From the NCBI GenBank assembly GCA_035463475.1, contig DATHTE010000123.1, positions 91,775-155,774 on the forward strand: a stretch of DNA of 64,000 nucleotides, in the 5' to 3' direction. The position numbers and the translations under genes were made by a program. The notes beneath the pieces were generated by a model. It was not told the origin of the DNA, made no database searches, and was given only the letters and a program-made list of their open reading frames with translations. Positions 1 through 64,000 of this stretch are shown piece after piece. Every line of letters starts with the position of its first letter. Position 1 is the stretch's first letter. The stretch comes from Vicinamibacterales bacterium. GTDB lineage: Bacteria > Acidobacteriota > Vicinamibacteria > Vicinamibacterales > 2-12-FULL-66-21.

Positions 1-1600
1 CGGAGTGGAACAGATCGCCGGCGAGGCTGTGCCGCCCGGGATCGCCCGCGCGCCCGACGACCGCACCGAGCGCCCACAGGGCCCGCGCGTGGCTGTCCTC
101 CGACCCCGTCGGTTCGACCCACTGCCTCGAGTACGACAGGAAGTTCCGGAAGCGACCGGAGGTCCGATCGAACGCGTGGCCGACGAACGCCAGATATCGC
201 GATGCCAGCGCGCGGACCACCGCCGGGTCCTCGCTGCCCGCATCGTCCAGGAGCGTCATGAGCAGCAGCGCCCGCGCGTTGTCGTCAAGACAGTAACCGT
301 CCTCGTACCGCGGAATGCTGAACGCCGCGTGCTGGAGCATCCCGGTATCGTCGGTCATGGCGCGGACGTGTCTCAGGTCCATCTCGGGCAGGCCCGCAGG
401 GCGAGTGGCCAGCGTCTGCGCGCGGAACGACGTCCGGCGCCGACGCGTGTCCTCCGCCCGCGCCCGCGCGAAGGTCTCGACGTACCTGCGGGCGACCGCC
501 GGCCATGTCATGTCCACGCCGTAGGCGGCTGCCCGAGCGCAAATCGCCCGGCGCCCCTCCTCATCGCCTGCCAGTGCGAGGACTTCCCGCGCAATTGCCG
601 CTGAATCCCTCCACGGGACGAGCGCGCCCCGGCCATCGGCCAGGAGTTCGCGCGCGTAGATGTATGGCGTGGAGATCACCGCCTTGCCGGCGCCGACGGC
701 ATAGGCGAGCGTCCCGGACGTGATCTGTTCCGGCTGGAGGTACGGTGTGATGTAGATGTCGGTCGCCGACAGGTATTCCGTGAGCTCGTGCTGGCTGACG
801 AACCGGTTGTGGAAGATCATGCTCCCGGCCACGCCGAGCTGCTGGCCCCGCGCCTCGAGCATGATCCGGTAGGCCTCCCCATCCCGTTCGATCACATGCG
901 GATGCGTCGCGCCGAGGACGACGTAGACGGTCTCCGGATGAACGGCCAGTATCGCCGGCAGCGCGTCGATGACGTATTCGATGCCCTTGTCGGGGGAGAG
1001 CAGCCCGAAGGTCAGGATCACGGTCTTGCCCTGCACGCCGAGCCGATCCTTGCTGCCGTTTTCCACCGGCACCCGGGGAATTCCGTGCGGGATGAGATCG
1101 ATTCGATCATCGGCGATGCCGTGGACGCGCCGGAGGAGTTCCGCGCCCGACGCGCTCATGACGACGAGCCGCTCCGAGAGCCGCGCCAGCTCCTCGAGCA
1201 CCATGCGCTGCGCGGAGTTTGGCTCGCTGAGAATCGTGTGAAGCGTCGTCACGATCGGCATGCGCAGCGCCCGCAGCAGCGCGAAGAGATGGGCGCCGGC
1301 CTTGCCGCCGAAGATCCCGTACTCGTGTTGAACCGAGAGCAGGTCGACCTGGTTGACGTTCAGGAAGTCGGCCGCGCGTCGATACGAGGCCAGGTCCCCT
1401 TCCTGTATTTCGAACCGGACGCGGGACGGGTATGCGTGGTGCCTGCCGGCGTCGTTCATCGCGACCACGAAACCATCTACGCCGGGCATCTCCTCGACCA
1501 GCGCATCGGAGAGGTGCGTCGTGAACGTGGCGATGCCGCACTGGCGCGGCAGGTGATTGCCGAGCATCGCGAATCGCCGGATTGTGCCCGGACTACTCAT
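1..1600 (-). CDS. Glycosyltransferase family 4 (group 1) protein with a roughly 200-aa C-terminal extension; partial, runs off the left edge
   Basis: Own translation of the minus strand from ATG (1600-1598): MSSPGTIRRFAMLGNHLPRQCGIATFTTHLSDAL...VILTFGLLSPDKGIEY...YITPYLQPEQITSGTLAYAVGAGKAVISTP... The frame stays open to position 1. It has GT-B/GT4-like motifs and high GC3. It is absent from the ORF track because no stop lies inside the window. Confidence 0.85.
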   Translation of the reverse strand, partial: MSSPGTIRRFAMLGNHLPRQCGIATFTTHLSDALVEEMPGVDGFVVAMNDAGRHHAYPSRVRFEIQEGDLASYRRAADFLNVNQVDLLSVQHEYGIFGGKAGAHLFALLRALRMPIVTTLHTILSEPNSAQRMVLEELARLSERLVVMSASGAELLRRVHGIADDRIDLIPHGIPRVPVENGSKDRLGVQGKTVILTFGLLSPDKGIEYVIDALPAILAVHPETVYVVLGATHPHVIERDGEAYRIMLEARGQQLGVAGSMIFHNRFVSQHELTEYLSATDIYITPYLQPEQITSGTLAYAVGAGKAVISTPYIYARELLADGRGALVPWRDSAAIAREVLALAGDEEGRRAICARAAAYGVDMTWPAVARRYVETFARARAEDTRRRRTSFRAQTLATRPAGLPEMDLRHVRAMTDDTGMLQHAAFSIPRYEDGYCLDDNARALLLMTLLDDAGSEDPAVVRALASRYLAFVGHAFDRTSGRFRNFLSYSRQWVEPTGSEDSHARALWALGAVVGRAGDPGRHSLAGDLFHS

Positions 1601-1805
1601 CGACGCCAGCCATCCCGAGCTCGGCGATTCGCTGCAGCGCCTCTTCTCTCAGCGCTGAGGCGTCGCGGGCGATGTCGACTTCGCCGGCGCGCTCGAGGCG
1701 CGGCACCCGCGCGTCGAGCGCTGCGATCAGTTCCCGCAGGTTCTGGATCGCACGCTGGTACACTTCGGGCTCTGGCGGTCGCCCGGCTCGCGTCTGGTGC
1801 TCCAT
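1593..1805 (-). CDS. Small hypothetical protein (70 aa)
   Basis: ORF track entry with ATG at 1805. Its 3' end overlaps the glycosyltransferase start by 8 nt, and it begins 3 nt after the upstream gene's stop, so it is packed into the operon. No family recognised. Confidence 0.5.
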   Translation of the reverse strand: MEHQTRAGRPPEPEVYQRAIQNLRELIAALDARVPRLERAGEVDIARDASALREEALQRIAELGMAGVDE

Positions 1806-1808
1806 GCC

Positions 1809-1976
1809 CTAGAACAGACCCACGACAAGCCAAGTGACCAGACTGACGGCGATCAGAACCGTCAAAGTGGCCATCCTGACGTCCGTCCGTCGGTCAGCCT
1901 CGGCTCCTCGGGCCTGCCACGCCCGCCACCGGACGTCGGCTTCAGTGTTCAGCGCCGCCGCGGCGCGGTCGGTCAT
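1809..1976 (-). CDS. Small membrane protein (55 aa, one C-terminal TM helix)
   Basis: Internal ATG at 1976 of ORF 1809..2120: MTDRAAAALNTEADVRWRAWQARG...MATLTVLIAVSLVTWLVVGLF. ATGA start/stop overlap with the upstream gene (1973-1976). Confidence 0.45.
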   Translation of the reverse strand: MTDRAAAALNTEADVRWRAWQARGAEADRRTDVRMATLTVLIAVSLVTWLVVGLF

Positions 1977-2173
1977 CGGAGCGCCTCGTGGATGCTCTCC
2001 GAGATGGTGGGGTCGTCCTTCCACAACCGCGCGATGGCGAGCGGTGGAAGCACGGCCAGCCCGGCCAGGACGATCCAGCCGGTGAGGGATGCGACGCCGA
2101 TGACGAAGCCCACCGCGCACACGGCCAGAACCCAGAGGGTGGCGGCGGTCGTTTTGGTGTAGTTGAGTGGCAT
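1973..2173 (-). CDS. Small membrane protein (66 aa, two TM helices)
   Basis: Internal ATG at 2173 of ORF 1973..2257: MPLNYTKTTAATLWVLAVCAVGFVIGVASLTGWIVLAGLAVLPPLAIARLW... The Arg-rich N-terminal extension in the track looks non-coding. Confidence 0.5.
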   Translation of the reverse strand: MPLNYTKTTAATLWVLAVCAVGFVIGVASLTGWIVLAGLAVLPPLAIARLWKDDPTISESIHEALR

Positions 2174-2281
2174 GAGACGAGCGTACACACGGCCGCCGGG
2201 GCGCGCTGTACCCGATTGCACAGCGCGGATTAACGCCCGCCGGCGCGGTCGGCGCACGGCGAGCGGAGCGCGGCCGGGTGC

Positions 2282-2974
2282 TTACGGACGGAACGCGGCT
2301 TTGTTGATGATGCGTGCCTTCTGGCTCGCGACGCGCGCGTCCGTGATGTTCTTCTCGCGCCGATCCAGCTCGCGTTGCGGCGCCTCCTGCGCATCCAGCC
2401 GGACCGCTTCCTTGATGGCCGCACTGGCGAGCGCATTCAACCTCTTCGAGATCAGCACGAGCTGATAGTGCGGCGGGTAGGTGCCCTTGGTCAGGGTCAG
2501 GAGCGCTGTGGCATCTTCCCAGCGCGCCACCAGTGCCATCTCGGCCACGGGCACGTCCGCGGGCACGGGACCGCGGACGGCTCCGCTCGACGACAACAGC
2601 GGCGTCCCGTAGGTCTTCGAGAGCGATTCGATCACGTCCTCGTGCGTCAGGCCTTCGGTGCGGTTACGATCGTACGTGATGAGGATCTGGTACAGCTTGT
2701 CGTCGTAGAAGCTGAAACGCACGTCGCGCACCGGGTCGGCCGGACCGCCTCCCGATGGCGCGTAGGGGGCGCGCCACTCGACCTCCTGGATCCGGGCGGG
2801 CCGCTCGTGCAGCGTCCTGGTCTCGTAGTCGCGTGCGCCGCTGATCTTGACGACCGAGGCGACGCTGCTCTCGAGCGCATATTCGCGATAGCGGAGGGGC
2901 GCCTGCGCGACGAGGGACTGGCCCCAAAGTACGAAGCCGAGCGACGCAAGAGCGACGACACGCACACCTGTCAT
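2282..2974 (-). CDS. Secreted hypothetical protein (230 aa) with N-terminal signal peptide
   Basis: Internal ATG at 2974, preceded by GGAGG (revcomp of ...cctcc at 2980-2984). MTGVRVVALASLGFVLWGQSLVAQAP is a Sec-type signal. The rest is non-repetitive with high GC3. No family recognised. Confidence 0.7.
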   Translation of the reverse strand: MTGVRVVALASLGFVLWGQSLVAQAPLRYREYALESSVASVVKISGARDYETRTLHERPARIQEVEWRAPYAPSGGGPADPVRDVRFSFYDDKLYQILITYDRNRTEGLTHEDVIESLSKTYGTPLLSSSGAVRGPVPADVPVAEMALVARWEDATALLTLTKGTYPPHYQLVLISKRLNALASAAIKEAVRLDAQEAPQRELDRREKNITDARVASQKARIINKAAFRP

Positions 2975-3221
2975 GGAGACCTCCCGGGTCTTCTGCCGAT
3001 GATGGTGGCAGGCCCTCGACGTCATGTCTGTCCTGCATTGCACACCGGTCACGATCGCGCGTCCGTCGGCCCGGACGGACGGGCTAGCCGGCGGCGCCAC
3101 GAATCGCGGAGTGTGCCCAACTGCACAGACACGCATCGCCAACGGCGGCATTCTGTGCTGGGGCGCGCCGTCCAGTGACGGATCGACGAAGGATGCGCCA
3201 CCAGAAGACAAGGAGTCTTCA

Positions 3222-3374
3222 ATGCTGTACACCATCGCCCTCGTCCTGCTGGTCGCGTGGTTGCTGGGACTCACCGGGACCTACGCGGTCGGCGCCTTCG
3301 TGCACCTACTGCTCGTGCTCGCGGTTGTCCTCGTTCTCGTCGGGATGCTCCGCGGGCGTCGCGTGCTCGGCTAA
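3222..3374 (+). CDS. lmo0937-family small membrane protein (50 aa)
   Basis: ATG at 3222 with AAGGAG 7 nt upstream. MLYTIALVLLVAWLLGLTGTYAVGAFVHLLLVLAVVLVLVGMLRGRRVLG matches the characteristic lmo0937/DUF5670 pattern (two TM helices, C-terminal GRR). Confidence 0.7.
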   Translation: MLYTIALVLLVAWLLGLTGTYAVGAFVHLLLVLAVVLVLVGMLRGRRVLG

Positions 3375-3405
3375 CTGACCGAGGAGATCTGTTGATGTTG
3401 ATGTC

Positions 3406-3777
3406 ATGCGTACCTTGAGGGAATGGCTTCTGAGAGCCTGGATGAATGGGCCGGGCGCGAAGAGGCCTACCCGGCCCATGCCGGATGCGGAAGCGCCGGC
3501 CGCGCCGCGGCGGCTCCCCGTGCCTCGCGAGTTCCTGTCTCTTCACAAGTACCTGGACAACCGGTTCGCCGACAAGGTGGTCCTCACGTTCGCCCAGATG
3601 GAAGACCTTCTCGGCTTCGCGCTACCGGACGTCGCACGCCGTCATCGGGAGTGGTGGGCGAACGCGGATGGGAGCAACACGCCATCGGCCCACGCGCGGT
3701 CCTGGACCCAGGCGAGCAGGCTCGCGACGCCGAACCTGCTGGCGCAGACCGTTGCTTTCGATCGCGCCCCCAGGTAG
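3406..3777 (+). CDS. Hypothetical protein (123 aa)
   Basis: ORF track entry. The C-terminal two thirds (REFLSLHKYLDNRFADKVVLTFAQMEDLLGFALPDVARRHREWWAN...) look like a globular protein. Start uncertain. No family recognised. Confidence 0.5.
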   Translation: MRTLREWLLRAWMNGPGAKRPTRPMPDAEAPAAPRRLPVPREFLSLHKYLDNRFADKVVLTFAQMEDLLGFALPDVARRHREWWANADGSNTPSAHARSWTQASRLATPNLLAQTVAFDRAPR

Positions 3778-3828
3778 GCGCCATCCATCTCTCCCGGGTC
3801 CGCGGCGGGACGATTCGTCGAGGGCCGG

Positions 3829-4500
3829 TCAGTCGTGCAGGACGATGCTGAGAAGGGAGCTCTTGATTCTGAGGCCGCCGTTGTACTCGATGAACCCGAG
3901 TTTCCGGAACTTGTTCATGAAGAAATTGACGCGCGACCGCGTCGTGCCGATCATCTCGGCGAGCGTTTCCTGCGACAGCTTCGGCAGCACCCGCTGCGTC
4001 GCGTCTTCCTTGCCGTAACGCGCCAGGAGGAGGAGCGTCCGCGCGAGCCGCTTTTCGCTGGAGTTGAAGAGCTGATCGACCAGGTCCTCCTCGATGCGGA
4101 TGTTCCGAACGAGCATGTGCGCGATGAACCGGTCGGCGAATTCCCGTTGGTCGTGCAGCGTGCGCATCATCTCCCGTTTCTGGATGCGCAATACACTCGT
4201 GGGCACAACGGTCGTGGCGGTGCCCATGCGCAGGGGCTGCCCGGCGAGGCAGCCCTCGCCGAAGAAGTCCCCCGGGCCGAGCATGGCGACCACCGCCTCT
4301 TTCCCCGCGGCGGAGAGCACCGAGAGCTTCACGCCGCCATTCTGGATATAGAAAACGCTGTTCGCCTGCGCTCCCTGGGCGAACACGACGGCGCCGCGGG
4401 CGAAGCGAACGATACGACGGGCCACGCCCGCCGAGTCGAGGAAGGCCTGGACGTCGAACGGCTCCGGGGGCGTGCCGGCCTGAGAGGATTTTGATGCCAT
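3829..4500 (-). CDS. Crp/Fnr-family transcriptional regulator (cNMP-binding domain + HTH)
   Basis: FYIQNGGVKLSVLSAAGKEAVVAMLGPGDFFGE (cNMP-binding beta-roll) and SQETLAEMIGTTRSRVNFFMNKFRKLGFI (Crp-type HTH). Start chosen at ATG 4500 (MASKSS...); ATG 4515 is also possible. Confidence 0.9.
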   Translation of the reverse strand: MASKSSQAGTPPEPFDVQAFLDSAGVARRIVRFARGAVVFAQGAQANSVFYIQNGGVKLSVLSAAGKEAVVAMLGPGDFFGEGCLAGQPLRMGTATTVVPTSVLRIQKREMMRTLHDQREFADRFIAHMLVRNIRIEEDLVDQLFNSSEKRLARTLLLLARYGKEDATQRVLPKLSQETLAEMIGTTRSRVNFFMNKFRKLGFIEYNGGLRIKSSLLSIVLHD

Positions 4501-4620
4501 GCTCAACGAGATCATCGCACGAGTTGCGGCCGGAAGGCGCAGATTTCCCCCCGGGAACAACGAGCCCAGCGCGGGCATTTGCGGCGCTGATGTTGCGTTC
4601 CGTTGCGCCAGGAGCGAGTC

Positions 4621-5718
4621 ATGAAAGCGTTTCGCCTCACCGCCCCGAACACGACGGAGTTGACCGACGTGCCGCAACCGGAGCCCGGCCCGGGCGAGGT
4701 ACTAGTCAGGGTGGGCGCGGCCGGTGTCTGCCATTCCGATCTGCACGTCATTGAAGCCCCCGAGGGATTCCCTCTGCCGCTCACGCTCGGCCACGAGAAC
4801 GCGGGATGGGTCGAGGCGCTCGGAGCCGGCGTGGCGGGCTGGCGCGAAGGGGAGGCCGTGGCCGTGTACGGCATCGTGGGGTGCGGCTCGTGCGTGGCCT
4901 GCCTGCGGGGAATGGACAACGAGTGCCGGACCGTGTTTCCGGGCGGCATTGGCCTGAGCCGCGATGGAGGGATGGCCGAGTACGTCAAGGTCCCCGCATC
5001 GCATCTGCTGCCGATCGGCGACCTCGACGTGGCTCAGGCGGCGCCGCTCACCGACGCCGGGCTGACCCCGTACCACGCCATCCAGCTCTTTCGCGATGTG
5101 CTTCGCCCGGGCGCGGCCTGTGTCGTCATTGGCGTCGGCGGTCTCGGCCACATGGCCGTGCAGATTCTCGCGGAGACCACCTCGGTGCGCGTGATCGCCG
5201 TGGACGTGAGCGACGATGCTCTCAACCTTGCCGGGCGGATGGGCGCGCACCACACGGTGAAGTCGGACGCGGACGCGGGAAGGGCCATCCGGGAGCTGCT
5301 CGGGCCGCCGCCGGGCGGCGCGGACGCCGTGCTCGATTTCGTCGGCGTGACCGAGACGCTCGCGCTGGCGGCCTCGGTGGTCTCGACGGGTGGACGGCTG
5401 GCGCTCGTCGGGCTGGGCGGCGGAACGTTGAGCCTTCGTCCAGGCGTCGGACCGATCGGCGTGCCGATGGAGACACAGGTGGTCGTTCCATTCTGGGGCA
5501 CGCGCGCGGAGCTGGCGGAAGTGATCGCGCTCGCGCGTGCCGGGCGCATTCGCGCGCAAGTCGAGCCGTTTCCACTCGATCGCGTCGCGGAGGCGTACGA
5601 CAAACTGCGAGCGCGCGCGCTGACCGGGCGGGCGGTCGTCCTGCCCGGGCGCAGCCGACAGAGCGCGAGCGACGGTGCCGCGCGCGACGCGTCCGGCCGC
5701 TATCGGCGCGAGAGATAG
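4621..5718 (+). CDS. Zinc-dependent (MDR-family) alcohol dehydrogenase
   Basis: MKAFRL...GVCHSDLHV...GHENAGWV (catalytic Zn ligands), GCGSCVACLRGMDNEC (structural Zn), and GVGGLGHMAVQ (Rossmann). ATG at 4621. Confidence 0.9.
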   Translation: MKAFRLTAPNTTELTDVPQPEPGPGEVLVRVGAAGVCHSDLHVIEAPEGFPLPLTLGHENAGWVEALGAGVAGWREGEAVAVYGIVGCGSCVACLRGMDNECRTVFPGGIGLSRDGGMAEYVKVPASHLLPIGDLDVAQAAPLTDAGLTPYHAIQLFRDVLRPGAACVVIGVGGLGHMAVQILAETTSVRVIAVDVSDDALNLAGRMGAHHTVKSDADAGRAIRELLGPPPGGADAVLDFVGVTETLALAASVVSTGGRLALVGLGGGTLSLRPGVGPIGVPMETQVVVPFWGTRAELAEVIALARAGRIRAQVEPFPLDRVAEAYDKLRARALTGRAVVLPGRSRQSASDGAARDASGRYRRER

Positions 5719-5972
5719 CGCGCGAGCAGAAGCGCCAGGGTGAGCGCGACGACGGCCGGGGCGGCCGTCGTGAGCAGCCCGAGGAAGACGCCGCCGGCGA
5801 GATAAAGCACCATGACGCCGAGCGACACGAGGAGCAGCGCGATCAGCCCGCCCGTGATCTCGGACGCCATCGCCCAGCCCGACGGCGGCGGCTCGATCGG
5901 TTCGTCGTCGTCCTGGCCATCGCCGGGCCACTCGGGCTCGTGCGCGTTCGGTTCTTCCTCGTCCGGGCTCAC
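5700..5972 (-). CDS. Small membrane protein (acidic N-terminus, two TM helices)
   Basis: GTG at 5972 forms a GTGA overlap with the stop of the upstream methyltransferase. VSPDEEEPNAHEPEWPGDGQDDDEPIEPPPSGWAMASEITGGLIALLLVSLGVMVLYLAGGVFLGLL... Alternative ATG start at 5870. The 3' end overlaps the convergent ADH by 19 nt. Confidence 0.45.
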   Translation of the reverse strand: MSPDEEEPNAHEPEWPGDGQDDDEPIEPPPSGWAMASEITGGLIALLLVSLGVMVLYLAGGVFLGLLTTAAPAVVALTLALLLARYLSRR

Positions 5973-6736
5973 GACGCGAGTATACGAGGCGCCTGCTTCG
6001 ACGCGTGAAAGGCTACGCGGTCCTGCCTGAACGCGCACGCCAGGCGGTTCTGCCCGCGCAGCCGGTGCACCACGGCCCGCGCGGCGCGGTACGGAAGCGA
6101 CGGCAGCGGCGTGACTCTCCGCACTTGGTCGAAGCCGACCGTGTGCAGCATGCCTTCGACAGCCGGCACGTTGGGCCCCCACCAGTTCGTCGGATCGTTG
6201 TTCAACTCGCGATCCGGGTAGAACGCCATGGCGGGTCTGCCGAAGCCGACCATGTCCACGACGGTCTCGAGGATGAGGAGATCGCGCGCGACCGACGCGA
6301 CGCGCTCCAGCGCGAGCAGCGGGTGCCGCAGGTGATACAACACGCCCAGGAACAGGACGACGTCGAAGGTGCCGACCCGCTCGGGCGACAGATCCATGAC
6401 GTCGATGTCGGCGTCTTCGACGCGCGATCCGAGCGCGGTCCGGGCCAGCTCGAAGCCGGCCTTTCCCTTTCCTGTCCCCCAACCGAGACCGTGCCACGCG
6501 TAGTAGTCCGCCGCCACAACGCGCGCCGCGCCGCGGCGCTCGGCCTCGAACGAAAAGTAGCCGTCCCAGGCGCCGATGTCGAGAACGGTGCGCCCCGCGA
6601 GGGTCGAAGGCAGGTCGATGCGCGCCAGCCGAAACGCGGTGTTGTCCGTCCCTCTCGTGACTACGCCCTGACCGAGATCGATCGTGTGGTACCAGCGGAT
6701 GGCTTCGGCTTTCTCCCTCAGGGTCGCCGCATCCAT
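5969..6736 (-). CDS. Class I SAM-dependent methyltransferase (DUF1698/CmoB-like)
   Basis: VLDIGAWDGYFSFEAERRGAARVVAAD (motif I, GxG-type), FDVVLFLGVLYHLRHPLLALERV (motif II/III), and WYHTIDLG at the N-terminus. Confidence 0.85.
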   Translation of the reverse strand: MDAATLREKAEAIRWYHTIDLGQGVVTRGTDNTAFRLARIDLPSTLAGRTVLDIGAWDGYFSFEAERRGAARVVAADYYAWHGLGWGTGKGKAGFELARTALGSRVEDADIDVMDLSPERVGTFDVVLFLGVLYHLRHPLLALERVASVARDLLILETVVDMVGFGRPAMAFYPDRELNNDPTNWWGPNVPAVEGMLHTVGFDQVRRVTPLPSLPYRAARAVVHRLRGQNRLACAFRQDRVAFHASKQAPRILAS

Positions 6737-7097
6737 CCCGCTATTGTGTGCCGGAGTGGCGCGACTCGGTCGCGGGCCGTTGGGCGACGGTTCCCGGGCG
6801 CGCCACGAAATCCCCGCCGCGAGCGCACGCGCGGTCCGGCGGATTGAAGCCCGGATCCGGCGCCCCGGAAGCGGTCGGGCGCAAGACGCGTGGAATCGCC
6901 GCGGGAACGCGCCCGGTTGCGAGGCATGTGTTTTGCCCTTCTTCGAGTGTGGTCGAGTTCTACCCGTCGGCCAGCACGGTTGCGCGCTTCGAGGCGGGCG
7001 ATACAGTGATTCGCCACCGCAGCAGCGCGCCCCCGTGCTGGTCCTCGGGATGCACGAGCCACAACCTGTCGTCGAGGCTCGGCTTCGGGTTCCGCTT

Positions 7098-7580
7098 CTA
7101 GCCCTTCGTGGGCTGCGCCATCTGTTTGAAGAATTCGTCGGCTCGCTGATGGAGTTCCGCCGTCGTCAGGTCTTCCTTGCGCGTCGCGATCCACCAGGTG
7201 TAGCCCGACGGATCCGCGACGGCGCCGGCCCGGTCGCCCCAGAACTGGTCCTCCATCGGCATCTGGACCGTGGCGCCCGCGCCGACCGCGCGATTGAAAA
7301 GCGCGTCGCTGTTCTCGACGTAGAGCCACAGCGACGCCGGGGATCCGCCGAACTCGCGTGGCCCTTTGCACCCCGGCATCACGTCGTTGACCATGACGCG
7401 CGAGTTGCCGATCTTGATCTCGGCGTGCATGATCTTGCCATCCGGCCCAAGACTCCGCCCGATCTCTTCGGCGCCGAGCGCCCTCTTGTACCAGTCGATG
7501 GTCTCGGCCGCGTTGTCCAGGCTCAGCTGCGGCGTGATGGTGTGATACCCGTCGGGCAAGGCTTTCGCTGCTTTGGCCAT
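7098..7580 (-). CDS. VOC/glyoxalase-fold protein (PhnB-like)
   Basis: ATG at 7580 preceded by GGAGG. MAKAAKALPDGYHTITPQLSLDNAAETIDWYKRALGAEE...IMHAEIKIGNSRVMVND...QFWGDRAGAVADPSGYTWWIAT is the typical PhnB/VOC pattern. Confidence 0.85.
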   Translation of the reverse strand: MAKAAKALPDGYHTITPQLSLDNAAETIDWYKRALGAEEIGRSLGPDGKIMHAEIKIGNSRVMVNDVMPGCKGPREFGGSPASLWLYVENSDALFNRAVGAGATVQMPMEDQFWGDRAGAVADPSGYTWWIATRKEDLTTAELHQRADEFFKQMAQPTKG

Positions 7581-7686
7581 ATGCACCTCCTCGCGCCACG
7601 CGAGTGGCGCACCCCTCTGCAGGAAACGAGCACGATGCTTGGAATAGACGGCGGATGCAAGTTGAAGGTTCGGCTGAGCCGCGACA

Positions 7687-9318
7687 CTACGCACGGTACG
7701 CGTCGCCGCGCGCGAAACGTGCGATGAGCGGCGCGGGATCGGGCCCGCGACCGAGCGCGTGCGCTTCGCACGCGGTGTAGATCGGGACGAGCGCCTCGTA
7801 CACCGCGTGGCGTTCCGGATCGGCGCGCACGCGCGAGGCCGGGGCTGGCTCGGCGAGCCCGCGGACGATCGCGTCCCAGCCGGCGCGATCGCCCTGCGAG
7901 CAGAGGTCGGCGTGCGCGGCCCTCAGCGCGGCGCCCAGCGCGGCGGAATTGGTGACGTCCAGCCGGTACACGTCCGCGCCGAACACGTCTGCCATGACCT
8001 GCAGGATCTGTGTGTTCGCGGAGGCCCCTCCGGTCGCGTGAATCCGGTCCACCTGGACGCCCATCCAGCGCGAGTACCGCATCAGCGACATCTGCTGCGC
8101 CTCGACGATTGCCCGCACCGCCGAGGCTGGACTGTCGAGCGGCGGACCGTACCGGTGAGCGCCTGGCGTGAGCACCGCGGGTGTGATCTCCGGTTCGAAC
8201 CACGGCAGGAGGACGCGCGCGTCGTTGCCGGCGGGACTCCGTTCGAGCGCCCGCGAAAATCCGCTCCAGCTCAGTCCGTGCTCTGCCCGCACCCGCTCGC
8301 GCGCGAGCGACCCGTTGCGGAAGCAGGTGAGTCCCATGAACTCACCGGTCGGCGCGCCGAACACGTGCCCCGTTCCGGAGCGGTCCACGCGAGGCTCGCG
8401 CATCAGGCCGAACACCGTGTCGCTCGTCCCGAGCGAGACGGCCAGCGTCCCCTCGTGCACGAGGCCGAGCCCCACCAGGCTCGACGGATTGTCGCCTGAC
8501 CACGCGATCACCTTCGCCGCGGGCATCCGGCAGCGCTCACGCCAGTACGGCCCCAGCGTTCCGATCGTCGTCCACGGGGGGACGATCGGTGGCAGCTTCG
8601 CCGCTAGCCCTGGCGCCGTCGCCTCCAGGGCCGCGGGCCACCACCGCCGCGTCGTCAGGTCCATCAGGTTCATGCCCGAGGCGTCTCCGGGGTCGAGCGG
8701 CGCGTGGCGCCCTGCGAGCAGCGACGCCAGGAACGAGCTCACGAGATGGATCCTGTCGGTCGCCGCGTACGCATCGGGCGCTTGCAGGAAGAACTTGCGG
8801 ATCTGCGGACCCGTGAAGCGCTCGAAGGCGCGCGACCCCGTGCGCCGGGCGAGCGCGTCGCCGCCACCGACCGCCCTCGCGATCTCGGCGCACTGCGCGG
8901 ACGTGCTCGAATCCATCCAGATGGGAGCGGTTTCGCGCGACAGCGTCGCGCGGATCTGGCCGCCGAGCGGACGCGCGGGATCGAGCGCGCCGAGCACGGC
9001 TTCCGCGCGACGATTCAGGTACACGCTGCCGTGCTGCTGCGCCGACCCGCAGATCGCGGCGACGCGGCGCAGATCGAGTCCGCTCTGCGCGAGTCGCTGC
9101 ATCATCAGCTCGAGCGCGTCCGCCCAGAGGAGCGGAGAGGAATGGGCTACCGCAGGATCCGGCTGGAGGAGCACGCCGTGCGTCGTCCCGTATTGCGGCA
9201 GCGCTTCGTCGAACGAGAGCGACGTCTCGAGCAGCACCCCTCGCCGGCTTGTCTCGATCTCGATGACCATCGCCGTGAGGCTTTGCGTGCTCGAGTCGAA
9301 GCCGATGTAGAGCGGCAT
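7687..9318 (-). CDS. xylB: FGGY-family carbohydrate kinase, xylulokinase-like
   Basis: MPLYIGFDSSTQSLTAMV (FGGY N-terminal phosphate-1 motif), GSAQQHGSVYL, GTSDTVFG, HATGGASAN (FGGY C-terminal). Confidence 0.85.
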   Translation of the reverse strand: MPLYIGFDSSTQSLTAMVIEIETSRRGVLLETSLSFDEALPQYGTTHGVLLQPDPAVAHSSPLLWADALELMMQRLAQSGLDLRRVAAICGSAQQHGSVYLNRRAEAVLGALDPARPLGGQIRATLSRETAPIWMDSSTSAQCAEIARAVGGGDALARRTGSRAFERFTGPQIRKFFLQAPDAYAATDRIHLVSSFLASLLAGRHAPLDPGDASGMNLMDLTTRRWWPAALEATAPGLAAKLPPIVPPWTTIGTLGPYWRERCRMPAAKVIAWSGDNPSSLVGLGLVHEGTLAVSLGTSDTVFGLMREPRVDRSGTGHVFGAPTGEFMGLTCFRNGSLARERVRAEHGLSWSGFSRALERSPAGNDARVLLPWFEPEITPAVLTPGAHRYGPPLDSPASAVRAIVEAQQMSLMRYSRWMGVQVDRIHATGGASANTQILQVMADVFGADVYRLDVTNSAALGAALRAAHADLCSQGDRAGWDAIVRGLAEPAPASRVRADPERHAVYEALVPIYTACEAHALGRGPDPAPLIARFARGDAYRA

Positions 9319-9480
9319 GCGGATCGGGCTGGCGTCTCGCGGCGGCCCGGGATGTCCGCGACTGACGCGAGCGCAGGCGCGGCCGATGATATGCGATATG
9401 AGCGCGCGGCGCGGTCAGCCCTGCCGATCGCGCTGACGGCACGTCGGTTGCTGTGGTCTCTTGAGGAGGCAGGAACACCG

Positions 9481-10242
9481 ATGAGTAACGACAGAGACAA
9501 CGTCGGAGGGAACCGAAGCTCGACATCGCGGCTCGTCGACTCCGTCGACGCAATGGTCCGCTTGCCGCTCGAGATGACGGGCGCCACATGGGACCTCATG
9601 GTGCGCGGCATGCAGTCGATGACCGGCGGAATGCAGAGTAGGACGGGGCAGCGGAACTGGGATCAGAGCCGGAGCGGCAGCACAGTCCAGAGGACGACAG
9701 TAAGGGCGAACGGCGATCGGACGAGCTCGAGCTCTGGATCCAGCTGGACCTCAGGCTCGACCGGACAGGACGATCAGGACCTCAGCGGTGACGATCTCAA
9801 GTACGTCATCTGGTCCATCGCGTTCACCAAGCCGGGGTTCGAATGCGTGCTCCAGCCGCAGCACGAGGAAATCGTGAACTACGACGCCGACGGCGCGTCG
9901 TTCGCGGCGCTGAAGATCGCGAAGTTCCTCGAACGCGCGCGCCACGGCCGCGTGGACAAACCGGAGGCGTGGGGTGACATGTACCCGCCTGTCGTCTCGA
10001 GGACGAGCGGCCGGAGAACTGAAAGGACAACCGTAGTGACCTCTCCCGAGGGCACGACGGTGGACACCAACGCGGGCACGACGTCGGCATCCTCGAGCGA
10101 GCGCGGCTGGCGTATTCCGGCGGAGGACCAGAAGTACATCACGTTCCTCTACCGCGTGGATCGGCGGTTGCCCAAGGAGACCGAGGTGACGCGCGTGGAG
10201 CGCGTGACGGTCGAGCGCGGCACCTCGACGAAGATCGTCTGA
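9481..10242 (+). CDS. Hypothetical protein (253 aa) with Ser/Thr-rich linkers
   Basis: ATG at 9481 with GAGGAGG upstream. It lies inside the longer track ORF 8704..10242, whose upstream part is antisense to xylB. The N-terminal helix SRLVDSVDAMVRLPLEMTGATWDLMVRGM loosely resembles the N-module of the 21784/24044/33420 proteins. Confidence 0.65.
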   Translation: MSNDRDNVGGNRSSTSRLVDSVDAMVRLPLEMTGATWDLMVRGMQSMTGGMQSRTGQRNWDQSRSGSTVQRTTVRANGDRTSSSSGSSWTSGSTGQDDQDLSGDDLKYVIWSIAFTKPGFECVLQPQHEEIVNYDADGASFAALKIAKFLERARHGRVDKPEAWGDMYPPVVSRTSGRRTERTTVVTSPEGTTVDTNAGTTSASSSERGWRIPAEDQKYITFLYRVDRRLPKETEVTRVERVTVERGTSTKIV

Positions 10243-10266
10243 CGCCGCGCTTCCGGACGAAGCGAA

Positions 10267-10292
10267 GCGCCTCGGGCCATCGCCCGAGGCGC
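10267..10292. terminator. Putative bidirectional hairpin terminator between convergent genes
   Basis: Perfect 10-bp stem GCGCCTCGGG (10267-10276) / CCCGAGGCGC (10283-10292) with a 6-nt loop. It sits in the 90-bp gap between convergent CDSs. There is no clean U-tract. Confidence 0.5.
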
Positions 10293-10332
10293 CTCGATTC
10301 GCGAGGCAGCCACGAGCGCGCATGAACGTGGG

Positions 10333-12024
10333 CTAGAAATGGCCGAGCCGCGTGATGCCCTCGCCTTCGACGCAATCGTACGCGCTCCCGGAGCGAAGCG
10401 ACTTGTACTCCTCCGTCCTGCCGCTCGGCCAGATGAGATGCACGCGGTCCACGACGTCCTGCCGGCCGAGGCCGAAGGTGACCGGCAACTCTGACTGCGA
10501 CAGGTAACTCGATCCGCACTTCACCATCCGCGTCTGCGTCGTCCCACCGTGCTCAATCCTCACCGTCGCGCCGATGCCGTCCCGGTTGGACCGTGTTCCT
10601 CGCAGCCGGAACCGGATCGAACGTCGCGCTGACGGGTGATCCGCGCGGAACAGCTGCGCCGGTCCGTTGTTGGCGGTCAGCAGCAGGTCGAGGTCGCCGT
10701 CGCGATCGAAATCGCCGCACGCCAGGCCGCGGCCGACCTTCGGCGTGACGAAGGAGGCGCCGGCCGCTGCGGCGACGTCCTCGAAATGGCCGCCGCGGTT
10801 GAGGAACAGCTGCGGCGGCTGCGCGTAGCCGACCGGGCCGCGCATTTCGCGCAGCGGCTCGTCGATGTGCCCGTTCGCCACCACGAGGTCGAGCCTGCCG
10901 TCCAGGTCCATGTCGGCGAAGACGCACCCGAAGCCGAGCGTGTGTCGCGACGCCGTCCCGACGCCGGCCCGGATCGCGACATCTTCGAACCGGCCCGGCC
11001 GGACCTCACGGTACAGCCCCATCATCTCGTTCTCGAAATTCGTGATCGCCAGGCCGAAACGGCCGGAGTTGTCGAAGTCCCCAACGTCAACGCCCATTCC
11101 GGCCCGCGCCTTGCCGTCGGCGCTGAAGGCCACGCCCGCGTCGAGCGCCACGTCGCGGAAGGTCCCGTTGCGCAGGTTGCGATACAGCTTGTTCGGCTGC
11201 GTGTCGTTCGCGACCAGGAGGTCGGGCCAGCCGTCGACGTCGTAGTCGAACATCGCGACGCCGAGCGACTTCGAGCTGGTGTCGAAGATCCCGCTCGTCG
11301 CGGTGACGTCCTCGAACGTGCCGTCGCCGCGGTTGCGGAACAGCCAGCACGTATCGCCGCGGTACGCTTCGGGTGTGCAGTAGGACTTGCGCTGGCCGTT
11401 CGCGCTGCAGAAGACGTCGTGCTCGGGCGACCACTTCACGTAATTACAGACGAAGAGGTCGAGCCGCCCGTCACGGTCGTAGTCGAACCACAGCGCCGAC
11501 GTGCTGAGGGCGTGCCGTCCGCCGAGCCCGCTCCGCTCGGTCACCTCCACGAAGGTGCCACGTCCGGTGTTGCGGAAGAGGCGGTTCTGGCCGACGCACG
11601 TGATCAGCAGATCGGGAAAACCGTCGTTGTCGTAGTCGGCTGCGGCGACGCCGAGCCCGTACGTTTCCACGTCGAGGCCGGCGCGCCGTGTCACGTCCGT
11701 GAACGTGCCGTTGCGATTGTTGTGAAACAGCCGCGGGGTCGATCGTCGCCGCTTGTGCCCCGGCCAGTCGCATCCGTTCACGAGGAGGATGTCCGTCCAG
11801 CCGTCGGCGTCGTAATCGATGAACGCGCATCCGGAGCCGAGCGTTTCGGGCAGCAGCTTTCCGCCGTATGCCCCGTTGTTGTGGCGGAACGGCACGTGGG
11901 CTCTCGCCGTGACATCGACGAGGCGCACGCCCGGCTCGGCGGGCTGCGAAGCGGCCGCGGGAGGGCGGATCGCGCCGGCAAGGCCCGCCGCCCCCATCGC
12001 CCGGATGAACTCGCGCCGGTTCAT
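10333..12024 (-). CDS. CRTAC1-family protein (FG-GAP/VCBS repeats + ASPIC/UnbV C-terminal domain), Tat signal
   Basis: MNRREFIRAMGAAGLAGA (twin-arginine signal). Repeated DYDxDGxxDL..xN.....L[FY]RN.G.GTFxDV units. C-terminal NRDGIGATVRIEHGG...SSYLSQSELPVTFGLG...IWPSG. Confidence 0.9.
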   Translation of the reverse strand: MNRREFIRAMGAAGLAGAIRPPAAASQPAEPGVRLVDVTARAHVPFRHNNGAYGGKLLPETLGSGCAFIDYDADGWTDILLVNGCDWPGHKRRRSTPRLFHNNRNGTFTDVTRRAGLDVETYGLGVAAADYDNDGFPDLLITCVGQNRLFRNTGRGTFVEVTERSGLGGRHALSTSALWFDYDRDGRLDLFVCNYVKWSPEHDVFCSANGQRKSYCTPEAYRGDTCWLFRNRGDGTFEDVTATSGIFDTSSKSLGVAMFDYDVDGWPDLLVANDTQPNKLYRNLRNGTFRDVALDAGVAFSADGKARAGMGVDVGDFDNSGRFGLAITNFENEMMGLYREVRPGRFEDVAIRAGVGTASRHTLGFGCVFADMDLDGRLDLVVANGHIDEPLREMRGPVGYAQPPQLFLNRGGHFEDVAAAAGASFVTPKVGRGLACGDFDRDGDLDLLLTANNGPAQLFRADHPSARRSIRFRLRGTRSNRDGIGATVRIEHGGTTQTRMVKCGSSYLSQSELPVTFGLGRQDVVDRVHLIWPSGRTEEYKSLRSGSAYDCVEGEGITRLGHF

Positions 12025-12653
12025 CGGAGGTGGACGAGCCCGGACTGGATCGCGTACACCACCAGTTCAGCAGTCTTGTGGACGTCGAGCGCGTTCATGA
12101 TGTTGGCGCGGTGGACGGCGATTGTGTTCACGCTCAACGACAGGCGCGCGCCGATCTCCCGGTTGGAGAGCCCCTGGCAGATCAGCTCCAGCACCTGGAG
12201 CTCGCGCGCGGTCAGGGTGCGGGATCGGTCCCCCTTCCTGGGCGTGTCGGGGACGCTGAGTCCCGGGTCGAGAACCTGCTCCCCCGAGGCGACCTTCCGC
12301 ACCGCCGCGGGCAGATCCAGGTCGAGCGCGCTCTTCAGGATGTACCCGCGGGCGCCCGCGTCGAGCGCCTGCCGGACGAGCGTGCTCTCCGCGTGCATGC
12401 TCAGGATCAGGACGGCGATCCCGGGTGAGGCCGCGAGAATCTGGCGCATCGCCACCAGCCCGTTCACGCCGGGCATCGCGCAATCCATCACCACGACGCG
12501 GGGGGCGAGGCTGGCGGCCAGCGGCACCGCCTCGTCGCCGGTGCTCGCCTCGCCAACGACGACGATCCCGGGGTCATCTTCCAGGAGGCGGCGAAACCCG
12601 CGGCGGACGAGAACGTGATCGTCAACGAGAAGAACGGTAATCGCTTCGGTCAT
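12021..12653 (-). CDS. NarL/FixJ-family response regulator (REC + LuxR-type HTH)
   Basis: ATG at 12653. VLLVDDHVLVRRG...VVVMDCAMPGVNG (phospho-acceptor Asp region) and LTARELQVLELICQGLSNREIGARLSLSVNTIAVHRANIM (LuxR HTH). ATGA overlaps at both ends (12650-12653 and 12021-12024). Confidence 0.95.
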   Translation of the reverse strand: MTEAITVLLVDDHVLVRRGFRRLLEDDPGIVVVGEASTGDEAVPLAASLAPRVVVMDCAMPGVNGLVAMRQILAASPGIAVLILSMHAESTLVRQALDAGARGYILKSALDLDLPAAVRKVASGEQVLDPGLSVPDTPRKGDRSRTLTARELQVLELICQGLSNREIGARLSLSVNTIAVHRANIMNALDVHKTAELVVYAIQSGLVHLR

Positions 12654-13987
12654 ACCCCTTGTGCGTTGGCCGGGACGCGTAGCCGGACCAGCGTGCCGCC
12701 CCCGGGCGGTGTCGCGAACTCGATTGTGCCGCCGACCAGCTCGGCGCGCTCGCGCATCGACACCATGCCGAGGCCGCGCCGATCGGGCGAACCGTTCAGA
12801 CCGGCCCCGTGGTCCTCGACGTCCAGCTCGAGGGTGCCGTTGACGGCGCGGAGGCGCACCGCCGCCTCTGCCGCGCCAGAGTGGTGCGCCACGTTGCGCA
12901 ACGCCTCCTGGAGGATGCGGTACACGTGGATGCCGGTTTCCTTCTGGACGCGCACGGGAGGTCCCGACCTCTCGAACGAGACCGTGATGCCAAGCTGGCG
13001 CTTCACGTTCGACATATACCACTCGACCGCCTCGTCCAGCCCCGCGTCGTCGAGAATCGAGGGGTGCAGGGCCTGCGAGAGACTGCGCACGTGGTCCAGC
13101 GTGGTCTGCGCGATCTCGGAGACCTCCCGCAGCTCGGCGCGCAAAGGGGACGCCTCGGGCGCGTGATTGCCGGCACGCCGCAGCATTGAACCCATCGCGG
13201 TGAGCATCTGCCCGAACTCGTCGTGCAGCTCGCGCGCGAGGGCGCGCAAGGTGGCTTCCCGGGCCGCAATGAGCTGCTGCGCGAGCTCGCGCCGCCGCTC
13301 CGACAGCGTTCCGATCTCCGCGAACAGTCGGCGGTTGGCGCGAATGACCGAGGCACTGGCCAGGATGATCGCCACCAGCGTGGCGCCCAGGAATAGGTAC
13401 ACCTGTCGCTGGACGTCGCTGTAGATGCCCTGCACCTGGAGCGCCATCTGCTGCTCGCTCTCGTTGTTCTCGACGAGAAGGCGGGCCACGGTGGTGGCAA
13501 GCGCCGCCTGTCGCGCAACGAGGGACAGCCGGATCTGCGCGCGAGCCTCGTCCTCTTGGCCGTCTCGCGCCATCGCGAACATGCGATCCACGGCGTCCCA
13601 GAACTGCGTCACCGAGTTGCCCAGGAACTCGCGCTGGCCGGGGCTTCGGCGGTGCATCGCCAGCGCTTCCTCGCGTCGCAGCGCGTCAGCCAGGTCCAGC
13701 CGGATGCGGTCGAGCTGCGAGCTCCACGCCGTGAGCGGGTATCGCCCCTCGGTGTCGATCATGTCGCGCATCGCAAGCGCAAGGAGGTTCAGGTTGTTCT
13801 GGATGCGCAGCAACTGGAGCGAGTCCTTGCGGCTTCGCTCGGCGAAATCGGTCTGGAGCGCCCGCAGCCGGGCGATCTGCTCCGTGATGTACCACGAGTA
13901 GGCCAACACGGCAGCAAGCGTGATGAGTAGCCCGATGACGAGCCCGATTGTCGGCGAGCGGCCATGCCCGCGCGATGGTGCCTCCAT
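12650..13987 (-). CDS. Sensor histidine kinase (periplasmic helical sensor, HisKA_3 + HATPase_c; NarX/DegS type)
   Basis: Two TM helices flank a roughly 160-aa helical sensor. ELHDEFGQMLTAM is the H-box of HisKA_3. LQEALRNVAHHSGA (N box), DHGAGL and GLGMVSMRERAELVGG (G boxes). Confidence 0.9.
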   Translation of the reverse strand: MEAPSRGHGRSPTIGLVIGLLITLAAVLAYSWYITEQIARLRALQTDFAERSRKDSLQLLRIQNNLNLLALAMRDMIDTEGRYPLTAWSSQLDRIRLDLADALRREEALAMHRRSPGQREFLGNSVTQFWDAVDRMFAMARDGQEDEARAQIRLSLVARQAALATTVARLLVENNESEQQMALQVQGIYSDVQRQVYLFLGATLVAIILASASVIRANRRLFAEIGTLSERRRELAQQLIAAREATLRALARELHDEFGQMLTAMGSMLRRAGNHAPEASPLRAELREVSEIAQTTLDHVRSLSQALHPSILDDAGLDEAVEWYMSNVKRQLGITVSFERSGPPVRVQKETGIHVYRILQEALRNVAHHSGAAEAAVRLRAVNGTLELDVEDHGAGLNGSPDRRGLGMVSMRERAELVGGTIEFATPPGGGTLVRLRVPANAQGV

Positions 13988-13989
13988 AA

Positions 13990-14031
13990 TTGATCGCCCG
14001 CAGGTTGATCGCCCGCAGGGGCACCTATACT
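13990..14031. promoter_or_regulatory. Perfect 15-bp tandem direct repeat (TTGATCGCCCGCAGG x2) plus a TATACT box, in a 54-bp divergent intergenic region
   Basis: 13990-14004 and 14005-14019 are identical. TATACT lies at 14026-14031, 10 nt before the KS ATG (14042). The region lies between the kinase start (13987, minus) and the KS operon start. Confidence 0.6.
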
Positions 14032-14041
14032 ATTCCGGCTC

Positions 14042-15262
14042 ATGGATGCACGTCCACGCGTCGTGATCACGGGAATCGGGGTCGTCACCTCGATTGGCAC
14101 CGGCGTCGGGCCGTTCTGGCAGGCGCTTCTCGCCGGCTCGTGCGGCATCGGCCCGGTCGCTTCGTTCGACACGACCCGGCACGCCGCGCACATCGGCGGG
14201 GAGGTGAAGGGCTTCGATCCCTCGAAGTTCCTTCGGCGCCTCGCGCCCACGTCAATGGGGCGTGCGTCCCAGATGGCAATCGCGGCGGCGCGGCTTGCCC
14301 TCGAGGACGCCGGCTTCGCCAATGGGGGCCCGTATCCCGCGGGAATCGGGGTCTCGCTCGGGACGACGTCGGGCGAGCCCACCCTGATCGAGCGGTTCAA
14401 CGAACTGGAGGTCGCCGGGACACGCGAGGCGATCGGCGCGGAGTTCATCGAAAAATATCCGTGTCATACGATCGCGGCGCACGTGGCGTCCGAACTCAGC
14501 TTCACCGGACCCAACCTCGTCATTCCCACGGCCTGTGCCGCGGGAAACTACGCCCTCGCCTTCGCCTCCGACGCCATCCGCGCCGGAACGGTGGACGTGA
14601 TGCTTGCCGGCGGCTCCGACTGCTTCTCCCGGATCACATACACTGGCTTCTCGCGACTGGGCGCGATCGCGCCGGAACGCTGCCAGCCGTTCGACCGGAA
14701 CCGGAAGGGGATGGTGCCCGGCGAGGGGGCGGCGGTGCTGGTGCTGGAGCGGTTCGACCGGGCCGTCGCGCGAGGGGCGCGGATCTATGCGGAGCTGGCC
14801 GGCTACGGGCTGACGTGCGACGCGAACCACATGACCGCGCCGCAGGGGGACGGCGCCGTCCGCGCGATGCAGCTGGCGATGGCGGATGCGGGCGTCGAGC
14901 CTCACGAGGTCAGCTACATCAGCGCTCACGGGACCGGAACGGCCGTGAACGACCGCGTCGAGACGGCGGCGGTCAAGCAGGCGTTCGGTGGCGCGGCGCC
15001 GCACGTGCCAATAAGCTCCATCAAGTCCATGCTCGGGCACACGATGGGGGCCGCGTCGGCCATCGAAGCGGCGGCGTGCGTCCTCGCGGTGTACGATGGG
15101 ATGTTGCCGCCGACGATCAACTACGAAACGCCGGATCCCCAGTGTGACCTCGACTACGTTCCCAACGAGGCGCGGCGTCAACCGGTGGACGTCGCCATGA
15201 ACAACGCCTACGCGTTCGGGGGGAACAACGCCTCGGTGATTGTGCGAGCGTGCCGGCCGTGA
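14042..15262 (+). CDS. Beta-ketoacyl-ACP synthase (KAS II / FabF-like) with intact Cys-His-His triad
   Basis: VVITGIGVVTSIG; GPNLVIPTACAAGNYA (active-site Cys); YISAHGTGTAVND (His); SIKSMLGHTMGAAS (His); NAYAFGGNNASVIV. Confidence 0.95.
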   Translation: MDARPRVVITGIGVVTSIGTGVGPFWQALLAGSCGIGPVASFDTTRHAAHIGGEVKGFDPSKFLRRLAPTSMGRASQMAIAAARLALEDAGFANGGPYPAGIGVSLGTTSGEPTLIERFNELEVAGTREAIGAEFIEKYPCHTIAAHVASELSFTGPNLVIPTACAAGNYALAFASDAIRAGTVDVMLAGGSDCFSRITYTGFSRLGAIAPERCQPFDRNRKGMVPGEGAAVLVLERFDRAVARGARIYAELAGYGLTCDANHMTAPQGDGAVRAMQLAMADAGVEPHEVSYISAHGTGTAVNDRVETAAVKQAFGGAAPHVPISSIKSMLGHTMGAASAIEAAACVLAVYDGMLPPTINYETPDPQCDLDYVPNEARRQPVDVAMNNAYAFGGNNASVIVRACRP

Positions 15263-16485
15263 ACGCGTGCAGGAGCGTCGTGATCACCGGCATGGGGGCC
15301 ATCTGCGCCCTCGGCGACCGGCTCGACCAGGTTTTTGCCGCGCTTTGCGAAGGAGCGCGGCCGTTCGCGTCTCCGACCCTGTTCCCGCCCGACGCGGCGC
15401 CGGGACATCTTGCCGCGGAAGTGCGCGAGTTCACGCCCGAGCGCTATCTGCGCCCGGGCAACATCCGGCCGCTCGATCGGACCGGGCGTCTCGCGCTCGT
15501 CGGCGTGGAGCTCGCGCTGGCGGACAGCGGCTGGTCGATCGAGCTCCGCAAGACGCGCGACGTCGGCCTCGTCTGGGGCACGATGCTCTCCGGCGTGCAC
15601 ACGATCGGCGAGTTCGACCGCCGCGCCCTGCAGGCCGGCCCCGAATACGCGAGCGCGCTCGACTTTTCGAACACCGTGCTGAACGCGGCCGGCGGCCAGG
15701 TCGCGATCTGGCAGCAGCTTCGCGGCATCAACTCGACCACGGCCGGCGGCGCCGCGTCCGGCGTGCTGGCGCTCGGCTACGCGGCGCAGCTGATTCGGAC
15801 CGGCCGGGCGGACGTGCTGCTGGCGGGCGGCGCCGAGGAGCTTTCGTTCGAGTCGTTCCTCGGCTTCGCGCGCGCCGGCTGGCTCGCGTGCCAGCATGAC
15901 GGCGTCGAGGCATGCGCCGTCCCGTTCGACGCCACCCGCAACGGCGCGGTGCTCGGCGAAGGGGCGGCCTTCCTCGTGCTCGAAGCGGAGCAGACGGCCG
16001 TGGAACGCGGGGCGCGGATCATCGGGCGGGTCCTCGGCAGCGCCAACGGTTACGATCCCGGCGCCCGGACGCGCGGCGCCGAACAGGGGAAGCCCCTCGC
16101 CGACACGATTGCGCGGGCGCTCCGCGACAGCGACACCGAGGCGCGCGCCATCGGCGTCGTCTCCGCGTCGGCGCATGGCAGTCCGGTGCTCGACCGGCGC
16201 GAAGCTGCCGGCATCGAAGCGGCGCTCGGCGCAAGGACGCCGGTGACGGCGATCAAAGCGATGACCGGTGAAACGCTCGGCGCCTCCGGTCCGCTGCAGG
16301 CGATCGTGGCGATCGAGGCGATGCGCGCGGGACGGCTGCCGGGAATCGCGGGCCTCGTCACGCCGGATCCCGCGGTCCGTCTCGACATCGCCGCCGCCAC
16401 GCGGCCGCTCGATGCCTCGCGCGCGCTCGTGACCGCGCTCACGCCAGAGGGCAACTGCGCGGCCCTGGTGCTTCAGGTCGGCTGA
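15250..16485 (+). CDS. Ketosynthase-fold partner lacking the catalytic Cys and second His (chain-length-factor-like)
   Basis: It has the KS fold (VVITGMGAICALG, LLAGGAEE, VLGEGAAFLVLE). The Cys position reads INSTTAGGAASG (Gly) and the GHT motif reads AIKAMTGETLGASG (Glu). It overlaps the upstream KS by 13 nt. Confidence 0.85.
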   Translation: MPAVNACRSVVITGMGAICALGDRLDQVFAALCEGARPFASPTLFPPDAAPGHLAAEVREFTPERYLRPGNIRPLDRTGRLALVGVELALADSGWSIELRKTRDVGLVWGTMLSGVHTIGEFDRRALQAGPEYASALDFSNTVLNAAGGQVAIWQQLRGINSTTAGGAASGVLALGYAAQLIRTGRADVLLAGGAEELSFESFLGFARAGWLACQHDGVEACAVPFDATRNGAVLGEGAAFLVLEAEQTAVERGARIIGRVLGSANGYDPGARTRGAEQGKPLADTIARALRDSDTEARAIGVVSASAHGSPVLDRREAAGIEAALGARTPVTAIKAMTGETLGASGPLQAIVAIEAMRAGRLPGIAGLVTPDPAVRLDIAAATRPLDASRALVTALTPEGNCAALVLQVG

Positions 16486-17723
16486 TGGCGCACAACCCCA
16501 AGGTCGAGGGCCCGCATCCCACCGCCCCGCCTGCGGCCGGACTTCCTCTCGTGCCGCGGTTCAGCGCCCAGGGCTACAGCCAGGAAGAGGTGCGGCAGCG
16601 GCGAGCGTGGGTCCAGGACCAGGCCGGAGTGGAGCTTCCGCTCGTCGCATCGTGCGCGATTCCGACCGAGCAGATGCGCGGCAACATCGAGAACCCGATC
16701 GGCGCGGTGCAGATGCCGCTCGGCATCGCGGGGCCGCTGCTCGTGCACGGCGAGCACGCGCGCGGCATGTTTTACGTGCCGATGGCGACCACCGAAGGAG
16801 CGCTCGTCCGGTCCTACGAGCGCGGCATGGTCATGCTCACGCGCGCCGGCGGTGTCACGGTCCGCGTGTTCGCGGACGAGAACCTCGTCTCGCCGATCTT
16901 CACGTTCGAGTCGGTCGCGGAGGCGCACCGCTTCGTCGCGGAGCTGCCGCGGCACTTCGATTCGCTCCGCGCCGAGGCCGAGTCCACGACCCGGCACGGC
17001 CGCCTCCTGCGCGTCGAGCCGCGCCCCTCCGGCCGGGCGGTCATCGTCAACTTCTACTACCACACCGCCGACGCCCAGGGCATGAACATGATCGTCAAGG
17101 CCACCGAGCACGCGGCCGCATGGCTCGTGGCGCGCGGCGTGGCGCCGCGCTTCAGGGTGTTCAGCGGTCTCAGCAGCGAGAAGCGGGCGAGCGGGTTCCT
17201 GCTAGGCGGCGGGAAGGGGAAGCGCGTCGTCGCGGGGGCCCGCATTCCGGCGGGCGTGCTGCAGGCGTACATGCGCGTCGCGCCGCAGGAGATGGCGGCC
17301 GTCTGGCACGACACGGTCATCGGCCATCTGCAGGCCGGCGCGATCGGTTACAACGGGCACTATGCCAACGGCCTCGCTGCCATCTTCATCGCGTGCGGCC
17401 AGGACGTGGCCAACGTCGCGAACGCGGCGGTCGGCATCACCGACTACGAAGTGACGGCCGAGGGGGACCTGCACGCGAGCGTCACGTTGCCGTCGCTGAC
17501 GGTCGCCACCGTGGGAGGGGGGACCGCGCTGGGCACCAGCCGGGAGTGCCTCGGCATCCTGGGCTGCGCAGGCGCGGGGCACGCGCGGAAATTTGCCGAG
17601 ATCGTCGCGGCCGCCTTGCTCGGCGGCGAGCTGTCGATGGCCGGCGCGATCGCGTCCGGTGAGTTCGTCGCCGCGCACGAAACGTACGGACGCAATCGCC
17701 CTCCAGGCGATGGCCGGCCCTGA
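16485..17723 (+). CDS. HMG-CoA reductase-fold enzyme (class I-like catalytic domain)
   Basis: ENPIGAVQMPLGIAGPLLVHG, PMATTEGALVRS, DAQGMNM, TVATVGGGT, and LGGELSMAGAIASGEFVAAHE, which aligns to the ...GELSLMAALAAGHLVKSH C-terminal catalytic-His segment. The start shares a base with the upstream stop (TGATG). Confidence 0.9.
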   Translation: MAHNPKVEGPHPTAPPAAGLPLVPRFSAQGYSQEEVRQRRAWVQDQAGVELPLVASCAIPTEQMRGNIENPIGAVQMPLGIAGPLLVHGEHARGMFYVPMATTEGALVRSYERGMVMLTRAGGVTVRVFADENLVSPIFTFESVAEAHRFVAELPRHFDSLRAEAESTTRHGRLLRVEPRPSGRAVIVNFYYHTADAQGMNMIVKATEHAAAWLVARGVAPRFRVFSGLSSEKRASGFLLGGGKGKRVVAGARIPAGVLQAYMRVAPQEMAAVWHDTVIGHLQAGAIGYNGHYANGLAAIFIACGQDVANVANAAVGITDYEVTAEGDLHASVTLPSLTVATVGGGTALGTSRECLGILGCAGAGHARKFAEIVAAALLGGELSMAGAIASGEFVAAHETYGRNRPPGDGRP

Positions 17724-17744
17724 CCCGGGCGCACGCAGTCGTAG

Positions 17745-19247
17745 ATGAGAGCGTTCACGGCCCTTCGCGACGATCCACGTCCCGAGTACGACGTCGTGGT
17801 GATCGGCGCGGGAATCGGCGGCCTGATTTGCGCGGCGCTCCTCGCGCGCGGCGGCGCGCGCGTGCTGCTCGTGGAGCAGCACTACATGGTCGGCGGGTAC
17901 TGCAGCACGTTCCGCCGCGGCCAGTTCATCTTCGACGCGGCGACGCATTTCTACCCGCTCCTCGGCAACCCCATCACCATCACGGGCTCGCTGCTCGAAC
18001 GCCTCGGGTCGCGGACGCGCTGGGTGAAGATGGATCCCGTCGATCATTTCCATTTCCCGGACGGCAGCCGCTTCTCGGTGTCCGCCGACTTCGACGAGTA
18101 CGCCGACGAGCTGAAGGCGATGTTCCCCCACGAGGCGGAGGCGCTCGATCGCTTCTTCGCCGTCGCGCGAGACGGGTACCTCTACGGGCTCCTGCACTAC
18201 TTCCGCAGGCGGCAGCACGAACGTTTCGAGCGGCTGCGGCGCCTGACGCTGCGCGACGTCCTCAATCGCGAGTTTCACGACCGGAAGCTCAAACTCCTCC
18301 TCGCGGCCGACTGCGCGCACTGGGGGTCCCCGCCGTCGCGGACGTCGTTCGTGTTCGACTCGATGCTGCGCCTGTCCTACTTCCTCGGCAACTACTACCC
18401 GGAAGGTGGATCGCAGGTGTTTGCCGACGATCTCGCGCGGATCGTCCAGGAGCACGGCGGCGACATCCTCATGCGCTCGATGGTCGAACGGATCGTCGTC
18501 GAGCGTGGCGCGGCGGTGGGCGTGGATGTGGCCACCGGGCTCGGGCCGCGCCGCCACACCGTCCGCGTGCGCGCGGGCCACGTGGTGTCGAACGGTGACC
18601 TCGTGCGGACCCTCGAGCAGCTTCTGGGCCCCGAGACCATCGGTGAAGAGCCGATCCGCGCGGCACGGCGCCTTCGCCCGACCAGCCCGTGCTTCCTCGT
18701 GCATCTCGGCCTTCGCGACATCTCTCTCGACGCGGTCCGCGCGGCGTGCGGCTATCACTGGCGCTCGTGGGAGCCTGACGAGGTCGTGCGGGAGGCGTTC
18801 AAGGTGTTCGTGCCGACCATGTACGAACCGGCAATGGCCCCGACAGGCGGCCAGGTCGTGATCCTGCAGCGCATCATGGAACTGCGATACGACGAAGTCC
18901 CCGACTGGGCCGAGCACAAGGCCCGCATCGAGGAGGACCTGATGGGGCGCCTGGAGTCCGTCATGCCGGGCGTGTCGGAGCACATCGTCTTACGGCACAG
19001 CGCTTCCGCGCTGACGTCGTGGCGTTTCACGCTCAACCATCACGGGGCGATGCTTGGGTGGGAGATGTCGCCGGACCAGTTGGGGGAGGGGCGTCCCTCC
19101 ACGGAAGGCCCGGTGCGCAACCTTTTCTTCACAGGGCACTGGACCCGACCGGGTGGGGGCATTACCCCGGTTATTGTCTCGGCAATGGATGTGGCGGAGG
19201 CCATTCTGGGCACTACGGCTCAGCTTAGACCGGCGATTTTCGACTAG
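17745..19247 (+). CDS. Phytoene-desaturase-family (CrtI / RetSat-like) FAD-dependent oxidoreductase
   Basis: YDVVVIGAGIGGLICAALLARGGARVLLVEQHYMVGGYCSTF (dinucleotide fold + GG motif) and a C-terminal NLFFTGHWTRPGGGI motif typical of the CrtI family. Confidence 0.9.
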   Translation: MRAFTALRDDPRPEYDVVVIGAGIGGLICAALLARGGARVLLVEQHYMVGGYCSTFRRGQFIFDAATHFYPLLGNPITITGSLLERLGSRTRWVKMDPVDHFHFPDGSRFSVSADFDEYADELKAMFPHEAEALDRFFAVARDGYLYGLLHYFRRRQHERFERLRRLTLRDVLNREFHDRKLKLLLAADCAHWGSPPSRTSFVFDSMLRLSYFLGNYYPEGGSQVFADDLARIVQEHGGDILMRSMVERIVVERGAAVGVDVATGLGPRRHTVRVRAGHVVSNGDLVRTLEQLLGPETIGEEPIRAARRLRPTSPCFLVHLGLRDISLDAVRAACGYHWRSWEPDEVVREAFKVFVPTMYEPAMAPTGGQVVILQRIMELRYDEVPDWAEHKARIEEDLMGRLESVMPGVSEHIVLRHSASALTSWRFTLNHHGAMLGWEMSPDQLGEGRPSTEGPVRNLFFTGHWTRPGGGITPVIVSAMDVAEAILGTTAQLRPAIFD

Positions 19248-19312
19248 TCTTTTTCGACTAGCTGTGTAAGAATCCGCAAACTTTTTCGCCGGTCGCCGGC
19301 ACGGGAGCATCC

Positions 19313-19576
19313 ATGATCGAGGAGAATCAGATTCGCGAGACGATACGTGAGAGCGTCCACCGCATCACCGGGATTGCGCCGGCCGAGATCCACGAGACCT
19401 CGAGCTACCGCGAGGATCTCGGGCTCGACTCTCTCTCGGCGCTCGAAGTGGTGATCGACCTGGAGTACGCATTCAAGATCAAGGTTCCGGAAGAGCGAAT
19501 CCAGACGATCAGGAACGTGCAGGATACGATCGACGTGGTGCAGGAATACCTTTCGGCACCCGCTCGGACGGCGTAG
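19313..19576 (+). CDS. Acyl carrier protein
   Basis: 87 aa with EDLGLDSLSALEVVIDLE, containing the DSL phosphopantetheine attachment motif. Confidence 0.9.
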   Translation: MIEENQIRETIRESVHRITGIAPAEIHETSSYREDLGLDSLSALEVVIDLEYAFKIKVPEERIQTIRNVQDTIDVVQEYLSAPARTA

Positions 19577-19634
19577 CCGGGGGTTGGGTGTTGGTCGCGC
19601 GCGCGTGCCCGGCACCTGCTGTTTCGCATCGAAC

Positions 19635-19895
19635 ATTCCGCCGGGGTCTTTAGGGGGAATTCCGGCGAGCTTCGCCTTCAGTCATCCGCCGGGAAAGGTA
19701 TCCGCGAGCACTGGTTTCGCCTTACCGCCGGGTTGGTACGGGCGAGGACTTGGCTTCGCCGTTCCGCAAGGGGTGGGCATCGCCGAGGAATGGCGCCGGC
19801 TTCGGGTATTCCGCGGGTCAGGTCCCGGCGAGTCTGGCGTCGCCTCCGGCATTCCCAGGGGTTCGGAATTTGTTTCGGCATTCGGCATTCGGCAT
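19635..19895. repeat. Array of about 5 degenerate 39-48-bp tandem repeats ending in (TCGGCAT)x3, in an intra-operon spacer
   Basis: Units start at 19638, 19686, 19725, 19764 and 19811. Each has the pattern CCGCCGGG - N6-15 - (C/T)CGGCGAG - N1-12 - TTCGCC(T/G). A tandem TCGGCAT heptamer x3 lies at about 19875-19895. GC3 of the overlapping ORF is poor. Confidence 0.55.
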
Positions 19896-19913
19896 TAACA
19901 AGGAGTCAGTAGT

Positions 19914-21599
19914 GTGCCGGCACGAGTAGCCGTCGTCGCGTACCGCGACGGCATCGCGGAGCCCATCCTGGACGCGCTGCGACGCTCCGCCGGTGTCGAG
20001 CTTTGCGAGCGCGTGCCGATCGATCCGCAGGGAATCGATGCGGTCGCGTTCAGCCGGTACAACACGATCGTGTACTCGGCGCTCCCTGCCGCGGGTCCCT
20101 CAACGGGACCGGACTTGGGGACTGCCCGCGCGGTGTGCCAGCGGCTCGCGTCGTTGCCTCTCCGGCACGTGGTCACCATCTCCAGTGCGGCAGTCTATTC
20201 GCCGAGCCACCAGAACCTCGGTCTGCTCGAGGAGCGCGCGTTCATCCCGTCGCGCAGGAGCGCGATCGCCGATGGGTGGCGCGACGTCGAACAGATGAGC
20301 GCCCTCATCAGCCAGCGTTCGGGCGCGGCGCCGCCGGTCCGCTCGATTCTCCGTCCGGCCGCGGTGCTCGACGGCGTCGATTACTTCAGCCGCCTGCTCG
20401 GCGGACGCGTGGCTGTGACCTATCCCGGTCACGACCCGACGATCCAGCTCCTCAGCCCGTGCGACCTGGCCGACGCGATCGCGGCGGTGATTGCCGCGGG
20501 TCGCGGCGGCACGTTCAACGTGGTGCCGACGGCCGGCGTGCCGTTGCGCGCGGCGCTTCGAATCGCCGGTGTAAAGCGGCTGCCGATCGGCAGGGTGGCC
20601 CAGAACGCCGTCAGGGCGATCACCTCGCAGGCGGGCCTGGCCGTCTCGGCGGACCAGCTGAAATACATCCAGTACTCGTGGACCGTGTCGGGGGAGAAGA
20701 TTAGGCGCGAGCTCGGGTTCGTCCCCTCCCGGTCGAGCGTCCAGGCGATCGTGGAATGCATCGGCCGCGGCACTCCGGCCGATGCGGCGAAGCAGTTCGA
20801 CGACTTCGGCATGGATCCGGATTACATCCGGCGCTACTGCGGCCACCTGTTCCGGTTTCTCCACGACTACTACTGGCGTGTCGAGATCGACGGAATCTCC
20901 GAGGTGCCGCGGAAGGGGCGCGGCGTGCTCGTTGGGATGCACCGCGGGTTCATGCCTTTCGACGGCGTGATGGCGCTGCACGCGCTCGTAACGCGGCGCG
21001 GCCGCATTCCGCGGTTCCTGATTCACCCCAGCCTGACCAAGTTCCCGTTCCTGGCGGACTTCATGGCCAAGCTCGGGGGCATCATGGCCTGCCAGGAGCA
21101 CGGCGACTACGTGCTGCAGCACGACGAGCTGCTCGGCGTGTTCCCCGAGGGCATCCGGGGAACATTCACGATGTACAAGCGGGCCTACATGCTCGGCAAG
21201 TTCGGTCGCGACGAGTTCGTGCGGATGGCGCTGAGGAACCGCGCCCCCATCCTGCCCTTCGTCACCGTCGGAAGCGCGGAGATCTACCCAATCCTGCGGC
21301 GCGTGGACTGGCGGTGGTTCAAGCGCTACACGGAATGGCCGTTCCTGCCGATCACGCCAGCGCCGTTCCCGCTGCCGTCGAAGTGGCACACGCGGTATCT
21401 GCCCGCCATGCACGTCGAGGAGCAGTATCCGCCGGAGGCGGCCGAGGACCCCGCGCTGGTGCATCGCATCAGCCTCGAGGTGCGGCAGCGGATGCAGGCG
21501 GCGATTGACGACATGCTGCTGCGCCGACGCTCGATCTTCTTCGGATCGATCTTCGAGCAGGCGCGCCCGCCGGAAGGCGAGGAGGCCGCGAGCATCTGA
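19914..21599 (+). CDS. Fusion protein: degenerate NAD-epimerase/SDR-like N-domain + lysophospholipid/glycerolipid acyltransferase (PlsC/LPLAT) C-domain
   Basis: GTG at 19914 with AAGGAG 10 nt upstream. The N-half resembles extended SDRs (VVTISSAAVYSP, TFNVVP), but the Gly-rich motif reads VAVVAYRDGIAEP. The C-half has GVLVGMHRGFMPFDG, GVFPEGIRGT (FPEGTR-type motif) and PILPFVTVGSAEIYP. Confidence 0.8.
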   Translation: MPARVAVVAYRDGIAEPILDALRRSAGVELCERVPIDPQGIDAVAFSRYNTIVYSALPAAGPSTGPDLGTARAVCQRLASLPLRHVVTISSAAVYSPSHQNLGLLEERAFIPSRRSAIADGWRDVEQMSALISQRSGAAPPVRSILRPAAVLDGVDYFSRLLGGRVAVTYPGHDPTIQLLSPCDLADAIAAVIAAGRGGTFNVVPTAGVPLRAALRIAGVKRLPIGRVAQNAVRAITSQAGLAVSADQLKYIQYSWTVSGEKIRRELGFVPSRSSVQAIVECIGRGTPADAAKQFDDFGMDPDYIRRYCGHLFRFLHDYYWRVEIDGISEVPRKGRGVLVGMHRGFMPFDGVMALHALVTRRGRIPRFLIHPSLTKFPFLADFMAKLGGIMACQEHGDYVLQHDELLGVFPEGIRGTFTMYKRAYMLGKFGRDEFVRMALRNRAPILPFVTVGSAEIYPILRRVDWRWFKRYTEWPFLPITPAPFPLPSKWHTRYLPAMHVEEQYPPEAAEDPALVHRISLEVRQRMQAAIDDMLLRRRSIFFGSIFEQARPPEGEEAASI

Positions 21600-21783
21600 G
21601 GCGGCGCGCGGCGCCGCTCTGTTCGCGCGCGGACCGACGGAACGTCACGCCGCGCGCCGCCATCGCTTCCGCCGCCCGAGCACCGCGGCCGAAATCCGGC
21701 CGCAGTACTCGACGGAAGATGTGATTAAATAAGGTCCGTTCCCAACACCAGTTGCCGATCGCGAGCTCGGCAGAAAGGCTACC

Positions 21784-22242
21784 GTGGAGATGCGCGAAGT
21801 GGCCAAGTCGATCCTCGGGCTCTCGTGGGCAGTGTCGCTGTTTGGCTTTCAGCAGCTGTCGAAGGCGATGACACCGGCGACGACCCAGCCGTGTGACGTG
21901 ACCGCGACGGAGGTCGATGAAGTGTCGCGCGCGGTGCAGAGTCGGCTCTCCGACTCCGCCGCGCAGCAGTTCCGCGCCGGCGACGAGTGGCAGCGCCGCA
22001 TGGTGGACATCATGTTCGACATGGCGTCGCTGCGGGCGGTCGAGCCGCGCAAGATGGTCGAGGTTCTCGACCCGCGGACGCTGATTGAGACTGCCGATCC
22101 GCGCGCGATGATCGAAACGAGCGTGACCGTGATCCAGAAGAGCATCGACACCGCCGTGAACGCCATGCGGCAGACCGCCGACACGGCCATGGACCTGACC
22201 AAGCGGGCCGTCGATTCGGTCAGGCCATCGGCGACAGCGTAG
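21784..22242 (+). CDS. Hypothetical protein (152 aa); stand-alone copy of the N-terminal module of the 24044 and 33420 proteins
   Basis: GTG at 21784 (AAAGG upstream). EVAKSILGLSWAVSLFGFQQLSKAMTP aligns with DLLKSTLTLPWAISMFGVQQLTNLVTP (24044 protein). ...WQRRMVDIMFDM aligns with ...MQRAMVDLMMF. Confidence 0.6.
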   Translation: MEMREVAKSILGLSWAVSLFGFQQLSKAMTPATTQPCDVTATEVDEVSRAVQSRLSDSAAQQFRAGDEWQRRMVDIMFDMASLRAVEPRKMVEVLDPRTLIETADPRAMIETSVTVIQKSIDTAVNAMRQTADTAMDLTKRAVDSVRPSATA

Positions 22243-22299
22243 TACGACCCTGCGGCGCCGCACGGCGCATGGTCGCACGGGGGGCCGTGCGGAGATCGG

Positions 22300-24021
22300 A
22301 TGGAGACTGCGGTTCACCACGGCGGCTACGTGACGCGGCACCGTGCCGCGCTGGCTGCCGCGCGGCCGATTCTGCGGCGGCTGCCCCACATCCTCCGGGT
22401 GGTGATCGCTCACGGGATCGCGAATGTCGTCGCGTCCCGCCCCCGCCTGCGATGGCTCGCGCGCTGGGCGCCGCTCGCCCGGCTCACCGGTCCGGAGCGC
22501 TTCCGGCGCCTGTTCGAGGACCTCGGCGGGAGCTTCGTCAAGTTCGGGCAGATGCTCGCGCTCCAGCCCGACATCGTCTCCCTCGAGTACTGCGACGAGC
22601 TGTTCAACCTACTCGATCGCATGGCGCCGTTCCCCTACGAGTTCGTCGAGCAGGTCTTCCGGGAGGAGCTGGGCCAGTCACCCTCCGACCTCTTCGATCA
22701 CTTCGATCCCGTGCCGCTGGCGACCGCGTCAATCGGGCAGGTTCATGCCGCGGTCCTGCACGGGCGCAAGGTCGCCGTGAAGGTGCAGCGCCCGGGCGTC
22801 GAGGCCGACTTCGACGGCGACCTCCGCCTGCTCGTGCTCGCCATGCGGTTCATCCGGCGCCTGCAGGTGAGGTCGCTCTACTGGGTGCTCGATCCCGGCG
22901 GTGAGTTCATCTCCTGGACGCGCGAGGAGCTCGACTACCGACGCGAGGCGCGGTACGCCGAGCGGCTGCGGCGCAACGCGGAGTTCAACCCCCAGGAGCG
23001 TGTGCCGGCCATCGTATGGGAGCTGACGACCCGCCGCACGCTGGTGATGGAGTTCATGTCGGGGATGACCGTCCTCGACTACCTGCGCGCCCTCACGACC
23101 GGCGACGAGTGGACGACGTACCGGCTGCGAGCCGACGGGTTCGACCCGAACCTCTTCGCGCGGCACATCATCGACAACTTTCTCGGCGATGCATTTCAGT
23201 ACGGCGTCTTTCATGCCGACCTGCATCCTGCGAACCTTCTCGTGCTGCCGCAGAACGTGGTCGGGTACGTGGACTTCGGCATCACCGGCGTGCTGAGCCG
23301 CTACTCGCGGCGCCACCTGGTCGAGATGACGCTCGCCTACACGCGCGCGGACGTCCGCGGCATGGCCGACGCGTACTTCAAGCTCGTGACGTATCGATCC
23401 GATGCCGACCCCGATCTGTTCCGGCGGCTGCTGGCCGAGACGTCGCAGGACTGGTATGAAGAGGGCGAGGCGGAGACGGTCTTCAGGAAGAACTTCACGC
23501 TGGTGATGCTGGACTTCCTGACGCTGTCGCGCAAGGCGGGTATCGGGCCCGAGCGGGATGTGGTTAAATACATCCGCTCGACCATCGCGGCAGACGGGCT
23601 CATCACGCGGTTTGCGCCCGGGTTCAGCGTGGGACGCCACCTCGAGGACGTCTGCCAGCAATGGATCGCTCGCGAAGCGCGCCGAGTCGCGTTCAGCTAC
23701 AACACGTTGACGGCCCTCGTCGCCTCCGGCGGCCGGCTGATCGAAGACGGGCCCGCGCGCGCCGCCTCCGTGCTGCGGCGGGTCGCCGAGGGCGAAGCCC
23801 TCGGTCGCGTCGACATCACGACAATCGCCCGGCGTGACGAACGCGTGCGCAAGCGCACGATTCGGCTCGCGGGAATCGCCGTGGCGTTCACGGCGTTGCT
23901 CGAGCTCACGGGCGCGGCGCCGGAGCTGGGGCTGAATCTCTTTACCGTCGAAGCGGCACTCGTGGCGGGTGCGTTGCTCCTGCTCGCAGACTCTCTGAGA
24001 GAACTTGCTTTTGCCGGCTGA
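22300..24021 (+). CDS. ABC1/UbiB-family atypical protein kinase (canonical motifs), two C-terminal TM helices
   Basis: GGSFVKFGQMLALQPDIV (KxGQ motif), ASIGQVHAAVL.GRKVAVKVQRPG (catalytic Lys), FHADLHPANLLV, and YVDFGITG (DFG). GGAG lies upstream of ATG 22300. Confidence 0.9.
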   Translation: METAVHHGGYVTRHRAALAAARPILRRLPHILRVVIAHGIANVVASRPRLRWLARWAPLARLTGPERFRRLFEDLGGSFVKFGQMLALQPDIVSLEYCDELFNLLDRMAPFPYEFVEQVFREELGQSPSDLFDHFDPVPLATASIGQVHAAVLHGRKVAVKVQRPGVEADFDGDLRLLVLAMRFIRRLQVRSLYWVLDPGGEFISWTREELDYRREARYAERLRRNAEFNPQERVPAIVWELTTRRTLVMEFMSGMTVLDYLRALTTGDEWTTYRLRADGFDPNLFARHIIDNFLGDAFQYGVFHADLHPANLLVLPQNVVGYVDFGITGVLSRYSRRHLVEMTLAYTRADVRGMADAYFKLVTYRSDADPDLFRRLLAETSQDWYEEGEAETVFRKNFTLVMLDFLTLSRKAGIGPERDVVKYIRSTIAADGLITRFAPGFSVGRHLEDVCQQWIAREARRVAFSYNTLTALVASGGRLIEDGPARAASVLRRVAEGEALGRVDITTIARRDERVRKRTIRLAGIAVAFTALLELTGAAPELGLNLFTVEAALVAGALLLLADSLRELAFAG

Positions 24022-24043
24022 CCCTCGGCAGAAAGGCCCGGTC

Positions 24044-25429
24044 ATGGAAACCACGACGCAATCATCGACGTTTCGCGACCTCCTGAAGTCGACGTTGACC
24101 CTGCCCTGGGCGATTTCGATGTTTGGCGTCCAGCAGCTCACCAACCTCGTGACGCCGCCGCCGGCCGGGCGCGTGGCGGGCGCGACCTCCGCGCTCGACA
24201 CCGTCAGCGACGTGACCGCGAAACAGCTCGACGGCTGGCTGAAACAGACCTACCAGCTCGGCACCGGCATGCAGCGTGCGATGGTGGACCTCATGATGTT
24301 CCGCACGCCCGACATCGATCAGAGTACGCTCATGCGCATCGCCGCCGAGATGCAGGATGGCCCACTGTTCGAGGCGGTCGTGAAGTACGGGCTCCCGCCG
24401 GTCGGCTGGCTCGACTCGTGGCTCGTGTCGCGGCGCGACGCGCCGGCCGTCACGCAGGAGTTCACGAACAAGCTCTACATCATCTCCCTCGTGACCCACG
24501 TGCATTCCGAGCTCGGGCTCAGCTCGAAGACCGTCGACCCGCTCGGCGTGCTGGTCGACAAGGTGGCGGAAATGCCGACGTTTCCCCGCGTGTGGGCCAC
24601 CGAAGGGCTTGGCAACTGGTTTGGCGATCTGGCGATGGAGCGGGCGGCCGACGGCCCGGATCCCACTGGTCTGCTCACCGACCCGCAATACGACTCGCTC
24701 CCGGCGTGGAGCATGACGATGCTGCACGCAGGCATCGGCATGTCGTTCGGCAAGGCGATCCTCAAGAAGCTCGAGCCGACGAGCTCGCCGGAAACCATCC
24801 GGGGAGAGCTGGCCCGCTTCCTGAGGTTGTGTCGTGAATCGTCGCGTCCGGGATACGCCGGCGCCGCGCTCGAGTCGCTTGGCCTCGCGACCCGGTCGCT
24901 GTATCCAAACCTGCTGCCGGTCCTCGACCGCGAGATGCCGTACGTCGATCCCGATCTGCAAAGCTACTACTGGCACGGCGCTGGCCGCGCGATGTACTTC
25001 GAGCCGGCGGGCTGGCTGCCCTCGGTCAACGCGCCGTGGCGCGTCATCAGGCGGCTCGACGCGGAGACGCCGCACGACCTCGGTCGCAAGAACATCCTCT
25101 CTGGCATCGGGTGGGCGCTCTCGGTCGTCAACATGCGTCATCCGGTGGTGATGGAGACGTTCCTGCGCCATCACGCGGCGCTGGCGAGGACCGAGGACGC
25201 GTTCACCAACGGCGTCGTCTCGTCGCTGATGATGCGGTTCGACACGACGCGCGACGACGCGCACATCTCCCCCTACATTCGCTACGAACCGTCTGATCCG
25301 GAGGTCGCGTCGGCGTGGCGGACGCTGATTACCGAGCCGTGCGAGCACGCCCTGCGCGACACGTACGGCAACCTGCTGCGGACCAACTCGCTCGAGCAGC
25401 TGTTCCACTACCGCCCGGCGGGAAGCTAG
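24044..25429 (+). CDS. Hypothetical protein: shared N-module + DUF1702-like (enediyne UnbL-type) C-terminal domain
   Basis: ATG at 24044. The C-domain has MLHAGIGMSFG, GYAGAALESLGLA, SYYWHGAGRAMYF and GIGWALSVVN. This is the periodic HxGxG / aromatic-EGxG pattern I associate with DUF1702. It is paralogous to the 33420 protein. Confidence 0.65.
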   Translation: METTTQSSTFRDLLKSTLTLPWAISMFGVQQLTNLVTPPPAGRVAGATSALDTVSDVTAKQLDGWLKQTYQLGTGMQRAMVDLMMFRTPDIDQSTLMRIAAEMQDGPLFEAVVKYGLPPVGWLDSWLVSRRDAPAVTQEFTNKLYIISLVTHVHSELGLSSKTVDPLGVLVDKVAEMPTFPRVWATEGLGNWFGDLAMERAADGPDPTGLLTDPQYDSLPAWSMTMLHAGIGMSFGKAILKKLEPTSSPETIRGELARFLRLCRESSRPGYAGAALESLGLATRSLYPNLLPVLDREMPYVDPDLQSYYWHGAGRAMYFEPAGWLPSVNAPWRVIRRLDAETPHDLGRKNILSGIGWALSVVNMRHPVVMETFLRHHAALARTEDAFTNGVVSSLMMRFDTTRDDAHISPYIRYEPSDPEVASAWRTLITEPCEHALRDTYGNLLRTNSLEQLFHYRPAGS

Positions 25430-25445
25430 AGCCGGCCGCGGAGCG

Positions 25446-27029
25446 ATGGCCACGTCACTGGTAGCGCGCAGCCCCGCGTCCGGCCGCGACGGCCGGCGGA
25501 AGCAGGTCGAGACGGTACTCAACGCGCTCGGTCTCCCCGTTCCCGAGCGCCGCTCGCCGCCACCCGAGGGGCGCCTCGGGGCGGACGAGGACTACGGGCG
25601 CCGGCTGCGCGAGGCGCTCACCGATCTCGGCCCGGTCTTCGCCGGCTTCGGCCGGTACCTCGGGTCGCGCGCCGATCTGGCGCCGCGGCGCACGCGCGCC
25701 GAACTGGCGACGATCCCGGACGAGGGGCAGGCGCTGCCGTTCGCCTCGGTCGCGGCACTGGTGCGCGCGCAGCTCGGGGCGCGGCCCGAGCGGCTGTTCT
25801 TCGAGTTCCATCGGGATCCCGTCGCGGTCGGCTCGTGGACGCAGTCGCATCTGGCGTGGCTCGCCCCAGGGGTGCCGGCGCTGGTGACCATCGTCCGTCC
25901 CGATGCCGCCGACGAGCTCGATATCGACATCCCGCTGCTGCCTCTTCTCGCGCCGTGGATCGACGTGCCTGCCGGCCTTCTTGCCGCCGCGGTCGCGGAC
26001 TACGAGTTGACGGTGCGGCGACGCCTGGATCAGAAGCACCAGGCTGCCTCGCTGACCAGTCTCGCGGCCGACGCCCGCAGCGGCGGAGGATTCGACGCGC
26101 CTGCCTGCTACCGCGATCACTGCGCGCCGAACGTCCTGACGGTCGAGCGGCTCGTCGGAGAGCCCCTCGACGCGCAGCCGCGTGGGGCTGAGGCGCTGGC
26201 GCGCCGGGTAACGGCCGCCTGGCTGCGACAGGCCTTCGCCGGCAACGTGGTGCCCTATGACTTCGGGCCGCGCGACCTCGTCGTGATCGACGAGCGCCTT
26301 GTGCTCACGGGGGGCGCTCTCGAGCCCCACTCGTCGGTCGAACGTGCGCGCTTCGCGGCGTACCTGAGCGCCGTCGCCTCCGACGATCCCGACGCGGCCG
26401 CCAACTGGATTGTCGAGGGGGCCAGTCCATCTCCCGCCGTCGAGTCGAGGCTTCGGCGCCTGTTGCGGCAGGCGGTCCCGTTCCGCGAAGGCGAGTGGAG
26501 CGGCGATGATCGCCTCGTGCAGCACGTGCTCGTGCAGTGGCGTGTCGCGCGCAACGCGGGGTGGCCCGTCTCACCCCATCATCTCCACCTGTACCGCGGC
26601 CTCCAGGCGGTGGCGCAGATTGCGCATGACCTCGCGCCTGACGTGGACACGCTGCTCCGGGCGCTCGAGGACGAACGCCTGCGAATCGGCCTGTCGCAGG
26701 CGGGCGAGTTGCTCAGCCCGCGCTACGCCGTGGCGACCCTCGACCGCGCGATCCAGGAACTCGCCGATCTTCCACAGAAGTTCGATGACGTGCTGACGAT
26801 GGCGTCCCAGGGGCGATTGCGGATGAACCTGCAGGTACCCGAGGCGGAAGAGAACGAGCGCGTCCGCAACCGCACCGTGCTGCTCGTGACCACGCTGGTC
26901 GCCTTCGCGGCGGTCGCCACCATCGCGCGCCACCTTGCGCCCGCATTCGGCGTCGGCATCGAGCGCGCCGGCGCGATCATCCTGCTGCTGGTGGGCGGGT
27001 GGCTGCTGTTCGCCGCGTCCCGGTTGTGA
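25446..27029 (+). CDS. ABC1/UbiB-like pseudokinase (catalytic motifs degenerate), two C-terminal TM helices
   Basis: LGPVFAGFGRYLGSRADLAP replaces the KxGQ motif. ALVTIVRPD replaces VAVKVQRPG. PYDFGPRDLVV replaces HADLHPANLLV. No DFG is present. It has the same length and architecture as the 45925..47505 paralog. Confidence 0.75.
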   Translation: MATSLVARSPASGRDGRRKQVETVLNALGLPVPERRSPPPEGRLGADEDYGRRLREALTDLGPVFAGFGRYLGSRADLAPRRTRAELATIPDEGQALPFASVAALVRAQLGARPERLFFEFHRDPVAVGSWTQSHLAWLAPGVPALVTIVRPDAADELDIDIPLLPLLAPWIDVPAGLLAAAVADYELTVRRRLDQKHQAASLTSLAADARSGGGFDAPACYRDHCAPNVLTVERLVGEPLDAQPRGAEALARRVTAAWLRQAFAGNVVPYDFGPRDLVVIDERLVLTGGALEPHSSVERARFAAYLSAVASDDPDAAANWIVEGASPSPAVESRLRRLLRQAVPFREGEWSGDDRLVQHVLVQWRVARNAGWPVSPHHLHLYRGLQAVAQIAHDLAPDVDTLLRALEDERLRIGLSQAGELLSPRYAVATLDRAIQELADLPQKFDDVLTMASQGRLRMNLQVPEAEENERVRNRTVLLVTTLVAFAAVATIARHLAPAFGVGIERAGAIILLLVGGWLLFAASRL

Positions 27030-27031
27030 TC

Positions 27032-29515
27032 ATGATGCCCGGCGGGCCGCAGGCAGCCAGATCCGCGTACTTGTCGCTCGCGACGGGGGGCGGTGGAGAG
27101 TCGTCGCCCATTCTCTTCGCATCCAATCCGGTGGGGGACGCGCTGCTGGCGACCGGCATGATGGCGGTGGCCGGCGCGGCGACGATGGTCCCCGTCCTGC
27201 CCGTCCGCATTTCCGGGATCGCGGTCCGCGAGACGCTGCACCGCCTCGGCACCGAGGCGCTTCCGCCGACCCCGGAGCGCGGCGTGACCGCCGCCAACCG
27301 GCTGGGCGAAGCGCTCGGCACAATCGCGATGCGCTGGCTGGTCGCTCCCGAGGGGTTCGAGGCCACGCCGTCGGTGCCTCCACCCCACACCGAGCTGGAT
27401 TCGTCGCGGTCGCAGCGGTTCGTGATGCAGGACGGCGCCCTGCGCTTCCAGGACCGCACGCAGAGCGGCCTGCGCTTCTTCGGCGCCGGACGTACCTATC
27501 CCTCGAAGGGGAACGGAAACGGCCACCTCCTGTTCGCCGGCGCCGCGGTGGTCGTCGAGGGCCTCGGCCGGTTGAGGGGACTACGCGGCAGTCTCAGCGT
27601 CGCCGGCGAGATCTCCGGGCGATCGCTGGTGTCCCTGGTCGTCACGGGTCGCTTCGACGACGACGGGCCGCTCGAGATGGTCGAGCGGGTCGGCCTCATG
27701 ATCGACAGCGCGCCGGGCTGTCCGAACGCGACGGTGCTGGTGCTGGCGGGTGAGTCGAACGGCGGCTCGGCGATGGGCCAGATCGAGGAGCGCCTCCGCA
27801 TGGCGCGCATCGAAAACGACCTGGCGAACGCCACACAGCCACGCAGCGCCTTCCATGCCGGCGAGAACGTTGGGAGCGCGACCGGACCGTTGCGGTTCGA
27901 TCCGTCCGACCGCCGCTGCGCGATTCGCCTGATCGACGGCCGGCGCGAACTGACGTTCGGCGACGCCGCGGGGCAGCCGGTCGCGACGATCGTCGCAGAT
28001 GCCCTCGAGGGCACCACCTTTCGAGATCAGCACGCGGGCGAGCACGTGTCGCGCGTGATCGCGTACGGCCAGTTATCGGAGGGCACCGGCGCGCTGGCGG
28101 GCGCGGGGGGAATCCTGGCCATCGACACGGCGGTCTCGATCGACGCATCTGCCTCCAGCGTGTATACGCTGTGGCTGATCGACGAGCGAGGCCGGTTTCG
28201 CGCGCCGGCACCGGCGCCCGCCGCTGCGATCTCGCGCGCGAGCACGGCGCCCGGGCCGGCAGAGGAGCTCCAGTTCGTCGAGACGAGCGCCGCGTCGATC
28301 CTGCCCGCCGACGTCGCGATTCTCGCCCATGCCCAGCGGACGCTCGCGGACGGGGGCGATCTGAACCAGTGGCTCCAGGAGAAGAGTCGATCCGCCGACT
28401 ACCGAGAGCGGTTCGACGTCGTTCGGGAGCACACCTCCGACGACGACAGCTTCGGCTTCTTCGACGTGGCGCCGGTCGGCGGCACCCAGATGCCGGTGAT
28501 GGGCATCGTCCAGGAGATGTTCTACGACCGTCAGAAGCTGGGAAGCCCGGAGCCGATACGCGAGCAGCTCGCGGAGTTCGTCCTGCGCTATTTCATGCGT
28601 GTGTGTCACGCGGGCGAACCCGAAGCCGTCCCGGCCAGGCCCGGGGCGCCCGACACGGCGCTGCAGCGCGCCATGAGCTGGCTGCCCGGAGAGGCGCAGC
28701 GCAGCGCCGGAGCGGGGTACCAGCAGCTGTATTACGGGCTCGCCGAGTCGGGACAGACCGGGAAGTTCACGCACGACGAGCGTCCGGCGATCGTCGACCT
28801 GCGGGAGATCGGATCGAAGTACGAGTGGATCCTGCTCAAGGGAGACACGCTCTCCTTCGATCTTCCGTTCGTGCCGTTCGGGGCGGAGGTCACCACGCCG
28901 CAGGCGCCGGCAAAGCAATCCACGTATCTGCTGATGGCGCCCGCCTTCGTGGTCAACGCCCACGACCCTGAGCCGGGTGTGCTCGGCCACTACGGCTTCG
29001 GTTACGCGTTCGTGCCGTACGCCTCCGGCGGCCCGGGCCTGCTCGCCTACGGCCCCGGCCGGTTCCGCGCGGCGGTCCAGGCGGTGAGCTTCAAGCTGAT
29101 GGCGAACGGCGAGATCCGCGCCCGCACGATGTTCGTGGTCGCCCGGCCGGATAAAATCGCGGCGGTCGACGTGGATCCAATCGGGTGGAGCGTGCAGCTG
29201 GCGGACCTCGTGACGTTCCGGATGGCGTCGCGGCTCATGGGGCCCGTGCTCGCGATGGCCGACCGCCTTCCGCTGCACGCCCGGGATTTCGATCCGGTTG
29301 CGGCCTACATCTGGATGGCCAATACAATGACCGCCGGCATGGCCGAGAACTACCTCGGCATTTCGAAGGCCGCGCTCGAGAAGCGTATGCTGTTCCAGCA
29401 CCTGCGGTCGCACCAGGAGATGTTGCATCGATCACTGCGGATCTGGCGCATGGTGCCGGACTGGACCGCGCACGCGAAACTGCCGGACTTCTGCCATCGG
29501 GGCATGGGATGTTGA
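27032..29515 (+). CDS. Large hypothetical protein (827 aa); the C-terminal roughly 330 aa are homologous to the 52265..53284 protein
   Basis: ATG at 27032, 2 nt after the upstream stop. High GC3 throughout. C-terminal REIGSKYEWILL, GFGYAFVPYA and YGPGRFRAAVQAVSFKLMANGEIRARTMFVVARPDKI align with REIGTKYQWSLL, AIGYPFIDYA and FGPGKFDWAVKTYSFLLRDNNEVRCDMEFVAGARAKKV. Confidence 0.7.
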   Translation: MMPGGPQAARSAYLSLATGGGGESSPILFASNPVGDALLATGMMAVAGAATMVPVLPVRISGIAVRETLHRLGTEALPPTPERGVTAANRLGEALGTIAMRWLVAPEGFEATPSVPPPHTELDSSRSQRFVMQDGALRFQDRTQSGLRFFGAGRTYPSKGNGNGHLLFAGAAVVVEGLGRLRGLRGSLSVAGEISGRSLVSLVVTGRFDDDGPLEMVERVGLMIDSAPGCPNATVLVLAGESNGGSAMGQIEERLRMARIENDLANATQPRSAFHAGENVGSATGPLRFDPSDRRCAIRLIDGRRELTFGDAAGQPVATIVADALEGTTFRDQHAGEHVSRVIAYGQLSEGTGALAGAGGILAIDTAVSIDASASSVYTLWLIDERGRFRAPAPAPAAAISRASTAPGPAEELQFVETSAASILPADVAILAHAQRTLADGGDLNQWLQEKSRSADYRERFDVVREHTSDDDSFGFFDVAPVGGTQMPVMGIVQEMFYDRQKLGSPEPIREQLAEFVLRYFMRVCHAGEPEAVPARPGAPDTALQRAMSWLPGEAQRSAGAGYQQLYYGLAESGQTGKFTHDERPAIVDLREIGSKYEWILLKGDTLSFDLPFVPFGAEVTTPQAPAKQSTYLLMAPAFVVNAHDPEPGVLGHYGFGYAFVPYASGGPGLLAYGPGRFRAAVQAVSFKLMANGEIRARTMFVVARPDKIAAVDVDPIGWSVQLADLVTFRMASRLMGPVLAMADRLPLHARDFDPVAAYIWMANTMTAGMAENYLGISKAALEKRMLFQHLRSHQEMLHRSLRIWRMVPDWTAHAKLPDFCHRGMGC

Positions 29516-31308
29516 CGAGCAAGCCGTACGACGTGGACGTGGTGATCGTGGGCGCGGGGCTTGCTGGCCTCTCGCTCGCGCGCCAGCTGCTGATGGCCGA
29601 CGACGCCGTCACGATTCTTCAACTCGACAAGCGGCAGCAGGTTCCGCCCACCGGACAGAAGGTGGGCGAGGCCACGGTCCAGGTGAGCGGCTACTACTGG
29701 TCGAAAGTGCTCGATCTGGAGGAGCACCTGCTCCGCGAGCACTACATGAAGTACAACCTGCGATTCATCTGGAAGACCGCCGGACTCGATCCCTCGCGGA
29801 TCGAGAGCTACAGCCAGTCGTACATCCGGCGCATCTCCAACGTCGCGAGCTACCAGCTGAATCGCAACAAGCTCGAGGCGGAGCTGCTGCGGCGCAATCT
29901 CGAAGCCGCCGATCGGTACGAGTTCCACAATCACGCGCTGGAGCTGAAGATCGATCTCGATCGTGACGGCGGCCCGCACCGGGTGTCGTACATCCGCGAA
30001 GGTGAGCGGCGTTCCCTCACCGCGCGGTGGGTGGTGGACTGCGCGGGACGCGCCCACGTGCTGCAGAAGCAGCTCGGGCTCCAGAAGTCGAACAGCATCC
30101 GCCACGGCGCGTCGTTCCTGTGGGTGGACGGCCTGCTCAACTACGAGGCCCTGACCGATTCGACACCCCGTCAGATCCGGCTGAACCCGCAGCGCGCGTA
30201 CACCGGCCACCTGCCCTTCTGGCTGGCGACGAACCACTTTCTCGAGGAAGGGCTGTGGTTCTGGGTGATTCCGCTGCAGGGCATCACGAGCCTGGGCCTC
30301 GTCTACGACCGGCGCGTCATTGCTCCCGAGGTGGTGAACCACCCGAAGCGCCTGGTGGAGTGGATCTGCGAGCACTTCCCGGCGTTCGAACGGGACCTGC
30401 CTCGCCGGAAGATCCTCCACGCGGCCAGCTATCGCGACATCTCGTTCGACGCGGTGCAGACGATCGATCGCCATCGCTGGGCGATGGCGGGCGAGGCGGG
30501 GCGCTGGTCGGACCCGCTGTACAGCCCCGGCGGCGACGTGATAGCCATCTACAACACGCTGGTGTGCGATTCGATCCTGACACGCGACCAGGCCGAGCTC
30601 GACGCGAAGGTGCCGCTGTACGAGGAACTGGAGCGCGCCGTCTACGCGGCCTATCTGCCCAGCTTCCAGATCGGCTACGACTGCCTCGGAGACCAGGAAG
30701 CGCACTCGCTGAAGTACGTCTGGGAGCTGACCATCTACTTCGCGTTCTACGTCTTCCCGTTCATCAACGATCTCTTCACCGATCGGCGGTTCCTGGCGGC
30801 GTACCTGCGGACGTTCACGAGGCTGGGCCGTGTGAACCTCGCGGTGCAGGGCTTGCTGAACCGCTACTATCACTGGAAGAAGGAGAACCGCGAGCCGGTC
30901 ACGTCGCCGATCTTCTTCGAGCTCTTTGACGTGCCGGGGATCGCGGTTGCCGAAGGGACGTTTTACAGGGTGGGCGTGTCGGTCGAAGAAGCGCGGCCGA
31001 TCCTGGAGGACCAGCTGGCCAACGCGATGATGCTCGCGCGCTACCTTGCCGCGCACGTGTATGCGATGGTGCTCGACGAGCCTGCGCTGGTGTGGAACCG
31101 ATCGTTCGTTTCGAGCCTCGACCTCGAAACGCTCTCCTTTGATCCGGTCAGGATGGCCGCCGACTACGCGCCGCACGCCGGCTGCGGCGAGAGGTACGCC
31201 TGGCCGGCCGGCTGGGACCCTGAGGTCGCGTTCTGCTTCAAGACGCCGCGGCGCGTCCCGGTTGTGGCTCTCGCGAGCTCGGCCACCGCGGTCTCGGAGG
31301 GGTTGTGA
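29509..31308 (+). CDS. Flavin-dependent halogenase-like FAD enzyme (tryptophan-halogenase family)
   Basis: ATG at 29509 within ATGTTGA, overlapping the upstream stop. VVIVGAGLAGLSLA (GxGxxG), TGQKVGEATV (K-x-GE[AS] with candidate catalytic Lys), EEGLWFWVIPLQG (WxWxIP), GRWSDPLYSPGGD (DPxxSxG). Confidence 0.75.
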   Translation: MLTSKPYDVDVVIVGAGLAGLSLARQLLMADDAVTILQLDKRQQVPPTGQKVGEATVQVSGYYWSKVLDLEEHLLREHYMKYNLRFIWKTAGLDPSRIESYSQSYIRRISNVASYQLNRNKLEAELLRRNLEAADRYEFHNHALELKIDLDRDGGPHRVSYIREGERRSLTARWVVDCAGRAHVLQKQLGLQKSNSIRHGASFLWVDGLLNYEALTDSTPRQIRLNPQRAYTGHLPFWLATNHFLEEGLWFWVIPLQGITSLGLVYDRRVIAPEVVNHPKRLVEWICEHFPAFERDLPRRKILHAASYRDISFDAVQTIDRHRWAMAGEAGRWSDPLYSPGGDVIAIYNTLVCDSILTRDQAELDAKVPLYEELERAVYAAYLPSFQIGYDCLGDQEAHSLKYVWELTIYFAFYVFPFINDLFTDRRFLAAYLRTFTRLGRVNLAVQGLLNRYYHWKKENREPVTSPIFFELFDVPGIAVAEGTFYRVGVSVEEARPILEDQLANAMMLARYLAAHVYAMVLDEPALVWNRSFVSSLDLETLSFDPVRMAADYAPHAGCGERYAWPAGWDPEVAFCFKTPRRVPVVALASSATAVSEGL

Positions 31309-32738
31309 TCAGCAGCCTGCTGGAAGATCTCTCGCCGCTCATCGAGCGCGCGTTTTCGATCGACGTCGTCGAGCACGCGGACGTGCCGGTGCCGATCGAC
31401 GGCAGCGTCCCGGCCCACGTGCGTGGTTCCTGCTATTTCAACGGCCCGGCGCGGTTCGAGCGCGCGGGTCTGCGGTACCGGCACTGGCTCGACGGCGACG
31501 GGATGGTGTGCGCGCTCAGGGTCGGGCGCGAAGGCGCGCGACTGAGCAACCGATTCGTCCGCAGCGAAAAATTCCTCCGCGAGCAGGCCGCCGGCCGGCC
31601 GATCTTCCGGACGTTCGGCACGGCGTTCACGGGGGACACGCTCAAGCGCGGCGTGGGCCTTGAATCGCCCGTCAACGTCAGCGCGTACCCGTTCGGCGGC
31701 GCGCTGCTCGCGTTTGGCGAGCAGGGGCTGCCGTGGGAGCTCGACCGGGGGACGCTCGAGACGCGCGGCCTGTACACGTTCGGCCGGCAGATCAACGAGC
31801 TCACGCCGTTCAGCGCGCATCCGAAGATCGACTACCAGACCGGCGAGCTGTTCAACTTCGGCGTGTCGTTTTCCGCGTCGGCGCCGCTCATCAACCTGTT
31901 CCGCTTCCGCGCCGACGGCCGGCTGGTGTACCGCAAGCGTCTGCCGCTGCCGTACCCGGCCTCGACGCACGACTTCGCGATCAGCGGCCGTCACATCGTC
32001 GTCTACGTGAGCCCGCTCGTCCTCCGGATGGAGGCCCTGCTCCAGGAGGGGGCGACCGTGATGGACGCGCTCTCGTGGAAGCCCGAGCTGGGCAGCCAGC
32101 TGATCGTCGCCGACCGCGAAACCGGCGACGAGGTGGCGCGCCTCAACGTCGGGCATCAGTACTGTCTCCACATGGTCAATGCCTTCGAGCGGGACGGCCT
32201 CCTCGTCGTGGACGTGGTCGAGTACGAGAAGCCGCTGTATCCCGAGTACCAGGTGATCCCGAACCTGTTCTCGGATTCGTTCCGCGGGCGTCCGGTGCGA
32301 CTCGTCGTTGACGTCCACAAGCGGACGGTGGCGTCGCGAACCGAGCTCGAGTACGCGAACTCGCCCGACTTCCCGGCGCACGATCCGGCGCTGACGGGGC
32401 GTCCGTACGATCACTTCTGGATGCTCGGCATCAGCCGCGCGGGGCGCCCCGGACGCAAGTTCTTCGACGAGATCGTCCGCATCGACTGGCCGACCTCGTC
32501 GGTCGAGGTCTCGCAGGCGCCGCCGCTCCACTATTTCGGCGGCGAGCCGCTGTTCGTGCCGGATCGCTCGCGGCCCGGGACCGGAGCGGTGATCTGCCAG
32601 ATGTTCGACGCGGAGCGCAGCGCTTCGTCGTTCGTCGTCTTCGACGCGTTTCGCCTCGCGGCCGGACCGGTGGCCACCCTGCGGCTGCCGTCGCCGGTTC
32701 CGTTGCTGTTCCACTCGTCCTTCCTGGCGCAGGCGTGA
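31305..32738 (+). CDS. Carotenoid/stilbene-cleavage oxygenase family protein (RPE65/CCD fold)
   Basis: GTG at 31305 (GTGA overlap). YRHWLDGDGMV, FSAHPKIDYQTGELFNF, STHDFAISGRHIV, CLHMVNAFE and LLFHSSF give the four-His iron ligand pattern of CCDs. Confidence 0.9.
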   Translation: MISSLLEDLSPLIERAFSIDVVEHADVPVPIDGSVPAHVRGSCYFNGPARFERAGLRYRHWLDGDGMVCALRVGREGARLSNRFVRSEKFLREQAAGRPIFRTFGTAFTGDTLKRGVGLESPVNVSAYPFGGALLAFGEQGLPWELDRGTLETRGLYTFGRQINELTPFSAHPKIDYQTGELFNFGVSFSASAPLINLFRFRADGRLVYRKRLPLPYPASTHDFAISGRHIVVYVSPLVLRMEALLQEGATVMDALSWKPELGSQLIVADRETGDEVARLNVGHQYCLHMVNAFERDGLLVVDVVEYEKPLYPEYQVIPNLFSDSFRGRPVRLVVDVHKRTVASRTELEYANSPDFPAHDPALTGRPYDHFWMLGISRAGRPGRKFFDEIVRIDWPTSSVEVSQAPPLHYFGGEPLFVPDRSRPGTGAVICQMFDAERSASSFVVFDAFRLAAGPVATLRLPSPVPLLFHSSFLAQA

Positions 32739-33385
32739 ACGTGGAGGGGAGCCGACGTCACGGTGCCGCCTTCGACCGCCTGGCTGACCTCGCGGCGGTC
32801 CGGACGGCGACGATTGCGAAGGTCACGCCGCTGTCGCAGGCGCAGCTGGATTTCTCTCCGCGCCCGGGCCGATGGTCGATTGGCGAGATTGCCGATCACC
32901 TGCGGCTGTCCGAGCTGCTCTGGCGCGGCGAGATCAGCCGTCTCGTCGATCTGGCGCGCGAGGGCAAGCCCACGTACCTCAAGCGCTCTTTCGCGGACAT
33001 CAACGTGTCGCCGGCGCTGGTCCCCGACGCGGTCCTCTCGATGCTGGAGGTGCCGCTCGGGATCATGTCCCGGTTCATGCCCGACGCCATCGTCGGCATG
33101 ATGACCGAGCTGCCAATCCTGCCGATGCGCAACCCGGACGCGGCCACGCCGCGGGCCCGGCGTCCCGCCGCCGAGCTGATCGCTGAGCTGAACGCCGCGA
33201 TCGCTCAGACCGAACGGCTGATCGAGGCCAATGCCGGCCTCGACTTCGATCGGATGATCTCCGCGCATCCGCTGATGGGGTCCAACAATGTTCCGCAGAT
33301 GCTGACGATTGTCGCGCGGCACGAGCGGCGCCACCACGTGCAGATGGATCGCGTTCGAGCGGATTCGGGTTTCCCCCGCCTGTAG
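32735..33385 (+). CDS. DinB-fold (DinB_2) metal-dependent protein
   Basis: GTG at 32735 (GTGA overlap). RWSIGEIADHLRLSE (His 1), then HPLMG...MLTIVARHERRHHVQM (C-terminal His cluster), in a four-helix-bundle-sized protein. Confidence 0.8.
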   Translation: MNVEGSRRHGAAFDRLADLAAVRTATIAKVTPLSQAQLDFSPRPGRWSIGEIADHLRLSELLWRGEISRLVDLAREGKPTYLKRSFADINVSPALVPDAVLSMLEVPLGIMSRFMPDAIVGMMTELPILPMRNPDAATPRARRPAAELIAELNAAIAQTERLIEANAGLDFDRMISAHPLMGSNNVPQMLTIVARHERRHHVQMDRVRADSGFPRL

Positions 33386-33419
33386 GGGCCCTTATAATTC
33401 GAGTCATACACCCGGAGCT

Positions 33420-34670
33420 ATGACAGTGACCCAGGCTACCGAACGGACCAATCCCCTCACGGACATGATGCACACCACCGGCGACCTGATGAAATCGGTC
33501 GGCCGGTTCTCCCTCGCCATGTCGCTGCTCGCGGCGCGTCAGGCCATGGCGATCGTGTCGCGCCCGAAAGCGGCGTCCGGCGAGCTCGACGACGTGACGC
33601 GGGCCGCGGGCGGTCACCTGTCGGGCGCCGTCCGCACCGCGTTCGCGATTGGCGCGAACGTGCAGAGCGGCCTCGTCGACGCCGCGTTCGACGCCGTCGG
33701 CATGCGCCCGAAGGGGCAGCAGCCGTCGGGCGACACGACCGCGCTCTCGGTGCCGATGACGACCGGCGTGCCGCGTCGCGTCGCCGGCGTGCGGACGGTC
33801 GCGTCGGGCGCCGTGGATCGCGGGGTGCCGCAGTCCGAGCTCGTGCAGCGGCTGACCGAGTACCAGACGGAGTCGACCGGCCGCCCGGTGGAGCGCGCCA
33901 AGGCGGTCACCGGCCTGTGGAAGTCGGAAGGGCTGTCCACGTCGGTCGGCAAGCACCTTCTTCCCGAGAACTCGCTGGCAGACCCGAACTTCCCGCGCGA
34001 GGTCGTGCCGATCGCGCACGTGGGGTTCGGCTCCGGATCGACCGAGGATCTGGTGTTCGACGTCGCGAAGCTGAACGGGCTGTTCGCGGCGCGCTGCGCC
34101 CCCGCGTACATCGGTTTCGCGTACGAAGGGATCGGCGCCATCCTGCGCATCTATGAGCGCGGCTTCTTCAAGCTGATGAGCGGCGCGCTCGGTCTCATTC
34201 GCCTCGACGCGCCCGACGGGCCGAACGCGGAGGGGCTGTTCGCCGACTATCTCAGTCAGTACCCTGAAGACCGGCAGTGGCTGATCGTTCACGGGTACGG
34301 TCGCCTCGTCGCCTTCAGCAACATGAACATCTACAAGGCGATCGAAGAGATCACGACGTATCCCGCCGATCGCGTGGACCCCGCCGTGCGCGGCGCCGCG
34401 TTTGCGTTCGCCATGATGAACAGCGCCGACCTGCCCAGGGTCCTCGACGAGAGCGCCATTCCGTTCGACCGATCCATCCGCGTGTCGTTCCAGAACGGCC
34501 TGGTGAACAGTGTGGTGTTCTTCGACTGGTTCCTGCCGGGACTGCTCGAAGACTGGCGGCCGCAGGGCGCGCTCGAAGGGGAATTGATCGATCACGCGCG
34601 CCTCGAGGCGGCCGCCGCGCGCGAACGCGGGTATCCGCTCGCGATGCAGCTCGAACACCCGCGCACGTAG
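33420..34670 (+). CDS. Hypothetical protein: shared N-module + DUF1702-like domain (second paralog)
   Basis: ATG at 33420 with GGAG upstream. N-terminal GDLMKSVGRFSLAMSLLAARQAM...VQSGLVDAAFD. C-domain IAHVGFGSG, GFAYEGIGAILRIYE, WLIVHGYGRLVAF, GAAFAFAMMN. Confidence 0.65.
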   Translation: MTVTQATERTNPLTDMMHTTGDLMKSVGRFSLAMSLLAARQAMAIVSRPKAASGELDDVTRAAGGHLSGAVRTAFAIGANVQSGLVDAAFDAVGMRPKGQQPSGDTTALSVPMTTGVPRRVAGVRTVASGAVDRGVPQSELVQRLTEYQTESTGRPVERAKAVTGLWKSEGLSTSVGKHLLPENSLADPNFPREVVPIAHVGFGSGSTEDLVFDVAKLNGLFAARCAPAYIGFAYEGIGAILRIYERGFFKLMSGALGLIRLDAPDGPNAEGLFADYLSQYPEDRQWLIVHGYGRLVAFSNMNIYKAIEEITTYPADRVDPAVRGAAFAFAMMNSADLPRVLDESAIPFDRSIRVSFQNGLVNSVVFFDWFLPGLLEDWRPQGALEGELIDHARLEAAAARERGYPLAMQLEHPRT

Positions 34671-34888
34671 CGCGCGATCCCGTTTCACCCACCGCCGCTC
34701 ACGCCGGGCGACGCGGCGCGCCAGCGTCCGCGAGCCCGGCCGTCTCCGCGCAGGTTCAAGGCCGAGACGGTAATCCAGAAGCATTACCGGCAGGACCCGA
34801 ACAACTTTTCTTGCGCGCGCCGCTTTTCTTGTGCGATCGCGCTGACATAGAATGCGTGGGCGTTTTTGGAGCATCGAGTGGAGGACTC

Positions 34889-35767
34889 GTGTTTCTTTCG
34901 ACGGACCTGCTCGTCGCGCTGGTCAGGGCGCGCGCGCAGCGGGGTACTGGGGACCGCGAACCCGTTCGATCGGTCCCGCGCGTGCGGGCACTACAGCGCC
35001 TGCGATCTGCCCTGACGCCGACGCGGCTCGGGGCGGTTGCATTCATCGCGATCCTGCTGGTCGCGTGGCACGTCGCGATCCAGTTCCAGGCGAGCCCGTT
35101 GCTGCCCGGTCCGCTGGCGGTCGCGGCGGCCATCCTGGAGCTCCTGGCGCGCGGACTGCTGCTGAAGTACGTCGTGGCGTCGCTGTTCCGCGTGACGTGG
35201 GGGTTCGTGACCGCGGCGCTGCTGGCGATCCCGTTCGGCCTGGCAGTCGGGTGGTACGGCCGCGCGGAGCGCGCGTTCAACCCGTTCATCCAGATTCTCC
35301 GGCCGATCTCGCCGCTTGCGTGGATCCCCATTGCGATCCTCTGGTTCGGCGTCGGTGATCTCGCGGCGATCTTCCTGATCTTCCTCGCGTCCTTCCTGCC
35401 GCTGACGGTCACAGCCATGAATGCGGTGGCGAGCATTCCCGATGTCTTCGTGAACGCCGGCCGCAACTTCGGGCTGCGCCACTCACAGGTCGTGTACCGG
35501 GTCCTGTACCCCGCGGTGATGCCGCAGCTGATCATCGGCCTCCGGATCTCGCTCGGCATCGCGTGGCTGGTCGTGGTCGCCGCGGAAATGATCGCCGTCA
35601 ACTCCGGGCTCGGGTTTCTGATCATCGACGCGCGGAACGCCGGCAACCGGTACGACCTGGTCGTCGCCGGCATGGTCATGATCGGTGTCATCGGGCTGCT
35701 GCTCGACGTCGGAATCCGCTCGCTCGAGCGGATTCCCTCCATCAGTTGGGGATACTCGGATGACTAA
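34889..35767 (+). CDS. ABC transporter permease (NitT/TauT/SsuC-type)
   Basis: GTG at 34889 with GGAGGA upstream. RPISPLAWIPIAILWFGVGD and GIAWLVVVAAEMIAVNSGLGFLIIDA (EAA-loop region typical of aliphatic sulfonate/nitrate/taurine-type permeases). Confidence 0.85.
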   Translation: MFLSTDLLVALVRARAQRGTGDREPVRSVPRVRALQRLRSALTPTRLGAVAFIAILLVAWHVAIQFQASPLLPGPLAVAAAILELLARGLLLKYVVASLFRVTWGFVTAALLAIPFGLAVGWYGRAERAFNPFIQILRPISPLAWIPIAILWFGVGDLAAIFLIFLASFLPLTVTAMNAVASIPDVFVNAGRNFGLRHSQVVYRVLYPAVMPQLIIGLRISLGIAWLVVVAAEMIAVNSGLGFLIIDARNAGNRYDLVVAGMVMIGVIGLLLDVGIRSLERIPSISWGYSDD

Positions 35768-36566
35768 TGCGCTGCCAGTGGTTCAGCAGGTCTCGACCCT
35801 GGAACCCACTGCCGTCAAGGCCAAGCTGCGCGCCGATCACGTGACGATGGTGTTCGGGCGCGGCGCCGAGCAGGTCAACGTGCTCAACGACATCAGCATC
35901 GAGGTGGGCGACGGCGAGTTCGTCTGCCTCCTCGGCCCGTCGGGGTGCGGCAAGTCCACGATGCTCAACATCCTTGCCGGGTTCCTGACGCCGACGAGCG
36001 GCCAGGTGCGGATCGACGGCGAGCTGGTGAAGGGGCCCGATCGCCGGCGCGTCTTCGTGTTCCAGGAGCGGGGCGTGTTCCCGTGGCTCACGGTCGAAGG
36101 GAACATCGGCTTCGGGCTCTTCGACCTTGCCGAAGCGGAACGGAGACGACGGATCGCGCATTACGTCGAACTCGTCGGGCTGAGCGGTTTCAACAAGTCC
36201 TACCCGAGGGAGCTGTCGGGCGGAATGAAGCAGCGCGTCGAGGTGGCGCGGGCGCTGGCCGTCAATCCCGACATGCTCTTCCTCGACGAGCCGTTCGGCG
36301 CGCTCGACTCCATCACCAGGCACATCATGCGCGGCGAGCTGCTGCGCCTGTGGGAAGCGGAGCGCAAGACGATCACCTTCGTGACCCACGACATCGACGA
36401 GGCGGTGCAGCTGGCCGACCGCGTGATCGTCATGAGCGCGCGCCCGGCCAGGATCCAGAAGGTTGTCGAGATCGACATTCCGCACCCGCGCGACATCAGC
36501 TCGCCCAGGTACCTTGCGCTGCGCGACGGCATCCTCGCGGCGATCGGCCTTGCGCACCGCGTATGA
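35760..36566 (+). CDS. ABC transporter ATP-binding protein (NitT/TauT family)
   Basis: GPSGCGKST (Walker A), LSGGMKQRVEVARAL (signature), MLFLDEPFGALD (Walker B), VTHDIDEA (H-loop). 8-nt overlap with the upstream permease. Confidence 0.95.
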   Translation: MTNALPVVQQVSTLEPTAVKAKLRADHVTMVFGRGAEQVNVLNDISIEVGDGEFVCLLGPSGCGKSTMLNILAGFLTPTSGQVRIDGELVKGPDRRRVFVFQERGVFPWLTVEGNIGFGLFDLAEAERRRRIAHYVELVGLSGFNKSYPRELSGGMKQRVEVARALAVNPDMLFLDEPFGALDSITRHIMRGELLRLWEAERKTITFVTHDIDEAVQLADRVIVMSARPARIQKVVEIDIPHPRDISSPRYLALRDGILAAIGLAHRV

Positions 36567-37345
36567 CGGGGCTTGCCTACACCCGCAGGTGGGAGCCGCT
36601 CTTCTGGCCCCTGGTCACGGGGGCGCTCGTCCTGTGGGTCTGGAACCTGTCGGTCACGTGGAGCGGCACGAACGTGTTCCCGACGCCGCTCGCCGTCCAG
36701 CGGGGCGCGGCCGAACTCGTCGAAAAAGGGGTGCTGTGGGCCTACGTCACGGACTCGCTCCGGCGCGTGGCGCTCGGGTATGCCGCGGCCGTCGCCTGCG
36801 CGATTCCCTCCGGCCTGCTGCTCGGGTGGTACCCCGCCTCGGCGCAGGTGGTGAACCCGGTTATCCAGATCCTGCGGCCGATCAGCCCGATTGCGTGGAT
36901 CCCGGTGTCGATCATCCTGTTCGGCGTCGGCGACCGCGCTTCCGTGTTCCTGATCTTCCTCGCGTCGTTCTTCCCGATCGTCGTGTCAACGATGGACGGA
37001 GTGCGGAACGTCCCGGCGATGTATCGGCGTGCGGGGCGCAACTTCGGACTGTCGCCCGTGAAGCTGCTCGCGCGGGTCGTGTTCCCCGCCGCGCTCCCGC
37101 AGATGCTCGTCGGGCTCCGCATCGCGCTCGGCATCGCCTGGCTGGTCGTGGTCGCCGCGGAGATGATCGCGGCCGAGTCGGGGCTTGGCTACCTCGTCAT
37201 CGACGCCCGCAACTCGGGTAAGCGGTACGACTTGGTGGTCGCGGCGATGATCATGATCGGGCTGATCGGGCTCGCGCTGGACCTCGGGATCCGCCGGGCG
37301 GAGCGGTTCAAGTCGATTCGATGGGGGTTCCGCGATGGCCGCTAG
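36563..37345 (+). CDS. ABC transporter permease (second, paralogous to 34889..35767)
   Basis: ATGA overlap at 36563-36566. RPISPIAWIPVSIILFGVGD and GIAWLVVVAAEMIAAESGLGYLVIDA. Confidence 0.9.
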   Translation: MTGLAYTRRWEPLFWPLVTGALVLWVWNLSVTWSGTNVFPTPLAVQRGAAELVEKGVLWAYVTDSLRRVALGYAAAVACAIPSGLLLGWYPASAQVVNPVIQILRPISPIAWIPVSIILFGVGDRASVFLIFLASFFPIVVSTMDGVRNVPAMYRRAGRNFGLSPVKLLARVVFPAALPQMLVGLRIALGIAWLVVVAAEMIAAESGLGYLVIDARNSGKRYDLVVAAMIMIGLIGLALDLGIRRAERFKSIRWGFRDGR

Positions 37346-37358
37346 CAGGCGGGAATCT

Positions 37359-37659
37359 GCAATTGATAGTCGGGTGATCGGGTAATCGCACGATCGGCAA
37401 TTGGAAATCGGGGAATCGGGTAGTTGGATCGGGTCATCGGGTCATCGGGTCATCGGGTCATCGGTCATCGGTCATCGGGCCATCGGGGGCCATCGGGTCA
37501 TCGGGCAGCGGAGAATCCTGCGTCGGGCGAATCGGCCAAGAGCGGCGCGCGTCCACGATTACGTGCTTACTCGATCACCAGATTACCAATCCAACCACCC
37601 GATTCCCCGATTGCCGATTGCCGATCGTGCCATTACCCGATTTCCCGATTGTCAATTCG
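37359..37659. repeat. Roughly 300-bp imperfect palindrome: roughly 80-bp inverted arms made of 7-8-nt ATCGG(G) units, flanking a (GGTCATC)n microsatellite
   Basis: The left arm (about 37359-37437) and the revcomp of the right arm (about 37577-37659) match at about 85% by eye, e.g. ATCGGGTAAT.GCACGATCGGCAAT.GG.AATCGGGGAATCGGGT.GTTGGAT. The centre (37431-37505) is tandem TCATCGG(G) repeated about 9 times. It lies between convergent genes. Confidence 0.7.
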
Positions 37660-37670
37660 CGATGAAGAGG

Positions 37671-38972
37671 CTAGCCGCCCGCCAGCGCGGCCGGCGCGGG
37701 CCGGGCGGCCGGATCGATCGCCAGCCCGAAGATCGATCGGTCGTGCATCTGCCAGCTGCTCAGGAACGAGAGCCCGCCGGCGATGACGCCGGGCAGGAGC
37801 AGCTGGTGATAGCAGCCACTCATGTCGGCGACCAGCAACAGCCCGCTCCAGTAGCCCTTCACGATCGAACCGAACATGACCACCATCCCGAGCAGCACGA
37901 ACAGCTCGGGCTGTGGCGCGACGGCCGGCGCGACCGCGTGGATACCGTAGCCAAAGGCGCCGCCGTAGAGCGCGCCCATGACGAGCGTCGGCGCGAAGAG
38001 CCCGCCGACCGCGCCCGAGCCAAACGTGATCGACGTCGCGACCATTTTCAGCAGCAGCAGGATCAGCAGCAGGTGGACCGGCATTCCCTCGCGGATGACG
38101 TGATCGATCACCGGATAGCCCGCCGACAGCACCTGTGGGAACGCCACGGCGATCAGACCGACCAGGCTGCCGCCAAACGCGACCTTCAGCGGCAGCGGCC
38201 ATCGCCGGGGGAACAGCGTGGCGCACCGCTCGAACATGCGGATGAACAGGTGCCCGGTCGGCGCGCCGATCAGGCCCATGATCGGGACGACGACCAGCAA
38301 CGCGGCGAGTGGCAGCGGCTCCATCGTCGCGGTCGGCTGGAACGGGTACGCATCGCCGAGCAACGCGGTGCGCGTGACGTACCCGAGACACGCGGCGATG
38401 GCGATGGCGGGGAGGTCCTTGTCGAAGCGTGCGCCGAACATCTCGAGCGCCAGGAGGACACCGCCGGCTGGCGATCTGAACGCCGCCGCGACGCCCGCGG
38501 CGACGCCCGCGCGCACGACCGTCCGAAGCTGCTCGCGCGTCAGCCCGAACGTCCGGCCGACCGAGCTTCCGGCGACCGCGCCGAGCTGCACCATCGGCCC
38601 TTCGGGGCCGACCGAACCGCCGAACGCCAGCACGAGGCCGCTCAGCACGACGTTCATGAGACGGATCAGCGGGACGAAGCCGCCGTGATGGTCGATCGCC
38701 TCGATCACCTCGCGCACGCCGCCGAGGCGCGACGCCGGGACGCGCTGGAGCACGATGCCGACGAGCAGAAGACCGATCGTCGGGACCACCAGCACGATGG
38801 GGAGGCGGTCTATCCAGGTCCGGCTCTCCGCCCAGAGGATCAACGTGTCGCCGAACCTGTTCGCGAGCGCGTGAAACGCAATCGCGCCGATGCCGGACAG
38901 GAGTCCGGCGAGAATCGCGGCGCTGGTGAGACGCCCGAACCCCGAGATACGCGGCATCAGGGGCCGCATCAT
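37671..38972 (-). CDS. ClC-family voltage-gated chloride channel/antiporter homologue
   Basis: GGSVGPEGPMVQLG (GxEGP selectivity motif), FRSPAGGVLLALE, GAVGGLFAPTLVMG, about 10-11 TM segments. Confidence 0.9.
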   Translation of the reverse strand: MMRPLMPRISGFGRLTSAAILAGLLSGIGAIAFHALANRFGDTLILWAESRTWIDRLPIVLVVPTIGLLLVGIVLQRVPASRLGGVREVIEAIDHHGGFVPLIRLMNVVLSGLVLAFGGSVGPEGPMVQLGAVAGSSVGRTFGLTREQLRTVVRAGVAAGVAAAFRSPAGGVLLALEMFGARFDKDLPAIAIAACLGYVTRTALLGDAYPFQPTATMEPLPLAALLVVVPIMGLIGAPTGHLFIRMFERCATLFPRRWPLPLKVAFGGSLVGLIAVAFPQVLSAGYPVIDHVIREGMPVHLLLILLLLKMVATSITFGSGAVGGLFAPTLVMGALYGGAFGYGIHAVAPAVAPQPELFVLLGMVVMFGSIVKGYWSGLLLVADMSGCYHQLLLPGVIAGGLSFLSSWQMHDRSIFGLAIDPAARPAPAALAGG

Positions 38973-39055
38973 ACCGTGGGTCGTGAAACGACAATCAGAA
39001 AGATTGTTAGCTCTGGTGGCATTAACCTGTTCGCATTACCGCGCTGGGGGACTCG

Positions 39056-40525
39056 ATGCGTCGCTCGCTGTTGTTCTCGCCGTTGATGCTCGCCGCGAGC
39101 GTCATTCCGGCAGGGGCGCAGGCCACCGCCCCGGCTCCGCTCATCATTGGCGGCGGGGTAGTCCTCTCGGCCTCGATCCGCAGCCGCACGTACGGCTGGA
39201 ACTGGTTCGGAGACAGCCCGGCCGGCGACTACGTGCACCAGGGGACGCAGGTACGTTTCGGCCTCGCGCGATCCAGGGCGCGCTACGACTGGCAGGTCGA
39301 GTTCGAGGTGCCTTTCATGCTCGGCCTGCCGGCGGATGCCGTCGCGCCGCCACCGCAGGGGCAACTGGGCCTCGGCGCGTCGTACTTCGCGGCGAACGAC
39401 AACAGCAGGAACCCCGCTGCGCTCTTCCTGAAACAGGCCTTCGTCCGCTTCAAGGGCCTCGGCGGCATCGCCGGACAGTCGCTCAAGATCGGGCGGCAGG
39501 AGTTCAACGAAGGCCTCGAGGTGACGCCGAAGAACGCCGCGCTCGCCACGCTCAACCGCGATCGCATCAGCCAGCGCGTGCTCGGCAATTTCGGGTTCTC
39601 GGACGTTCTTCGCAGCCTGGACGCCGCGCAGTACGTGCTCAGCACGCCCACGCTCAACGTCACGGCGCTCGCCGGCAGACCGACCGAAGGCGTGTTTCAG
39701 GTCAGCGGATGGTCCGAGCTGGACATCAACGTCTTTTACGGATCCGTCACCGGCCAGTCGGGCGGCGACCGCCATCCCGCTCACTGGCGCGTGTTCGGTT
39801 TCGGGTATCACGATTATCGCGACGGCGTCCTCAAGACCGACAACCGCTCCGCCGCGGCCAGGGCGGCTGACACCGACACGATTGCGATCGGCACCTTCGG
39901 GGGGAACTTCCTGCAGGTGGCATCGACGCCGGTCGGGCCTGTCGACCTGCTGTTCTGGGGCGTCGTGCAGACCGGTTCGTGGGGGACGCTTTCACATCGC
40001 GCCGGCGCGTTCGCGGCGGAAGCGGGCTGGCAGCCGGCGGCGCTCCCGAGGCTGCGCCCGTGGGTTCGCGCGGGCTACAACTACAGCTCCGGCGACGGCA
40101 ATCCGGATGACGACGAGCACGGCACGTTCTTCCAGGGACTTCCGACGGCGCGCATCTACGCGCGGATGCCCTTCTTCAACCTGATGAACAACGTGGACGC
40201 GTTCGGCGGGCTGGTCCTCAGGCCCTCCACCCGCGTGACGCTGCGTGGCGACGTGCACGCGCTCAGCCTGGCGGACGAGAGCGACCTTTGGTACGCGGGT
40301 GGAGGCGCATTCCAGGACACGACCTTTGGCTTCAGCGGTCGGCCGTCGAACGGGCGCACGGGCCTCGCGACGTTGTACGACGTGAGCAGCGACGTCACGC
40401 TGCACGCGCGCGTGGCGCTCACTTTGTACTATGCGTACGCGCGAAGCGGCGGCGTGACGCGCGCGATTTTTCCCACGAGCCGCAGCGCACGGCTCGCTTA
40501 CATGGAGTGGCTGGTTCGCTTTTGA
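39056..40525 (+). CDS. Outer-membrane beta-barrel porin (alginate-export-like)
   Basis: Signal peptide MRRSLLFSPLMLAASVIPAGAQA, alternating beta-strand pattern, and C-terminal ...AYMEWLVRF (terminal Phe). The family assignment is tentative. Confidence 0.65.
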   Translation: MRRSLLFSPLMLAASVIPAGAQATAPAPLIIGGGVVLSASIRSRTYGWNWFGDSPAGDYVHQGTQVRFGLARSRARYDWQVEFEVPFMLGLPADAVAPPPQGQLGLGASYFAANDNSRNPAALFLKQAFVRFKGLGGIAGQSLKIGRQEFNEGLEVTPKNAALATLNRDRISQRVLGNFGFSDVLRSLDAAQYVLSTPTLNVTALAGRPTEGVFQVSGWSELDINVFYGSVTGQSGGDRHPAHWRVFGFGYHDYRDGVLKTDNRSAAARAADTDTIAIGTFGGNFLQVASTPVGPVDLLFWGVVQTGSWGTLSHRAGAFAAEAGWQPAALPRLRPWVRAGYNYSSGDGNPDDDEHGTFFQGLPTARIYARMPFFNLMNNVDAFGGLVLRPSTRVTLRGDVHALSLADESDLWYAGGGAFQDTTFGFSGRPSNGRTGLATLYDVSSDVTLHARVALTLYYAYARSGGVTRAIFPTSRSARLAYMEWLVRF

Positions 40526-40573
40526 GATGGAACCGCGGAGAACGCGGAGGACGCAGGGCTCGGGCCCCGGCTT

Positions 40574-41962
40574 TCAGGAGATCACTCGCGGCCGGATGTT
40601 CTTGTTGCCCGAGAAGAGATTCTCCGGGTCCCACGCGGTCTTGACGTCCACCAGCCGCGCATAGTTCGCGCCGTAGGCGGCCCGGATGCGGTCGTCCCCC
40701 TCTTCTTCCGTGAGGAAATTGACGTACGTGCCACCGGTCGACAGCGGGCGGATATCCTGCCACGCGCGCCGCGCCCACTCGATGTTCGCGGCGTCGTCCG
40801 CGGCGCGCTCCCAGGATCCCATGATGTTGACCACGGCTGTTGCGTCGCGGTTGCCCGCGGGCGAATGGTCCGCGGGCAGCCGGTTCAGCGCGCCGTCAAC
40901 CGGAAAGACGAGGACCCCGGAGTGCGGCGAAACCGCCCGGAGCGCGGAGTCCCGCAGGTTCTGCAGCGCGTCCGTCGTCAACGCCGGCAGATACTCGGAC
41001 TTCCAGTAGTACCGGCGTCCTTTCGGCTGCGTGGCGTCGAGCACGCTCTGCTGCGAGAGGTAGCTGCGGCGCTGGATGATGTCCCCCACCGGCGACCCGG
41101 TCGCCCTCCACGGTGCGATGAGTTTCTCGCCGTCCGAGGGGGATCCGGAGTAGCACACGAAGAGCGCGACGATCGGTTTCCCGTGAATCATCGTGCTCAG
41201 CCACGGCGCCGGCGGCGCGCGGCGCACCACCGGCACGCATGAGAGTTCGGGAGGCGCGTCGCGAAACACGCGCTGAAACGCCGCGAACACCGCGTCCGCC
41301 TGATCGGCCGGCCACGCGATGGCGCCGCCGTAGATGTCGGGCCCGACCGGATGCAGCCGGTACTCGAACCCGGTGACGACGCCGAAGTTGCCGCCGCCGC
41401 CGCGAAGGCCCCAGAACAGATCGGGGTTCTCCCGATCGCTGGCGCGGACGACCCGCCCATCGGCGGTCACGACCTCGAAGGCGGAGACGTTGTCGCCCGC
41501 CCAGCCAAAGCGACGGGTGAGGTACCCGAAGCCGCCGCCGAGGGTCAGGCCGGCGATGCCCGTGGTCGAGACGAACCCCGCCACGGCGGCGAGGCCGTGG
41601 ATCTGCGTTTCCCGATCGAGGTCGCCGAGGAGGCAACCGGGCTGCGCCCGGGCGACGCGGGCCGCCGGATCGACCCAGACCCCTCGCATCAGCGAGAGGT
41701 CGATCATCAGCGCCTCGTCGCGGACCGCGAGCCCGGCGATGTTGTGGCCGCCGCCCTTGATCGAGAGCGGCAGGCGGAGCTCACGCGCGAAGTTGACGCA
41801 CGAGACCACGTCGCCCACGCCGACGCAGCGCGCGACGAGCGCCGGGCGCCGGTCGATCATGCCGTTCCAGATCGAACGGGCGTCGTCGTAGCCGGCGTCG
41901 CCGGGACCGAGCACGGTGCCGCGCAGCTGCGCCTGCAGGTCGCCCGCGACGGCGGGACTCAC
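40574..41962 (-). CDS. FAD-linked oxidase (FAD_binding_4 + berberine-bridge-enzyme-like C-terminus)
   Basis: GTG at 41962 (GTGA overlap with the upstream stop). PLSIKGGGHNIAG, DLFWGLRGGGGNFGVVTGFEYRLHP, C-terminal NYARLVDVKTAWDPENLF. Confidence 0.9.
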   Translation of the reverse strand: MSPAVAGDLQAQLRGTVLGPGDAGYDDARSIWNGMIDRRPALVARCVGVGDVVSCVNFARELRLPLSIKGGGHNIAGLAVRDEALMIDLSLMRGVWVDPAARVARAQPGCLLGDLDRETQIHGLAAVAGFVSTTGIAGLTLGGGFGYLTRRFGWAGDNVSAFEVVTADGRVVRASDRENPDLFWGLRGGGGNFGVVTGFEYRLHPVGPDIYGGAIAWPADQADAVFAAFQRVFRDAPPELSCVPVVRRAPPAPWLSTMIHGKPIVALFVCYSGSPSDGEKLIAPWRATGSPVGDIIQRRSYLSQQSVLDATQPKGRRYYWKSEYLPALTTDALQNLRDSALRAVSPHSGVLVFPVDGALNRLPADHSPAGNRDATAVVNIMGSWERAADDAANIEWARRAWQDIRPLSTGGTYVNFLTEEEGDDRIRAAYGANYARLVDVKTAWDPENLFSGNKNIRPRVIS

Positions 41963-44319
41963 GCGGTGTTCACCAGAGAACGCCCGGCGATCGCCCGTCG
42001 GCGTCTCGGGTACACGTCCCTCGCGGTCGCGTCCCCTTCGGTGATGCTGACCGTGTTGTCCGCGGGAATCGGGCCCTCCAGCCGCTGCCGCAGGCCGCTC
42101 GGCCACCAGATCTCGATTGCGTCCACCTGCGTAGAGGTGCCGAGCCCAAAGTGCTGCTCGAACGGAAGGCAGCCGAACTGCGATCCGCCGGAGACCAGCC
42201 GGTGCTGCTCGCGCCCGCCAGCCTCGATCTTCACCCGCGCGCCGATCGCGCTTCGATTGCTCTTCGTCCCGACCAGCCGCACGTTCAGGTAGTGGCCCAG
42301 CCGCTCCTTCGGGCAGAACGCGCCGACCGTCAGGAGGTCCCCCGGATAGGCGCCGCCGCTCGCCACGATCAGCGTCATCCGGCCGTCGCCGAACAGGTCG
42401 GCGATATTGACGCCGTGCGACTTGCCGGTGATCGGCAGGCCGGCGGTGAAGGTGACGTCACGAAACCGATCGGCGCTGCCTTCGAGGAGCGTGAGCGGCT
42501 CCACGCGTTCCATGCGAGGGCTGCCGTTCCCCAGGATGATCTCCGAGTAGCCGTCATTGTTGAGGTCGGCGGCATTGCCGCTCATGCTGCCCCAGCAGCC
42601 CGTGATGCCGAGCTCGCGGCTGCGCAGCGTGAACGTTCCGTCGCGATTGTTGCGCCAGACGCGTACGGGTTCGCCGTCGGGCGGCCCCTCGCCGTACTCG
42701 AGCGTGTGGATGACGTCTTCGGAATCCGACCAGACGTTCTGCACCAGGTCGAGCCAGCCGTCGTTGTCGTAATCGATCCAGTAACAGATGCTGCCCAGGC
42801 CGTAGGCGTCCAGGCCCGACTCGCGGCTGACGTCGGTGAACGTGCCGTCGCCGTTGTTGTGGAACAACTGCGAGCGGCCGATCGAGTTGCTGACGAAGAG
42901 GTCCGGGCGGCCGTCGTTGTCGTAGTCACCCCAGGCGGACCCGATCGTCGGCCACTCGGTGATGAGCCCCGCGCGGTCGGTGACGTCGGTGAACGTGCCG
43001 TCGCCGTTGTTGTGGAACAGGCGGTTCCTCGTCTTCCGCTCGAAGAGGGAGCCGAGGTTGAAGGCGACGTAGAGATCGAGGCGGCCGTCCAGGTCGTAAT
43101 CGACCCAGTGCGCGGTGAAGGCTGGTCCCCATCCGGACAGGCCGGAACCCTGGGTGACGTCGGTGAAGGTGCCGTCGCCGTTGTTGTGGTACAGCGAGCA
43201 GTCCCCGCTGAAGAACCCGTTCCTCGTGACGAAGACGTCCGGGTGGCCGTCGTTGTCGTAGTCGCCGATGGTCGTGATGAACGCCGTCAGGCAGGTGTCC
43301 ATTCGCGACGGAATCGACACGTCGGTGAAGGTGCCGTCGCCGTTGTTCCGGTACAGCGTGCAGCCGCCGTGCGCCGCGGCCACGAGCACGTCGAGCCAGC
43401 CGTCCCCGTCGTAGTCGAACACCGCGGTGCCGCGGCCGCCGCTCGTCTTGTCGAGGCCGGCTCGCGACGCGATGTCCTCGAGCCTCAGCATCGATGGTTG
43501 ACGCCCGGAATGCACCTGCATCCGCATGTCGGCCGGCACATCCGGGGCGTAGCCGCCGCTCTTCTCGGCCGCCAACCACAGGAGCAGGCGTGTCCTGGGA
43601 CTCGACCCGTTGAGGCGCATGGCATCCATCGCGTACCGCCCGGCGTCGGCGAAGCGCCCCGCGCGGAATGCCGCCACCGACAGTTCGTGAAGCGCCTGCG
43701 GCCGGACTCGAGCGTCGGCTTCGGCAATCAGCAGCTCGTGAATCGCCTCGTGGTGCAGACCGCACTTGATATAGGTCCGCCCCAGCTCGAGCCGCGCGAC
43801 CGCGTCGCCGGGCGATCGCTCGAGCCGCCGGCGGTATCGCTCGATGAGTTCGCGATACTGCAGCGTCACGTAGACGTGGGCATCGTCGAAGACCTCGCGC
43901 ACGTTGGCGAGGAACGTGCCGAATGCCCCGTCCGGCGACGTGTGATGGCTCGCGAACGCGCGCAACGCCTGCTGAACGGCCAGCGATCCGGAGGACAGGA
44001 ACACGTCGAGCCCGCGGAGCGCGCCGCGCGGCCCGTTCACCCCGGTGAACGACTCGCGAACGTCCTGCACGGCCTCGCTCAACACGACCGGCGTGTCCTC
44101 GGGCGTCGCCATCGACACGAGCCGCGTCACGCGGTTGCTCACCTCTGACACGGCGCCGTCGACGTTGCGCGGGCCGGAGGCGTCTACCGCGATGCGGTCC
44201 TCGACGTCGCCAGGCCGCAGCGCGGAGCGGACCTGCCGGATCGCGCCGTCGAGGAGCCAGAGTCCCGTCTCGATGAGATCCGTGGACTCGCGGACGGTCG
44301 CCAGGAATCGGTTGGCCAT
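41959..44319 (-). CDS. Signal-less TPR + FG-GAP/VCBS + ASPIC/UnbV (CRTAC1-type) protein, 786 aa
   Basis: The N-terminal roughly 300 aa are helical/TPR-like (LELGRTYIKCGLHHEAIHEL) with no signal peptide. Then repeated DYDGDGWLD...LYRNNGDGTFTDV units and C-terminal NRSAIGARVKIEAGG...FGLG...IWWPSG. Paralog of 49914..52268. Confidence 0.85.
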   Translation of the reverse strand: MANRFLATVRESTDLIETGLWLLDGAIRQVRSALRPGDVEDRIAVDASGPRNVDGAVSEVSNRVTRLVSMATPEDTPVVLSEAVQDVRESFTGVNGPRGALRGLDVFLSSGSLAVQQALRAFASHHTSPDGAFGTFLANVREVFDDAHVYVTLQYRELIERYRRRLERSPGDAVARLELGRTYIKCGLHHEAIHELLIAEADARVRPQALHELSVAAFRAGRFADAGRYAMDAMRLNGSSPRTRLLLWLAAEKSGGYAPDVPADMRMQVHSGRQPSMLRLEDIASRAGLDKTSGGRGTAVFDYDGDGWLDVLVAAAHGGCTLYRNNGDGTFTDVSIPSRMDTCLTAFITTIGDYDNDGHPDVFVTRNGFFSGDCSLYHNNGDGTFTDVTQGSGLSGWGPAFTAHWVDYDLDGRLDLYVAFNLGSLFERKTRNRLFHNNGDGTFTDVTDRAGLITEWPTIGSAWGDYDNDGRPDLFVSNSIGRSQLFHNNGDGTFTDVSRESGLDAYGLGSICYWIDYDNDGWLDLVQNVWSDSEDVIHTLEYGEGPPDGEPVRVWRNNRDGTFTLRSRELGITGCWGSMSGNAADLNNDGYSEIILGNGSPRMERVEPLTLLEGSADRFRDVTFTAGLPITGKSHGVNIADLFGDGRMTLIVASGGAYPGDLLTVGAFCPKERLGHYLNVRLVGTKSNRSAIGARVKIEAGGREQHRLVSGGSQFGCLPFEQHFGLGTSTQVDAIEIWWPSGLRQRLEGPIPADNTVSITEGDATARDVYPRRRRAIAGRSLVNTA

Positions 44320-44326
44320 GGGCGGT

Positions 44327-44896
44327 TCAGACCCTCTTCAGCGGGCGCGGGATCGTGTAGTAAACGGAGGCGATGGCGCAGCCGAAGCTCGGCGTGTCCG
44401 CCCTTGGAATGGGACGGCCCGCCAGCAGGCATACGACCGCCGGTTCGAGGTACGCCTCGTACTCGTTGTCTTCGGGGTACTTGAAATTGTCGATGGCCCC
44501 CCGGTAGACGAGGCGGCTTTCGGCGTCCACGAGAAAGGCGCGCGGCGTCTGCTGCGTGAACAGTTGGCGGGCGACCGCCGTTCCGGTGTCGTAGAGCGTC
44601 GGGAACACCAGCCCGCGCGCGGCGAGCGCCGCGCGCACGTCATCGGCCGTTTCGTCCTGTCGCGACGCAATCGCCGCGAACGCCAGCTCGGGATGCTGCT
44701 CGGAGAACTCGTTCAGGTACCGGTCGTACCGCGCGCAATGCGAGCACACGCTCGACCAGAACACCAGGACGGCGCCGCGGCCGCGCGCGGCCATCTCGTG
44801 CAGCCGCCAGGGTCCGTGCGGCGGCGTGACGAACGAGAGCGCGAAGTCGGGCAGGATGGTTCCGATTGCTTGCTCGGTGCGTTGCTCCGGCGACAT
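44327..44896 (-). CDS. Thioredoxin-fold (redoxin/TlpA-like) protein with CxxC and a conserved C-terminal GC motif, no signal peptide
   Basis: GGAGG upstream of ATG 44896. VLVFWSSVCSHCARY (CxxC), TPRAFLVD, C-terminal TPSFGCAIASVYY. About half of the residues are identical to the 49349..49921 protein by eye. Confidence 0.8.
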   Translation of the reverse strand: MSPEQRTEQAIGTILPDFALSFVTPPHGPWRLHEMAARGRGAVLVFWSSVCSHCARYDRYLNEFSEQHPELAFAAIASRQDETADDVRAALAARGLVFPTLYDTGTAVARQLFTQQTPRAFLVDAESRLVYRGAIDNFKYPEDNEYEAYLEPAVVCLLAGRPIPRADTPSFGCAIASVYYTIPRPLKRV

Positions 44897-44914
44897 TCGA
44901 TCAGCCCTCCTCGA

Positions 44915-45928
44915 TCACACCTGTCGCTCCGTCACGCCAGACGCCACCGCGACGGCCCGCCCCGAGGGTGCGAGCAGCCAGAGCCCGACCGCGCTCACGA
45001 CACCCATCGCGGCGATGCCGGCCCACTGCGCGGGAGACGGCCGGACCTGGGCCACCGTGGCGGCGAATTGTATCAGGCAGAGCGCGCCGATGATCCGCAG
45101 GAGCAGGACGCGCGAGATGCGGGCCGCGATGTACGCGCCGGCCGGTGCGCCGAAGATCACGATCGGCATGGCCGCGAGCCATTCCGGGAACACCGCCGGA
45201 TCGACGCCGGCCGTGACCGCGCGAAGCAGGAGCCCGACGGGAGCCATCAGCGCTGTGGCGCACACCGCCGTCGGGACCGCGGCCTTCGGATGCCAGCCGA
45301 AGCGCAGCACGAGCGTCGCGTACACGACCATCTCAGGTCCGACGCCGATGAGCGACATCACCGCGCCGCCCACGATGCCGACCGCGATCCCGATGGGCAC
45401 GACCTCGCGACCAGGGGCCGGCATCGACGGACCCGCGACGTCCTGCGCTGCTGCGCCGGTGGCGAGCCAGGCGCCGAACGTGATCCAGAGCGTGGCGAAC
45501 AGGAGCTTCACCCAGTCGGCGGGCACGCGGCCGGCGAGCGCGAAGGTGCCGAACGTCAGGCCGGCAGCGGCGCCCACGCAGGCCCAGGTGAGCAGGCGAT
45601 GCTCGACCGGAATGCGGCGCACGAGGATGAACAGCAGCGCCGACGACATGCCGACCGACTGGATCGCCAGGCCGAAATCGCGGGCCATCGCCGGCGAATA
45701 CTGGAACCCGAGGACGAGCGCGGGAAACGAGACCGTGCCGCCGCCCATCGGCGTCGATCCGGCGACGAGCGACCCGCCGATCATGATGAGCGCCATCGGC
45801 CAGTGGAGAAGCGCCACCAGCCACGCGCCGGGCCGCGTGACGAGCAGGATCCAGACGACCAGCCAGAAGGCGACGTAGGCGTGCCACACGCGCGCGCGCG
45901 CCAGTGCATCGTGCACGCGCGAGTTCAC
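44915..45928 (-). CDS. TauE/SafE-family anion (sulfite/sulfonate-type) permease
   Basis: GTG at 45928 (GTGA overlap). Multi-TM protein with GGSLVAGSTPMGGGTVSFPALVLG and IVGGAVMSLIGVGPEM, the duplicated Gly-rich TauE motifs. Start uncertain (GTG 45916 is also possible). Confidence 0.75.
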   Translation of the reverse strand: MNSRVHDALARARVWHAYVAFWLVVWILLVTRPGAWLVALLHWPMALIMIGGSLVAGSTPMGGGTVSFPALVLGFQYSPAMARDFGLAIQSVGMSSALLFILVRRIPVEHRLLTWACVGAAAGLTFGTFALAGRVPADWVKLLFATLWITFGAWLATGAAAQDVAGPSMPAPGREVVPIGIAVGIVGGAVMSLIGVGPEMVVYATLVLRFGWHPKAAVPTAVCATALMAPVGLLLRAVTAGVDPAVFPEWLAAMPIVIFGAPAGAYIAARISRVLLLRIIGALCLIQFAATVAQVRPSPAQWAGIAAMGVVSAVGLWLLAPSGRAVAVASGVTERQV

Positions 45929-47505
45929 GGAGCGTGCCTCCGGTAGAGGATCAGGAACAGGATCAGGGCGCCGATTGCGGCGAACAGGCCCGCGCCGACC
46001 GGGTCCGCCCATGTCACGCCCGACGCGATGAGCGCCGGCGTGGCGAGCCCGATTGCCGCCAGCGCCAGCAGCAGGGAGCCGACGACCGACATCCGCGGCC
46101 CCGCCGCGTCCGCGCGCCGCTCGGCCGCCAACGGGCCGGACGCGAGCGCGGTGATCAGCCGCCACCCGGCTTCGCGGACCGATCTCGCGGTGGTTGGCGA
46201 CACGCCGGTGAGCGTCTCAACCTGCGAGGCGATCAGTCGGATCTGCAGGGTCTCGAGCGTGTTGCGGAGAACGTCGGCTTCGGCGCCCATTGCGGTGGCC
46301 GCGCTGACCGCCGCGAGGCAGCCCCGGTAGAACGACACGAGGCGTGGCTTCGGCTGGTAGCCGTGCTCGACCGCGATGCGCCAGTGCAGCAGAAGCTGCG
46401 CCAGCAGCTCGCTGCCCCCCGCCGCATCCGAGTCGACGCTCCATGCGTGGCGGATTCGCCGCTCGAAGCCCGCCCCGTCCACGCCGCGCTGCGGCACCAG
46501 CTCGCGTTTCAGGTAGCGGATGGCCAGGTCCGGGTCGCCGGCCGCCACGGCGACGAGGTACGTCTGCAGCGTCATCTGCGCGTCGGTCGGCAGGCTCGTG
46601 AACAACCGCCCGCCGAGCGCGACCTGGCGGCGCCCGGCGATGATGAAGTCGGCCGGCGACGGCTCTTCCGGGAACGCGCGTCCGAGCAGCGCCTGGCGGA
46701 CCCAGGCGCGGCACGCGCTCGCCGCGGTCTCAGGGACATCGAGGCCAGGCGTGTCCCACGGCACGGCCGCGACCTCGTCCCAGACCGCGACACGGCGCGA
46801 CGACAACCGGGGGTGCGGCCGGCGCGCGCGCAGCGGCGGAAACCGCCGCGCATCGGCCACGAGCGCGTCGCTGGCGGTGACGTCGGCGGAGAGATCCAGC
46901 AAGCGGCGCGCGTGAGCGCGGTACTCCTCGACGGCGAGATCGAACACGTGCCGGCCGCCGAGCGCCGGCGCCAGGGCCGTCGACAGCCTGGGCAGCAGGT
47001 GCAGCTCGCGGTCGAGGCGTGCCTCGAACGAGCGCGGGATGCACGTCACCACCACCGCGTCGGTCGGCGACAGCCACGCGCGGTGCGACTGGGTCGGAAA
47101 CCGCGTCTCGAACGGCTTCTCGTCGAAGGCGACGCACACCCGCTCGATCCGCCGGCGCCAGCCGGCTTCCACGACTTCCTGGATTTCCGGCCAGGGCGCG
47201 GGGGCGACCCGGTCGGCCACGCGCGCGAAATCCGCGCGCAGGCCAGCCGGCGTCACGTCCGCACGCGTGGCAAGAAAACGCGCGAACCCGGCGAAGACCG
47301 GCCCGAGCTCCGTCAGGAGCCGCAGGAGTTCATCCGCCGCCCCTTCGGCGCTCGCCAGCTCGCGCACGTCCCTCGCCACGGCCTCGAGCCGCCGCTTCGT
47401 TTCCTCGGGGCTCTCGACCCAGTGCGCGGCTACGGGCGCGGGGAGGACTTCGAGCGTCTCACCCATCGCCGTGGACGCGGGAAGGACTTCGACCGTCTCA
47501 CTCAT
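45925..47505 (-). CDS. ABC1/UbiB-like pseudokinase (second copy), two C-terminal TM helices
   Basis: ATGA overlap at 47502-47505. LGPVFAGFARFLATRADVTP in place of KxGQ. VVVTCIPRS in place of VAVKVQRPG. No HxDxHPxN or DFG motif. Same length class as the 25446 protein. Confidence 0.7.
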   Translation of the reverse strand: MSETVEVLPASTAMGETLEVLPAPVAAHWVESPEETKRRLEAVARDVRELASAEGAADELLRLLTELGPVFAGFARFLATRADVTPAGLRADFARVADRVAPAPWPEIQEVVEAGWRRRIERVCVAFDEKPFETRFPTQSHRAWLSPTDAVVVTCIPRSFEARLDRELHLLPRLSTALAPALGGRHVFDLAVEEYRAHARRLLDLSADVTASDALVADARRFPPLRARRPHPRLSSRRVAVWDEVAAVPWDTPGLDVPETAASACRAWVRQALLGRAFPEEPSPADFIIAGRRQVALGGRLFTSLPTDAQMTLQTYLVAVAAGDPDLAIRYLKRELVPQRGVDGAGFERRIRHAWSVDSDAAGGSELLAQLLLHWRIAVEHGYQPKPRLVSFYRGCLAAVSAATAMGAEADVLRNTLETLQIRLIASQVETLTGVSPTTARSVREAGWRLITALASGPLAAERRADAAGPRMSVVGSLLLALAAIGLATPALIASGVTWADPVGAGLFAAIGALILFLILYRRHAP

Positions 47506-49193
47506 CTCGTTTGTCGCGCGAGCTCTATTGCGAGGGCCACCAGAGCGACCGATCCGACGGCCAGTTCCGCGGTGCCCAGGTTCAAGCCGGCGTGGAGCGG
47601 GGTCGGCGCGTTCGACACGCTCACCGCGCAGGCGAGCGCCGCCGCGCCGAGCTGCAGGGCCGCCGCCGCGGCCCGGGACCGCAGGCGCCGCAGCGTCGCC
47701 ACGGTGCCAAGCCCGCGGCTCGCCAGCGAACGCCCCGATTCGACGGCCCGCAGCGCGGCCGCCCACCCGGCGAAAAGAAGCTGCCGGCTCGACTCGGCCT
47801 CCAGCGTCGCCAGGGAGGCCTGCTCGATCTCGTGACCGAGCTCCAGGTCCGGCGCGAACCGGTGGATCACGCCGTCCAGCGTCATCACCGATCGAATGTA
47901 TTTGACGACTTCGCGCTCGGGCAGCATCGCCGTCTGCCGCGACAACCCGAGCATCTCGACCATCACCAGCGCCGCGGGCTTGCGAAGCCGCGTGCCCCCC
48001 GGCCCGCCGTACCATCCGTCCGCCATCGCCTCGAGACCGGTCCGAAACGCAACCGGATCGGCGTCCGGGCGCGGCACGACCAGCTTCAGGAAACTCCGGT
48101 GAAGGTCGTCGACGTCGCGCCGCACGAGGGCGAGCGTCATCGCGGCGAGCCAGCTTCGCGCGTAGGGACCGATGCTGCCTGCGATGCCGAAGTCCACGTA
48201 GCCGACCACGTTGCCCGGCAGGATGAGCAGGTTGGCCGGGTGCAGGTCGGCATGGAACAGCCCGTGGTGAAACGAGTCTGTCGTGAAGTTGAAGATAATC
48301 TGGCGCCCGAAATTGCCCGGGTCGAAGCCCTGCTCCTTGAGCCGATCGACCAGCTCGCGGTCGTTCGACTCGACGGCCCGCATGTAGGTGGCCATCGGCA
48401 CGCCGTCGAGATATTCGGTGACGAGCACGCGCCGCGTGGTCAGCCCCATGAAAACTTCGGGTATCCGCACGCCTGTCCGGCCAGCTGACTGGCGGCGCAC
48501 GAGCGAGATGTGCCGCGCCTCGCGACGGAAGTCGAGTTCCTCGTCGGTCCAGGCGGCGAACTCCCGGATCGGTTCGTCGAGCCAGTACAGCGGCCGGACG
48601 CGGAGTGCCCTGATGACACGAAGCAGGATCAGCATCATCCTGACGTCCGCCCGGAATTGCCGCTCGACCCCCGGTCGCTGGACTTTGACGGCGACCAGGC
48701 GCCCGTTCAGACGCGCCACGTGCACCTGCGCAATCGACGCGGTTGCGAGCGGTTGGGGGTCCATCGCCTCGAGCCGGCTGGCGGCGGGACCGAGCTCATC
48801 CGCAATGGTCTGCCGCACGACGTCGACCGGTACCGGCGCGACGCGGTCCAGCAGATCGAGCAACTGCGTGGCGTACCCGAGGGGCAGCAGATCCGGTTGG
48901 ACGGCGAGCACCTGGCCGAACTTCACGAAGCTGCCGCCGAGATCTTCGAGGAGCACGCGAAACCGCATCGGGCCGGCGAGGTGCGGGGTCCCGAAGCGGG
49001 ATGAGAGCCACCGCCATCCCAGTCGGTCGGCGGCGGCGGCCATCAGGTGGCGGCCGAGCACACCGGCGACGTGGCGCATCCGGCCGATCCAGACGAGAAT
49101 CCCGGCTGCCTGCGCCGCCGCGGAAGGCGCAGGAGCAGGGCGGGCCATCTCGTCGGTCGCAACGATTTGTGACTGTTCGGTCGTGTCAACCAT
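47502..49193 (-). CDS. ABC1/UbiB-family atypical protein kinase (second canonical copy)
   Basis: GGSFVKFGQVLAVQPDLLP, ASIAQVHVARLNGRLVAVKVQRPG, FHADLHPANLLI, YVDFGIAG. ATG at 49193 is preferred over TTG at 49220. Confidence 0.9.
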   Translation of the reverse strand: MVDTTEQSQIVATDEMARPAPAPSAAAQAAGILVWIGRMRHVAGVLGRHLMAAAADRLGWRWLSSRFGTPHLAGPMRFRVLLEDLGGSFVKFGQVLAVQPDLLPLGYATQLLDLLDRVAPVPVDVVRQTIADELGPAASRLEAMDPQPLATASIAQVHVARLNGRLVAVKVQRPGVERQFRADVRMMLILLRVIRALRVRPLYWLDEPIREFAAWTDEELDFRREARHISLVRRQSAGRTGVRIPEVFMGLTTRRVLVTEYLDGVPMATYMRAVESNDRELVDRLKEQGFDPGNFGRQIIFNFTTDSFHHGLFHADLHPANLLILPGNVVGYVDFGIAGSIGPYARSWLAAMTLALVRRDVDDLHRSFLKLVVPRPDADPVAFRTGLEAMADGWYGGPGGTRLRKPAALVMVEMLGLSRQTAMLPEREVVKYIRSVMTLDGVIHRFAPDLELGHEIEQASLATLEAESSRQLLFAGWAAALRAVESGRSLASRGLGTVATLRRLRSRAAAAALQLGAAALACAVSVSNAPTPLHAGLNLGTAELAVGSVALVALAIELARQTR

Positions 49194-49223
49194 CGTTGTT
49201 TGTGCACCGCTCCCGCGCAAGGA

Positions 49224-49239
49224 GTGGTAACCTTACCAC
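49224..49239. promoter_or_regulatory. Perfect 16-bp palindrome GTGGTAACCTTACCAC in a 155-bp divergent promoter region
   Basis: The 7-2-7 inverted repeat was read directly: GTGGTAA (49224-49230) / TTACCAC (49233-49239). It is locally AT-richer than the surroundings. It lies between the divergent operon starts at 49193 (minus) and 49349 (plus). Confidence 0.5.
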
Positions 49240-49348
49240 AGACACAGACGGCATCTGTAGATCGTGATCCGCCCATCCTCCATCGATGGGTATTCGTGTG
49301 GTCACCGGCGTTGGCCACGCTCCACTTACGACAATCTGGCGGACCGAT

Positions 49349-49921
49349 ATGGACACGTCCACTGGACAGGCGATCGGGAGTATCGTCCCGGAGTTGAACC
49401 TGCCGGCCGTCTACACCGGCGTCGCGCGCTCGCTCGACGTGTGCCTGGCCGGGCGTCGCGGCGGTGTGGTCCTGTTCTGGTCGAGCGTCTGCACGCACTG
49501 CGTCCGTTACGACGCGTATTTCAACGGGCTCGAGGCGGCGCATCCGGAGCTGGCGTTCTACGCGGTCGCGACGCGGCACAGCGAAACCCTCGACGAGATC
49601 CGCAAGGCCCTGTCGGATCGCGGCCTGCGGTTTCCGCTCTATCACAGTCCCGACGGCGCGGCCGCCCGGGCGTACTTCGCGCAGCAGACGCCGCGCGTCT
49701 ACCTCGTCGATCCGCTCCGGACATTGCGGTATCGAGGCGCGGTGGACAACTTCAAGTATCCCGACGACCCTGAGTACGAGCCGTACCTGGAACGGGCGAT
49801 TGCGAGCTTCCTGGCGGGCGAAGCAATCGAGCGTCCCGAGACCAGCAGCTTCGGCTGCGCGGTCCGGTCGGTGTACTACGATCTGCCGAAGATGATCGAG
49901 CGCCCATCCACCCATGGCTGA
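49349..49921 (+). CDS. Thioredoxin-fold (redoxin/TlpA-like) protein, paralog of 44327..44896
   Basis: ATG at 49349. VVLFWSSVCTHCVRY (CxxC), TPRVYLVD, TSSFGCAVRSVYY. Confidence 0.8.
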   Translation: MDTSTGQAIGSIVPELNLPAVYTGVARSLDVCLAGRRGGVVLFWSSVCTHCVRYDAYFNGLEAAHPELAFYAVATRHSETLDEIRKALSDRGLRFPLYHSPDGAAARAYFAQQTPRVYLVDPLRTLRYRGAVDNFKYPDDPEYEPYLERAIASFLAGEAIERPETSSFGCAVRSVYYDLPKMIERPSTHG

Positions 49922-52268
49922 TTCCCTGGCCGACCCGCGCAGCCTGCCGCCCCGCGTCTTCGAGCTGGGGCTGCACACGTTCAGCCGGGCGATTGCGGCA
50001 ACGCAGTCGTGGCTCGGCACGATCGACGGCGCTCCGCCGAGTCACGTCACGATCCGTCCGGCCGTGGACGGCCCGGACGACCTTGACCGCGCCACCTCGG
50101 ATTTCGCAAACCGGATGGCGAGAATCCTGCGGTACGCCACGCTGACCGGCGCCAGCGCGCCCGGCGTGGCCGACGAGGTCGCCGACGCCTTCCGCGCAAG
50201 CTTCGCCCGCGTCGCCCCGCAGGACCTTCGCGGCCTGATCACGTTTCCGATTCGCCTGCCGCTGTCGTTCGGGTCGCTGTTCGCGCAGGAACTGGTGCGC
50301 GGGCTGCACGCGGTCGAGATCGTCGGCGCCACGCGGGCGCCGTCGTTCCTGATCGAGCTGGTCGAGGCGTTTCTCGATTACCCGGTCTTCCAGGCGCTGC
50401 AGTACAAGGACGAGATCGATCGATACCGCGAGCGGCTGCGCCGGGTCCCGGGCGACGCGACCGCGCGCCTGCAGCTTGGCCGGACGTACATCAAGTGCGG
50501 GCTCTACGCGGAGGCGCTCGACGAGCTCGCGCTCGCGGTGGAGGACCCGCGCACGCACGCGCAGGCGCTCTACGAGCGGGCGGTCGCGGGGACGCGGTCG
50601 GGACGCTATCACCAGGCGATCCGGGACGGTGTACGGGCGATAGAGGCTGGGGCATCCGAGCTGCGCGCGCAGCACTGGGTCTGGCTCGCGTCGCAGAAGC
50701 TGGGCGGATACCCGGACGACACGCCCCCCGAACGCCGCGTCGCGATGAAGACAGGACTGGCGCCCACGCGGCTCCGGTACCGCGACGTCGCTCGAGAAAT
50801 CGGGCTCGACAAGACGTCGGGCGGCCGCGGCACGGCGATCTTCGACATCGACGGCGACGGTGAGCTCGACGTGATCATCTCCGCCGTCAGCGCCGGCTGC
50901 AGCGTGTACCGCAACAACGGCGACGGCACGTTCCGGGACGCATCGGTCGCGTCGGGCCTCGACGCGTGCGTCAACTCCTGGGGGATCAGCGCGGGGGACT
51001 ACGATAACGATGGCCGCATCGACCTGTTCGTGACCCGTCTCGGTTTCTTCGACGGCGAGGCGGCGCTGTACCGCAACAACGGCGACGGCACCTTCACCGA
51101 CGTCACGCGCGAGGCAGGCGTCCAGGGCTGGGCGCCGGGGTTCACGGCGGGCTGGGTGGACTTCGATCTCGACGGCCGCCTGGACCTCTTCGTTCCCAGC
51201 AACCTTGGAGGCGTGTTCCACCGGCCCAAGCGCCACCGGCTGTTCCACAACAACGGCGATGGAACGTTCACCGACGTCACGCTGGACGCGCGTTTGGCCC
51301 CGTGGGGGCCCACCGTGGGCGCAACGTGGGGAGACTACGACAACGACGGGTATCCCGACCTGTTTCTGAGCAGCGCGTTCGGCCGCTCGCAGCTGTTTCA
51401 CAACAACGGAGACGGGACCTTCACCGACGTCAGCGCCGCTGCGGGGATCAATCGGCCGTGTTTCGGCATGGTCGCGTTCTTCTGCGACTACGACAACGAC
51501 GGCTGGCTCGACCTCGTCCAGTACCTGTGGTGCAGCAACGAGGACATGATCCTGAGCCTGCGACATGGCGCGCCGTCATCCTCCGGGCAGCCGCTGCGCG
51601 TCTACCACAACAACCGTGACGGCACCTTCACGCTGGCGAACGACGAACTCGGCATCGTGGAGTGCTGGGGCTCGATGAGCGGCAACGCTGCCGACCTCGA
51701 CAACGACGGCCGCCTCGATCTACTGCTCGGCAACGGCGGCCCGCAGATGGACCGCAGCGATCCGCTCGTGGTGCTCGCGAACGACGGCGGGCGGTTCCGG
51801 AACATCACGTTCGCGGCCGGCCTGCCCGCGGCCGGCAAAGCGCACGGCGCGAACGCGGCCGACCTGCACGGCGACGGGCGGATGAGCCTCATCGCCGCCT
51901 CGGGCGGCATGTATCCCGGCGAACTGCTGACCACCTCTGTCTTCCGGCCCGAGGAACTGACGGGGAATTACCTGAACGTGCGGCTCACGGGTGTCACGTG
52001 CAACCGCGACGCGATCGGCGCGCGACTGAAGTTGACGACGGCCGGACGGGAGCAGCACCTCGTGATCAACGGCGGCAGCCAGTTTGGCTGCCTGCCATTC
52101 GAGCAGCATTTCGGGCTCGGATCGGAGCGCGGCGCCGGCCGGCTCGAAATCTGGTGGCCTGGAGGACCGCGCGAGGTTCTCGAGCGTCTTCCGGCCAACG
52201 CGACCGTGACGATCACACAGGGCGAAGGCCGCTGGACCGTCGTCAAAAGGGGACCGAATCCACTATGA
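49914..52268 (+). CDS. Signal-less TPR + FG-GAP/VCBS + ASPIC/UnbV (CRTAC1-type) protein, 784 aa (paralog of 41959..44319)
   Basis: 8-nt overlap with the upstream Trx-like gene. LQLGRTYIKCGLYAEALDEL (TPR), repeated DYDNDG..DL...LYRNNGDGTFTDV units, C-terminal NRDAIGARLKLTTAG...FGLG...IWWPGG. Confidence 0.85.
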   Translation: MADSLADPRSLPPRVFELGLHTFSRAIAATQSWLGTIDGAPPSHVTIRPAVDGPDDLDRATSDFANRMARILRYATLTGASAPGVADEVADAFRASFARVAPQDLRGLITFPIRLPLSFGSLFAQELVRGLHAVEIVGATRAPSFLIELVEAFLDYPVFQALQYKDEIDRYRERLRRVPGDATARLQLGRTYIKCGLYAEALDELALAVEDPRTHAQALYERAVAGTRSGRYHQAIRDGVRAIEAGASELRAQHWVWLASQKLGGYPDDTPPERRVAMKTGLAPTRLRYRDVAREIGLDKTSGGRGTAIFDIDGDGELDVIISAVSAGCSVYRNNGDGTFRDASVASGLDACVNSWGISAGDYDNDGRIDLFVTRLGFFDGEAALYRNNGDGTFTDVTREAGVQGWAPGFTAGWVDFDLDGRLDLFVPSNLGGVFHRPKRHRLFHNNGDGTFTDVTLDARLAPWGPTVGATWGDYDNDGYPDLFLSSAFGRSQLFHNNGDGTFTDVSAAAGINRPCFGMVAFFCDYDNDGWLDLVQYLWCSNEDMILSLRHGAPSSSGQPLRVYHNNRDGTFTLANDELGIVECWGSMSGNAADLDNDGRLDLLLGNGGPQMDRSDPLVVLANDGGRFRNITFAAGLPAAGKAHGANAADLHGDGRMSLIAASGGMYPGELLTTSVFRPEELTGNYLNVRLTGVTCNRDAIGARLKLTTAGREQHLVINGGSQFGCLPFEQHFGLGSERGAGRLEIWWPGGPREVLERLPANATVTITQGEGRWTVVKRGPNPL

Positions 52269-53284
52269 ACACCACAACATCTGCTCGTCCGATCATTCCC
52301 GACAACTTCACGGCCCTCGAGAAATCGCTCGTCGAGAAGAGCGAGCAGGCAATCGTGAAGGGTCGTGAACTGGAGCACTGGTCGCGCGATCCCCGCCGCC
52401 GCATCCGGCAGTTCCCGCTGTCGCTCAATCGTCCGTATGCGCTGCCGAACCGTGCCTGGGGATACTTCGCGGACGTCTGCATCGAAGGACGGACGCTGGC
52501 GGCCCTGGGCTGCCAGCAGCAGGTCGAGTTCGGCCGAATCACCGGTCCGAACCCCGAGGAGCGGCTGCTGGAGTACGTCCTGGGGCGTTTCCTGAGCACC
52601 TCGGCGTGGATGTATCCGGACGGCAACGCGGGCGGCTTCACGATTCAACAGATGCTGTACTGCGATGCCGAGCGGCGGTGCGGCCGCTATCCGGCCGACC
52701 AGCTGACCGTCGCGCGGGACTGGCGTGAGATCGGAACGAAATACCAGTGGTCGTTGCTCACCATCTTCCTGCACGACTTCGTCATTCATCTCGGTCCGAT
52801 GAAGACCATCCTCAAGGAAGCGGTGGCGGTGGTACAGCACCCGGATTTCGTCCACATCGTGCCGGGCCCGAAGCCAGGCTACAAACTCGAAGTGGCGATC
52901 GGGTACCCGTTCATTGATTACGCTCCGGTCCCGAACTATTTCGGCTTCGGTCCCGGCAAGTTCGACTGGGCGGTCAAGACCTACTCGTTCCTGCTGCGCG
53001 ACAACAACGAGGTCCGGTGCGACATGGAGTTCGTCGCCGGCGCCCGGGCGAAAAAGGTGTTCGATTTCGGCTCGTACATCCCGTGCCCGCTCTACGGGAC
53101 GTCGGACCTGATGGAGTTCCTCACACTCGGGGTGTACAAATCACAACCGTTCCGCGACTATATGGACCTGCAGATGGCGGTCGAGCACGCCCACGTCCAC
53201 CAGGCGTTGATGGAAGGCAGTTCGAAGATTTTCGCCGCGTGGGAGAAGACCGCGTCCCTCGAGCCGGCGATGGCAGGTGTGTAA
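52265..53284 (+). CDS. Hypothetical protein (339 aa) homologous to the C-terminal domain of the 827-aa protein
   Basis: ATGA overlap at 52265-52268. See the alignment blocks listed for 27032..29515. No family recognised. Confidence 0.7.
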   Translation: MNTTTSARPIIPDNFTALEKSLVEKSEQAIVKGRELEHWSRDPRRRIRQFPLSLNRPYALPNRAWGYFADVCIEGRTLAALGCQQQVEFGRITGPNPEERLLEYVLGRFLSTSAWMYPDGNAGGFTIQQMLYCDAERRCGRYPADQLTVARDWREIGTKYQWSLLTIFLHDFVIHLGPMKTILKEAVAVVQHPDFVHIVPGPKPGYKLEVAIGYPFIDYAPVPNYFGFGPGKFDWAVKTYSFLLRDNNEVRCDMEFVAGARAKKVFDFGSYIPCPLYGTSDLMEFLTLGVYKSQPFRDYMDLQMAVEHAHVHQALMEGSSKIFAAWEKTASLEPAMAGV

Positions 53285-53290
53285 CCGGCG

Positions 53291-53773
53291 TCAGCTGGAT
53301 TGATCGCCCGGCCCGGAAGGGCTTGGGGCGTCGCCGCCGCGGCGCTTCACCAGAAGCTTGTCGCGAAAGACGAGCACCAGTTCGCCGCGTTGGTTCAGCA
53401 CGCGGCTTTCGAACACGATCGTGCCTTGCGTCGCCCCGAGCGCCTGGCGCTCCACGACACGCTTGACGACGTGAATCGTGTCGCCGATGAACACCGGCGA
53501 GACAAACCGAAGCTTGTCGACGCCGGCGAAGGCCAGCAGCGTGTCCTCCAGCAAGTTCATGCGCGTCGTGAGACCGATCGAGATCCCGAACACGAGGGCG
53601 CCGTGCGCGATGCGGCGGCCGAACGTCGTCGTCTTTGCGTATTCCTCGTTCGTGTGCAGTTCCGTGAAGTCGCCGGTGAGCCCGGCGAACGCCATGACAT
53701 CCGCTTCCGTCACCGTCCGGCCGCGCGACGTCGCGTCTTCGGGTGACGCGAAGTCCTCGAAATACAGACCCAC
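53291..53773 (-). CDS. MaoC-like (R)-specific enoyl-CoA hydratase / hot-dog dehydratase
   Basis: GRTVTEADVMAFAGLTGDFTELHTNEEYA....FGRRIAHGALV is the classic MaoC dehydratase motif (D...H...GxRIAHG). Confidence 0.9.
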   Translation of the reverse strand: MGLYFEDFASPEDATSRGRTVTEADVMAFAGLTGDFTELHTNEEYAKTTTFGRRIAHGALVFGISIGLTTRMNLLEDTLLAFAGVDKLRFVSPVFIGDTIHVVKRVVERQALGATQGTIVFESRVLNQRGELVLVFRDKLLVKRRGGDAPSPSGPGDQSS

Positions 53774-53857
53774 GCTGAGCCTCCCCCCTGGGGACTCGAC
53801 TATAGCGCAGGCCCGCTATGCGCCGCGTCGCGGATTGATCTCCGTCGAACTAATGCG

Positions 53858-53886
53858 TTGACACTAGAAGCGCCCTACCCTACGAT
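53858..53886 (+). promoter_or_regulatory. Sigma70-like promoter candidate upstream of the FadL-type porin
   Basis: TTGACA (53858-53863), a 17-nt spacer, then TACGAT (53881-53886), about 115 nt upstream of ATG 54001. A 6-6-6 inverted repeat ATAGCG/CGCTAT lies at 53802-53819 in the same divergent region. Confidence 0.4.
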
Positions 53887-54000
53887 TCTCCTCGAACTCC
53901 GCATACCGCAAACAGATTGCGCCGACGGCCGGGTGAACCTCTGGGTGCGCGCGCCGTGCCAGCGCGCGCCGGCGGACGGCCCGGTGTGTACGAGGTGACG

Positions 54001-55290
54001 ATGACTCGTGGCTTGACCGCGGCATTCACGCTGGCAGCGCTGCTGCTTCTGATCTCCGCACCTGTGGCTGGCCAGGGACACATGCTCCACGGCGTCGGCC
54101 CGGTCAACTCCGCGATGGGGGGCGCCGGGACCGCTCTACCGGAGGAGTCGCTGGCGGCCTTGACGTTCAATCCTGCGCTGATCGCGTCGGTCGAAGGCAA
54201 CCAGATCACGTTCGCCACCGAGTTCTTCAAAGACGGCATCGAGGTCGAGACGACTGTCGGGAACCTGGTCGGACGCGCCAACCCGAGCAGCCAGGTCGTG
54301 GCCATTCCGGCTTTCGGGTGGATGCTGCGCGATCCGAAAGGGAAGCTGGCCCTCGGGTTTGGCCTGATCGGCCTCGCCGGGTTCGGTGTCGACTACCCGT
54401 CGGACGACGCAAGCATCCTGTTCGCGCAGCCGCCGCAGGGATTCGGCCGCATCTACACGGATTACCGCGAGACGAAGATCCCGGTGGCGTTCGCCTACCA
54501 GGTCACGCCGAAGCTCGCTCTGGGCGTGTCGCTGAACGTCTACATAGGCGAGTTTGCCGTGGCGCCACTCCCGTACAAGGTGTTCGACCTTGATCCGTCC
54601 GGCAACCGCTTCTATCCAGAGGCGGGCAGGCTCAATCGTTCGTGGGCGCTCGCGGGGCAGTTCGGGTTTCGATACCAGGCGAGTCCGCTGCTCAGCTTCG
54701 GCGCGTCGTTCACGACGCCGCAGGACTTCTCGACGTACGAGTGGAACTCGACGATCGCGGACCCCGGTTCGCCGGCATTTGGGCGTCCGCAGAAGCTCGA
54801 GTTCGACCTGGACGGCCCGATGATCGTGAGCTTCGGCGCCGGCGTGACGCCGGGGACGAAGACGCGAATCGCGATCGACGGGATGTTTACGAAATACAAG
54901 GGCGTGAACGGCTTCGGCAGCCCGGGCGGGATCATCGACCGCGTGGTGTATCCATTCGGTTGGCGGAACGTCTGGACCTTCAAGGCGGGCATGCAGCATC
55001 AGGCGACCGGCAAGCTCACCCTGCGCGCCGGCTACAACTACAGCCAGATGCCCCTTCGAGAGGCGGTGGTCCTCACCGCGACCGGCGCGCCGGCGACGTT
55101 CCAGCACCACTTCTGCGGCGGCATGGGCGTGAAGATGTTTCCTTTTCTCGAGGCGGTGGTCTCGGCGTACTTCGTGCCGCGCCAGCATGTCGTCGGGCCG
55201 TTCCCGGACTTGGACAACAACATCAGGGGCACGCTGGACGAATCGAATAAGCTTACCGGCGCCTTGATCGGCATGAGCTTCAGGTTCTAG
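54001..55290 (+). CDS. FadL/OmpP1/TodX-family outer-membrane hydrophobic-compound channel
   Basis: Signal peptide MTRGLTAAFTLAALLLLISAPVAGQG, N-terminal hatch motif GVGPVNSAMGGAGTALPEESLAALTFNPALIA, and a beta-barrel ending ...GMSFRF. Confidence 0.8.
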   Translation: MTRGLTAAFTLAALLLLISAPVAGQGHMLHGVGPVNSAMGGAGTALPEESLAALTFNPALIASVEGNQITFATEFFKDGIEVETTVGNLVGRANPSSQVVAIPAFGWMLRDPKGKLALGFGLIGLAGFGVDYPSDDASILFAQPPQGFGRIYTDYRETKIPVAFAYQVTPKLALGVSLNVYIGEFAVAPLPYKVFDLDPSGNRFYPEAGRLNRSWALAGQFGFRYQASPLLSFGASFTTPQDFSTYEWNSTIADPGSPAFGRPQKLEFDLDGPMIVSFGAGVTPGTKTRIAIDGMFTKYKGVNGFGSPGGIIDRVVYPFGWRNVWTFKAGMQHQATGKLTLRAGYNYSQMPLREAVVLTATGAPATFQHHFCGGMGVKMFPFLEAVVSAYFVPRQHVVGPFPDLDNNIRGTLDESNKLTGALIGMSFRF

Positions 55291-55340
55291 CGGTCTGAAC
55301 GCGATCCGGCTTCAGACCACCAGCGAAGGAGGAGACGAAG

Positions 55341-55517
55341 ATGGCCTACAAACTCGTCTGCGCCGAGACCGGCGCGAACTGCCCGTTCGAGGTGGTGGCG
55401 ACGACCCGCGAAGAGTTGATGGAGCACGTGCAGGTGCACGCAAAGCATTCCCATCCCGAGATGGCCAAGAACCCGCCAACGCCCGAGTCGATGGAGAAGC
55501 TGATTCACACGGTCTGA
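55341..55517 (+). CDS. DUF1059-family small protein (58 aa)
   Basis: Not in the ORF track (under 60 aa). AAGGAGGAG upstream of ATG 55341. MAYKLVCAETGANCPFEVVATTREELMEHVQVHAKHSHPEMAKNPPTPESMEKLIHTV matches the DUF1059 pattern (C..G.dCpF.....t.eEl......Ha...H). Confidence 0.8.
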   Translation: MAYKLVCAETGANCPFEVVATTREELMEHVQVHAKHSHPEMAKNPPTPESMEKLIHTV

Positions 55518-55574
55518 CGATGACGGCCGGCGGTCGCGGGCCGCCGGCCGCATCAGAAGCAAGGAGCGAAGGTC

Positions 55575-56273
55575 ATGGCCCACAGCACACGTCGTCTCCT
55601 GCGCCTCGGTGCGCAGGCTTTGGTCGTTGTCGCTATCGGGGCCGCTGGCGCGACAATCGGCTGGCCCGCCGGGTCAACGATCGATTCCGCCGCGTCAGCC
55701 GGGCAGCAACCGGTGCCGTCGGCGAAAGACTACGCCGGGCACGGCGCCGTCGGCTCGTGGTTCGGCAAGGCGATACAGGTCTGCGAGTCGGGTGTGGCGC
55801 CGGCCGCATGCTCGTTCGGCCGCCCTCCTGTCGTCCTCTTCATGACACCGACGCTGCTCCCCGACGGGCTGTTCGTGGCCGATGACTCGATGACGCTCGG
55901 TGCGGCGCCGTTCGGCCCGCACACCACGGCGCACGGCGAGTGGTTCCCGACGAGTCGCAGGGAATTCACCGCGGACTACGTGTTCATGCTCCGGTCCTTT
56001 CCTCCCGAACCAGAGAGCATTACGGCGGTCCGGTGCCGCTGGGTGGGGCAGGTCGTCAGCGCCGACACGCTAACCGGCTGGGTCAACGTGTACCAGCAGC
56101 CATTGCTACCCCTGAGCTGGCAGCGGCTCCTGGACGACGAGTATCCGACGTTCCCGAGGCAGGCCAACGGGATCGTTACGTCACCCACAGGGTTTCTCAA
56201 GGACCCCACCCGCTGTCGTACGGCCGGATGCCCACTCGTGTTCAAGTTCACGATCAAGCGCATCGCGCCGTAG
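55575..56273 (+). CDS. Hypothetical exported protein (232 aa)
   Basis: ORF track entry. The N-terminal RRLLRLGAQALVVVAIGAAGA looks like a Tat/Sec-like signal. The body is non-repetitive and Cys-containing. No family recognised. Confidence 0.6.
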   Translation: MAHSTRRLLRLGAQALVVVAIGAAGATIGWPAGSTIDSAASAGQQPVPSAKDYAGHGAVGSWFGKAIQVCESGVAPAACSFGRPPVVLFMTPTLLPDGLFVADDSMTLGAAPFGPHTTAHGEWFPTSRREFTADYVFMLRSFPPEPESITAVRCRWVGQVVSADTLTGWVNVYQQPLLPLSWQRLLDDEYPTFPRQANGIVTSPTGFLKDPTRCRTAGCPLVFKFTIKRIAP

Positions 56274-56464
56274 GTGTCCACGCCACGCTGAGCCGGTCGC
56301 GGTCTCCGGTCTGACGACATCCTCCGACATGTGGTAGCCTTTCGGCGCCGCGTTGACGCCGTGAGGACCATGCCTGCCGCCACCACATTCGAGTTGACCT
56401 CCTCCCCAATCGAAAAGCCGTATTCCCCACCGATCAGCTCGAAGAGCGGCCCAGTTGAAGAACG

Positions 56465-58843
56465 ATGCCGTTAGAGACCGTTGACAAATCCCCGGGCCGG
56501 ACCCGCGGGACCTTGCGGCGTCGGGTTCTTGTCGCGACGGTCATTGCGGTCGTCCTTCTCGTGGCCGCGGCCATCTGGATCGACCGGCGCGGCCTCGCGT
56601 TCTACGAGTCGGGACGCGCCATCGTGCAGACCCTGACGCCGTTCGCCGCGGCGATCGCCGCAAATGACGCGGACGCGATCGCACGGTTCTATTCCGCCGA
56701 GTACGCGGGGACGCGCCTCGGTCTTTCGACCCGGGTCCTGGCCGGCGAAAAAGACGGCGTCCGCCATTATCGACAGCGGTCGGACAACGCGCCCGCGGAT
56801 CGCGCCGCCGCGGTGGCGGAATGGCGCCAATATCGCGCGAGCTTCTCGGCGATCGAAGAAGTCGCCCTTCACATCGACGATCGCGTGGAGCAATGGGGTG
56901 GGTCGTCGCTGGTAGCGACGGTCCGGTTCGAAGCCATTGGCACGCCCCGGGGGGAGCCCCGGTCGGGCATCGACCGCGCCCGTTTCCGGCTCACGTTCGA
57001 TCGTACGCCCGAGGGGCTTCGGATCCGTTCGGCCTCGCTGCTCGAAGGGGATCGGCTGATTGCCGCGCGCCCCCAGTTCGAGGACGTCGCGCGCGCGGCG
57101 GGGGTCGATTTCGTCAACCAGTATTACCCGCCCTTCCTGAACGAACCGATGCGGTTCGGCATGATCCGGTACGGTCCGGGCGGCATCTCGGCCGCGGACG
57201 TGGACAACGACGGGTTCTACGACCTGTTCATCCCGGACGGCGTCGAGTCACGCCTGCTGCGCAACCGGGCCGACGGCACCTTTGAGGACGTGACCGCGCG
57301 GGCGGGCCTCTCGGGCCTCGACGGCGTGAGCGTCGGCGTGTTCGCCGATTACGACAACGACGGGCACAAGGACCTCTTCGTCAGCCGGACGTTCAGTCCC
57401 AACCAGCTGTTCCACAACGACGGCGACGGCACGTTCACGGACGTGACGGCGGGCTCCGGGCTCGGGGCCGACTGCTGCACGACCGTCGCGTCGTGGGGGG
57501 ATTACGACAACGACGGCGATCTCGATCTCTACGTCGGCCGCTACCTCGATCCGCGCACGAAGATCCCGACCACGTTCTACGCGCGCAACGGCGAACCGAA
57601 CCAGCTGTACCGCAACGAGGGGGGCGGCAAGTTCACGAACGTGACCGAGCAAGCCGGCGTCGGCGAGGTCGGCCTCTGCCTCGGCAGCGTTTTCGGCGAC
57701 ATCGACGAGGACGGGTACGTCGATCTTTACGTGGTCAACGACTTCGGCCGGAAGACGCTGTATCGCAACAACCGCGACGGCACGTTCGCCGACATCACCG
57801 TCCGGAGCGGAACCCTCAACTACGGCGCCGGCATGAGCGCCTCGATGGGGGACTACGACAATGACGGCCTGCTCGACCTCTACGTCGCGAACATCCGATC
57901 GGAGCATGCCTGGTTCGCCGATCCGCCGACCGTCTGGCGCTACATGCTCAACGTGTGGCGGCAGGGCGTCTGGTGGACGGACATGCCGCTGTACCTGCAG
58001 ATTCTCCGGCAGTCCGGGTTTCAGTTCCCTCACGTGTTCCGGCAGATGGCGTCGGGGAACGCCCTGCTGCGCAACCGGGGCGACGGCACGTTCGACGATG
58101 TCACGTGGGCGGCCGCCGCGAACCCGCATGGCTGGTTCTGGGGCTCGAGTTTCGCCGATTTCGACAACGACGGCTGGCTCGACATCTACTCGGCCAACGG
58201 GTGGGTCTATAACGATCGCGGCACCGAAATCGAGCTGGAGTTCCTCAACAACGTCGTCAGCGCGCAGAAGGAATACAAGACCGGGAAATTCTTCGACCCA
58301 AAATTCTTCGGGCGGCGGTCCTGGCACGGCTACGAGAGGAACCGGCACCTGCGCGCCAACGGCGACGGGACGTTCATCGAGGCCGGTCATGCGCTCGGAA
58401 CCGACCTGATCATGAACAGCCGCGGCATCGCGGTGGCCGACTTCTGGAACCGCGGCGTGCTCGACATCGCGGTCGCCGCGTCGACGGACCGGCACGCGCT
58501 ACTGAAGAACAACCTGGAAGGCACGCGCCACTGGCTGGCGGTGGAGCTCGTCGGAACCTCGTCGAACCGTGACGCGGTCGGCGCGCGGGTGCACGCGCGG
58601 ATCGGTCCGATGCGGCAGATGCGGGAGGTCGCGCTCGGCGACGGCTACGGCTCTCAGAACACGCTGCGGCAGTACTTCGGCCTCGGCGACCGCGCATCCG
58701 TTGACGAGCTCCTCGTGAAGTGGCCCAAGTCGGGCACCACGCAGAGGTTCCGCAACGTCGCCGCGGACCGGATCATCGAAATCACCGAGGGGCGTGACTC
58801 GCTGGTCGAGAAGCGGTATCCGGCGGGCGGGTCGGGGTCGTGA
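56465..58843 (+). CDS. Membrane-anchored CRTAC1-family protein (N-terminal TM + NTF2/SnoaL-like region + FG-GAP/VCBS + ASPIC/UnbV)
   Basis: RRRVLVATVIAVVLLVAAAIWI (signal anchor), repeated DVDNDGFYDLF...LLRNRADGTFEDVT units, C-terminal NRDAVGARVHARIG...YFGLG...VKWPKSG. Confidence 0.9.
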   Translation: MPLETVDKSPGRTRGTLRRRVLVATVIAVVLLVAAAIWIDRRGLAFYESGRAIVQTLTPFAAAIAANDADAIARFYSAEYAGTRLGLSTRVLAGEKDGVRHYRQRSDNAPADRAAAVAEWRQYRASFSAIEEVALHIDDRVEQWGGSSLVATVRFEAIGTPRGEPRSGIDRARFRLTFDRTPEGLRIRSASLLEGDRLIAARPQFEDVARAAGVDFVNQYYPPFLNEPMRFGMIRYGPGGISAADVDNDGFYDLFIPDGVESRLLRNRADGTFEDVTARAGLSGLDGVSVGVFADYDNDGHKDLFVSRTFSPNQLFHNDGDGTFTDVTAGSGLGADCCTTVASWGDYDNDGDLDLYVGRYLDPRTKIPTTFYARNGEPNQLYRNEGGGKFTNVTEQAGVGEVGLCLGSVFGDIDEDGYVDLYVVNDFGRKTLYRNNRDGTFADITVRSGTLNYGAGMSASMGDYDNDGLLDLYVANIRSEHAWFADPPTVWRYMLNVWRQGVWWTDMPLYLQILRQSGFQFPHVFRQMASGNALLRNRGDGTFDDVTWAAAANPHGWFWGSSFADFDNDGWLDIYSANGWVYNDRGTEIELEFLNNVVSAQKEYKTGKFFDPKFFGRRSWHGYERNRHLRANGDGTFIEAGHALGTDLIMNSRGIAVADFWNRGVLDIAVAASTDRHALLKNNLEGTRHWLAVELVGTSSNRDAVGARVHARIGPMRQMREVALGDGYGSQNTLRQYFGLGDRASVDELLVKWPKSGTTQRFRNVAADRIIEITEGRDSLVEKRYPAGGSGS

Positions 58844-60570
58844 AAGCCGCGGGCCTGATGATCGGGATGGCGCTCGTGGCGTTGTCGCCGCCGGTGGCCA
58901 CCAACGGCGAGCGGTGGTTCGAGGACATCACCGCGAGCGCCGGCGTGGTCACGCCGCATCGCAACCGTCAGTTCGACAACGAGTACGCGACGATCATGGC
59001 CGGCTACACCGCCCTTGGCGCGTCGGCCGCCGTCGCGGACTTCGACGGCGACGGCTTCGATGACCTCTTCGTCACCGATTCGGCCGCTGACGGCCGCAAC
59101 CATCTTTATCGCAACAACGGCAACCTCACGTTCACCGACGTCGCCGCGGAGGCGGGGCTCGGCACGGGGAACGACGCGGCGAACGCGTCGGCGGACTCAC
59201 TCTGGTTCGATTTCAACAACGACGGCCGGCCGGACCTGTTCGTCATCCGGTTCGGCCGGAGCCTCCTGTTCGAGAACGTCGGGGGTGGCCGGTTCACGGA
59301 CGTGACGCGCGCGGCGGGCCTCGAACGGTATCTGAACGCGATCACGGCGGTGGCCTTCGATTACGACCACGACGGCGACCTGGACCTGGTCGTCGGCGCG
59401 TATTTCCAGCCGACGAACCTGTTCAAGCCGGACACACCGCGGTTCTTTCCTGAGAGCTTCGAGACGGCGAACAACGGCGGCGGCCTCGTGGCATTCCGCA
59501 ACACCGGGGACGGCACGTTCGCCGACGTCACCGGCACGGCCGGGCTGAGGTTGAGCGGCTGGACGCTCGACATCGGGCATGGCGACGCGAACGGGGACGG
59601 GTGGGACGACCTGTACGTCGCGTGCGACTTCGGCACGGATCGCTTCTTCGTCAACAACGGCAACGGCACTTTCACGGACCGCACCGAGAAGGCGATCGGG
59701 ATCGACACGAAGAAGGGGATGAACGCCGAGTGGGGCGACTTCGACGGCGACGGGCTGCTCGACATCTACGTCACCAACATCACCGACGACTACATGCGGG
59801 AAGGGAACTTCCTGTGGAAGAACAACGGTGACCTGACGTTCACGGACGTCTCGCGCGAGACCGGGACGCACGACACCGGGTGGGGCTGGGGCGGCAAGTT
59901 CTTCGACTACGACAGCGACGGGTGGCTGGACCTGTACGTCACGAACGGCTGGGTGTCCGCCGGCCCGGAGAACTACGTGCCCGACATCTTCGAGATGATT
60001 GTGAGGCCGGGCGTCGACCTGACGGACGCGCGCAGCTGGCCGCCCATGGGGAACAAGACGCTGAGCGGGTATCAGAAGAAGAAGCTGTTCCACAACGAGC
60101 GCGGGCAGCTGTTCGTCGATCACGCGGCGCGCCACGGGGTGGATTCGACGCGAGACGGGCGGGGCGTCGCCGTCGCCGACTTCGACAACGACGGGCGGCT
60201 GGACATGTTCGTGGCCAACGCGAACGCGCCGCCGTTCCTCTATCGAAACGTGGCCCCGCGGGGGCCCCACTGGGCGGAGTTCGTGCTCGCCGGAAAACAG
60301 TCGAACCGGTTCGGCATCGGCTCGCAGTTGCGTGTGAAGGCGGGCGGCCGGACGCTCCTCCGGATGGTGGACGGTGGCAACAGCTTCGCGGCGCAGAGCA
60401 CGACGCGGGTGCACGTCGGCCTCGGGGCCGCGGCCGTGATCGAGGCGCTCGAAGTGCGCTGGCCCTCGGGCCAGCGTCAGACGTTCAAAGACGTCCCCGT
60501 GGATCGCATTCACCGCATCGCCGAAGGCGAAACGGCCCTCGGCGCTTTTGAGGCAAAGGTGCGCAAGTAG
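58840..60570 (+). CDS. Secreted CRTAC1-family protein (FG-GAP/VCBS + ASPIC/UnbV)
   Basis: GTGA overlap at 58840-58843. Signal MKAAGLMIGMALVALSPPVA, DFDGDGFDDLFVTDS...LYRNNGNLTFTDV repeats, NRFGIGSQLRVKAGG...HVGLG...VRWPSG. Confidence 0.9.
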   Translation: MKAAGLMIGMALVALSPPVATNGERWFEDITASAGVVTPHRNRQFDNEYATIMAGYTALGASAAVADFDGDGFDDLFVTDSAADGRNHLYRNNGNLTFTDVAAEAGLGTGNDAANASADSLWFDFNNDGRPDLFVIRFGRSLLFENVGGGRFTDVTRAAGLERYLNAITAVAFDYDHDGDLDLVVGAYFQPTNLFKPDTPRFFPESFETANNGGGLVAFRNTGDGTFADVTGTAGLRLSGWTLDIGHGDANGDGWDDLYVACDFGTDRFFVNNGNGTFTDRTEKAIGIDTKKGMNAEWGDFDGDGLLDIYVTNITDDYMREGNFLWKNNGDLTFTDVSRETGTHDTGWGWGGKFFDYDSDGWLDLYVTNGWVSAGPENYVPDIFEMIVRPGVDLTDARSWPPMGNKTLSGYQKKKLFHNERGQLFVDHAARHGVDSTRDGRGVAVADFDNDGRLDMFVANANAPPFLYRNVAPRGPHWAEFVLAGKQSNRFGIGSQLRVKAGGRTLLRMVDGGNSFAAQSTTRVHVGLGAAAVIEALEVRWPSGQRQTFKDVPVDRIHRIAEGETALGAFEAKVRK

Positions 60571-61272
60571 ATGTCCACGTCCGTTGCTCTTCCCCTGGTG
60601 CTGTTGCTGTTCCTGGCGCCGGCGCAGTCGCCGGCCGCGGCCGATCCCCTGGCGAGACTCGAGCAGGCGCTCGCGGCGAATCCGGACGACCTCCGCGCCG
60701 GCAACGACTACCGCATGGCGGTCATCAAGGCGGGGCAGTACGACCGCGCCCTCGAGTTCTTCAAGCAGCTCGTCGCGTCGCACCCGTCATCATCGAACGC
60801 GCGCCTGAACTTCGGCTTCGGGTACGTGGACAAGATCCCCGCGGCCGGCTCGATCACGCAGGTGATCCTGGCGAACAACGCGCTGACGGAGTTCAGCAAA
60901 TCGCTGGAGCTGAAGCCGTCCTGGATCGGCTATTACACCCGCGGCAACAGCTATCTCTACTGGCCGAGGATCTTCGGCCGGACGAAGCTCGGAATCGCCG
61001 ACCTCGAGGAGGCCTTGAAGATCCAGAAGGGGCAACCGAAGCGAAGCTACCACGTGCGCGTCTACATCGCCCTCGGCGATGGCTACTACAAGATGGACGA
61101 CTTCGAGAAAGCGACGGCGGTGTGGAAGGAGGGGCTCGCGGCGTTCCCCGACAATGCCGCGCTGAAGCAGCGCCTCTCCGCCCAAGGTGACGCGCTGAAG
61201 CCGATCATGGACGAGACCTACGACCCGAACAGGCGAGTCGACACGAACCTCCAGGAACTATGGACGAGATAG
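60571..61272 (+). CDS. Secreted TPR-like protein (233 aa)
   Basis: It starts 1 nt after the upstream stop. Signal MSTSVALPLVLLLFLAPAQSPAAA, then helical repeats (YDRALEFFKQLVASHP, FEKATAVWKEGLAAFPDN). Confidence 0.7.
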   Translation: MSTSVALPLVLLLFLAPAQSPAAADPLARLEQALAANPDDLRAGNDYRMAVIKAGQYDRALEFFKQLVASHPSSSNARLNFGFGYVDKIPAAGSITQVILANNALTEFSKSLELKPSWIGYYTRGNSYLYWPRIFGRTKLGIADLEEALKIQKGQPKRSYHVRVYIALGDGYYKMDDFEKATAVWKEGLAAFPDNAALKQRLSAQGDALKPIMDETYDPNRRVDTNLQELWTR

Positions 61273-62999
61273 CGCACAAATCCGGCGCGGCGCGCCGGCA
61301 GACGATTGCGGGGGCCGTCGTGCTGTTGGCAGGCACGTTCGTCCTCGCCGAGCCGGGGGCCATCCGCTTCGAGGACGTCACGGCGAAGGCGGGGGTCAAG
61401 CGCCCCCACCACACGCGCACCTACAAGGGGAAGGCGGCTGACGTTCTCGGCATGTTCACCTCGGGCGGGGCGTCCGCCGCGGCCGGCGACTTCGACAATG
61501 ACGGAGACGACGACCTCTTCGTCACCGACTCGGACGAAGGCAGGACGAACCTCCTCTATCGCAACGACGGCAACTTCACGTTCACGGACGTGACCGCGAA
61601 GGCCGGGGTCGGCGGCGGCAACGATCCGCTGTCGATCGTCGCCGACGCGCTCTGGTTCGACTACGACAACGACGGCTGGCGCGACCTGCTCGTGGCGCGC
61701 TTCGGCACGCCGCTGCTCTACCACAACGAGGGGAACGGCACGTTCAGGGACGTGTCGGCGGCCAGCGGCATGAACGCGTTCGGCAACACGATTGCGGCCC
61801 TCGCCTTCGACTTCGACCGCGACGGCCGCCTCGACGTGCTGCTGGGCAACTACTTCAAGCCGGAGAACCTGATCCTGCTCAAGAGCCCCAACGTGCTGCC
61901 GAACGACCTCGACAACGCCGTCAACGGCGGCGGCGTCACGCTGTGGCGGAACCTCGGCGGCGGCCGTTTCGAGGAGGTCACGAAGAAAGCCGGCCTGGCC
62001 AACGCCATGGGCTGGACGCTGGACGTCGGCCACGGCGACTTCGACAACGACGGCCTGCCCGACGTGTACGTCGCGGGGGATTACGGCACTGACCGCGTGT
62101 ACTTCAACAACGGCGACGGGACGTTCGCCGACACGACGGAGAAGTCGATCGGCTTCGACACGCGCAAGGGCATGAACGTGGACGTCGCCGATTACGACAA
62201 CGACGGCTGGCTCGACGTCTACGTGACGAACATCACCGACGAGTACATGAAAGAGTGCAACATGCTCTGGCACAACAACGGCGACAGGACGTTCACCGAC
62301 CTGTCCCGGGAAACGGGCACGTGTGACTCGCTCTGGGGGTGGGCCGCCAAGTTCGCCGACTTCGACAACGATCGCCTCCTCGACGTGTTCGCCGTCAACG
62401 GTCTCCGCTCGGCGGGGCCCGAAAACTACATTCCGGTCCTCGTGAACATGATCACCGCGCCGGGCGTTGACTTCAGCAACGTCCACAGCTGGCCGCCGAT
62501 AGGGAACATGACGTGGAGCGGCTATCAGAAGAAGAAGTTCTTCCGGAACCTCGACGGGCACTCGTTCAAGGAGATCGGCGCCGCCGCCGGCGTGGACAAC
62601 GACCGGGACGGCCGCGGCCTCGCGGTCGCCGATTTCGACCGGGACGGCCGCCTCGACTTCTTCCAGGCGAATGCGAACCAGGAGCCCATCCTCTACCGCA
62701 ACGTCACCGAAGCACCGGGCAACTGGATCCAGCTGGATCTCGCGGGGACGACGTCGAATCGTGACGCGATCGGCGCGCGCGTGACCCTCAAGACCGGGTC
62801 GGGAAAGACGCTGGTGCGCGAGGTGGACGGCGGCAACGGTTACGCCGGTCAGAGCGCGCGACGGGTCCATTTCGGACTCGGGCGCGACACCGTCGCCTCG
62901 ATTGAGATCCGCTGGCCGAGCGGCACCCGGCAACGAGCCGACGCGCCTGCCGGCACGATCACGACGATCCGGGAAGCGGCGTCGAAAGGATCCCGGTGA
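61260..62999 (+). CDS. Secreted/anchored CRTAC1-family protein (FG-GAP/VCBS + ASPIC/UnbV)
   Basis: 13-nt overlap with the upstream gene. IAGAVVLLAGTFVLA signal anchor, DFDNDGDDDLFVTDS...LYRNDGNFTFTDV repeats, NRDAIGARVTLKTGSG...HFGLG...IRWPSG. Confidence 0.9.
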   Translation: MDEIAHKSGAARRQTIAGAVVLLAGTFVLAEPGAIRFEDVTAKAGVKRPHHTRTYKGKAADVLGMFTSGGASAAAGDFDNDGDDDLFVTDSDEGRTNLLYRNDGNFTFTDVTAKAGVGGGNDPLSIVADALWFDYDNDGWRDLLVARFGTPLLYHNEGNGTFRDVSAASGMNAFGNTIAALAFDFDRDGRLDVLLGNYFKPENLILLKSPNVLPNDLDNAVNGGGVTLWRNLGGGRFEEVTKKAGLANAMGWTLDVGHGDFDNDGLPDVYVAGDYGTDRVYFNNGDGTFADTTEKSIGFDTRKGMNVDVADYDNDGWLDVYVTNITDEYMKECNMLWHNNGDRTFTDLSRETGTCDSLWGWAAKFADFDNDRLLDVFAVNGLRSAGPENYIPVLVNMITAPGVDFSNVHSWPPIGNMTWSGYQKKKFFRNLDGHSFKEIGAAAGVDNDRDGRGLAVADFDRDGRLDFFQANANQEPILYRNVTEAPGNWIQLDLAGTTSNRDAIGARVTLKTGSGKTLVREVDGGNGYAGQSARRVHFGLGRDTVASIEIRWPSGTRQRADAPAGTITTIREAASKGSR

Positions 63000-64000
63000 G
63001 GCGTTTCGGCGGTGTCCTCGCCCTCGTCGCAGTGGTCGGCGTCGCGCTCGTCTCCCGCTGGGAGAGGCCGGTGTCCGGCCAATCGGCCGAGGCGCTCTGG
63101 CATCACCGCAATCTCGGGAAAGCGTTCTACGAGAACCCCACCACGAGCCGCCAGGCGGTCGCCGAGTTCAAGCAGGCGCTCGACCTCGCGCCGGAGTCCG
63201 CGCGCGAGCGCGTGAACTACGGCCTCGCGCTGCTGCGCGCGGGGAATACGCAGGGAGGCATCGCGGAGCTCGAGCGCGCGCAGAAGCAGGACCCCACCAT
63301 TCCGCACACCTGGTTCAATCTCGGGATCGCGTTCAAGAAAGAATCGCAATACGAGAAGGCGATCACGCAGTTCGAGAAGATGGTCACGATCGTGCCCAAC
63401 GAGCCGGTGTCGCACTACAACCTGGGATACCTCTACAAGATCACCGACCGACCCGCCGACGCGTTGAAGGAGTTCGAACTCGCGGCGAAGCTCGATCCGA
63501 ACCTCGCGGGGCCGCACTTCCAGCTTTACAACCTCTACCGGGATGCGGGCCGCGCGGAGGACGCGGCGCGCGAGCAGGCGCTCTTCCAGGAAATCAGGAA
63601 GCGCCAGGCAGGCGCCGCGGTCCCCGAGGACCTCGACTGGAGCTTCTACGCCGAGATCCTCGACCCCGTCGATCCCGCCGACGCGAAAGACGACTCCCCG
63701 GCTGTGCCGCTGAAGTTCGGCGACACGCGCCTGCCGGGCACGTTCGCGGCGGCGGGGGCCGGCGTGCTCGTGTTCGACGCCAACGGCGACGGACGCCTGG
63801 ATCTCCTCGCGTGGTCCGCCGACACCGCGCGCCTGTTCAGGAACGGCGACGCGCCGGTCGAGGACGCGGGGCTCGCTGGCCTGAAGGCCATCCGCTCGAT
63901 CTCAGCGGGCGACTACAACAACGACGGCTCTCCGGATCTCGCGGTGGTCACCGATTCGGGCGCCGCGCTCTACGCCAACGCGAAGGGCGCGTTCACGAAG
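62996..64000 (+). CDS. TPR + FG-GAP repeat protein, partial (runs off the right edge)
   Basis: Own translation from GTG 62996 (GTGA overlap): VRRFGGVLALVAVVGVALVS (signal/anchor) ...HHRNLGKAFYENP...EFKQALDLAPES...HTWFNLGIAFKKESQYEKAI (TPRs) ...VFDANGDGRLDLLAW...GDYNNDGSPDLAVV (FG-GAP). The frame is open to 64000. It is absent from the track because there is no stop. Confidence 0.8.
   Translation, partial: MRRFGGVLALVAVVGVALVSRWERPVSGQSAEALWHHRNLGKAFYENPTTSRQAVAEFKQALDLAPESARERVNYGLALLRAGNTQGGIAELERAQKQDPTIPHTWFNLGIAFKKESQYEKAITQFEKMVTIVPNEPVSHYNLGYLYKITDRPADALKEFELAAKLDPNLAGPHFQLYNLYRDAGRAEDAAREQALFQEIRKRQAGAAVPEDLDWSFYAEILDPVDPADAKDDSPAVPLKFGDTRLPGTFAAAGAGVLVFDANGDGRLDLLAWSADTARLFRNGDAPVEDAGLAGLKAIRSISAGDYNNDGSPDLAVVTDSGAALYANAKGAFTK

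Follow-up and report, generated by a model that had tools for sequence, protein, structure and literature searches.

A conserved acidobacterial gene cluster with an active and degenerate UbiB/ABC1 pair and orphan protein families, tentatively assigned to lipid synthesis

Nine forward-strand genes (g1-g9) within positions 21784-34670 of the 64 000 nucleotide stretch of DNA analysed here (the window) constitute a real gene cluster that is conserved across soil Acidobacteriota. The invariant core comprises an active UbiB/ABC1 protein with its degenerate UbiB partner, the N-module proteins (g1, g3 and g9) and the C-terminal half of g5; the enzymes g6-g8 lie outside this core and accompany it in Vicinamibacterales as well as at some remote loci. 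The core is usually found beside a PlsC-type acyltransferase and often beside a KS-CLF-ACP/HMGR-like/CrtI-like cassette. The best explanation, a tentative one, unites the nine genes with the six upstream of them in a single conserved acidobacterial supercluster, whose gene content, motifs, homology relations and linkage were directly observed, and proposes that this supercluster may encode a membrane or lipid-surface metabolon making and oxidatively tailoring a polyunsaturated (polyene-type) lipid. No published description of the cluster or its product was found in the literature, and the cluster holds, as judged by sequence and profile comparison, four protein families without known relatives. 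An earlier, sequence-only reading had proposed an undescribed system of mostly uncharacterised proteins, and in this it was borne out.

Organization of the cluster and its upstream operon

The genes were delimited by GC3/frame analysis and ORF listing; all are co-directional, and neighbours overlap or stand no more than 57 nt apart. Read from the sequence, the largest gap (57 nt) falls between the stop of g1 at 22242 and the ATG of g2 at 22300, and gaps of 22, 16 and 34 nt separate g2 from g3, g3 from g4 and g8 from g9 respectively. g4 and g5 stand 2 nt apart (TGA-TC-ATG, 27029/27032), g5 and g6 share an ATGTTGA overlap (29509-29515), and GTGA overlaps join g6 to g7 (31305-31308) and g7 to g8 (32735-32738). 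All of these junctions agree with the tight packing described in the sequence-only reading. Its description of the nine genes as one operon holds for the packing seen here, but elsewhere g9 can fall outside that transcription unit: in other genomes g8 and g9 are kept apart by a MaoC dehydratase gene on the reverse strand, accompanied in one locus (L011) by a substrate-binding-protein gene.

The corrected start of g3 is ATG 24044, giving a 461 aa protein identical to the called protein P0065; TTG 24005 was rejected. For g9 the most likely start is ATG 33420 (416 aa), with GGAG 6 nt upstream. A start at TTG 33309 is improbable, since orthologue alignments begin only at residue ~39-48 of the long ORF.

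Directly upstream of g1, co-directional and beyond a 184 nt spacer, lies a KS-CLF-HMGR-CrtI-ACP-AT operon (14042-21599), confirming the placement first proposed. All six genes are on the forward strand. KS1 (14042..15262; PF00109/PF02801; TIGR03150, E=2.7e-124) is a FabF-like ketosynthase with a catalytically complete Cys-His-His triad by sequence, the ACAAG Cys and both His being present. In its chain-length-factor-like partner KS2 (15250..16485; Pfam), alignment with KS1 revealed replacement of the active-site Cys by Ala and of the second His by Glu. A class I type HMG-CoA-reductase-family reductase (16485..17723; PF00368, 353 bits) follows, carrying ENPIG, DAQGMN and GGGT motifs and scoring 322.7 bits against TIGR00533, below the equivalog cut-off of 441.8. 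Next are a CrtI/phytoene-desaturase-family flavoenzyme (17745..19247; PF01593; TIGR02734, 163 bits, below the cut-off of 238) and an acyl carrier protein with a DSL motif (19313..19576; PF00550). The 561 aa acyltransferase, AT (19914..21599), has a PlsC-type domain (PF01553, residues 322-450) behind an uncharacterised N-terminal region of ~320 aa; it has a weak DAGAT match in Pfam and no NCBIfam or PDB sequence match. Where the cluster is divided over two loci, AT, g1 and a g5 paralogue stay with the KS cassette, and in two remote loci (L017 and L099) AT adjoins the ABC1 genes. These arrangements argue against regarding the KS/ACP lipid operon and the nine genes as separate units.

Conservation across Acidobacteriota

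The same gene order was found in 15 Vicinamibacterales genome loci (MAGs), with contiguous, split or duplicated layouts, and in dozens of metagenome loci. The objection that synteny might not extend beyond the source genome, raised with the original proposal, therefore fails. A diverged version of the cluster was present in Blastocatellia/Pyrinomonadaceae-type contigs, and one relative of the g3-like protein carries the label Tectomicrobia. Every carrier found was either an uncultured MAG or a contig from a metagenome.

Co-occurrence was counted in g3-anchored loci that were 15 kb or longer (16 close and 10 remote). g3 was accompanied by g1, g2, g4 and g5C in 15-16 of the 16 close and 9-10 of the 10 remote loci; g1 was present in 15/16 and 9/10, and g4 in all 26. 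AT was found in 11/16 close and 6/10 remote loci. Among the close loci g6 was present in 15 and g7 in 14, and g6, g7 and g8 each occurred in 1-2 of the 10 remote loci, a count partly limited by flank length; their rarity there suggests a possible accessory role outside the core. An adjacent g6-g7 pair recurs in two remote loci (L017 and L078), and on a JGI contig its neighbours are an ApeP/ApeI-type dehydratase and a KS. Close and remote loci alike show recurrent linkage to the KS-CLF-ACP cassette.

The UbiB/ABC1 pairs

g2 (22300..24021, forward strand; PF03109, 201.7 bits) is the active UbiB/ABC1 protein; its KxGQ, VAVKVQRP, HADLHPAN and DFG motifs are kept across 38 homologues, and a C-terminal hydrophobic segment (residues 545-563) is a predicted membrane segment. 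The degenerate partner g4 (25446..27029, forward strand; PF03109, 68.3 bits) has lost the catalytic Lys, HxD and DFG motifs, as judged by alignment and family conservation, and has hydrophobic segments at its C-terminus (about 476-527). Its own set of conserved residues persists even at 30% identity, which together with the lost motifs fits a selected non-catalytic partner. These domain matches and losses agree with the initial assignment of g2 as an ABC1 kinase-type protein and g4 as an ABC1 pseudokinase. Two bioRxiv preprints (10.64898/2026.02.03.703536 and 10.64898/2026.03.05.709815) report that UbiB/COQ8 uses ATP to extract lipid intermediates and chaperone them to a metabolon, with prenylquinone intermediates as the substrates known so far. 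By analogy the g2/g4 pair may be a lipid extraction device, kinase control being the less likely role.

A second, paralogous active and degenerate pair lies on the reverse strand of the window (45925..49220; PF03109, 177 and 26.7 bits). The active gene (47502-49220) is 49% identical to g2 and its partner (about 45925-47500) 30% identical to g4. This pair is linked in the window only to the TauE and Redoxin genes that follow it, and it faces an AhpC gene. The same ABC1-ABC1-TauE-Redoxin tail is placed after g8 in another locus (L004).

The orphan proteins g1, g3, g5 and g9

An N-terminal helical module of ~85 aa is common to g1, g3 and g9, as had been recognized from the sequence; hhalign of g1 with the N-termini of g3 and g9 gave E=1.5e-16 and E=1.8e-10 respectively. 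The first helix of the module is moderately hydrophobic and the next one amphipathic, and five or more different bodies occur in fusion with it. It stands alone in g1 (21784..22242, forward strand, 152 aa), the C-terminus of which is phasin-like below threshold (Phasin_2, 19.6 bits against a cut-off of 24.9). In g3 (24044..25429, forward strand) it precedes an all-alpha repeat domain. This orphan family has 1267 representative homologues and 438 relatives in metagenomes, and g3 has no Pfam, NCBIfam or PDB match. Its AF2 model (pLDDT 88.3) is all-helical and gave generic HEAT/ARM fold matches only, none of them informative. The paralogue g9 (33420..34670, forward strand) is homologous to g3 over 317 columns (hhalign probability 97%, E=4e-11). 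The original description of g3 and g9 as 'DUF1702-like' and enediyne-associated found no support: 0/71 diverse family members match PF08012 at E<=1, and g3, g5 and g9 have no Pfam or NCBIfam match even at E<=10.

g5 (27032..29515, forward strand, 827 aa) is a fusion of a beta-rich N-terminal half and an alpha/beta C-terminal half, which are separate genes (g5N and g5C) in two loci (L062 and L068). Only 64 full-length homologues were found. The AF2 model (pLDDT 75.7) has only weak fold matches, to dirigent, DUF3598 and BFA1 beta-barrels of the type that binds small hydrophobic ligands (E>=1e-3; TM<=0.59, on the target only). A g5C-like ORF on the forward strand at 52277..53059, with no Pfam match, aligns with g5 residues ~418-709 (tblastn, E=2e-19; 26% identity over 303 aa).

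The tailoring enzymes g6, g7 and g8

Pfam matches upheld the first assignments of all three enzymes, which are on the forward strand. g6 (29509..31308, 599 aa) is a flavin-dependent-halogenase-like enzyme (PF04820, Trp_halogenase, 37.3 bits against a cut-off of 21). Its best PDB sequence matches are the halogenases CtcP, ChlB4 and CndH, and GxGxxG, GEAT, two Lys and WxWxIP are kept in 21 homologues; the assignment as a halogenase is putative and motif-based. g7 (31305..32738; PF03055, RPE65, 333.6 bits) is a carotenoid-cleavage-type oxygenase that retains the four iron-binding His residues conserved among homologues, with Synechocystis apocarotenoid oxygenase as its best PDB match (E~1e-47). 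g8 (32735..33385) is a DinB-fold protein (PF12867, DinB_2, 60 bits; MST, 30.6 bits) with conserved DHL, HP and HErrH residues.

A possible lipid metabolon and its rivals

For the proposed metabolon we infer a substrate class, an order of steps and a role for the N-module. KS1-KS2(CLF)-ACP would build an acyl or polyene chain, with reductive steps borrowed from fatty-acid synthesis or nearby dehydratases; KR, DH, ER, MCAT, starter-unit and export genes, expected for a self-contained polyene pathway, were absent from the window. The CrtI-like flavoenzyme and HMGR-like reductase would modify the chain or its thioester end, and the PlsC-type acyltransferase would put it onto a lipid backbone. g2 and g4, anchored C-terminally by their hydrophobic segments, would use ATP to lift a hydrophobic intermediate from the bilayer, acting in lipid extraction rather than as regulatory kinases, and g5, with its beta-barrel-like domains, may hold the lipid. 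Tailoring would fall to the halogenase-like g6, the four-His C=C-cleaving oxygenase g7 and g8, which is probably a thiol- or metal-dependent transferase. The N-module, in g1, g3, g9 and other bodies in related loci, may be a common targeting or anchoring module that recruits its carriers to the UbiB pair or to one shared lipidic surface.

Lipid repair or turnover, rather than biosynthesis, is unlikely overall. Here the UbiB pair would extract polyunsaturated or isoprenoid membrane lipids that are damaged (peroxidised or electrophilic), to be detoxified and recycled by a peroxiredoxin, a patatin-type lipase, a re-acylating acyltransferase, a DinB thiol-transferase, the flavoenzyme and the C=C-cleaving oxygenase. 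Of the 10 remote loci, 5 have Redoxin/AhpC (peroxiredoxin) genes within the cluster and 6 have patatin genes, and this role fits these genes, and the TauE and Redoxin genes at the second ABC1 pair, at least equally well; the ABC1-ABC1-TauE-Redoxin tail and the thiol S-transferases among DinB-fold enzymes (g8 has the weak MST match) are also in keeping with it. However, no redoxin or patatin gene occurs in the Vicinamibacterales versions (0/16 close loci, the present operon included), and the dedicated KS-CLF-ACP cassette, linked in close and remote loci, and the ApeP/ApeI-type dehydratases point to synthesis.

The sequence-only reading had named a polyene or an isoprenoid lipid; the polyene-type link is plausible, and the isoprenoid version is only a rival, and a rather improbable one. 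HMGR would supply mevalonate, the CrtI-like enzyme and carotenoid-cleavage oxygenase would act on carotenoids or apocarotenoids, and the UbiB pair and the flavin monooxygenase-type g6 would handle a prenylated quinone or carotenoid. The class I motifs of HMGR, the presence of a CrtI-family enzyme, the closeness of g7 to an apocarotenoid oxygenase, weak matches of the g6 FAD-binding part to UbiH-type hydroxylases, geranylgeranyl reductase and lycopene cyclase, and the prenylquinone substrates of UbiB all favour such a module. Yet no prenyltransferase, phytoene synthase, HMG-CoA synthase or mevalonate kinase was present among the scanned window genes, both enzymes score below their equivalog or subfamily cut-offs, and their genes sit between the KS-CLF pair and the ACP, which are fatty-acid or polyketide parts.

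The N-terminal KxGQ extension of the UbiB family is thought to occlude the protein-substrate cleft. Tailoring under kinase control, in which the ABC1 proteins would phosphorylate and regulate the enzymes as first proposed, is the least probable reading: g2 retains all kinase-like catalytic motifs, kinase signalling commonly uses active/pseudo pairs and at least one plant plastoglobule ABC1K is reported as a Mn2+-dependent protein kinase (PMC8956952), but the KxGQ extension is conserved in g2, UbiB/COQ8 work supports ATPase-driven extraction and chaperoning, and the pair, predicted to be membrane-anchored and the most conserved part of the cluster, accompanies lipid-binding-type orphan proteins and not any one enzyme. 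Among known systems, the handling of a prenylated quinone or carotenoid in the isoprenoid version would resemble the Ubi metabolon or plant plastoglobules.

Organization and conservation of the gene cluster

The nine genes g1 (21784–22242), g2 (22300–24021), g3 (24044–25429), g4 (25446–27029), g5 (27032–29515), g6 (29509–31308), g7 (31305–32738), g8 (32735–33385) and g9 (33420–34670) are all on the plus strand, within a run of plus-strand genes that GC3/frame analysis and ORF listing found to be uninterrupted from 14042 to 34670 in this 68% G+C window. The junctions on which the sequence-only reading had based a translationally coupled operon were all present when read from the sequence, namely the 57-nt gap between g1 and g2, TGA-TC-ATG at 27027–27034, the ATGTTGA overlap at 29509–29515 and the GTGA overlaps at 31305 and 32735. 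The start of g3 was corrected to the ATG at 24044 (the database copy, P0065, is 461 aa) and that of g9 most likely lies at the ATG at 33420, because orthologues align only from residue ∼39–48 of the longer ORF; with these starts the largest gap inside g1–g9 stays 57 nt. The upstream acyltransferase gene is separated from g1 by a 184-nt spacer, and g9 is followed after ∼180 nt by an ABC permease gene. A promoter/terminator consensus scan returned sites no commoner than in shuffled sequence and was therefore uninformative on transcript boundaries, and an Rfam scan of the whole window matched no families. An identical 11-mer, GGCAGAAAGGC, was found at 21769–21779 and 24027–24037 (plus strand), the single exact pair within the window, ending 4 nt before the start codon of g1 and 6 nt before that of g3. 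Both genes open with the N-module, an N-terminal helical module of ∼85 aa, and the repeat is probably a common ribosome-binding context inherited by duplication.

Synteny beyond the source genome was the decisive test of the cluster, and it was evident in 15 loci found when GTDB genomes, one for each species, were scanned with profile guidance, all of them in Vicinamibacterales or Acidobacteriota MAGs, and in dozens of metagenome loci, a metagenome scan having yielded 438 relatives and 79 loci. Contiguous loci have the order KS...AT-g2-g1-g3-g4-g5-g6-g7-g8(-g9), where AT is the acyltransferase gene; in a split layout the genes are divided, within the same genome, between a locus HK-KS1-KS2-HMGR-CrtI-ACP-AT-g1-g5' and a second, g2-g3-g4-g5-g6-g7-g8-g9-ABC transporter-CLC-AlgE; and in loci L011, L021 and L022 the layout is joined, with two g5 paralogues. 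The window looks like the joined layout minus a g5 paralogue. A Na+/H+ exchanger gene lies between g7 and g8 in L007, L012 and L014 and a reverse-strand MaoC-type dehydratase gene lies before g9 in L007, L011 and L014, therefore g9 is not always co-transcribed with the rest.

Only 64 full-length homologues of g5 were found, all at least 44% identical, and those with names were from Vicinamibacterales. The g3 family is far larger, with 1267 matches (476 below 1e-30) when a set of 1.84 billion representative proteins was searched in full by HMMER; among the relatives that bear a name are Pyrinomonadaceae, 'Acidobacteria bacterium' and a single Tectomicrobia MAG. The carriers found so far are all uncultured. 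Co-occurrence with g3 was counted in loci of at least 15 kb, divided into close (g3 at least 50% identical, n = 16) and remote (below 50%, n = 10; G+C 0.54–0.68). All 26 loci carried g4 (16/16 close, 10/10 remote), while g2 and the C-terminal half of g5 (g5C) were each present in 16/16 close and 9/10 remote loci, and g1 in 15/16 and 9/10. The acyltransferase gene accompanied g3 in 11/16 close and 6/10 remote loci; for g6, g7 and g8 the counts were 15/16, 14/16 and 13/16 in close loci and 2/10, 2/10 and 1/10 in remote ones. Conservation is strongest not in the tailoring enzymes but in a core made up of the active/degenerate UbiB pair, the N-module proteins and g5C, and this core usually adjoins a PlsC-type acyltransferase. 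The upstream ketosynthase (KS) cassette was seen wherever the flank was long enough (L079, L095), and an adjacent g6-g7 pair was found again in L017, in L078 and on a JGI contig beside KS and an ApeP/ApeI-type dehydratase.

The UbiB/ABC1 pair

The product of g2 matched PF03109 at 201.7 bits (gathering cut-off 22.9) and has the signature motifs of the UbiB/ABC1 family (KxGQ, Ala-rich loop, catalytic Lys, HxDxxPxN and DFG), with KFGQ, ATASIGQVH, VAVKVQRP, HADLHPAN and VDFG kept across 38 homologues; a hydrophobic segment at its C-terminus is a predicted membrane anchor. Against the UbiB equivalog models g2 fell below the cut-offs (260.8 vs 487.55 for TIGR01982 and 198.9 vs 667 for NF003404), and judged by these scores and its motifs it is a UbiB/ABC1 family member but not a ubiquinone UbiB. 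The PF03109 domain is also present in g4 (68.3 bits), but in the alignment VAVKV has become LVTIV, HADLHPAN has become VPYDFGPRD and DFG has gone, so that the catalytic Lys and HxD are missing as well. This loss holds across 46 homologues, while conserved residues peculiar to g4 persist down to 30% identity, and its C-terminus also bears hydrophobic segments. The earlier description of g4 as a pseudokinase was thus correct, the protein having the fold of g2 with the Lys, HxD loop and DFG lost.

A second, paralogous pair of active and degenerate ABC1 genes is located in the window at 47502–49220 and ∼45925–47500, in a region mostly on the minus strand. It is followed by genes for a TauE/SafE-family membrane protein (44915–46165) and a Redoxin (44327–44896) and faces an AhpC/TSA gene (49286–49921). 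The same ABC1-ABC1-TauE-Redoxin set recurs in locus L004, after g8.

The orphan proteins and the N-module

Searches of Pfam, NCBIfam and PDB sequences returned zero matches to g1, g3, g5 and g9. The scores of g1 were under the phasin thresholds (19.6 vs 24.9 bits for Phasin_2 and 21.6 vs 30.2 for TIGR01841), and its phasin likeness appears to be a weak resemblance only. The N-terminal module that these proteins had been proposed to have in common is real, g1 aligning with the N-terminus of g3 at E = 1.5e-16 and with that of g9 at E = 1.8e-10, and g3 and g9 are homologous along their whole length (97% probability, E = 4e-11). The accompanying label of 'DUF1702-like' for g3 and g9 was unsupported. 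The PF08012 model was unmatched by g3 and g9 even at E ≤ 10, by 0/10 remote homologues and, at E ≤ 1, by 0/71 diverse family members, and a DUF1702 identity was rejected at the sensitivity of direct Pfam scans.

Profiles of g3 and g5 found nothing significant in a PDB sequence search, matches to BMC domains (E ∼ 0.4) being treated as noise. The AF2 model of g3 is all-helical and confident (pLDDT 88.3), with three lower-confidence N-terminal helices preceding a high-confidence alpha-repeat body, and a Foldseek search of the PDB with the full-length model returned generic HEAT/ARM solenoids only (E ≥ 0.1). For g5 the AF2 model was of moderate confidence (pLDDT 75.7) and beta-rich in its N half; the full-length model gave weak Foldseek matches only, to small hydrophobic-ligand beta-barrels of the PDB (dirigent, DUF3598, BFA1). 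The 827-aa g5 product is a fusion, as remote loci carry its N and C halves as separate, adjacent genes.

The N-module was found alone, on g3-type and g9-type bodies and on proteins of about 470, 724 and 1147–1177 aa; its first helix is moderately hydrophobic and its second amphipathic. Its occurrence on unrelated bodies suggests a shared means of targeting or anchoring. A microcompartment or encapsulation peptide was rejected, on the grounds that shell genes were lacking and that the module is ∼85 aa long, against ∼18 aa for such peptides.

In two remote members of the g3 family, P0238 and P0286, the alpha-repeat domain is accompanied by a radical-SAM domain and by a RidA/L-PSP domain; both are on short contigs, and these single predicted proteins could be real fusions or gene-calling artefacts. 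Elsewhere in the window, a g5C-like ORF (52277–53059, plus strand) directly follows a gene for an UnbV protein and is 26% identical to g5 residues ∼418–709 (E = 2e-19). Near this ORF is a gene for a FadL/Toluene_X outer-membrane channel for hydrophobic compounds (53917–55290, plus strand), and in L016 a FadL gene follows a g2-g3-g4-g9 set.

Tailoring enzymes and the upstream cassette

The g6 product scored 37.3 bits against PF04820 (Trp_halogenase; cut-off 21), and its FAD motif GxGxxG (GAGLAG) and WxWxIP (W.WvIP) are kept across 21 homologues. Two Lys residues after GEAT, in SKVL and KYNLRF, are invariant and are candidates for the catalytic lysine above the flavin, the second being aligned by HMMER with a Lys of CtcP. 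The nearest solved relatives in a PDB sequence search were the halogenases CtcP, ChlB4 and CndH, with a best E of 5e-10, and g6 is best described as a flavin-halogenase-like enzyme, for which halogenation is putative. The carotenoid-cleavage-type oxygenase (CCO) encoded by g7 has an RPE65 domain (333.6 bits) and is closest to the Synechocystis apocarotenoid oxygenase (ACO), with whose iron-binding residues its four conserved His (FSAHPK, HDF, CLH.vNAFE and LFHS) were aligned. The product of g8 matched DinB_2 at 60 bits (cut-off 24.8), and its DHL, HP and HErrH motifs are conserved in 17 homologues.

Upstream of g1, six plus-strand genes (14042–21599) begin with KS1, by sequence an active-type FabF-like ketosynthase (ACAAG, HGTG and GHT present), and KS2, a chain-length-factor-like partner with GGAASG in place of the Cys and one His changed to Glu. 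Next come the genes for an HMG-CoA-reductase-family enzyme, a CrtI-family flavoenzyme, an ACP with DSL and a 561-aa product that contains a PlsC-type acyltransferase domain. The cassette thus has the make-up of a type II KS-CLF system, with a Cys-His-His KS, a Cys-less partner and a discrete ACP. A HisKA_3 histidine kinase gene (12650–13987, minus strand) is divergent from KS1, an arrangement kept in L005, L015 and L025.

Other genes in the window

A NitT/TauT-type ABC permease and ATPase (∼34850–36566, plus strand) follow g9, and beyond them are a CLC chloride channel gene (37671–38972, minus strand) and an alginate-export-type porin gene (39056–40525, plus strand); this neighbourhood is kept only in the closest relatives, L001, L003, L010 and L013. 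The proximity of a chloride channel gene to one for a halogenase-like enzyme suggests a candidate link between the two. A link to sulfonolipids was suggested by the NitT/TauT-type transporter, TauE and a nearby PALP enzyme, neighbours that are likewise conserved only in the closest relatives. A BBE/FAD-linked oxidase gene (40574–42106) and a Crp-family regulator gene (3829–4677) are on the minus strand.

Genes for six FG-GAP/UnbV_ASPIC (CRTAC1-like) proteins are dispersed on either side of the cluster, at 10333–12024 and 41959–44319 on the minus strand and at 49914–52268, 56465–58843, 58840–60570 and 61260–62999 on the plus strand. Genes of this type are also immediately upstream of the acyltransferase gene in the remote loci L017 and L099, and these proteins may be the source of the 'enediyne-associated' impression recorded earlier.

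Function of the cluster

Tentatively, the cluster may encode a metabolon at a membrane or lipid surface in which a specialised lipid is built and oxidatively tailored, a reading to which we give somewhat less than an even chance. That the substrate is a polyene or a polyunsaturated acyl chain is indicated by the KS-CLF/ACP cassette, the CrtI-like and halogenase-like enzymes and the C=C-cleaving oxygenase; CndH is a carrier-protein-dependent halogenase.

A rival explanation is that the cluster is a lipid repair or turnover system. This is favoured by the patatin and redoxin genes of related loci, which accompany g3 in 6/10 and 5/10 remote loci respectively and in 0/16 close loci each, and by the second ABC1-ABC1-TauE-Redoxin set of the window (44327–49220). 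The cluster could also be an isoprenoid, carotenoid or quinone module. The remaining rival is genuine kinase regulation by the ABC1 pair. Two recent preprints support a role for UbiB/COQ8 proteins in which ATP drives the extraction of lipid intermediates embedded in the membrane and their chaperoning to a metabolon (bioRxiv 10.64898/2026.02.03.703536, 10.64898/2026.03.05.709815). Taken with the predicted anchoring of g2 and g4 in the membrane, this makes lipid handling by the pair more likely than the kinase control proposed in the sequence-only reading.

A bolder reading, which we consider unlikely, is that the cluster would encode the proteome of an unrecognised bacterial lipid body or membrane microdomain, plastoglobule-like in function. 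The ∼85-aa N-module would then be a dedicated targeting signal recruiting various cargo proteins to the surface, namely g1, g3, g9 and, in related loci, proteins of 470 to 1177 aa. Transfer of a specialised polyene lipid, possibly halogenated, between bilayer and enzymes would be the task of an active/pseudo UbiB heterodimer. If true, this would be a new way of organising lipid metabolism in one of the most abundant phyla of soil and the first function assigned to bacterial non-ubiquinone UbiB pairs.

Little is known of the lipid biology of Vicinamibacteria and Blastocatellia, which rank with the most abundant of soil bacteria and with the least cultured. The cluster links four families without sequence relatives in Pfam, NCBIfam or the PDB (the N-module, the g3/g9 alpha-repeat domain and the N and C halves of g5), one of which has more than 1200 representative homologues. 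The recurrence of an active/degenerate UbiB pair in so compact a system makes a non-ubiquinone role of UbiB, as a lipid-extraction ATPase or a kinase, directly testable, and the possible yield includes a new lipid or pigment class, perhaps halogenated or polyene-derived, and a new protein-targeting module.

Comparison with known systems

Literature searches yielded no description of the gene combination of this cluster. Like the Ubi/COQ metabolon, in which UbiB hands membrane-embedded intermediates to a soluble complex with flavin monooxygenases and the lipid-binding UbiJ, the cluster has a UbiB-family protein (g2) that shows every signature motif and is predicted to be anchored in the membrane by its C-terminus, encoded beside a group-A-type flavoenzyme and candidate lipid-binding proteins. 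However, the ring-modifying UbiA/D/X/G/E were absent among the window genes scanned, and the obligatory degenerate UbiB, N-module proteins, g5, CCO and halogenase-like enzyme have no Ubi counterpart. Acidobacteriota are menaquinone organisms.

The type II PKS-like clusters for aryl polyenes, xanthomonadins and flexirubins resemble this one in their KS-CLF heterodimer, discrete ACP, flavin halogenase-like enzyme and lysophospholipid-type acyltransferase, the role of which would be to link the chain to a lipid; bromine is present in xanthomonadins and chlorine in some flexirubins. An ApeP/ApeI-like dehydratase is a further likeness, but only in one remote locus. The region 14042–34670 contains no KR, DH pair, aryl starter (ammonia lyase, adenylating enzyme), thioesterase or MMPL/LolA export genes, these markers being likewise absent among the other window genes scanned, and unlike aryl-polyene clusters it has HMGR-like and CrtI-like enzymes, UbiB pairs, a CCO, DinB and four orphan families. 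With the halogenases CndH and ChlB4 (carrier-protein-dependent) and CtcP (free-substrate), g6 has GxGxxG and WxWxIP in common, and a conserved Lys that HMMER aligns with one in CtcP, but the similarity is low (the E of 5e-10 being the best) and a C-terminal extension of ∼250 aa is unmatched. Its conserved partner is a CCO, which to our knowledge is found in no characterised halogenase pathway.

The functional classes encoded are strikingly parallel to those of plant plastoglobules: more than one ABC1/UbiB protein, a carotenoid-cleavage dioxygenase, an acyltransferase of the DAGAT/PlsC type, a flavoenzyme and, as candidates for abundant structural proteins, the orphan families. According to three articles, the plastoglobule proteome includes ABC1Ks, CCD4, PES acyltransferases, the NDC1 flavoenzyme and fibrillins, and its abundant structural proteins bind the lipid surface via amphipathic helices and lipocalin-like barrels (PMC12587418, PMC3635846, PMC13409515). 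The likeness is one of composition only. The PAP_fibrillin domain had no match in any Pfam scan, g1, g3, g5 and g9 have no sequence homology to any plastoglobule protein, and the plant genes are dispersed, whereas those described here are arranged as an operon. The cluster thus has logic in common with the Ubi/COQ metabolon and the aryl-polyene/xanthomonadin/flexirubin clusters, and with plastoglobules by composition, but as a member it fails the defining features of each known system. It was rated as a cluster for lipid biosynthesis or lipid handling with UbiB proteins at its centre, and its core of orphan families could be categorically new.

Follow-up and report, generated by a model that had tools for sequence, protein, structure and literature searches.

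A previously unannotated N-terminal two-helix domain family linked to UbiB/ABC1 genes in Acidobacteriota, possibly a docking or co-localisation tag

Three proteins encoded on the + strand of a 64,000-nucleotide stretch of DNA from a Vicinamibacterales bacterium (the window) share an N-terminal two-helix module of ~78 residues. The module is an independent unit, found as a stand-alone protein or ahead of four or more mutually unrelated C-terminal parts, and constitutes a previously unannotated, self-contained N-terminal domain family with 887 or more clusters at 50% identity. Because it occurs alone or on different enzymes across the phylum, and beside UbiB/ABC1 genes, it probably serves these proteins as a shared tag for docking or localisation. 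The specific reading that we tentatively favour, with a probability of about 0.4, is a tag for docking or co-localisation that depends on a partner and serves a lipid pathway linked to UbiB. The UbiB/ABC1/COQ8 family is ancient and widespread, and its molecular role continues to be debated. A conserved small domain that lies between two UbiB genes and is reused as an enzyme tag offers a handle for studies of interaction, localisation and phosphorylation.

A shared two-helix module in three proteins

The earlier note on this DNA had picked out similar segments near the starts of the proteins referred to here as A, B and C. These segments are present and align significantly: BLASTP gave 50.4 bits and E = 2e-12 for A against B, with 27 of 75 residues identical, and E = 9e-6 for A against C, aligned over the second block of the module, and the pairwise alignment of B with C gave E = 1e-4. 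The similarity was also significant in profile–profile comparison of the families, at 98.8% probability for A/B (E = 7e-17, 77 columns) and 97.3% for A/C (E = 2.2e-11, 76 columns). An HMM was built from the three copies and searched against the 633 six-frame ORFs of the window; it recovered A, B and C alone, the next best ORF having E = 0.43. In a further search with a module HMM, the E-values were 2e-35 for A, 1.2e-33 for B and 1.7e-29 for C. The protein at 9481, put forward as a weaker copy, had no match at E < 10 in the first of these searches or at E < 1 in the second and an hhalign probability of 0.25%, and none of the CRTAC1 paralogs that were thought to start with a looser version was matched by the module HMMs.

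As delimited by the HMM and the alignments, the copy in A (21790..22023, + strand) comprises helix 1 (MREVAKSILGLSWAVSLFGFQQLSKAM), a linker and helix 2 (EVDEVSRAVQ...FRAGDEWQRRMVDIMFDM). The copy in B (24071..24301, +) covers residues 10–86 (FRDLLKSTLTLPWAISMFGVQQ ... GMQRAMVDLMMF), and that in C (33480..33692, +) covers residues 21–91 (GDLMKSVGRFSLAMSLLAARQ ... NVQSGLVDAAFD). The second conserved block that had been noticed (WQRRMVDIMFDM, MQRAMVDLMMF and VQSGLVDAAFD) was borne out as profile positions 68–78, which contain Q69 (97% conserved) and D74 (95%). Helix 1 is moderately hydrophobic and rich in Ser, Ala and Gly, with the consensus MRELTKSMLSFSWAMSLFGxQQ, and is followed by a variable linker and the amphipathic helix 2 (FDxVTxAT..QL....F.AGD.LQRG.VD..F). 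With its W, F, L and M residues and its MR..K start, helix 1 would also fit interfacial membrane binding, which speaks against a docking tag. We define the family by an N-terminal position, K-S-x5-W-A-x-S-x-F-G-x2-Q in helix 1 and G-D-x2-Q-x3-V-D in helix 2. Both motifs are complete in A and B; in C the K, S, Q, G, Q, V and D are present (K8, S9, Q24, G65, Q69 and D74 among them), with L in place of W15 and A in place of G21. The C copy also has Arg residues inside its helix and is preceded by an extension of ~20 residues. A location at the extreme N-terminus, as first proposed, holds for A, where the module begins at the start codon, and nearly so for B (residue 10), but not for C (~residue 21).

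Gene A (21790..22242, +; GC3 = 0.89) encodes a 150-residue stand-alone module protein, as defined by the ORF call and an alignment of orthologues. The ORF is listed from a GTG at 21784, but the orthologues use the ATG at 21790 (MREVAKS), which is the probable start. There are 109 orthologues of 110–171 residues, and every named one belongs to Vicinamibacterales or Acidobacteria. Three 9-residue repeats of the form [DE]PRxhhExx (EPRKMVEVL, DPRTLIETA and DPRAMIETS; 22042..22122, +) make up residues 85–111, with the DPR conserved across the A family, and are followed by a helical tail.

Gene B (24044..25429, +) is an ORF for a 461-residue protein in which the module is joined to a conserved all-α domain; its 277 homologues are all Vicinamibacterales "hypothetical proteins", and Pfam and NCBIfam scans returned no family. 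The C-terminal helical domain (residues ~130–455; 24431..25408, +) is recognisable by invariant alignment columns and an AF2 pLDDT of 80–98, and [E/H]G-x-G motifs recur at the starts of its helices (WATEGLG, HAGIGMSF, ESLGLATR, WHGAGRAMYF, SGIGWA and FTNGV). Foldseek found nothing in the PDB for this domain at E ≤ 1e-3, the best matches being ARM/importin-like solenoids with TM < 0.25, and a PDB profile search was empty. Gene C (33420..34670, +; 226 homologues) encodes a 416-residue protein with a divergent module and a homologous helical domain. B and C had been considered otherwise different, but they are distant full-length paralogues, since hhalign aligned their profiles over 317 columns (98%, E = 2.9e-13), and the parts after residue 100 alone still aligned over 183 columns (75%, E = 2.5e-5).

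The module family beyond the window

The search for distribution and fusion partners that the earlier note had proposed was carried out with a family profile, which matched 887 representative clusters (50% identity) at E ≤ 1e-3, of which 545 also passed E ≤ 1e-10. Among the 150 best clusters, almost every match begins at residue 1–3. Named genomes with the module are almost all Acidobacteriota. No match to the module was found in Pfam, NCBIfam, the PDB or the literature, nor does it correspond simply to the beginning of one already known domain.

Most family matches are stand-alone proteins of 90–200 residues, and a low-complexity linker usually comes after the module, whose position is always N-terminal. 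The small proteins have low-complexity tails, with CC or CxxC in 16%, and 55 of the 148 best representatives (37%) carry a GWGPMP-type terminal motif. None of the window's A, B and C has the motif GWGP[MVI]P, and the Vicinamibacterales A proteins have the DPR repeats instead. Several distinct partners were found among the fusions: Abhydrolase_1 (E between 1e-20 and 1e-26, once together with ABM), ~1150-residue proteins with a weak GDSL-lipase match, the helical domain of the B/C type, and other domains that match nothing familiar. One B-type fusion had a weak winged-helix match below threshold (HTH_24, 17.2 bits vs a cut-off of 21.9), and a tandem duplicate of the module was also among the architectures. 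In two loci (L020 and L012) a B-type domain gene without the module lies directly beside a stand-alone module gene, a pattern of fusion or fission.

Gene neighbourhood

In the window, gene A is preceded by an acyltransferase gene (19914..21599, +) with a PlsC-type Pfam Acyltransferase domain at residues 322–450 (PF01553, E = 8.7e-11); the protein also matches DAGAT weakly (3.9e-4). This gene is a conserved upstream core member in loci L003, L005, L006 and most of L008–L032. Gene A is followed by ABC1a (22300..24021, +), an atypical kinase-like ABC1/UbiB protein (PF03109, E = 1.3e-59), and gene B by a second ABC1/UbiB protein, ABC1b (25446..27029, +; PF03109, E = 7.4e-19), both being conserved neighbours by synteny. 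ABC1a has a C-terminal transmembrane segment with a KD of 2.04 in a 19-residue window at residue 545, and the corresponding value for ABC1b is 1.96 at residue 476. The members of the conserved cluster are KS, CLF, HMG-CoA-reductase-like, ACP, acyltransferase, ABC1, A, B, ABC1 and RPE65 genes, and in the scanned window no neighbouring gene was assigned to a recognised ubiquinone-biosynthesis family. The cluster represents a conserved, uncharacterised supercluster of lipid/polyketide type in Acidobacteriota, which rank among the most abundant and least studied phyla of soil.

Module genes always lay within one type of conserved neighbourhood. An ABC1 gene was no more than 700 nt away for 38 of 65 module genes in 37 loci, a sample that is biased because it was gathered via the module itself and partly via one exact peptide pattern. 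Small module genes adjoined an ABC1 gene in 20 of 27 cases, with the small gene sandwiched between ABC1a and ABC1b in three loci (L010, L033 and L035), and in distant genomes C-type genes, too, come after an ABC1 gene. The gaps in the ABC1a–module–(B)–ABC1b arrangement are 4–60 nt, and these genes are possibly translationally coupled. About 40% of the module genes, chiefly large fusions beside RPE65/DinB, had no adjacent ABC1 gene. The same type of gene, of no recognised kind, lies directly downstream of 12 module genes. As a point against a docking tag, the ABC1 synteny would equally fit module proteins that are substrates or mere members of the pathway.

Possible roles of the module

Helix 1 had been described as amphipathic, but its muH is only 0.16–0.35, and all its faces are conserved (3.0 bits per position; information moment 0.09–0.2), with K8, S9, W15 and Q24 at 93–98%; T7, S14 and S18 are conserved as well. 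The amphipathic part of the module is helix 2b, with a muH of 0.44–0.54. All-round conservation combined with low muH is typical of a helix that is buried and packed specifically, and suits specific protein packing better than generic binding to a lipid surface. A transmembrane anchor was considered and rejected: the maximum KD in a 19-residue window is 0.97–1.12 in A, B and C vs the ~1.6 or more over ~19 residues of such anchors, and the transmembrane helices of the ABC1 proteins encoded in this DNA reach 1.87–2.04.

AF2 predicted helices at residues 2–29 and 41–82 of A with low confidence, and at residues 6–36, 43–61 and 65–84 of B, where the module had pLDDT < 50 and was unpacked against the C-terminal domain. 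Both parts of B were modelled from the same 26-sequence alignment, in which they are equally conserved, and the C-terminal domain reached pLDDT 80–98. Such low confidence for a helical, conserved module beside a well-modelled domain would be expected if its folding needs a partner; alternatively, it could reflect membrane association.

If the module is a docking tag, helix 1 would pack into the interior of a helical bundle shared with a conserved partner, perhaps a second module copy, one of the membrane-anchored UbiB/ABC1 pair encoded nearby, or both. A, B and C and, in other Acidobacteriota, the α/β-hydrolase and GDSL-like enzymes would be gathered at one site, perhaps the cytoplasmic membrane or a lipid body, where the presumably lipid product of the adjacent KS/CLF/ACP/reductase/acyltransferase/oxygenase genes would be handled. 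The docking domains of synthases and dockerin-type tags are similarly short, terminal, helical and portable between catalytic domains, and specific protein–protein assembly is the sole role of docking domains. The module differs from both in that it has no sequence or structural kinship with them, and in that it also occurs as a separate protein whose disordered tail ends in GWGPMP. The general proposal of a non-catalytic N-terminal targeting or anchoring device is supported, mainly by evidence gathered beyond the window, whereas the phasin, fibrillin and encapsulation analogies drawn with it are not.

Encapsulation peptides are amphipathic, poorly conserved in sequence and ~18 residues long, and they require shell proteins. 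Like the module, they combine an N-terminal helix with a flexible linker on different enzymes of one locus, from which co-localisation is deduced. Unlike them, the module is ~78 residues long, has near-invariant positions and is also abundant as a stand-alone protein, and its helix 1 has the low muH given above. Neither BMC-H/BMC-P shell genes nor encapsulin genes were found in 36 scanned ORF translations of the window or among the Pfam labels of related loci. Phasins and fibrillins resemble the module proteins in being small and helical, and the neighbouring genes for ABC1 kinases, an acyltransferase, carotenoid-type oxidoreductases and small unassigned proteins are reminiscent of lipid-droplet proteomes (PMC12223511). 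A scored below the cut-offs for the phasin models PF09361 (19.6 vs 24.9) and TIGR01841 (21.6 vs 30.2), and the match spans residues 98–147, in the helical tail beyond the module. Phasin_2 was found in none of 48 stand-alone family members even at E ≤ 10, B and C had no phasin match in Pfam or NCBIfam, PAP_fibrillin was not matched in Pfam by A, B, C or their relatives at E ≤ 1 to 10, and no gene for a PHA synthase turned up in the window. The module is not a phasin, a fibrillin or an encapsulation peptide.

The module might still bind lipid directly, as an anchor on the monolayer of a neutral- or prenyl-lipid body or on the cytoplasmic membrane face, with the small proteins as a coat and the fusions as anchored enzymes. 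This is unlikely. In its favour, Trp and Phe occur in the moderately hydrophobic helix 1, the fusions include lipid-type hydrolases, helix 2b has an amphipathic character, and AF2 gives helices that remain unpacked. In addition, the gene set of the window mirrors the lipid-droplet proteome of cyanobacteria and plants (PMC12223511): three ABC1Ks, a lycopene cyclase, a CrtO-type oxidase, a DGAT2-like acyltransferase and redox proteins, together with many small uncharacterised proteins. Amphipathic lipid-binding helices, however, usually keep their polarity pattern alone, whereas near-invariant positions of helix 1 include the polar K8, S9 and Q24; the low KD and the phasin and fibrillin results also argue against direct anchoring.

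It is rather improbable that the module is an acceptor domain recognised and regulated by the flanking ABC1/UbiB proteins, possibly through Ser/Thr phosphorylation, and not a localisation tag. The tight ABC1a–module–(B)–ABC1b layout and the conserved T7, S9, S14 and S18 would be consistent with such a role, and plant plastoglobule ABC1Ks are discussed as kinases acting on plastoglobule proteins (for example PMC8956952, PMC4915526). On the other hand, serines inside a hydrophobic helix would be an unusual kinase substrate, and many fusion genes lie away from ABC1.

The ubiquinone-pathway proteins UbiJ/UbiK and COQ9 are small, mostly helical and non-catalytic, and work with a UbiB-family protein to organise enzymes on very hydrophobic substrates. 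The tight linkage of module genes to two ABC1/UbiB genes recalls them, but no homology was detected, and the neighbours here are of polyketide/fatty-acid, acyltransferase and carotenoid-oxygenase-like types. By analogy with the lipid-binding accessory proteins of ubiquinone synthesis, oligomerised modules might form a helical-bundle carrier that presents a hydrophobic pathway lipid, substrate or product, to the fused enzymes. Hydrophobic and polar positions alike are strongly conserved, which, together with the fusions to lipid-acting enzymes and the UbiB context, would agree with this, but 78 residues in two or three helices are too little for a pocket alone, and no similarity to an SCP2 or COQ9-type fold was found in Pfam, NCBIfam or the PDB; we consider this purely inferential reading quite improbable.

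NCBIfam includes curated RiPP leader-peptide models, and scans of the module against it gave no family. An export signal or RiPP leader, with the variable G/S/C-rich tails as cargo or core, is very improbable: the MR..K start before a 14-residue hydrophobic stretch is superficially signal-like, and the low-complexity tails with their CC/CxxC and GWGPMP ends resemble a leader–core layout, but conservation is far above that of signal peptides, KD peaks at ~1.0, the C copy is preceded by an N-terminal extension and has Arg in its helix, and large enzymes occur among the fusion partners. Nor did related loci show genes for a maturase, a peptidase or an exporter next to the module, its neighbours there being ABC1, acyltransferase, hydrolase and unassigned genes.

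A wider extension of the docking tag, which we regard as doubtful, is a dedicated lipid-handling compartment or metabolon in Acidobacteriota, functionally analogous to the plastoglobules of cyanobacteria and plants and built around the paired UbiB/ABC1 proteins. The module would then be a phylum-specific address tag recruiting hydrolases, helical-domain proteins and a scaffold, the last being the disordered stand-alone form with its W/G-rich linker and GWGPMP end. In that case, it would be the first genetically linked, conserved protein partner of a bacterial UbiB-family member. If the tag is portable, it might also serve to direct heterologous enzymes to the same site.

Homology of the N-terminal modules

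The sequences that the earlier note had quoted as copies of a common N-terminal module were all found in the window, in three forward-strand ORFs with coding-type codon bias (GC3 0.89–0.90; the G+C content of the window is 68%): A (21784/21790–22242; 152/150 aa), a stand-alone module protein, and B (24044–25429; 461 aa) and C (33420–34670; 416 aa), which carry the module ahead of an all-α C-terminal domain. BLASTP aligned A with B at 50.4 bits (E = 2e-12, identity 27/75), A with C over the second conserved block (E = 9e-6) and B with C (E = 1e-4). When the window's 633 six-frame ORFs were searched with a hidden Markov model (HMM) built from the three copies alone, only A, B and C matched, the best of the rest having E = 0.43. 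Orthologues were collected for each protein to give family alignments A1, A2 and A3; all are annotated as hypothetical proteins, and every named one comes from Vicinamibacterales or Acidobacteria metagenome-assembled genomes (MAGs). Profile–profile comparison of these alignments gave probabilities of 98.8% for A/B (E = 7e-17) and 97.3% for A/C (E = 2.2e-11), confirming at the level of sequence that the N-terminal ≈77 columns are homologous. The worry that the similarity might not be significant by this measure was thus removed. Nor is the module the N-terminal part of a known single domain: no family in Pfam or NCBIfam covers it, and sequence searches of the PDB were empty.

The homology does not extend to the other proteins that had been proposed to share it. 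The protein at 9481, taken earlier for a weaker copy, has no match to the module HMM and an hhalign probability of 0.25%, and is unrelated. It is a Ser/Thr/Gly-rich ORF of 253 aa (9481–10242, forward strand) that is probably coding (GC3 0.85) and has no family match; an antisense ORF at 9879–10142 has the same third-position bias, and the strand is set by ORF length only. None of the CRTAC1 paralogues, said to start with looser amphipathic helices, matches the HMM.

The three proteins are also less different from one another than had been thought. The alignment of the B and C profiles spans 317 columns (98%, E = 2.9e-13), and without the first 99 residues they still align over 183 columns (75%, E = 2.5e-5), with motif pairs WATEGLG/WKSEGL, HAGIGMSF/HVGFGSGS, GAALESLGLATR/GFAYEGIGAILR and WHGAGRAMYF/VHGYGRLVAF in the C-terminal alignment. 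Since B and C align beyond the module, they are distant paralogues with a common architecture, and A is the only stand-alone module protein of the window.

Family members and gene neighborhood

A profile from the joint alignment A4 was searched against 1.84 billion representative proteins and gave 887 matches at E ≤ 1e-3, 545 of them at E ≤ 1e-10. Among the best 150 of the 887, the alignment starts at residue 1–3 in almost all, and the proteins are mostly 90–200 aa long. In 55 of 148 representatives from this set, the near-invariant motif GWGP[MVI]P lies within the last 5–20 residues, preceded by a Trp-dotted linker rich in G, A, P and S; CC or CxxC occurs in 22 of 139 small representatives. 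In the fetched loci, eight of nine GWGPMP matches were in ORFs called module-bearing, the ninth being in another frame inside the module gene of locus L007. Stand-alone members ending in GWGP[MVI]P are found among proteins P0359–P0497 and at loci L005, L008, L009, L011, L015 and L025, and one α/β-hydrolase fusion has the motif between module and enzyme domain. None of A, B and C contains GWGPMP; where other lineages have this type of tail, the A proteins of Vicinamibacterales have three 9-residue [DE]PR repeats, which in the window are consecutive (22042–22122, forward strand; EPRKMVEVL, DPRTLIETA and DPRAMIETS) and are conserved in the orthologues. A literature search found no paper with "GWGPMP".

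The longer family members are fusions. The partners include the B-type helical domain (P0463 and P0479, the latter with, at its C-terminus, only a weak winged-helix match, HTH_24, whose 17.2 bits fall below the cut-off of 21.9), Abhydrolase_1 (E = 1e-20 to 1e-26, once together with an ABM monooxygenase domain), proteins of ≈1080–1170 aa with a weak GDSL-lipase match, and proteins without a match (482 and 774+ aa); the module also occurs as a tandem duplicate. A taxonomic scan covered one genome per species and, by its use of the helix-1 peptide FSWAMSLF, was biased to one motif variant; it returned 32 loci, 28 titled Acidobacteriota, three only "bacterium" and one a MAG labelled Clostridia. 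The Acidobacteriota comprised Thermoanaerobaculia, Holophagales, Blastocatellia, Pyrinomonadaceae and unclassified Acidobacteriota/Acidobacteria.

The genes in the window are ordered histidine kinase, KS, CLF-like ketosynthase, HMG-CoA-reductase-like gene, CrtI-type amine oxidase, ACP (19313–19576), acyltransferase (Pfam Acyltransferase domain at residues 322–450), A, ABC1a, B, ABC1b, an 829-aa protein, a lycopene-cyclase/halogenase-like FAD monooxygenase, an RPE65-type carotenoid oxygenase, DinB and C, where ABC1a and ABC1b are ABC1/UbiB atypical kinase-like proteins. Other Vicinamibacterales carry the same cluster, and distant lineages retain a core of acyltransferase, ABC1a, a small module gene and a B-type gene, with or without AhpC/TSA, followed by ABC1b. 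Synteny was counted over 37 loci, using stop-to-stop ORFs and the window proteins as queries. An ABC1 gene lay within 700 nt of 38 of the 65 module genes, and 20 of the 27 small module genes adjoined one, often with gaps of 4–60 nt; at L010, L033 and L035 the small module gene has one of the two ABC1 genes immediately on either side. The C-type genes of a more distant genome come right after an ABC1 gene. Module fusions of ≈1150 aa lie between RPE65 and DinB, in the neighborhood that C occupies in the window. At L020 and L012, a B-type domain without the module adjoins a stand-alone module gene.

The KS-to-DinB cluster (14009–34670 in the window; L001, L003, L008–L014, L020 and L040) is common to several Acidobacteriota classes. 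We found no paper describing it, and a literature search for an ABC1–acyltransferase cluster in Acidobacteria gave nothing relevant. The order A, ABC1a, B, ABC1b in the window (21790–27029) differs from that at all other loci examined, including L001 (8597–13524) and L003 (8274–13469), which is ABC1a, A, B, ABC1b.

Helix architecture and proposed role

The portability, N-terminal position, fusions and synteny of the module support the general idea of the earlier note, that of a non-catalytic N-terminal device on different proteins of one system, and make it a portable domain marking proteins of one conserved UbiB-linked pathway. Its parts were defined from A4 (36 N-termini) and a 157-sequence profile alignment. 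Helix 1 (profile positions 3–29; consensus M-R-E-L-T-K-S-M-L-S-F-S-W-A-M-S-L-F-G-x-Q-Q) is joined by a variable, Pro-containing linker to helix 2 (F-D-x-V-T-x-A-T-E-x-Q-L ... F-x-A-G-D-x-L-Q-R-G-x-V-D-x-x-F), and M3, R4, K8, S9, W15, Q24, G65, Q69 and D74 are at least 90% conserved. Every face of helix 1 is conserved, at ≈3.0 bits per position (information moment 0.09–0.2), and the helix combines moderate mean hydrophobicity with a low hydrophobic moment (0.16–0.35); helix 2b is amphipathic (µH 0.44–0.54), with one conserved face. On a helical wheel, helix 1 shows two stripes of small residues (S9/S12/A16 and T7/S14/S18/G21) separated by bulky hydrophobic ridges, a pattern suggesting that more than one side of the helix packs against other helices. 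AlphaFold2 modeled residues 1–126 of B as long helices with pLDDT < 50, so that the module appears not to be folded onto B's own domain; A alone reached a pLDDT of 51, a model not good enough to look for similar folds.

We tentatively favor a mechanism, with a probability of about 0.4, in which helix 1 would dock specifically in a helix bundle, with a second module copy, an ABC1 protein, or both of these as possible partners. In its favor are the residue-specific conservation of helix 1 all round, the low amphipathicity of that helix, and AlphaFold2 models that look partner-dependent. The main alternative, generic binding to lipid surfaces, sits less easily with these features of helix 1 and is less probable. 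With either mechanism a lipid-body location is still attractive, since the gene set of the window parallels the proteome of cyanoglobules and plastoglobules (PMC12223511), with its ABC1Ks and DGAT-like acyltransferase, its carotenoid enzymes and redox proteins, and its abundance of small unknown proteins. It is less likely still that the neighboring ABC1 proteins use the module for recognition or as a phospho-acceptor, that it is a lipid-holding bundle, or that it is an export or leader signal; a signal peptide is disfavored by the low hydropathy and high conservation of the module. The same two properties led us to reject a transmembrane anchor: the best 19-residue Kyte–Doolittle windows of A, B and C score 0.97–1.12, whereas the window's three ABC1 proteins reach 1.87–2.04 in their transmembrane helices. 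A RiPP leader was rejected because the module occurs in fusion with large enzymes and no maturases were found in the loci.

None of the membership tests run placed the module among phasins, fibrillins, encapsulation peptides, transmembrane anchors or RiPP leaders, and no shell-protein, encapsulin or PHA-synthase gene was found in the window. Functionally, it is most like encapsulation peptides or docking tags and the accessory proteins of UbiB pathways, and can best be regarded as a new domain family that would follow, in a new form, the known principle of a shared terminal targeting or docking tag.

Partner domains and associated genes

The C-terminal domain of B (24431–25408, forward strand) is all-α and confidently modeled (AlphaFold2 with a 26-sequence alignment; residues ≈130–455, pLDDT 80–98), and that of C (33903–34523, forward strand) is of the same type. 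Six motifs of the form [E/H]G-x-G recur at helix starts in the domain, which also has invariant His, Cys and Arg residues, and searches of Pfam, NCBIfam and PDB sequences gave no family or relative. The repeated GxG motifs had suggested a LanC-like α-toroid, an idea dropped because a Foldseek search of the PDB with the B model gave nothing significant, only weak ARM/importin-like solenoids with TM < 0.25.

In the 829-aa protein (27026–29515, forward strand), two unknown domains that are unrelated to each other are fused (about residues 50–395 and 410–826); the protein has no Pfam match, and its PDB search was empty. Its halves are separate genes of ≈430 aa in other Acidobacteriota, the C-half type following B/C-type genes and the N-half type often lying directly downstream of a module gene; in the 37 loci, one unknown gene type of ≈430 aa, corresponding to the N-half, immediately follows 12 module genes.

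CRTAC1-like paralogues, which combine FG-GAP repeats with UnbV_ASPIC, number at least six in the window, where a third ABC1 gene and two AhpC/TSA genes are also present (10333–12024, 41959–44337, 49896–52268 and 56459–63000; also 44327–44914, 47502–49232 and 49268–49921). In other Acidobacteriota (L005, L006, L014, L021, L025 and L032), FG-GAP/UnbV_ASPIC and AhpC/TSA genes lie inside or directly beside the acyltransferase–ABC1–module core.

What the first reader, a model, noticed from the sequence alone, without database searches (positions are those of the whole stretch)
29509..31308. Flavin-dependent halogenase signature (GxGxxG, K-x-GEA, WxWxIP) in a lipid-associated operon
VVIVGAGLAGLS, TGQKVGEATV, GLWFWVIPLQG and SDPLYSPGGD reproduce the motif set used to separate flavin-dependent halogenases from monooxygenases. 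No carrier protein or tryptophan-pathway gene is adjacent. The neighbours are a CCD-type dioxygenase and the unknown 827-aa protein. A halogenated lipid, polyene or apocarotenoid (compare the brominated aryl-polyene xanthomonadins) is conceivable.
Basis: partly seen in the sequence, partly recalled or inferred. Interest (0 to 1): 0.62.

Follow-up and report, generated by a model that had tools for sequence, protein, structure and literature searches.

The report
Halogenase-like enzyme paired with alkene-cleaving oxygenase
The gene is a real but unusual relative of chlorinating or brominating flavin enzymes; in soil Acidobacteria it almost always travels with a double-bond-cleaving oxygenase, often beside carrier-protein lipid-building genes, so it probably marks an undescribed pathway to modified, perhaps halogenated, lipids.

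Summary
Window 29509-31308 (+) is an intact 599-aa ORF carrying all four quoted peptides. Sequence profiles and an AlphaFold model both place it among flavin-dependent halogenases (FDHs). The 45 best structural matches in the PDB are FDHs (CtcP, PltM, PltA, ChlB4, CmlS, Bmp2, CndH) or one uncharacterised flavoprotein (3nix).

Two points need correcting. The catalytic-lysine candidate is K81 (MKYNLRF), not the Lys of KVGEA. A carrier protein is present: an ACP gene at 19313, with a KS/CLF pair at 14042-16485, lies in the same gene array. In relatives, ACP-KS-CLF directly abuts the FDH gene.

The FDH and the downstream ACO-like cleavage dioxygenase form a tight pair. They overlap by 4 nt (GTGA). 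They are adjacent in 69 of 74 species-level loci. Their orthologues occur in exactly the same 8 of 301 phylum genomes.

There are caveats. The protein belongs to a large uncharacterised clade with the signature FxDPxYSPG. Its invariant Pro sits where RebH uses a backbone NH to bind halide. No member has been assayed. No RebF-type flavin reductase is encoded in the genome.

Verdict: a true FDH-family member. Halogenation of an ACP- or lipid-bound unsaturated intermediate is likely but unproven. It is a new variant of a known kind.

The parts
29509..31308 (+). Flavin-dependent-halogenase-family protein, 599 aa (P0001): an FAD domain of about 350 aa plus a helical C-terminal domain of about 250 aa
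29551..29568 (+). GxGxxG FAD-binding motif (G15, G17, G20)
   Evidence: invariant in 37 orthologues; 114-116 of 118 in the superfamily
29749..29751 (+). K81, candidate catalytic lysine (MKYNLRF)
   Evidence: aligns with the Lys of CndH 'IKRGGTF' and CtcP 'QKSNFGF'; invariant; 117/118 in superfamily representatives
30256..30273 (+). WxWxIP motif (W250-F-W252-V-I254-P255)
   Evidence: invariant
30511..30531 (+). D335-P-L-Y338-S339-P340-G341, equivalent to the FDH 'FxDPxFSSG / EPLESTG' tunnel and halide-site block; Pro340 lies at the position of RebH T359
   Evidence: halide site in RebH from PMC5945002
31305..32738 (+). ACO-like carotenoid-cleavage-family dioxygenase (477 aa), translationally coupled to the FDH; four iron-binding His conserved
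   Evidence: Pfam RPE65 3e-99; Synechocystis ACO 1.5e-47 with the His motifs aligned
27032..29515 (+). 827-aa protein with no recognisable family, stop overlapping the FDH start; present in 16 of 80 related loci
32741..33385 (+). DinB_2-fold protein, found in the same locus as the pair in 26 of 80 related loci, usually downstream
33426..34670 (+). 414-aa unknown protein, last gene of the array
19313..19576 (+). Acyl carrier protein (PP-binding)
   Evidence: orthologue directly upstream of KS-CLF-FDH in L034, L038 and others
14042..16485 (+). Ketosynthase plus a CLF-like second ketosynthase
   Evidence: co-located with FDH-CCD in 16 of 80 loci
16485..19247 (+). HMG-CoA-reductase-fold protein and CrtI/amine-oxidase-like flavoprotein
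   Evidence: HMGR-like gene directly upstream of the FDH in G176
19914..21599 (+). 561-aa acyltransferase (PlsC/LPLAT-type C-terminal domain)
21784..27029 (+). 152-aa helical protein, ABC1/UbiB kinase, 461-aa unknown protein and a second, divergent ABC1-like protein

Best explanation
The ORF encodes a two-component (FADH2-using) enzyme of the flavin-dependent halogenase family. It belongs to a large, uncharacterised, Acidobacteriota-centred clade with the signature K-x-(G/N)-L-R-F ... WxWxIP ... FxDPxYSPGxD.

Shown: the FDH fold; conserved FAD, Lys and WxWxIP elements; obligate genomic partnership with an ACO-like alkene-cleaving dioxygenase; and recurrent embedding in an ACP/KS/CLF (plus or minus HMGR-like reductase, CrtI-like desaturase, acyltransferase) lipid or polyketide-type operon.

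Inferred: reduced flavin from a housekeeping reductase reacts with O2 and halide to give hypohalous acid. This is passed through the tunnel to Lys81. It then halogenates an electron-rich sp2 carbon (polyene, enol or enolate, or phenol-like) of an ACP-tethered or lipid intermediate made by the neighbouring KS/CLF system. This matches the carrier-dependent 'variant B' FDHs and CmlS, its nearest relatives. The coupled dioxygenase then cleaves a conjugated C=C of the same molecule, before or after halogenation. The halogen may be retained or cryptic.
For: FDH membership: Pfam Trp_halogenase scores above its cut-off. With the family profile against PDB, 19 of the 21 hits are FDHs, led by ChlB4, CtcP, CndH, PltA, Bmp2, Mpy16, CmlS, PltM and MalA, against one monooxygenase and one uncharacterised flavoprotein, 3nix. 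The AF2 model has pLDDT 85.7 and pTM 0.86. Foldseek ranks 1-45 are FDHs or 3nix, and the first monooxygenase appears at 4e-15 against 3e-22. Relatives at 30-35% identity hit the NCBIfam CmlS model best, at 1e-19 to 1e-28.

Catalytic elements: K81, W250, W252, I254, P255, G15/17/20 and D335-P-x-Y-S-P-G are invariant in 37 orthologues. They are at least 90% conserved in 117 superfamily representatives. K81 aligns with the lysine of CndH and CtcP. Loss of this Lys abolishes activity in RebH, PrnA and Rdc2 (PMC8407142).

Partnership: there is a 4-nt GTGA overlap with the CCD gene. The CCD lies directly downstream in 69 of 74 loci with enough flank. Orthologues of the two genes occur in exactly the same 8 of 301 phylum genomes from 6 families, which by chance would be about 1 in 1e15.

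Pathway context: ACP-KS-CLF-(HMGR)-FDH-CCD is contiguous in G176 and G266. KS/CLF/ACP/HMGR/CrtI/AT genes lie within 10 kb in 29 of 61 loci.

Precedent: a halogenase gene sits in KS-CLF aryl-polyene (xanthomonadin) clusters (PMC3691225 and PMC3949708). CmlS is proposed to halogenate an acyl enolate.
Against: No member of this clade has been assayed. Pro340 is invariant and occupies the position whose backbone NH, together with that of the following Gly, binds halide in RebH (T359/G360; PMC5945002). Proline has no NH. The residue equivalent to PrnA E346 is Tyr, which falls outside the published FX[DE]PX[EFL] motif. The best NCBIfam hit of this protein alone is the geranylgeranyl-reductase superfamily (2.9e-9), ahead of CmlS (1.3e-6), and all hits are far below their cut-offs. 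The genome (99.7% complete) has no PF01613 RebF/PrnF-type flavin reductase, although FMN_red and Fre-like genes exist elsewhere. The model is weak (pLDDT below 50) at residues 71-80, just before K81, and I could not measure the Lys-flavin distance. The substrate is unknown.
Confidence: 0.55

Rival explanations
1. An FDH-derived flavoenzyme that no longer halogenates. It would use the flavin C4a-(hydro)peroxide, or reduced flavin, to hydroxylate, epoxidise or otherwise oxidise the unsaturated lipid that the partner dioxygenase cleaves.
For: An invariant Pro lies at one of the two halide-coordinating backbone positions, and Tyr replaces E/F/L in the neighbouring motif. The N-terminal half matches many monooxygenase models equally well. 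Relatives also hit the non-halogenating LodB/GoxB/QhpG models at 1e-9 to 1e-16. There is no dedicated flavin reductase. No characterised member exists.
Against: WxWxIP, proposed to keep substrate away from the flavin and so prevent monooxygenation (PMC5945002 and PMC8407142), is 100% conserved. The Lys, which only the halogenation mechanism needs, is 117/118 conserved. All the closest solved relatives that have a known activity are halogenases.
Confidence: 0.28
2. A geranylgeranyl-reductase-like or CrtY-like flavoenzyme that reduces or cyclises a polyene or isoprenoid chain.
For: The best NCBIfam hit is TIGR02032 GG-red-SF (37 bits, residues 10-337), and Pfam Lycopene_cycl matches at 4.9e-7. 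The neighbours include a CrtI-like desaturase and a carotenoid-oxygenase homologue.
Against: The score is far below the family cut-off (37 against 158.8). No GGR or lycopene cyclase structure appears among the PDB sequence hits at E<0.01 or in the Foldseek top 50. The motif is the halogenase WxWxIP with TS(L/V)G, not the GGR YxWxFP (the latter from my knowledge). The Lycopene_cycl match covers only the Rossmann part (10-193).
Confidence: 0.07
3. A tryptophan or free-aromatic 'variant A' halogenase of secondary metabolism, unrelated to the lipid genes.
For: The Pfam family name is Trp_halogenase, and some database entries are auto-named 'tryptophan 7-halogenase'.
Against: The Trp-FDH Glu (PrnA E346) is Tyr here. 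The nearest solved relatives are pyrrole, phenol or carrier-dependent FDHs, with Trp halogenases only at E of about 0.07. There are no Trp-pathway or NRPS genes nearby. The linkage to the CCD and to KS/CLF/ACP is strict.
Confidence: 0.03

Closest known systems
Carrier-protein-dependent and related pyrrole or phenol flavin-dependent halogenases (ChlB4, CndH, PltA, Bmp2, Mpy16; also CtcP, PltM, CmlS)
   Same: Same fold. GxGxxG, WxWxIP, a Lys in a K-x-G/N-x-x-F strand and an F-x-D-P-x-x-S-x-G block. A helical C-terminal domain as in CtcP, PltM and CmlS. Encoded with an ACP and ketosynthases.
   Different: Only 14-19% identity in structural alignments. 'YSPG' replaces 'FSSG' or 'FSRG', with Pro at a halide-site position. 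'KYNLRF' replaces 'KxGxxF'. It is paired with a carotenoid-cleavage-family dioxygenase, which no described FDH pathway has. Substrate and activity are unknown.
Halogenase genes of xanthomonadin / arcuflavin aryl-polyene clusters (type II KS-CLF polyene PKS)
   Same: An FDH-type gene embedded with a KS-CLF pair, ACP and a lipid acyltransferase. The product is a halogenated (brominated) polyene esterified to a lipid (PMC3691225, PMC3949708).
   Different: No chorismatase/XanB2, aryl-AMP ligase, KR/DH set or LolA-type export genes were seen here. The CCD, UbiB kinases, HMGR-like reductase and CrtI-like genes are absent from aryl-polyene clusters. Sequence relationship to the Xanthomonas halogenase was not tested.
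CmlS (chloramphenicol dichloroacetyl formation)
   Same: The best named NCBIfam model for the superfamily. CmlS is proposed to halogenate an acyl-thioester enolate, not an arene (PMC8407142), which would fit a beta-ketoacyl-ACP made by KS/CLF.
   Different: Scores are far below the equivalog cut-off (27-97 bits against 900). The covalent-FAD Asp of CmlS was not examined. The C-terminal domain is different.
Synechocystis apocarotenoid-15,15'-oxygenase (ACO), for the partner gene
   Same: The partner protein aligns end to end (E=1.5e-47) with all four iron-binding His conserved.
   Different: About 30% identity. No carotenoid biosynthesis genes are in the conserved module, so the substrate is probably a non-isoprenoid conjugated alkene.

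Membership tests
Flavin-dependent halogenases (FDH) | N-terminal GxGxxG FAD-binding motif | tested here: met
   G15-A-G17-L-A-G20; invariant in 37 orthologues
Flavin-dependent halogenases (FDH) | WxWxIP motif | tested here: met
   W250-F-W-V-I-P255; W250 and W252 are 118/118 in superfamily representatives
Flavin-dependent halogenases (FDH) | Catalytic lysine about 80 residues from the N-terminus (PrnA/RebH K79, BrvH K83) | tested here: met
   K81 aligns with the Lys of CndH and CtcP in HMMER alignments; 117/118 conserved. Its spatial position over the tunnel was not measurable, because no coordinates were available.
Flavin-dependent halogenases (FDH) | Fx.Px.Sx.G / FX[DE]PX[EFL] tunnel motif | tested here: inconclusive
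   The family consensus F-T-D-P-L-Y-S-P-G keeps F, D, P, S and G (this protein has W for F). The [EFL] position is an invariant Tyr.
Flavin-dependent halogenases (FDH) | Halide site formed by two consecutive backbone NH groups (RebH T359/G360) | tested here: inconclusive
   The equivalent residues are P340 and G341. Pro lacks the NH. Pro is present in 106/118 superfamily representatives.
Flavin-dependent halogenases (FDH) | Overall fold closest to solved FDHs, not to flavin monooxygenases | tested here: met
   Foldseek ranks 1-45 are FDHs or 3nix, at E 3e-22 to 6e-16; KMO appears first at rank 46
Flavin-dependent halogenases (FDH) | Halide-, O2- and FADH2-dependent C-X bond formation | not testable with these tools
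   Needs biochemistry
Flavin-dependent halogenases (FDH) | Source of free reduced flavin (partner reductase) | tested here: inconclusive
   No PF01613 gene in the genome. Two FMN_red genes and one Fre-like gene lie elsewhere. None is in the cluster.
Tryptophan halogenase subfamily (PrnA/RebH type) | Conserved Glu (PrnA E346 / RebH E357) in the EPLESTG block | tested here: not met
   Tyr338 occupies this position
Variant B (carrier-protein-dependent) FDHs | Substrate presented on a phosphopantetheinyl carrier protein | not testable with these tools
   Indirect evidence only: an ACP is encoded in the array and directly beside KS-CLF-FDH in relatives
Geranylgeranyl reductase family (TIGR02032) | Score above the family cut-off; similarity to solved GGRs | tested here: not met
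   37 bits against a cut-off of 158.8. No GGR among the PDB sequence hits or in the Foldseek top 50.

The most novel reading that the evidence does not exclude
The FDH-CCD pair is the signature of an undescribed and widespread pathway. At least 335 species-level genomes carry a relative of the FDH; these are mostly uncultured soil Acidobacteriota, with scattered Poribacteria, Latescibacterota, Zixibacteria and Planctomycetota-labelled MAGs. In this pathway an ACP-bound unsaturated acyl or polyene chain, built by an anammox-like KS/CLF pair, would be halogenated and then oxidatively cleaved. The halogenation could be cryptic, with the halogen acting as a leaving group. The products would be halogenated lipids or aldehydes, making this a biological source of soil organohalogens from one of the most abundant soil phyla. 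The 'YSPG' clade would then be a new functional class of FDHs acting on aliphatic or alkenyl lipid substrates, with an altered halide site.
Probability: 0.3. Interest if true: 0.8.

Novelty: new variant of a known kind. Interest (0 to 1): 0.6.

Why it matters
Flavin-dependent halogenases are known almost entirely from antibiotic-type secondary metabolism acting on aromatic rings. Here a distinct clade is locked to an alkene-cleaving oxygenase and repeatedly embedded in carrier-protein lipid-building operons. It occurs across several classes of Acidobacteriota, a dominant and poorly cultured soil phylum.

If it halogenates, it points to unknown halogenated or cryptically halogenated lipids and to a microbial contribution to natural organochlorine formation in soil. 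It would also provide FDHs with non-aromatic substrates and an unusual halide site for biocatalysis. If it does not halogenate, it shows that the standard motif rule (GxGxxG + Lys + WxWxIP) over-predicts halogenases in metagenomes. Either way, the minimal five-gene cassette ACP-KS-CLF-FDH-CCD makes the question directly testable.

Tried and rejected
- Lys assignment. It aligns with Gln of CndH and lies in the GxGE(A/S) flavin-loop motif.
- Lys geometry. I tried to obtain model coordinates to measure the K81-flavin geometry, but none are exposed to the Python box.
- Halide-site Pro. A PDB search with the 40-aa segment around DPLYSPG, to find solved FDHs with Pro at the halide site, gave only a spurious hit.
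- Labelled phylogeny with PrnA, RebH, PltA and CmlS. Reference sequences could not be fetched, and I did not type them from memory. I used PDB sequence and fold rankings and NCBIfam scores instead.
- DUF1702 link. A superfamily member (P0229) is fused to DUF1702. The window's 461-aa and 414-aa proteins show no Pfam hit at E<=5 and no significant BLASTP match to that domain.
- The 827-aa neighbour has no Pfam or PDB sequence match.
- Literature searches found no description of this module. The queries were FDH + Acidobacteria, halogenase + carotenoid cleavage + gene cluster, diiodotetrayne/enediyne, and DUF1702.
- The geranylgeranyl-reductase, lycopene-cyclase and tryptophan-halogenase readings were considered and rejected on structural, score and motif grounds.

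Full report
**1. Observation**

Window 29509-31308 (+) is an uninterrupted ORF of 599 codons. It has the high third-position G+C of the surrounding genes.

The start ATG overlaps the TGA of the upstream 827-aa gene by 7 nt. The stop TGA overlaps the GTG start of the downstream gene by 4 nt, as GTGA. The three genes are therefore translationally coupled.

The downstream gene is an RPE65/carotenoid-oxygenase family protein (Pfam 3e-99). The upstream 827-aa protein has no Pfam or PDB match.

**2. Is it a halogenase-family protein?**

Yes, on four independent lines of evidence.

- **Pfam.** Trp_halogenase scores 37.3 bits against a cut-off of 21.
- **PDB sequence search.** With the single sequence, the best hits are CtcP (5e-10), ChlB4 and CndH. 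With a profile of 37 orthologues (alignment A1, 54-86% identity), 19 of the 21 hits are FDHs: ChlB4 7.7e-14, CtcP, CndH, PltA, FasV, Bmp2, Mpy16, CmlS, PltM, MalA, LooH and RadH. The other two are one uncharacterised flavoprotein (3nix) and a single monooxygenase that matches only the Rossmann half.
- **Structure.** An AlphaFold2 model built on A1 is confident (mean pLDDT 85.7, pTM 0.86). Foldseek against the PDB gives FDHs or 3nix at ranks 1-45 (3e-22 to 6e-16). The first ordinary monooxygenase, kynurenine 3-monooxygenase, appears at rank 46. No geranylgeranyl reductase appears, although this protein's best NCBIfam hit is the GGR superfamily model at a score far below its cut-off.
- **Relatives.** Proteins at 30-35% identity hit the NCBIfam CmlS halogenase model best, at 1e-19 to 1e-28. 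This bridges the family to characterised halogenases.

That criterion is not met.

**3. Catalytic residues**

In the HMMER alignments K51 pairs with Gln of CndH. It lies in the GxGE(A/S) flavin-loop motif.

The residue that aligns with the lysine of CndH ('IKRGGTF') and CtcP ('QKSNFGF') is K81, in 'MKYNLRF'. Its numbering is close to PrnA/RebH K79 and BrvH K83.

Conservation is as follows:
- K81, G15/G17/G20, W250, W252, I254, P255 and D335-P-L-Y-S-P-G341 are invariant in the 37 orthologues.
- In 117 full-length representatives of the wider superfamily (about 30-50% identity), K81 is conserved in 117 of the 118 aligned sequences (these representatives plus the query). Both Trp residues are conserved in 118/118.

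Mutating this lysine abolishes activity in RebH, PrnA and Rdc2. WxWxIP is thought to prevent monooxygenation (PMC8407142 and PMC5945002).

**4. What deviates**

The block equivalent to 'EPLESTG' (Trp-FDHs) or 'DPxFSSG' (pyrrole and phenol FDHs) is 'DPLYSPG' here.

In RebH the halide is held by the backbone amide nitrogens of T359 and G360 (PMC5945002). By positional equivalence these are P340 and G341, and proline has no amide hydrogen. P340 is invariant in the orthologues and present in 106/118 superfamily representatives.

The Tyr at the PrnA-E346 position falls outside the published FX[DE]PX[EFL] motif. It also excludes the tryptophan-halogenase subfamily.

The genome is 99.7% complete and has no PF01613 (RebF/PrnF/HpaC-type) flavin reductase, whereas 13 of 14 control genomes have one. 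It does have two FMN_red genes and one Fre-like gene elsewhere. Free FADH2 supply is therefore plausible but not dedicated to this enzyme.

The model is poorly defined at residues 71-80, just before K81. I could not access coordinates to measure distances.

These points keep real halogenation at 'likely' and short of 'shown'.

**5. Context in the window**

In fact the FDH gene is the twelfth gene of a same-strand array. The array runs:

- KS (14042)
- CLF-like KS (15250)
- HMG-CoA-reductase-fold protein (16485)
- CrtI-like flavoprotein (17745)
- ACP (19313)
- acyltransferase (19914)
- 152-aa helical protein (21784)
- ABC1/UbiB kinase (22300)
- 461-aa unknown protein (24044)
- divergent ABC1-like protein (25446)
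- 827-aa unknown protein (27032)
- FDH (29509)
- CCD (31305)
- DinB (32741)
- 414-aa unknown protein (33426)

The CCD is most similar to Synechocystis apocarotenoid oxygenase (1.5e-47). All four iron-ligand His motifs are aligned.

**6. Comparative evidence**

*Family size and taxonomy.* The protein family is large. The word-indexed search gave more than 1,800 hits, named Vicinamibacterales, Pyrinomonadaceae or Acidobacteria where named at all. There are 1,466 clusters at 50% identity with E<=1e-3 and 319 with E<=1e-30.

*Co-occurrence with the CCD.* In an even sample of 301 genomes of the phylum, true orthologues (46-54% identity) occur in 8 genomes from 6 families. Orthologues of the CCD (E<=1e-108) occur in exactly those same 8 genomes. 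Chance overlap would be about 1/C(301,8), roughly 1e-15, although shared ancestry weakens that figure. This holds even where the two genes are far apart on the chromosome (G033, G100, G180). The CLF-like KS is present in 7 of the 8 and in 6 genomes without the pair.

*Species-level scan.* A scan of 185,579 species genomes found 335 loci encoding relatives. The best 80 are all MAGs. They come from Vicinamibacterales, Pyrinomonadaceae, Thermoanaerobaculia, Holophagales and Blastocatellia. A few are labelled Poribacteria, Latescibacterota, Zixibacteria, Planctomycetota families, Multivoradales or Deltaproteobacteria.

*Adjacency.* The CCD lies directly downstream on the same strand in 69 of the 74 loci with at least 1.5 kb of downstream sequence. 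The median gap between alignments is 78 nt. At least one of KS/CLF/ACP/HMGR-like/CrtI-like/acyltransferase lies within 10 kb in 29 of 61 loci with enough upstream sequence.

*Compact arrangements.* ACP-KS-CLF-HMGR-FDH-CCD occurs in G176 and ACP-KS-CLF-FDH-CCD in G266. Both are contiguous, and at least five further loci show the second arrangement.

*Paralogues.* Paralogues at 25-30% identity lack an adjacent CCD. Several still sit next to KS, ABC1 or the acyltransferase orthologue.

*Domain fusions in the superfamily.* These point to lipid or natural-product tailoring: FDH::SCP2 lipid-transfer domain, FDH::O-methyltransferase, DUF3050::FDH and FDH::DUF1702.

**7. Mechanism proposed**

*Shown:*
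- an FDH-fold flavoprotein with the conserved Lys and WxWxIP;
- an obligate partnership with an alkene-cleaving non-haem-iron dioxygenase;
- frequent co-location with an ACP/KS/CLF system.

*Inferred:*
- FADH2 from a general reductase, with O2 and halide, gives HOX.
- HOX is delivered via K81 to an electron-rich sp2 carbon of an ACP-tethered or lipid-bound intermediate. This could be a polyene built with housekeeping KR/DH, a beta-ketoacyl enolate as proposed for CmlS, or an enol or aryl group.
- The CCD cleaves a conjugated double bond of the same molecule.
- The order of the two steps, and whether the halogen is retained or cryptic, is unknown.

Precedent for a halogenase inside a KS-CLF polyene pathway exists in xanthomonadin and arcuflavin clusters. 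Those clusters have aromatic-starter, KR/DH and export genes that I did not see here, and they have no CCD.

I put about 0.9 on FDH-family membership. I put about 0.55 on the full statement, which includes actual halogenation of a product of the neighbouring pathway.

**8. Rivals**

- **An FDH-derived enzyme that has lost halogenation and acts as an oxygenase (0.28).** The Pro340 and Tyr338 deviations and the lack of any characterised member support it. The near-absolute conservation of the Lys and WxWxIP argues against it.
- **A GGR- or lycopene-cyclase-like reductase or cyclase (0.07).** Only sub-threshold HMM hits support it, and the structure searches contradict it.
- **A tryptophan or free-arene halogenase unrelated to the lipid genes (0.03).** The missing Glu, the poor similarity to Trp halogenases and the strict linkage to the CCD contradict it.

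**9. Novelty**

Searches of the held literature found no description of an FDH-CCD module or of this clade. The queries covered FDH + Acidobacteria, halogenase + carotenoid cleavage + gene cluster, and DUF1702.

Earlier notes of this scan on other genomes independently describe the same pair and the same KS/CLF association. I treated them as leads and reproduced the key claims here with my own searches.

The enzyme is a new, divergent clade of a known family, sitting in an undescribed two-enzyme module. I rate this 'new variant of a known kind' with interest 0.6.

Noticed in passing
proteins P0229, P0154, P0174, P0227 (superfamily representatives): Relatives at 30-34% identity occur as fusions: FDH-like::DUF1702 (the enediyne UnbL-type domain), DUF3050::FDH-like, FDH-like::SCP2 lipid-transfer domain and FDH-like::O-methyltransferase. 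The DUF1702 fusion is a possible Rosetta-stone link between this halogenase clade and a domain of unknown function from polyene/enediyne cassettes.
   Followed up: partly
They give no Pfam hit even at E<=5 and no significant BLASTP match to the DUF1702 domain of P0229. Only faint periodic G-x-G-[RW] patterns line up.
   Followed up: partly
whole genome G000: The 99.7%-complete genome has no PF01613 Flavin_Reduct gene, although 13 of 14 control genomes have one. Two FMN_red genes (C108:31055, C86:5830) and one Fre-like gene (C85:6127) exist.
   Followed up: yes
window 21784-22242: The 152-aa helical protein has a weak Phasin_2 match (E=0.0011). Together with two ABC1/UbiB kinases, an acyltransferase and a CCD, the gene set resembles the plant plastoglobule (lipid-droplet) proteome of ABC1K kinases, CCD4 and acyltransferases. 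That comparison is from my knowledge and was not tested.
   Followed up: no
L020 (G215:C223:1-3872): In a genome that has the CLF-like KS (49% identity) but lacks both the FDH orthologue and the CCD, an orthologue of the 561-aa acyltransferase (53% identity) is directly followed by a 25%-identity FDH-like paralogue. The lipid operon may therefore recruit different members of the superfamily.
   Followed up: no
L006, L007, L009 (family f37 orthologues): The 'GDAA/GEAG' FAD-ribityl motif before FxDP reads G-M-A-G in these three orthologues, against G-E-A-G in this window. CtcP also lacks the Asp there.
   Followed up: no
loci L041-L120: All 80 best species-level loci are metagenome-assembled genomes. 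No cultured isolate appears, and a few carry non-acidobacterial labels (Poribacteria, Latescibacterota, Zixibacteria, Gemmataceae, Pirellulaceae, Clostridia) that may reflect transfer or mis-binning.
   Followed up: no
L093 (Zixibacteria MAG) and L069, L072, L083, L116: These are the exceptions to FDH-CCD adjacency. In L093 the CCD is on the opposite strand. In the other four no CCD lies within the available downstream flank (about 4 kb in L072, 10 kb in the others). In L116 the FDH is followed by the HMGR-like and CrtI-like genes instead.
   Followed up: no
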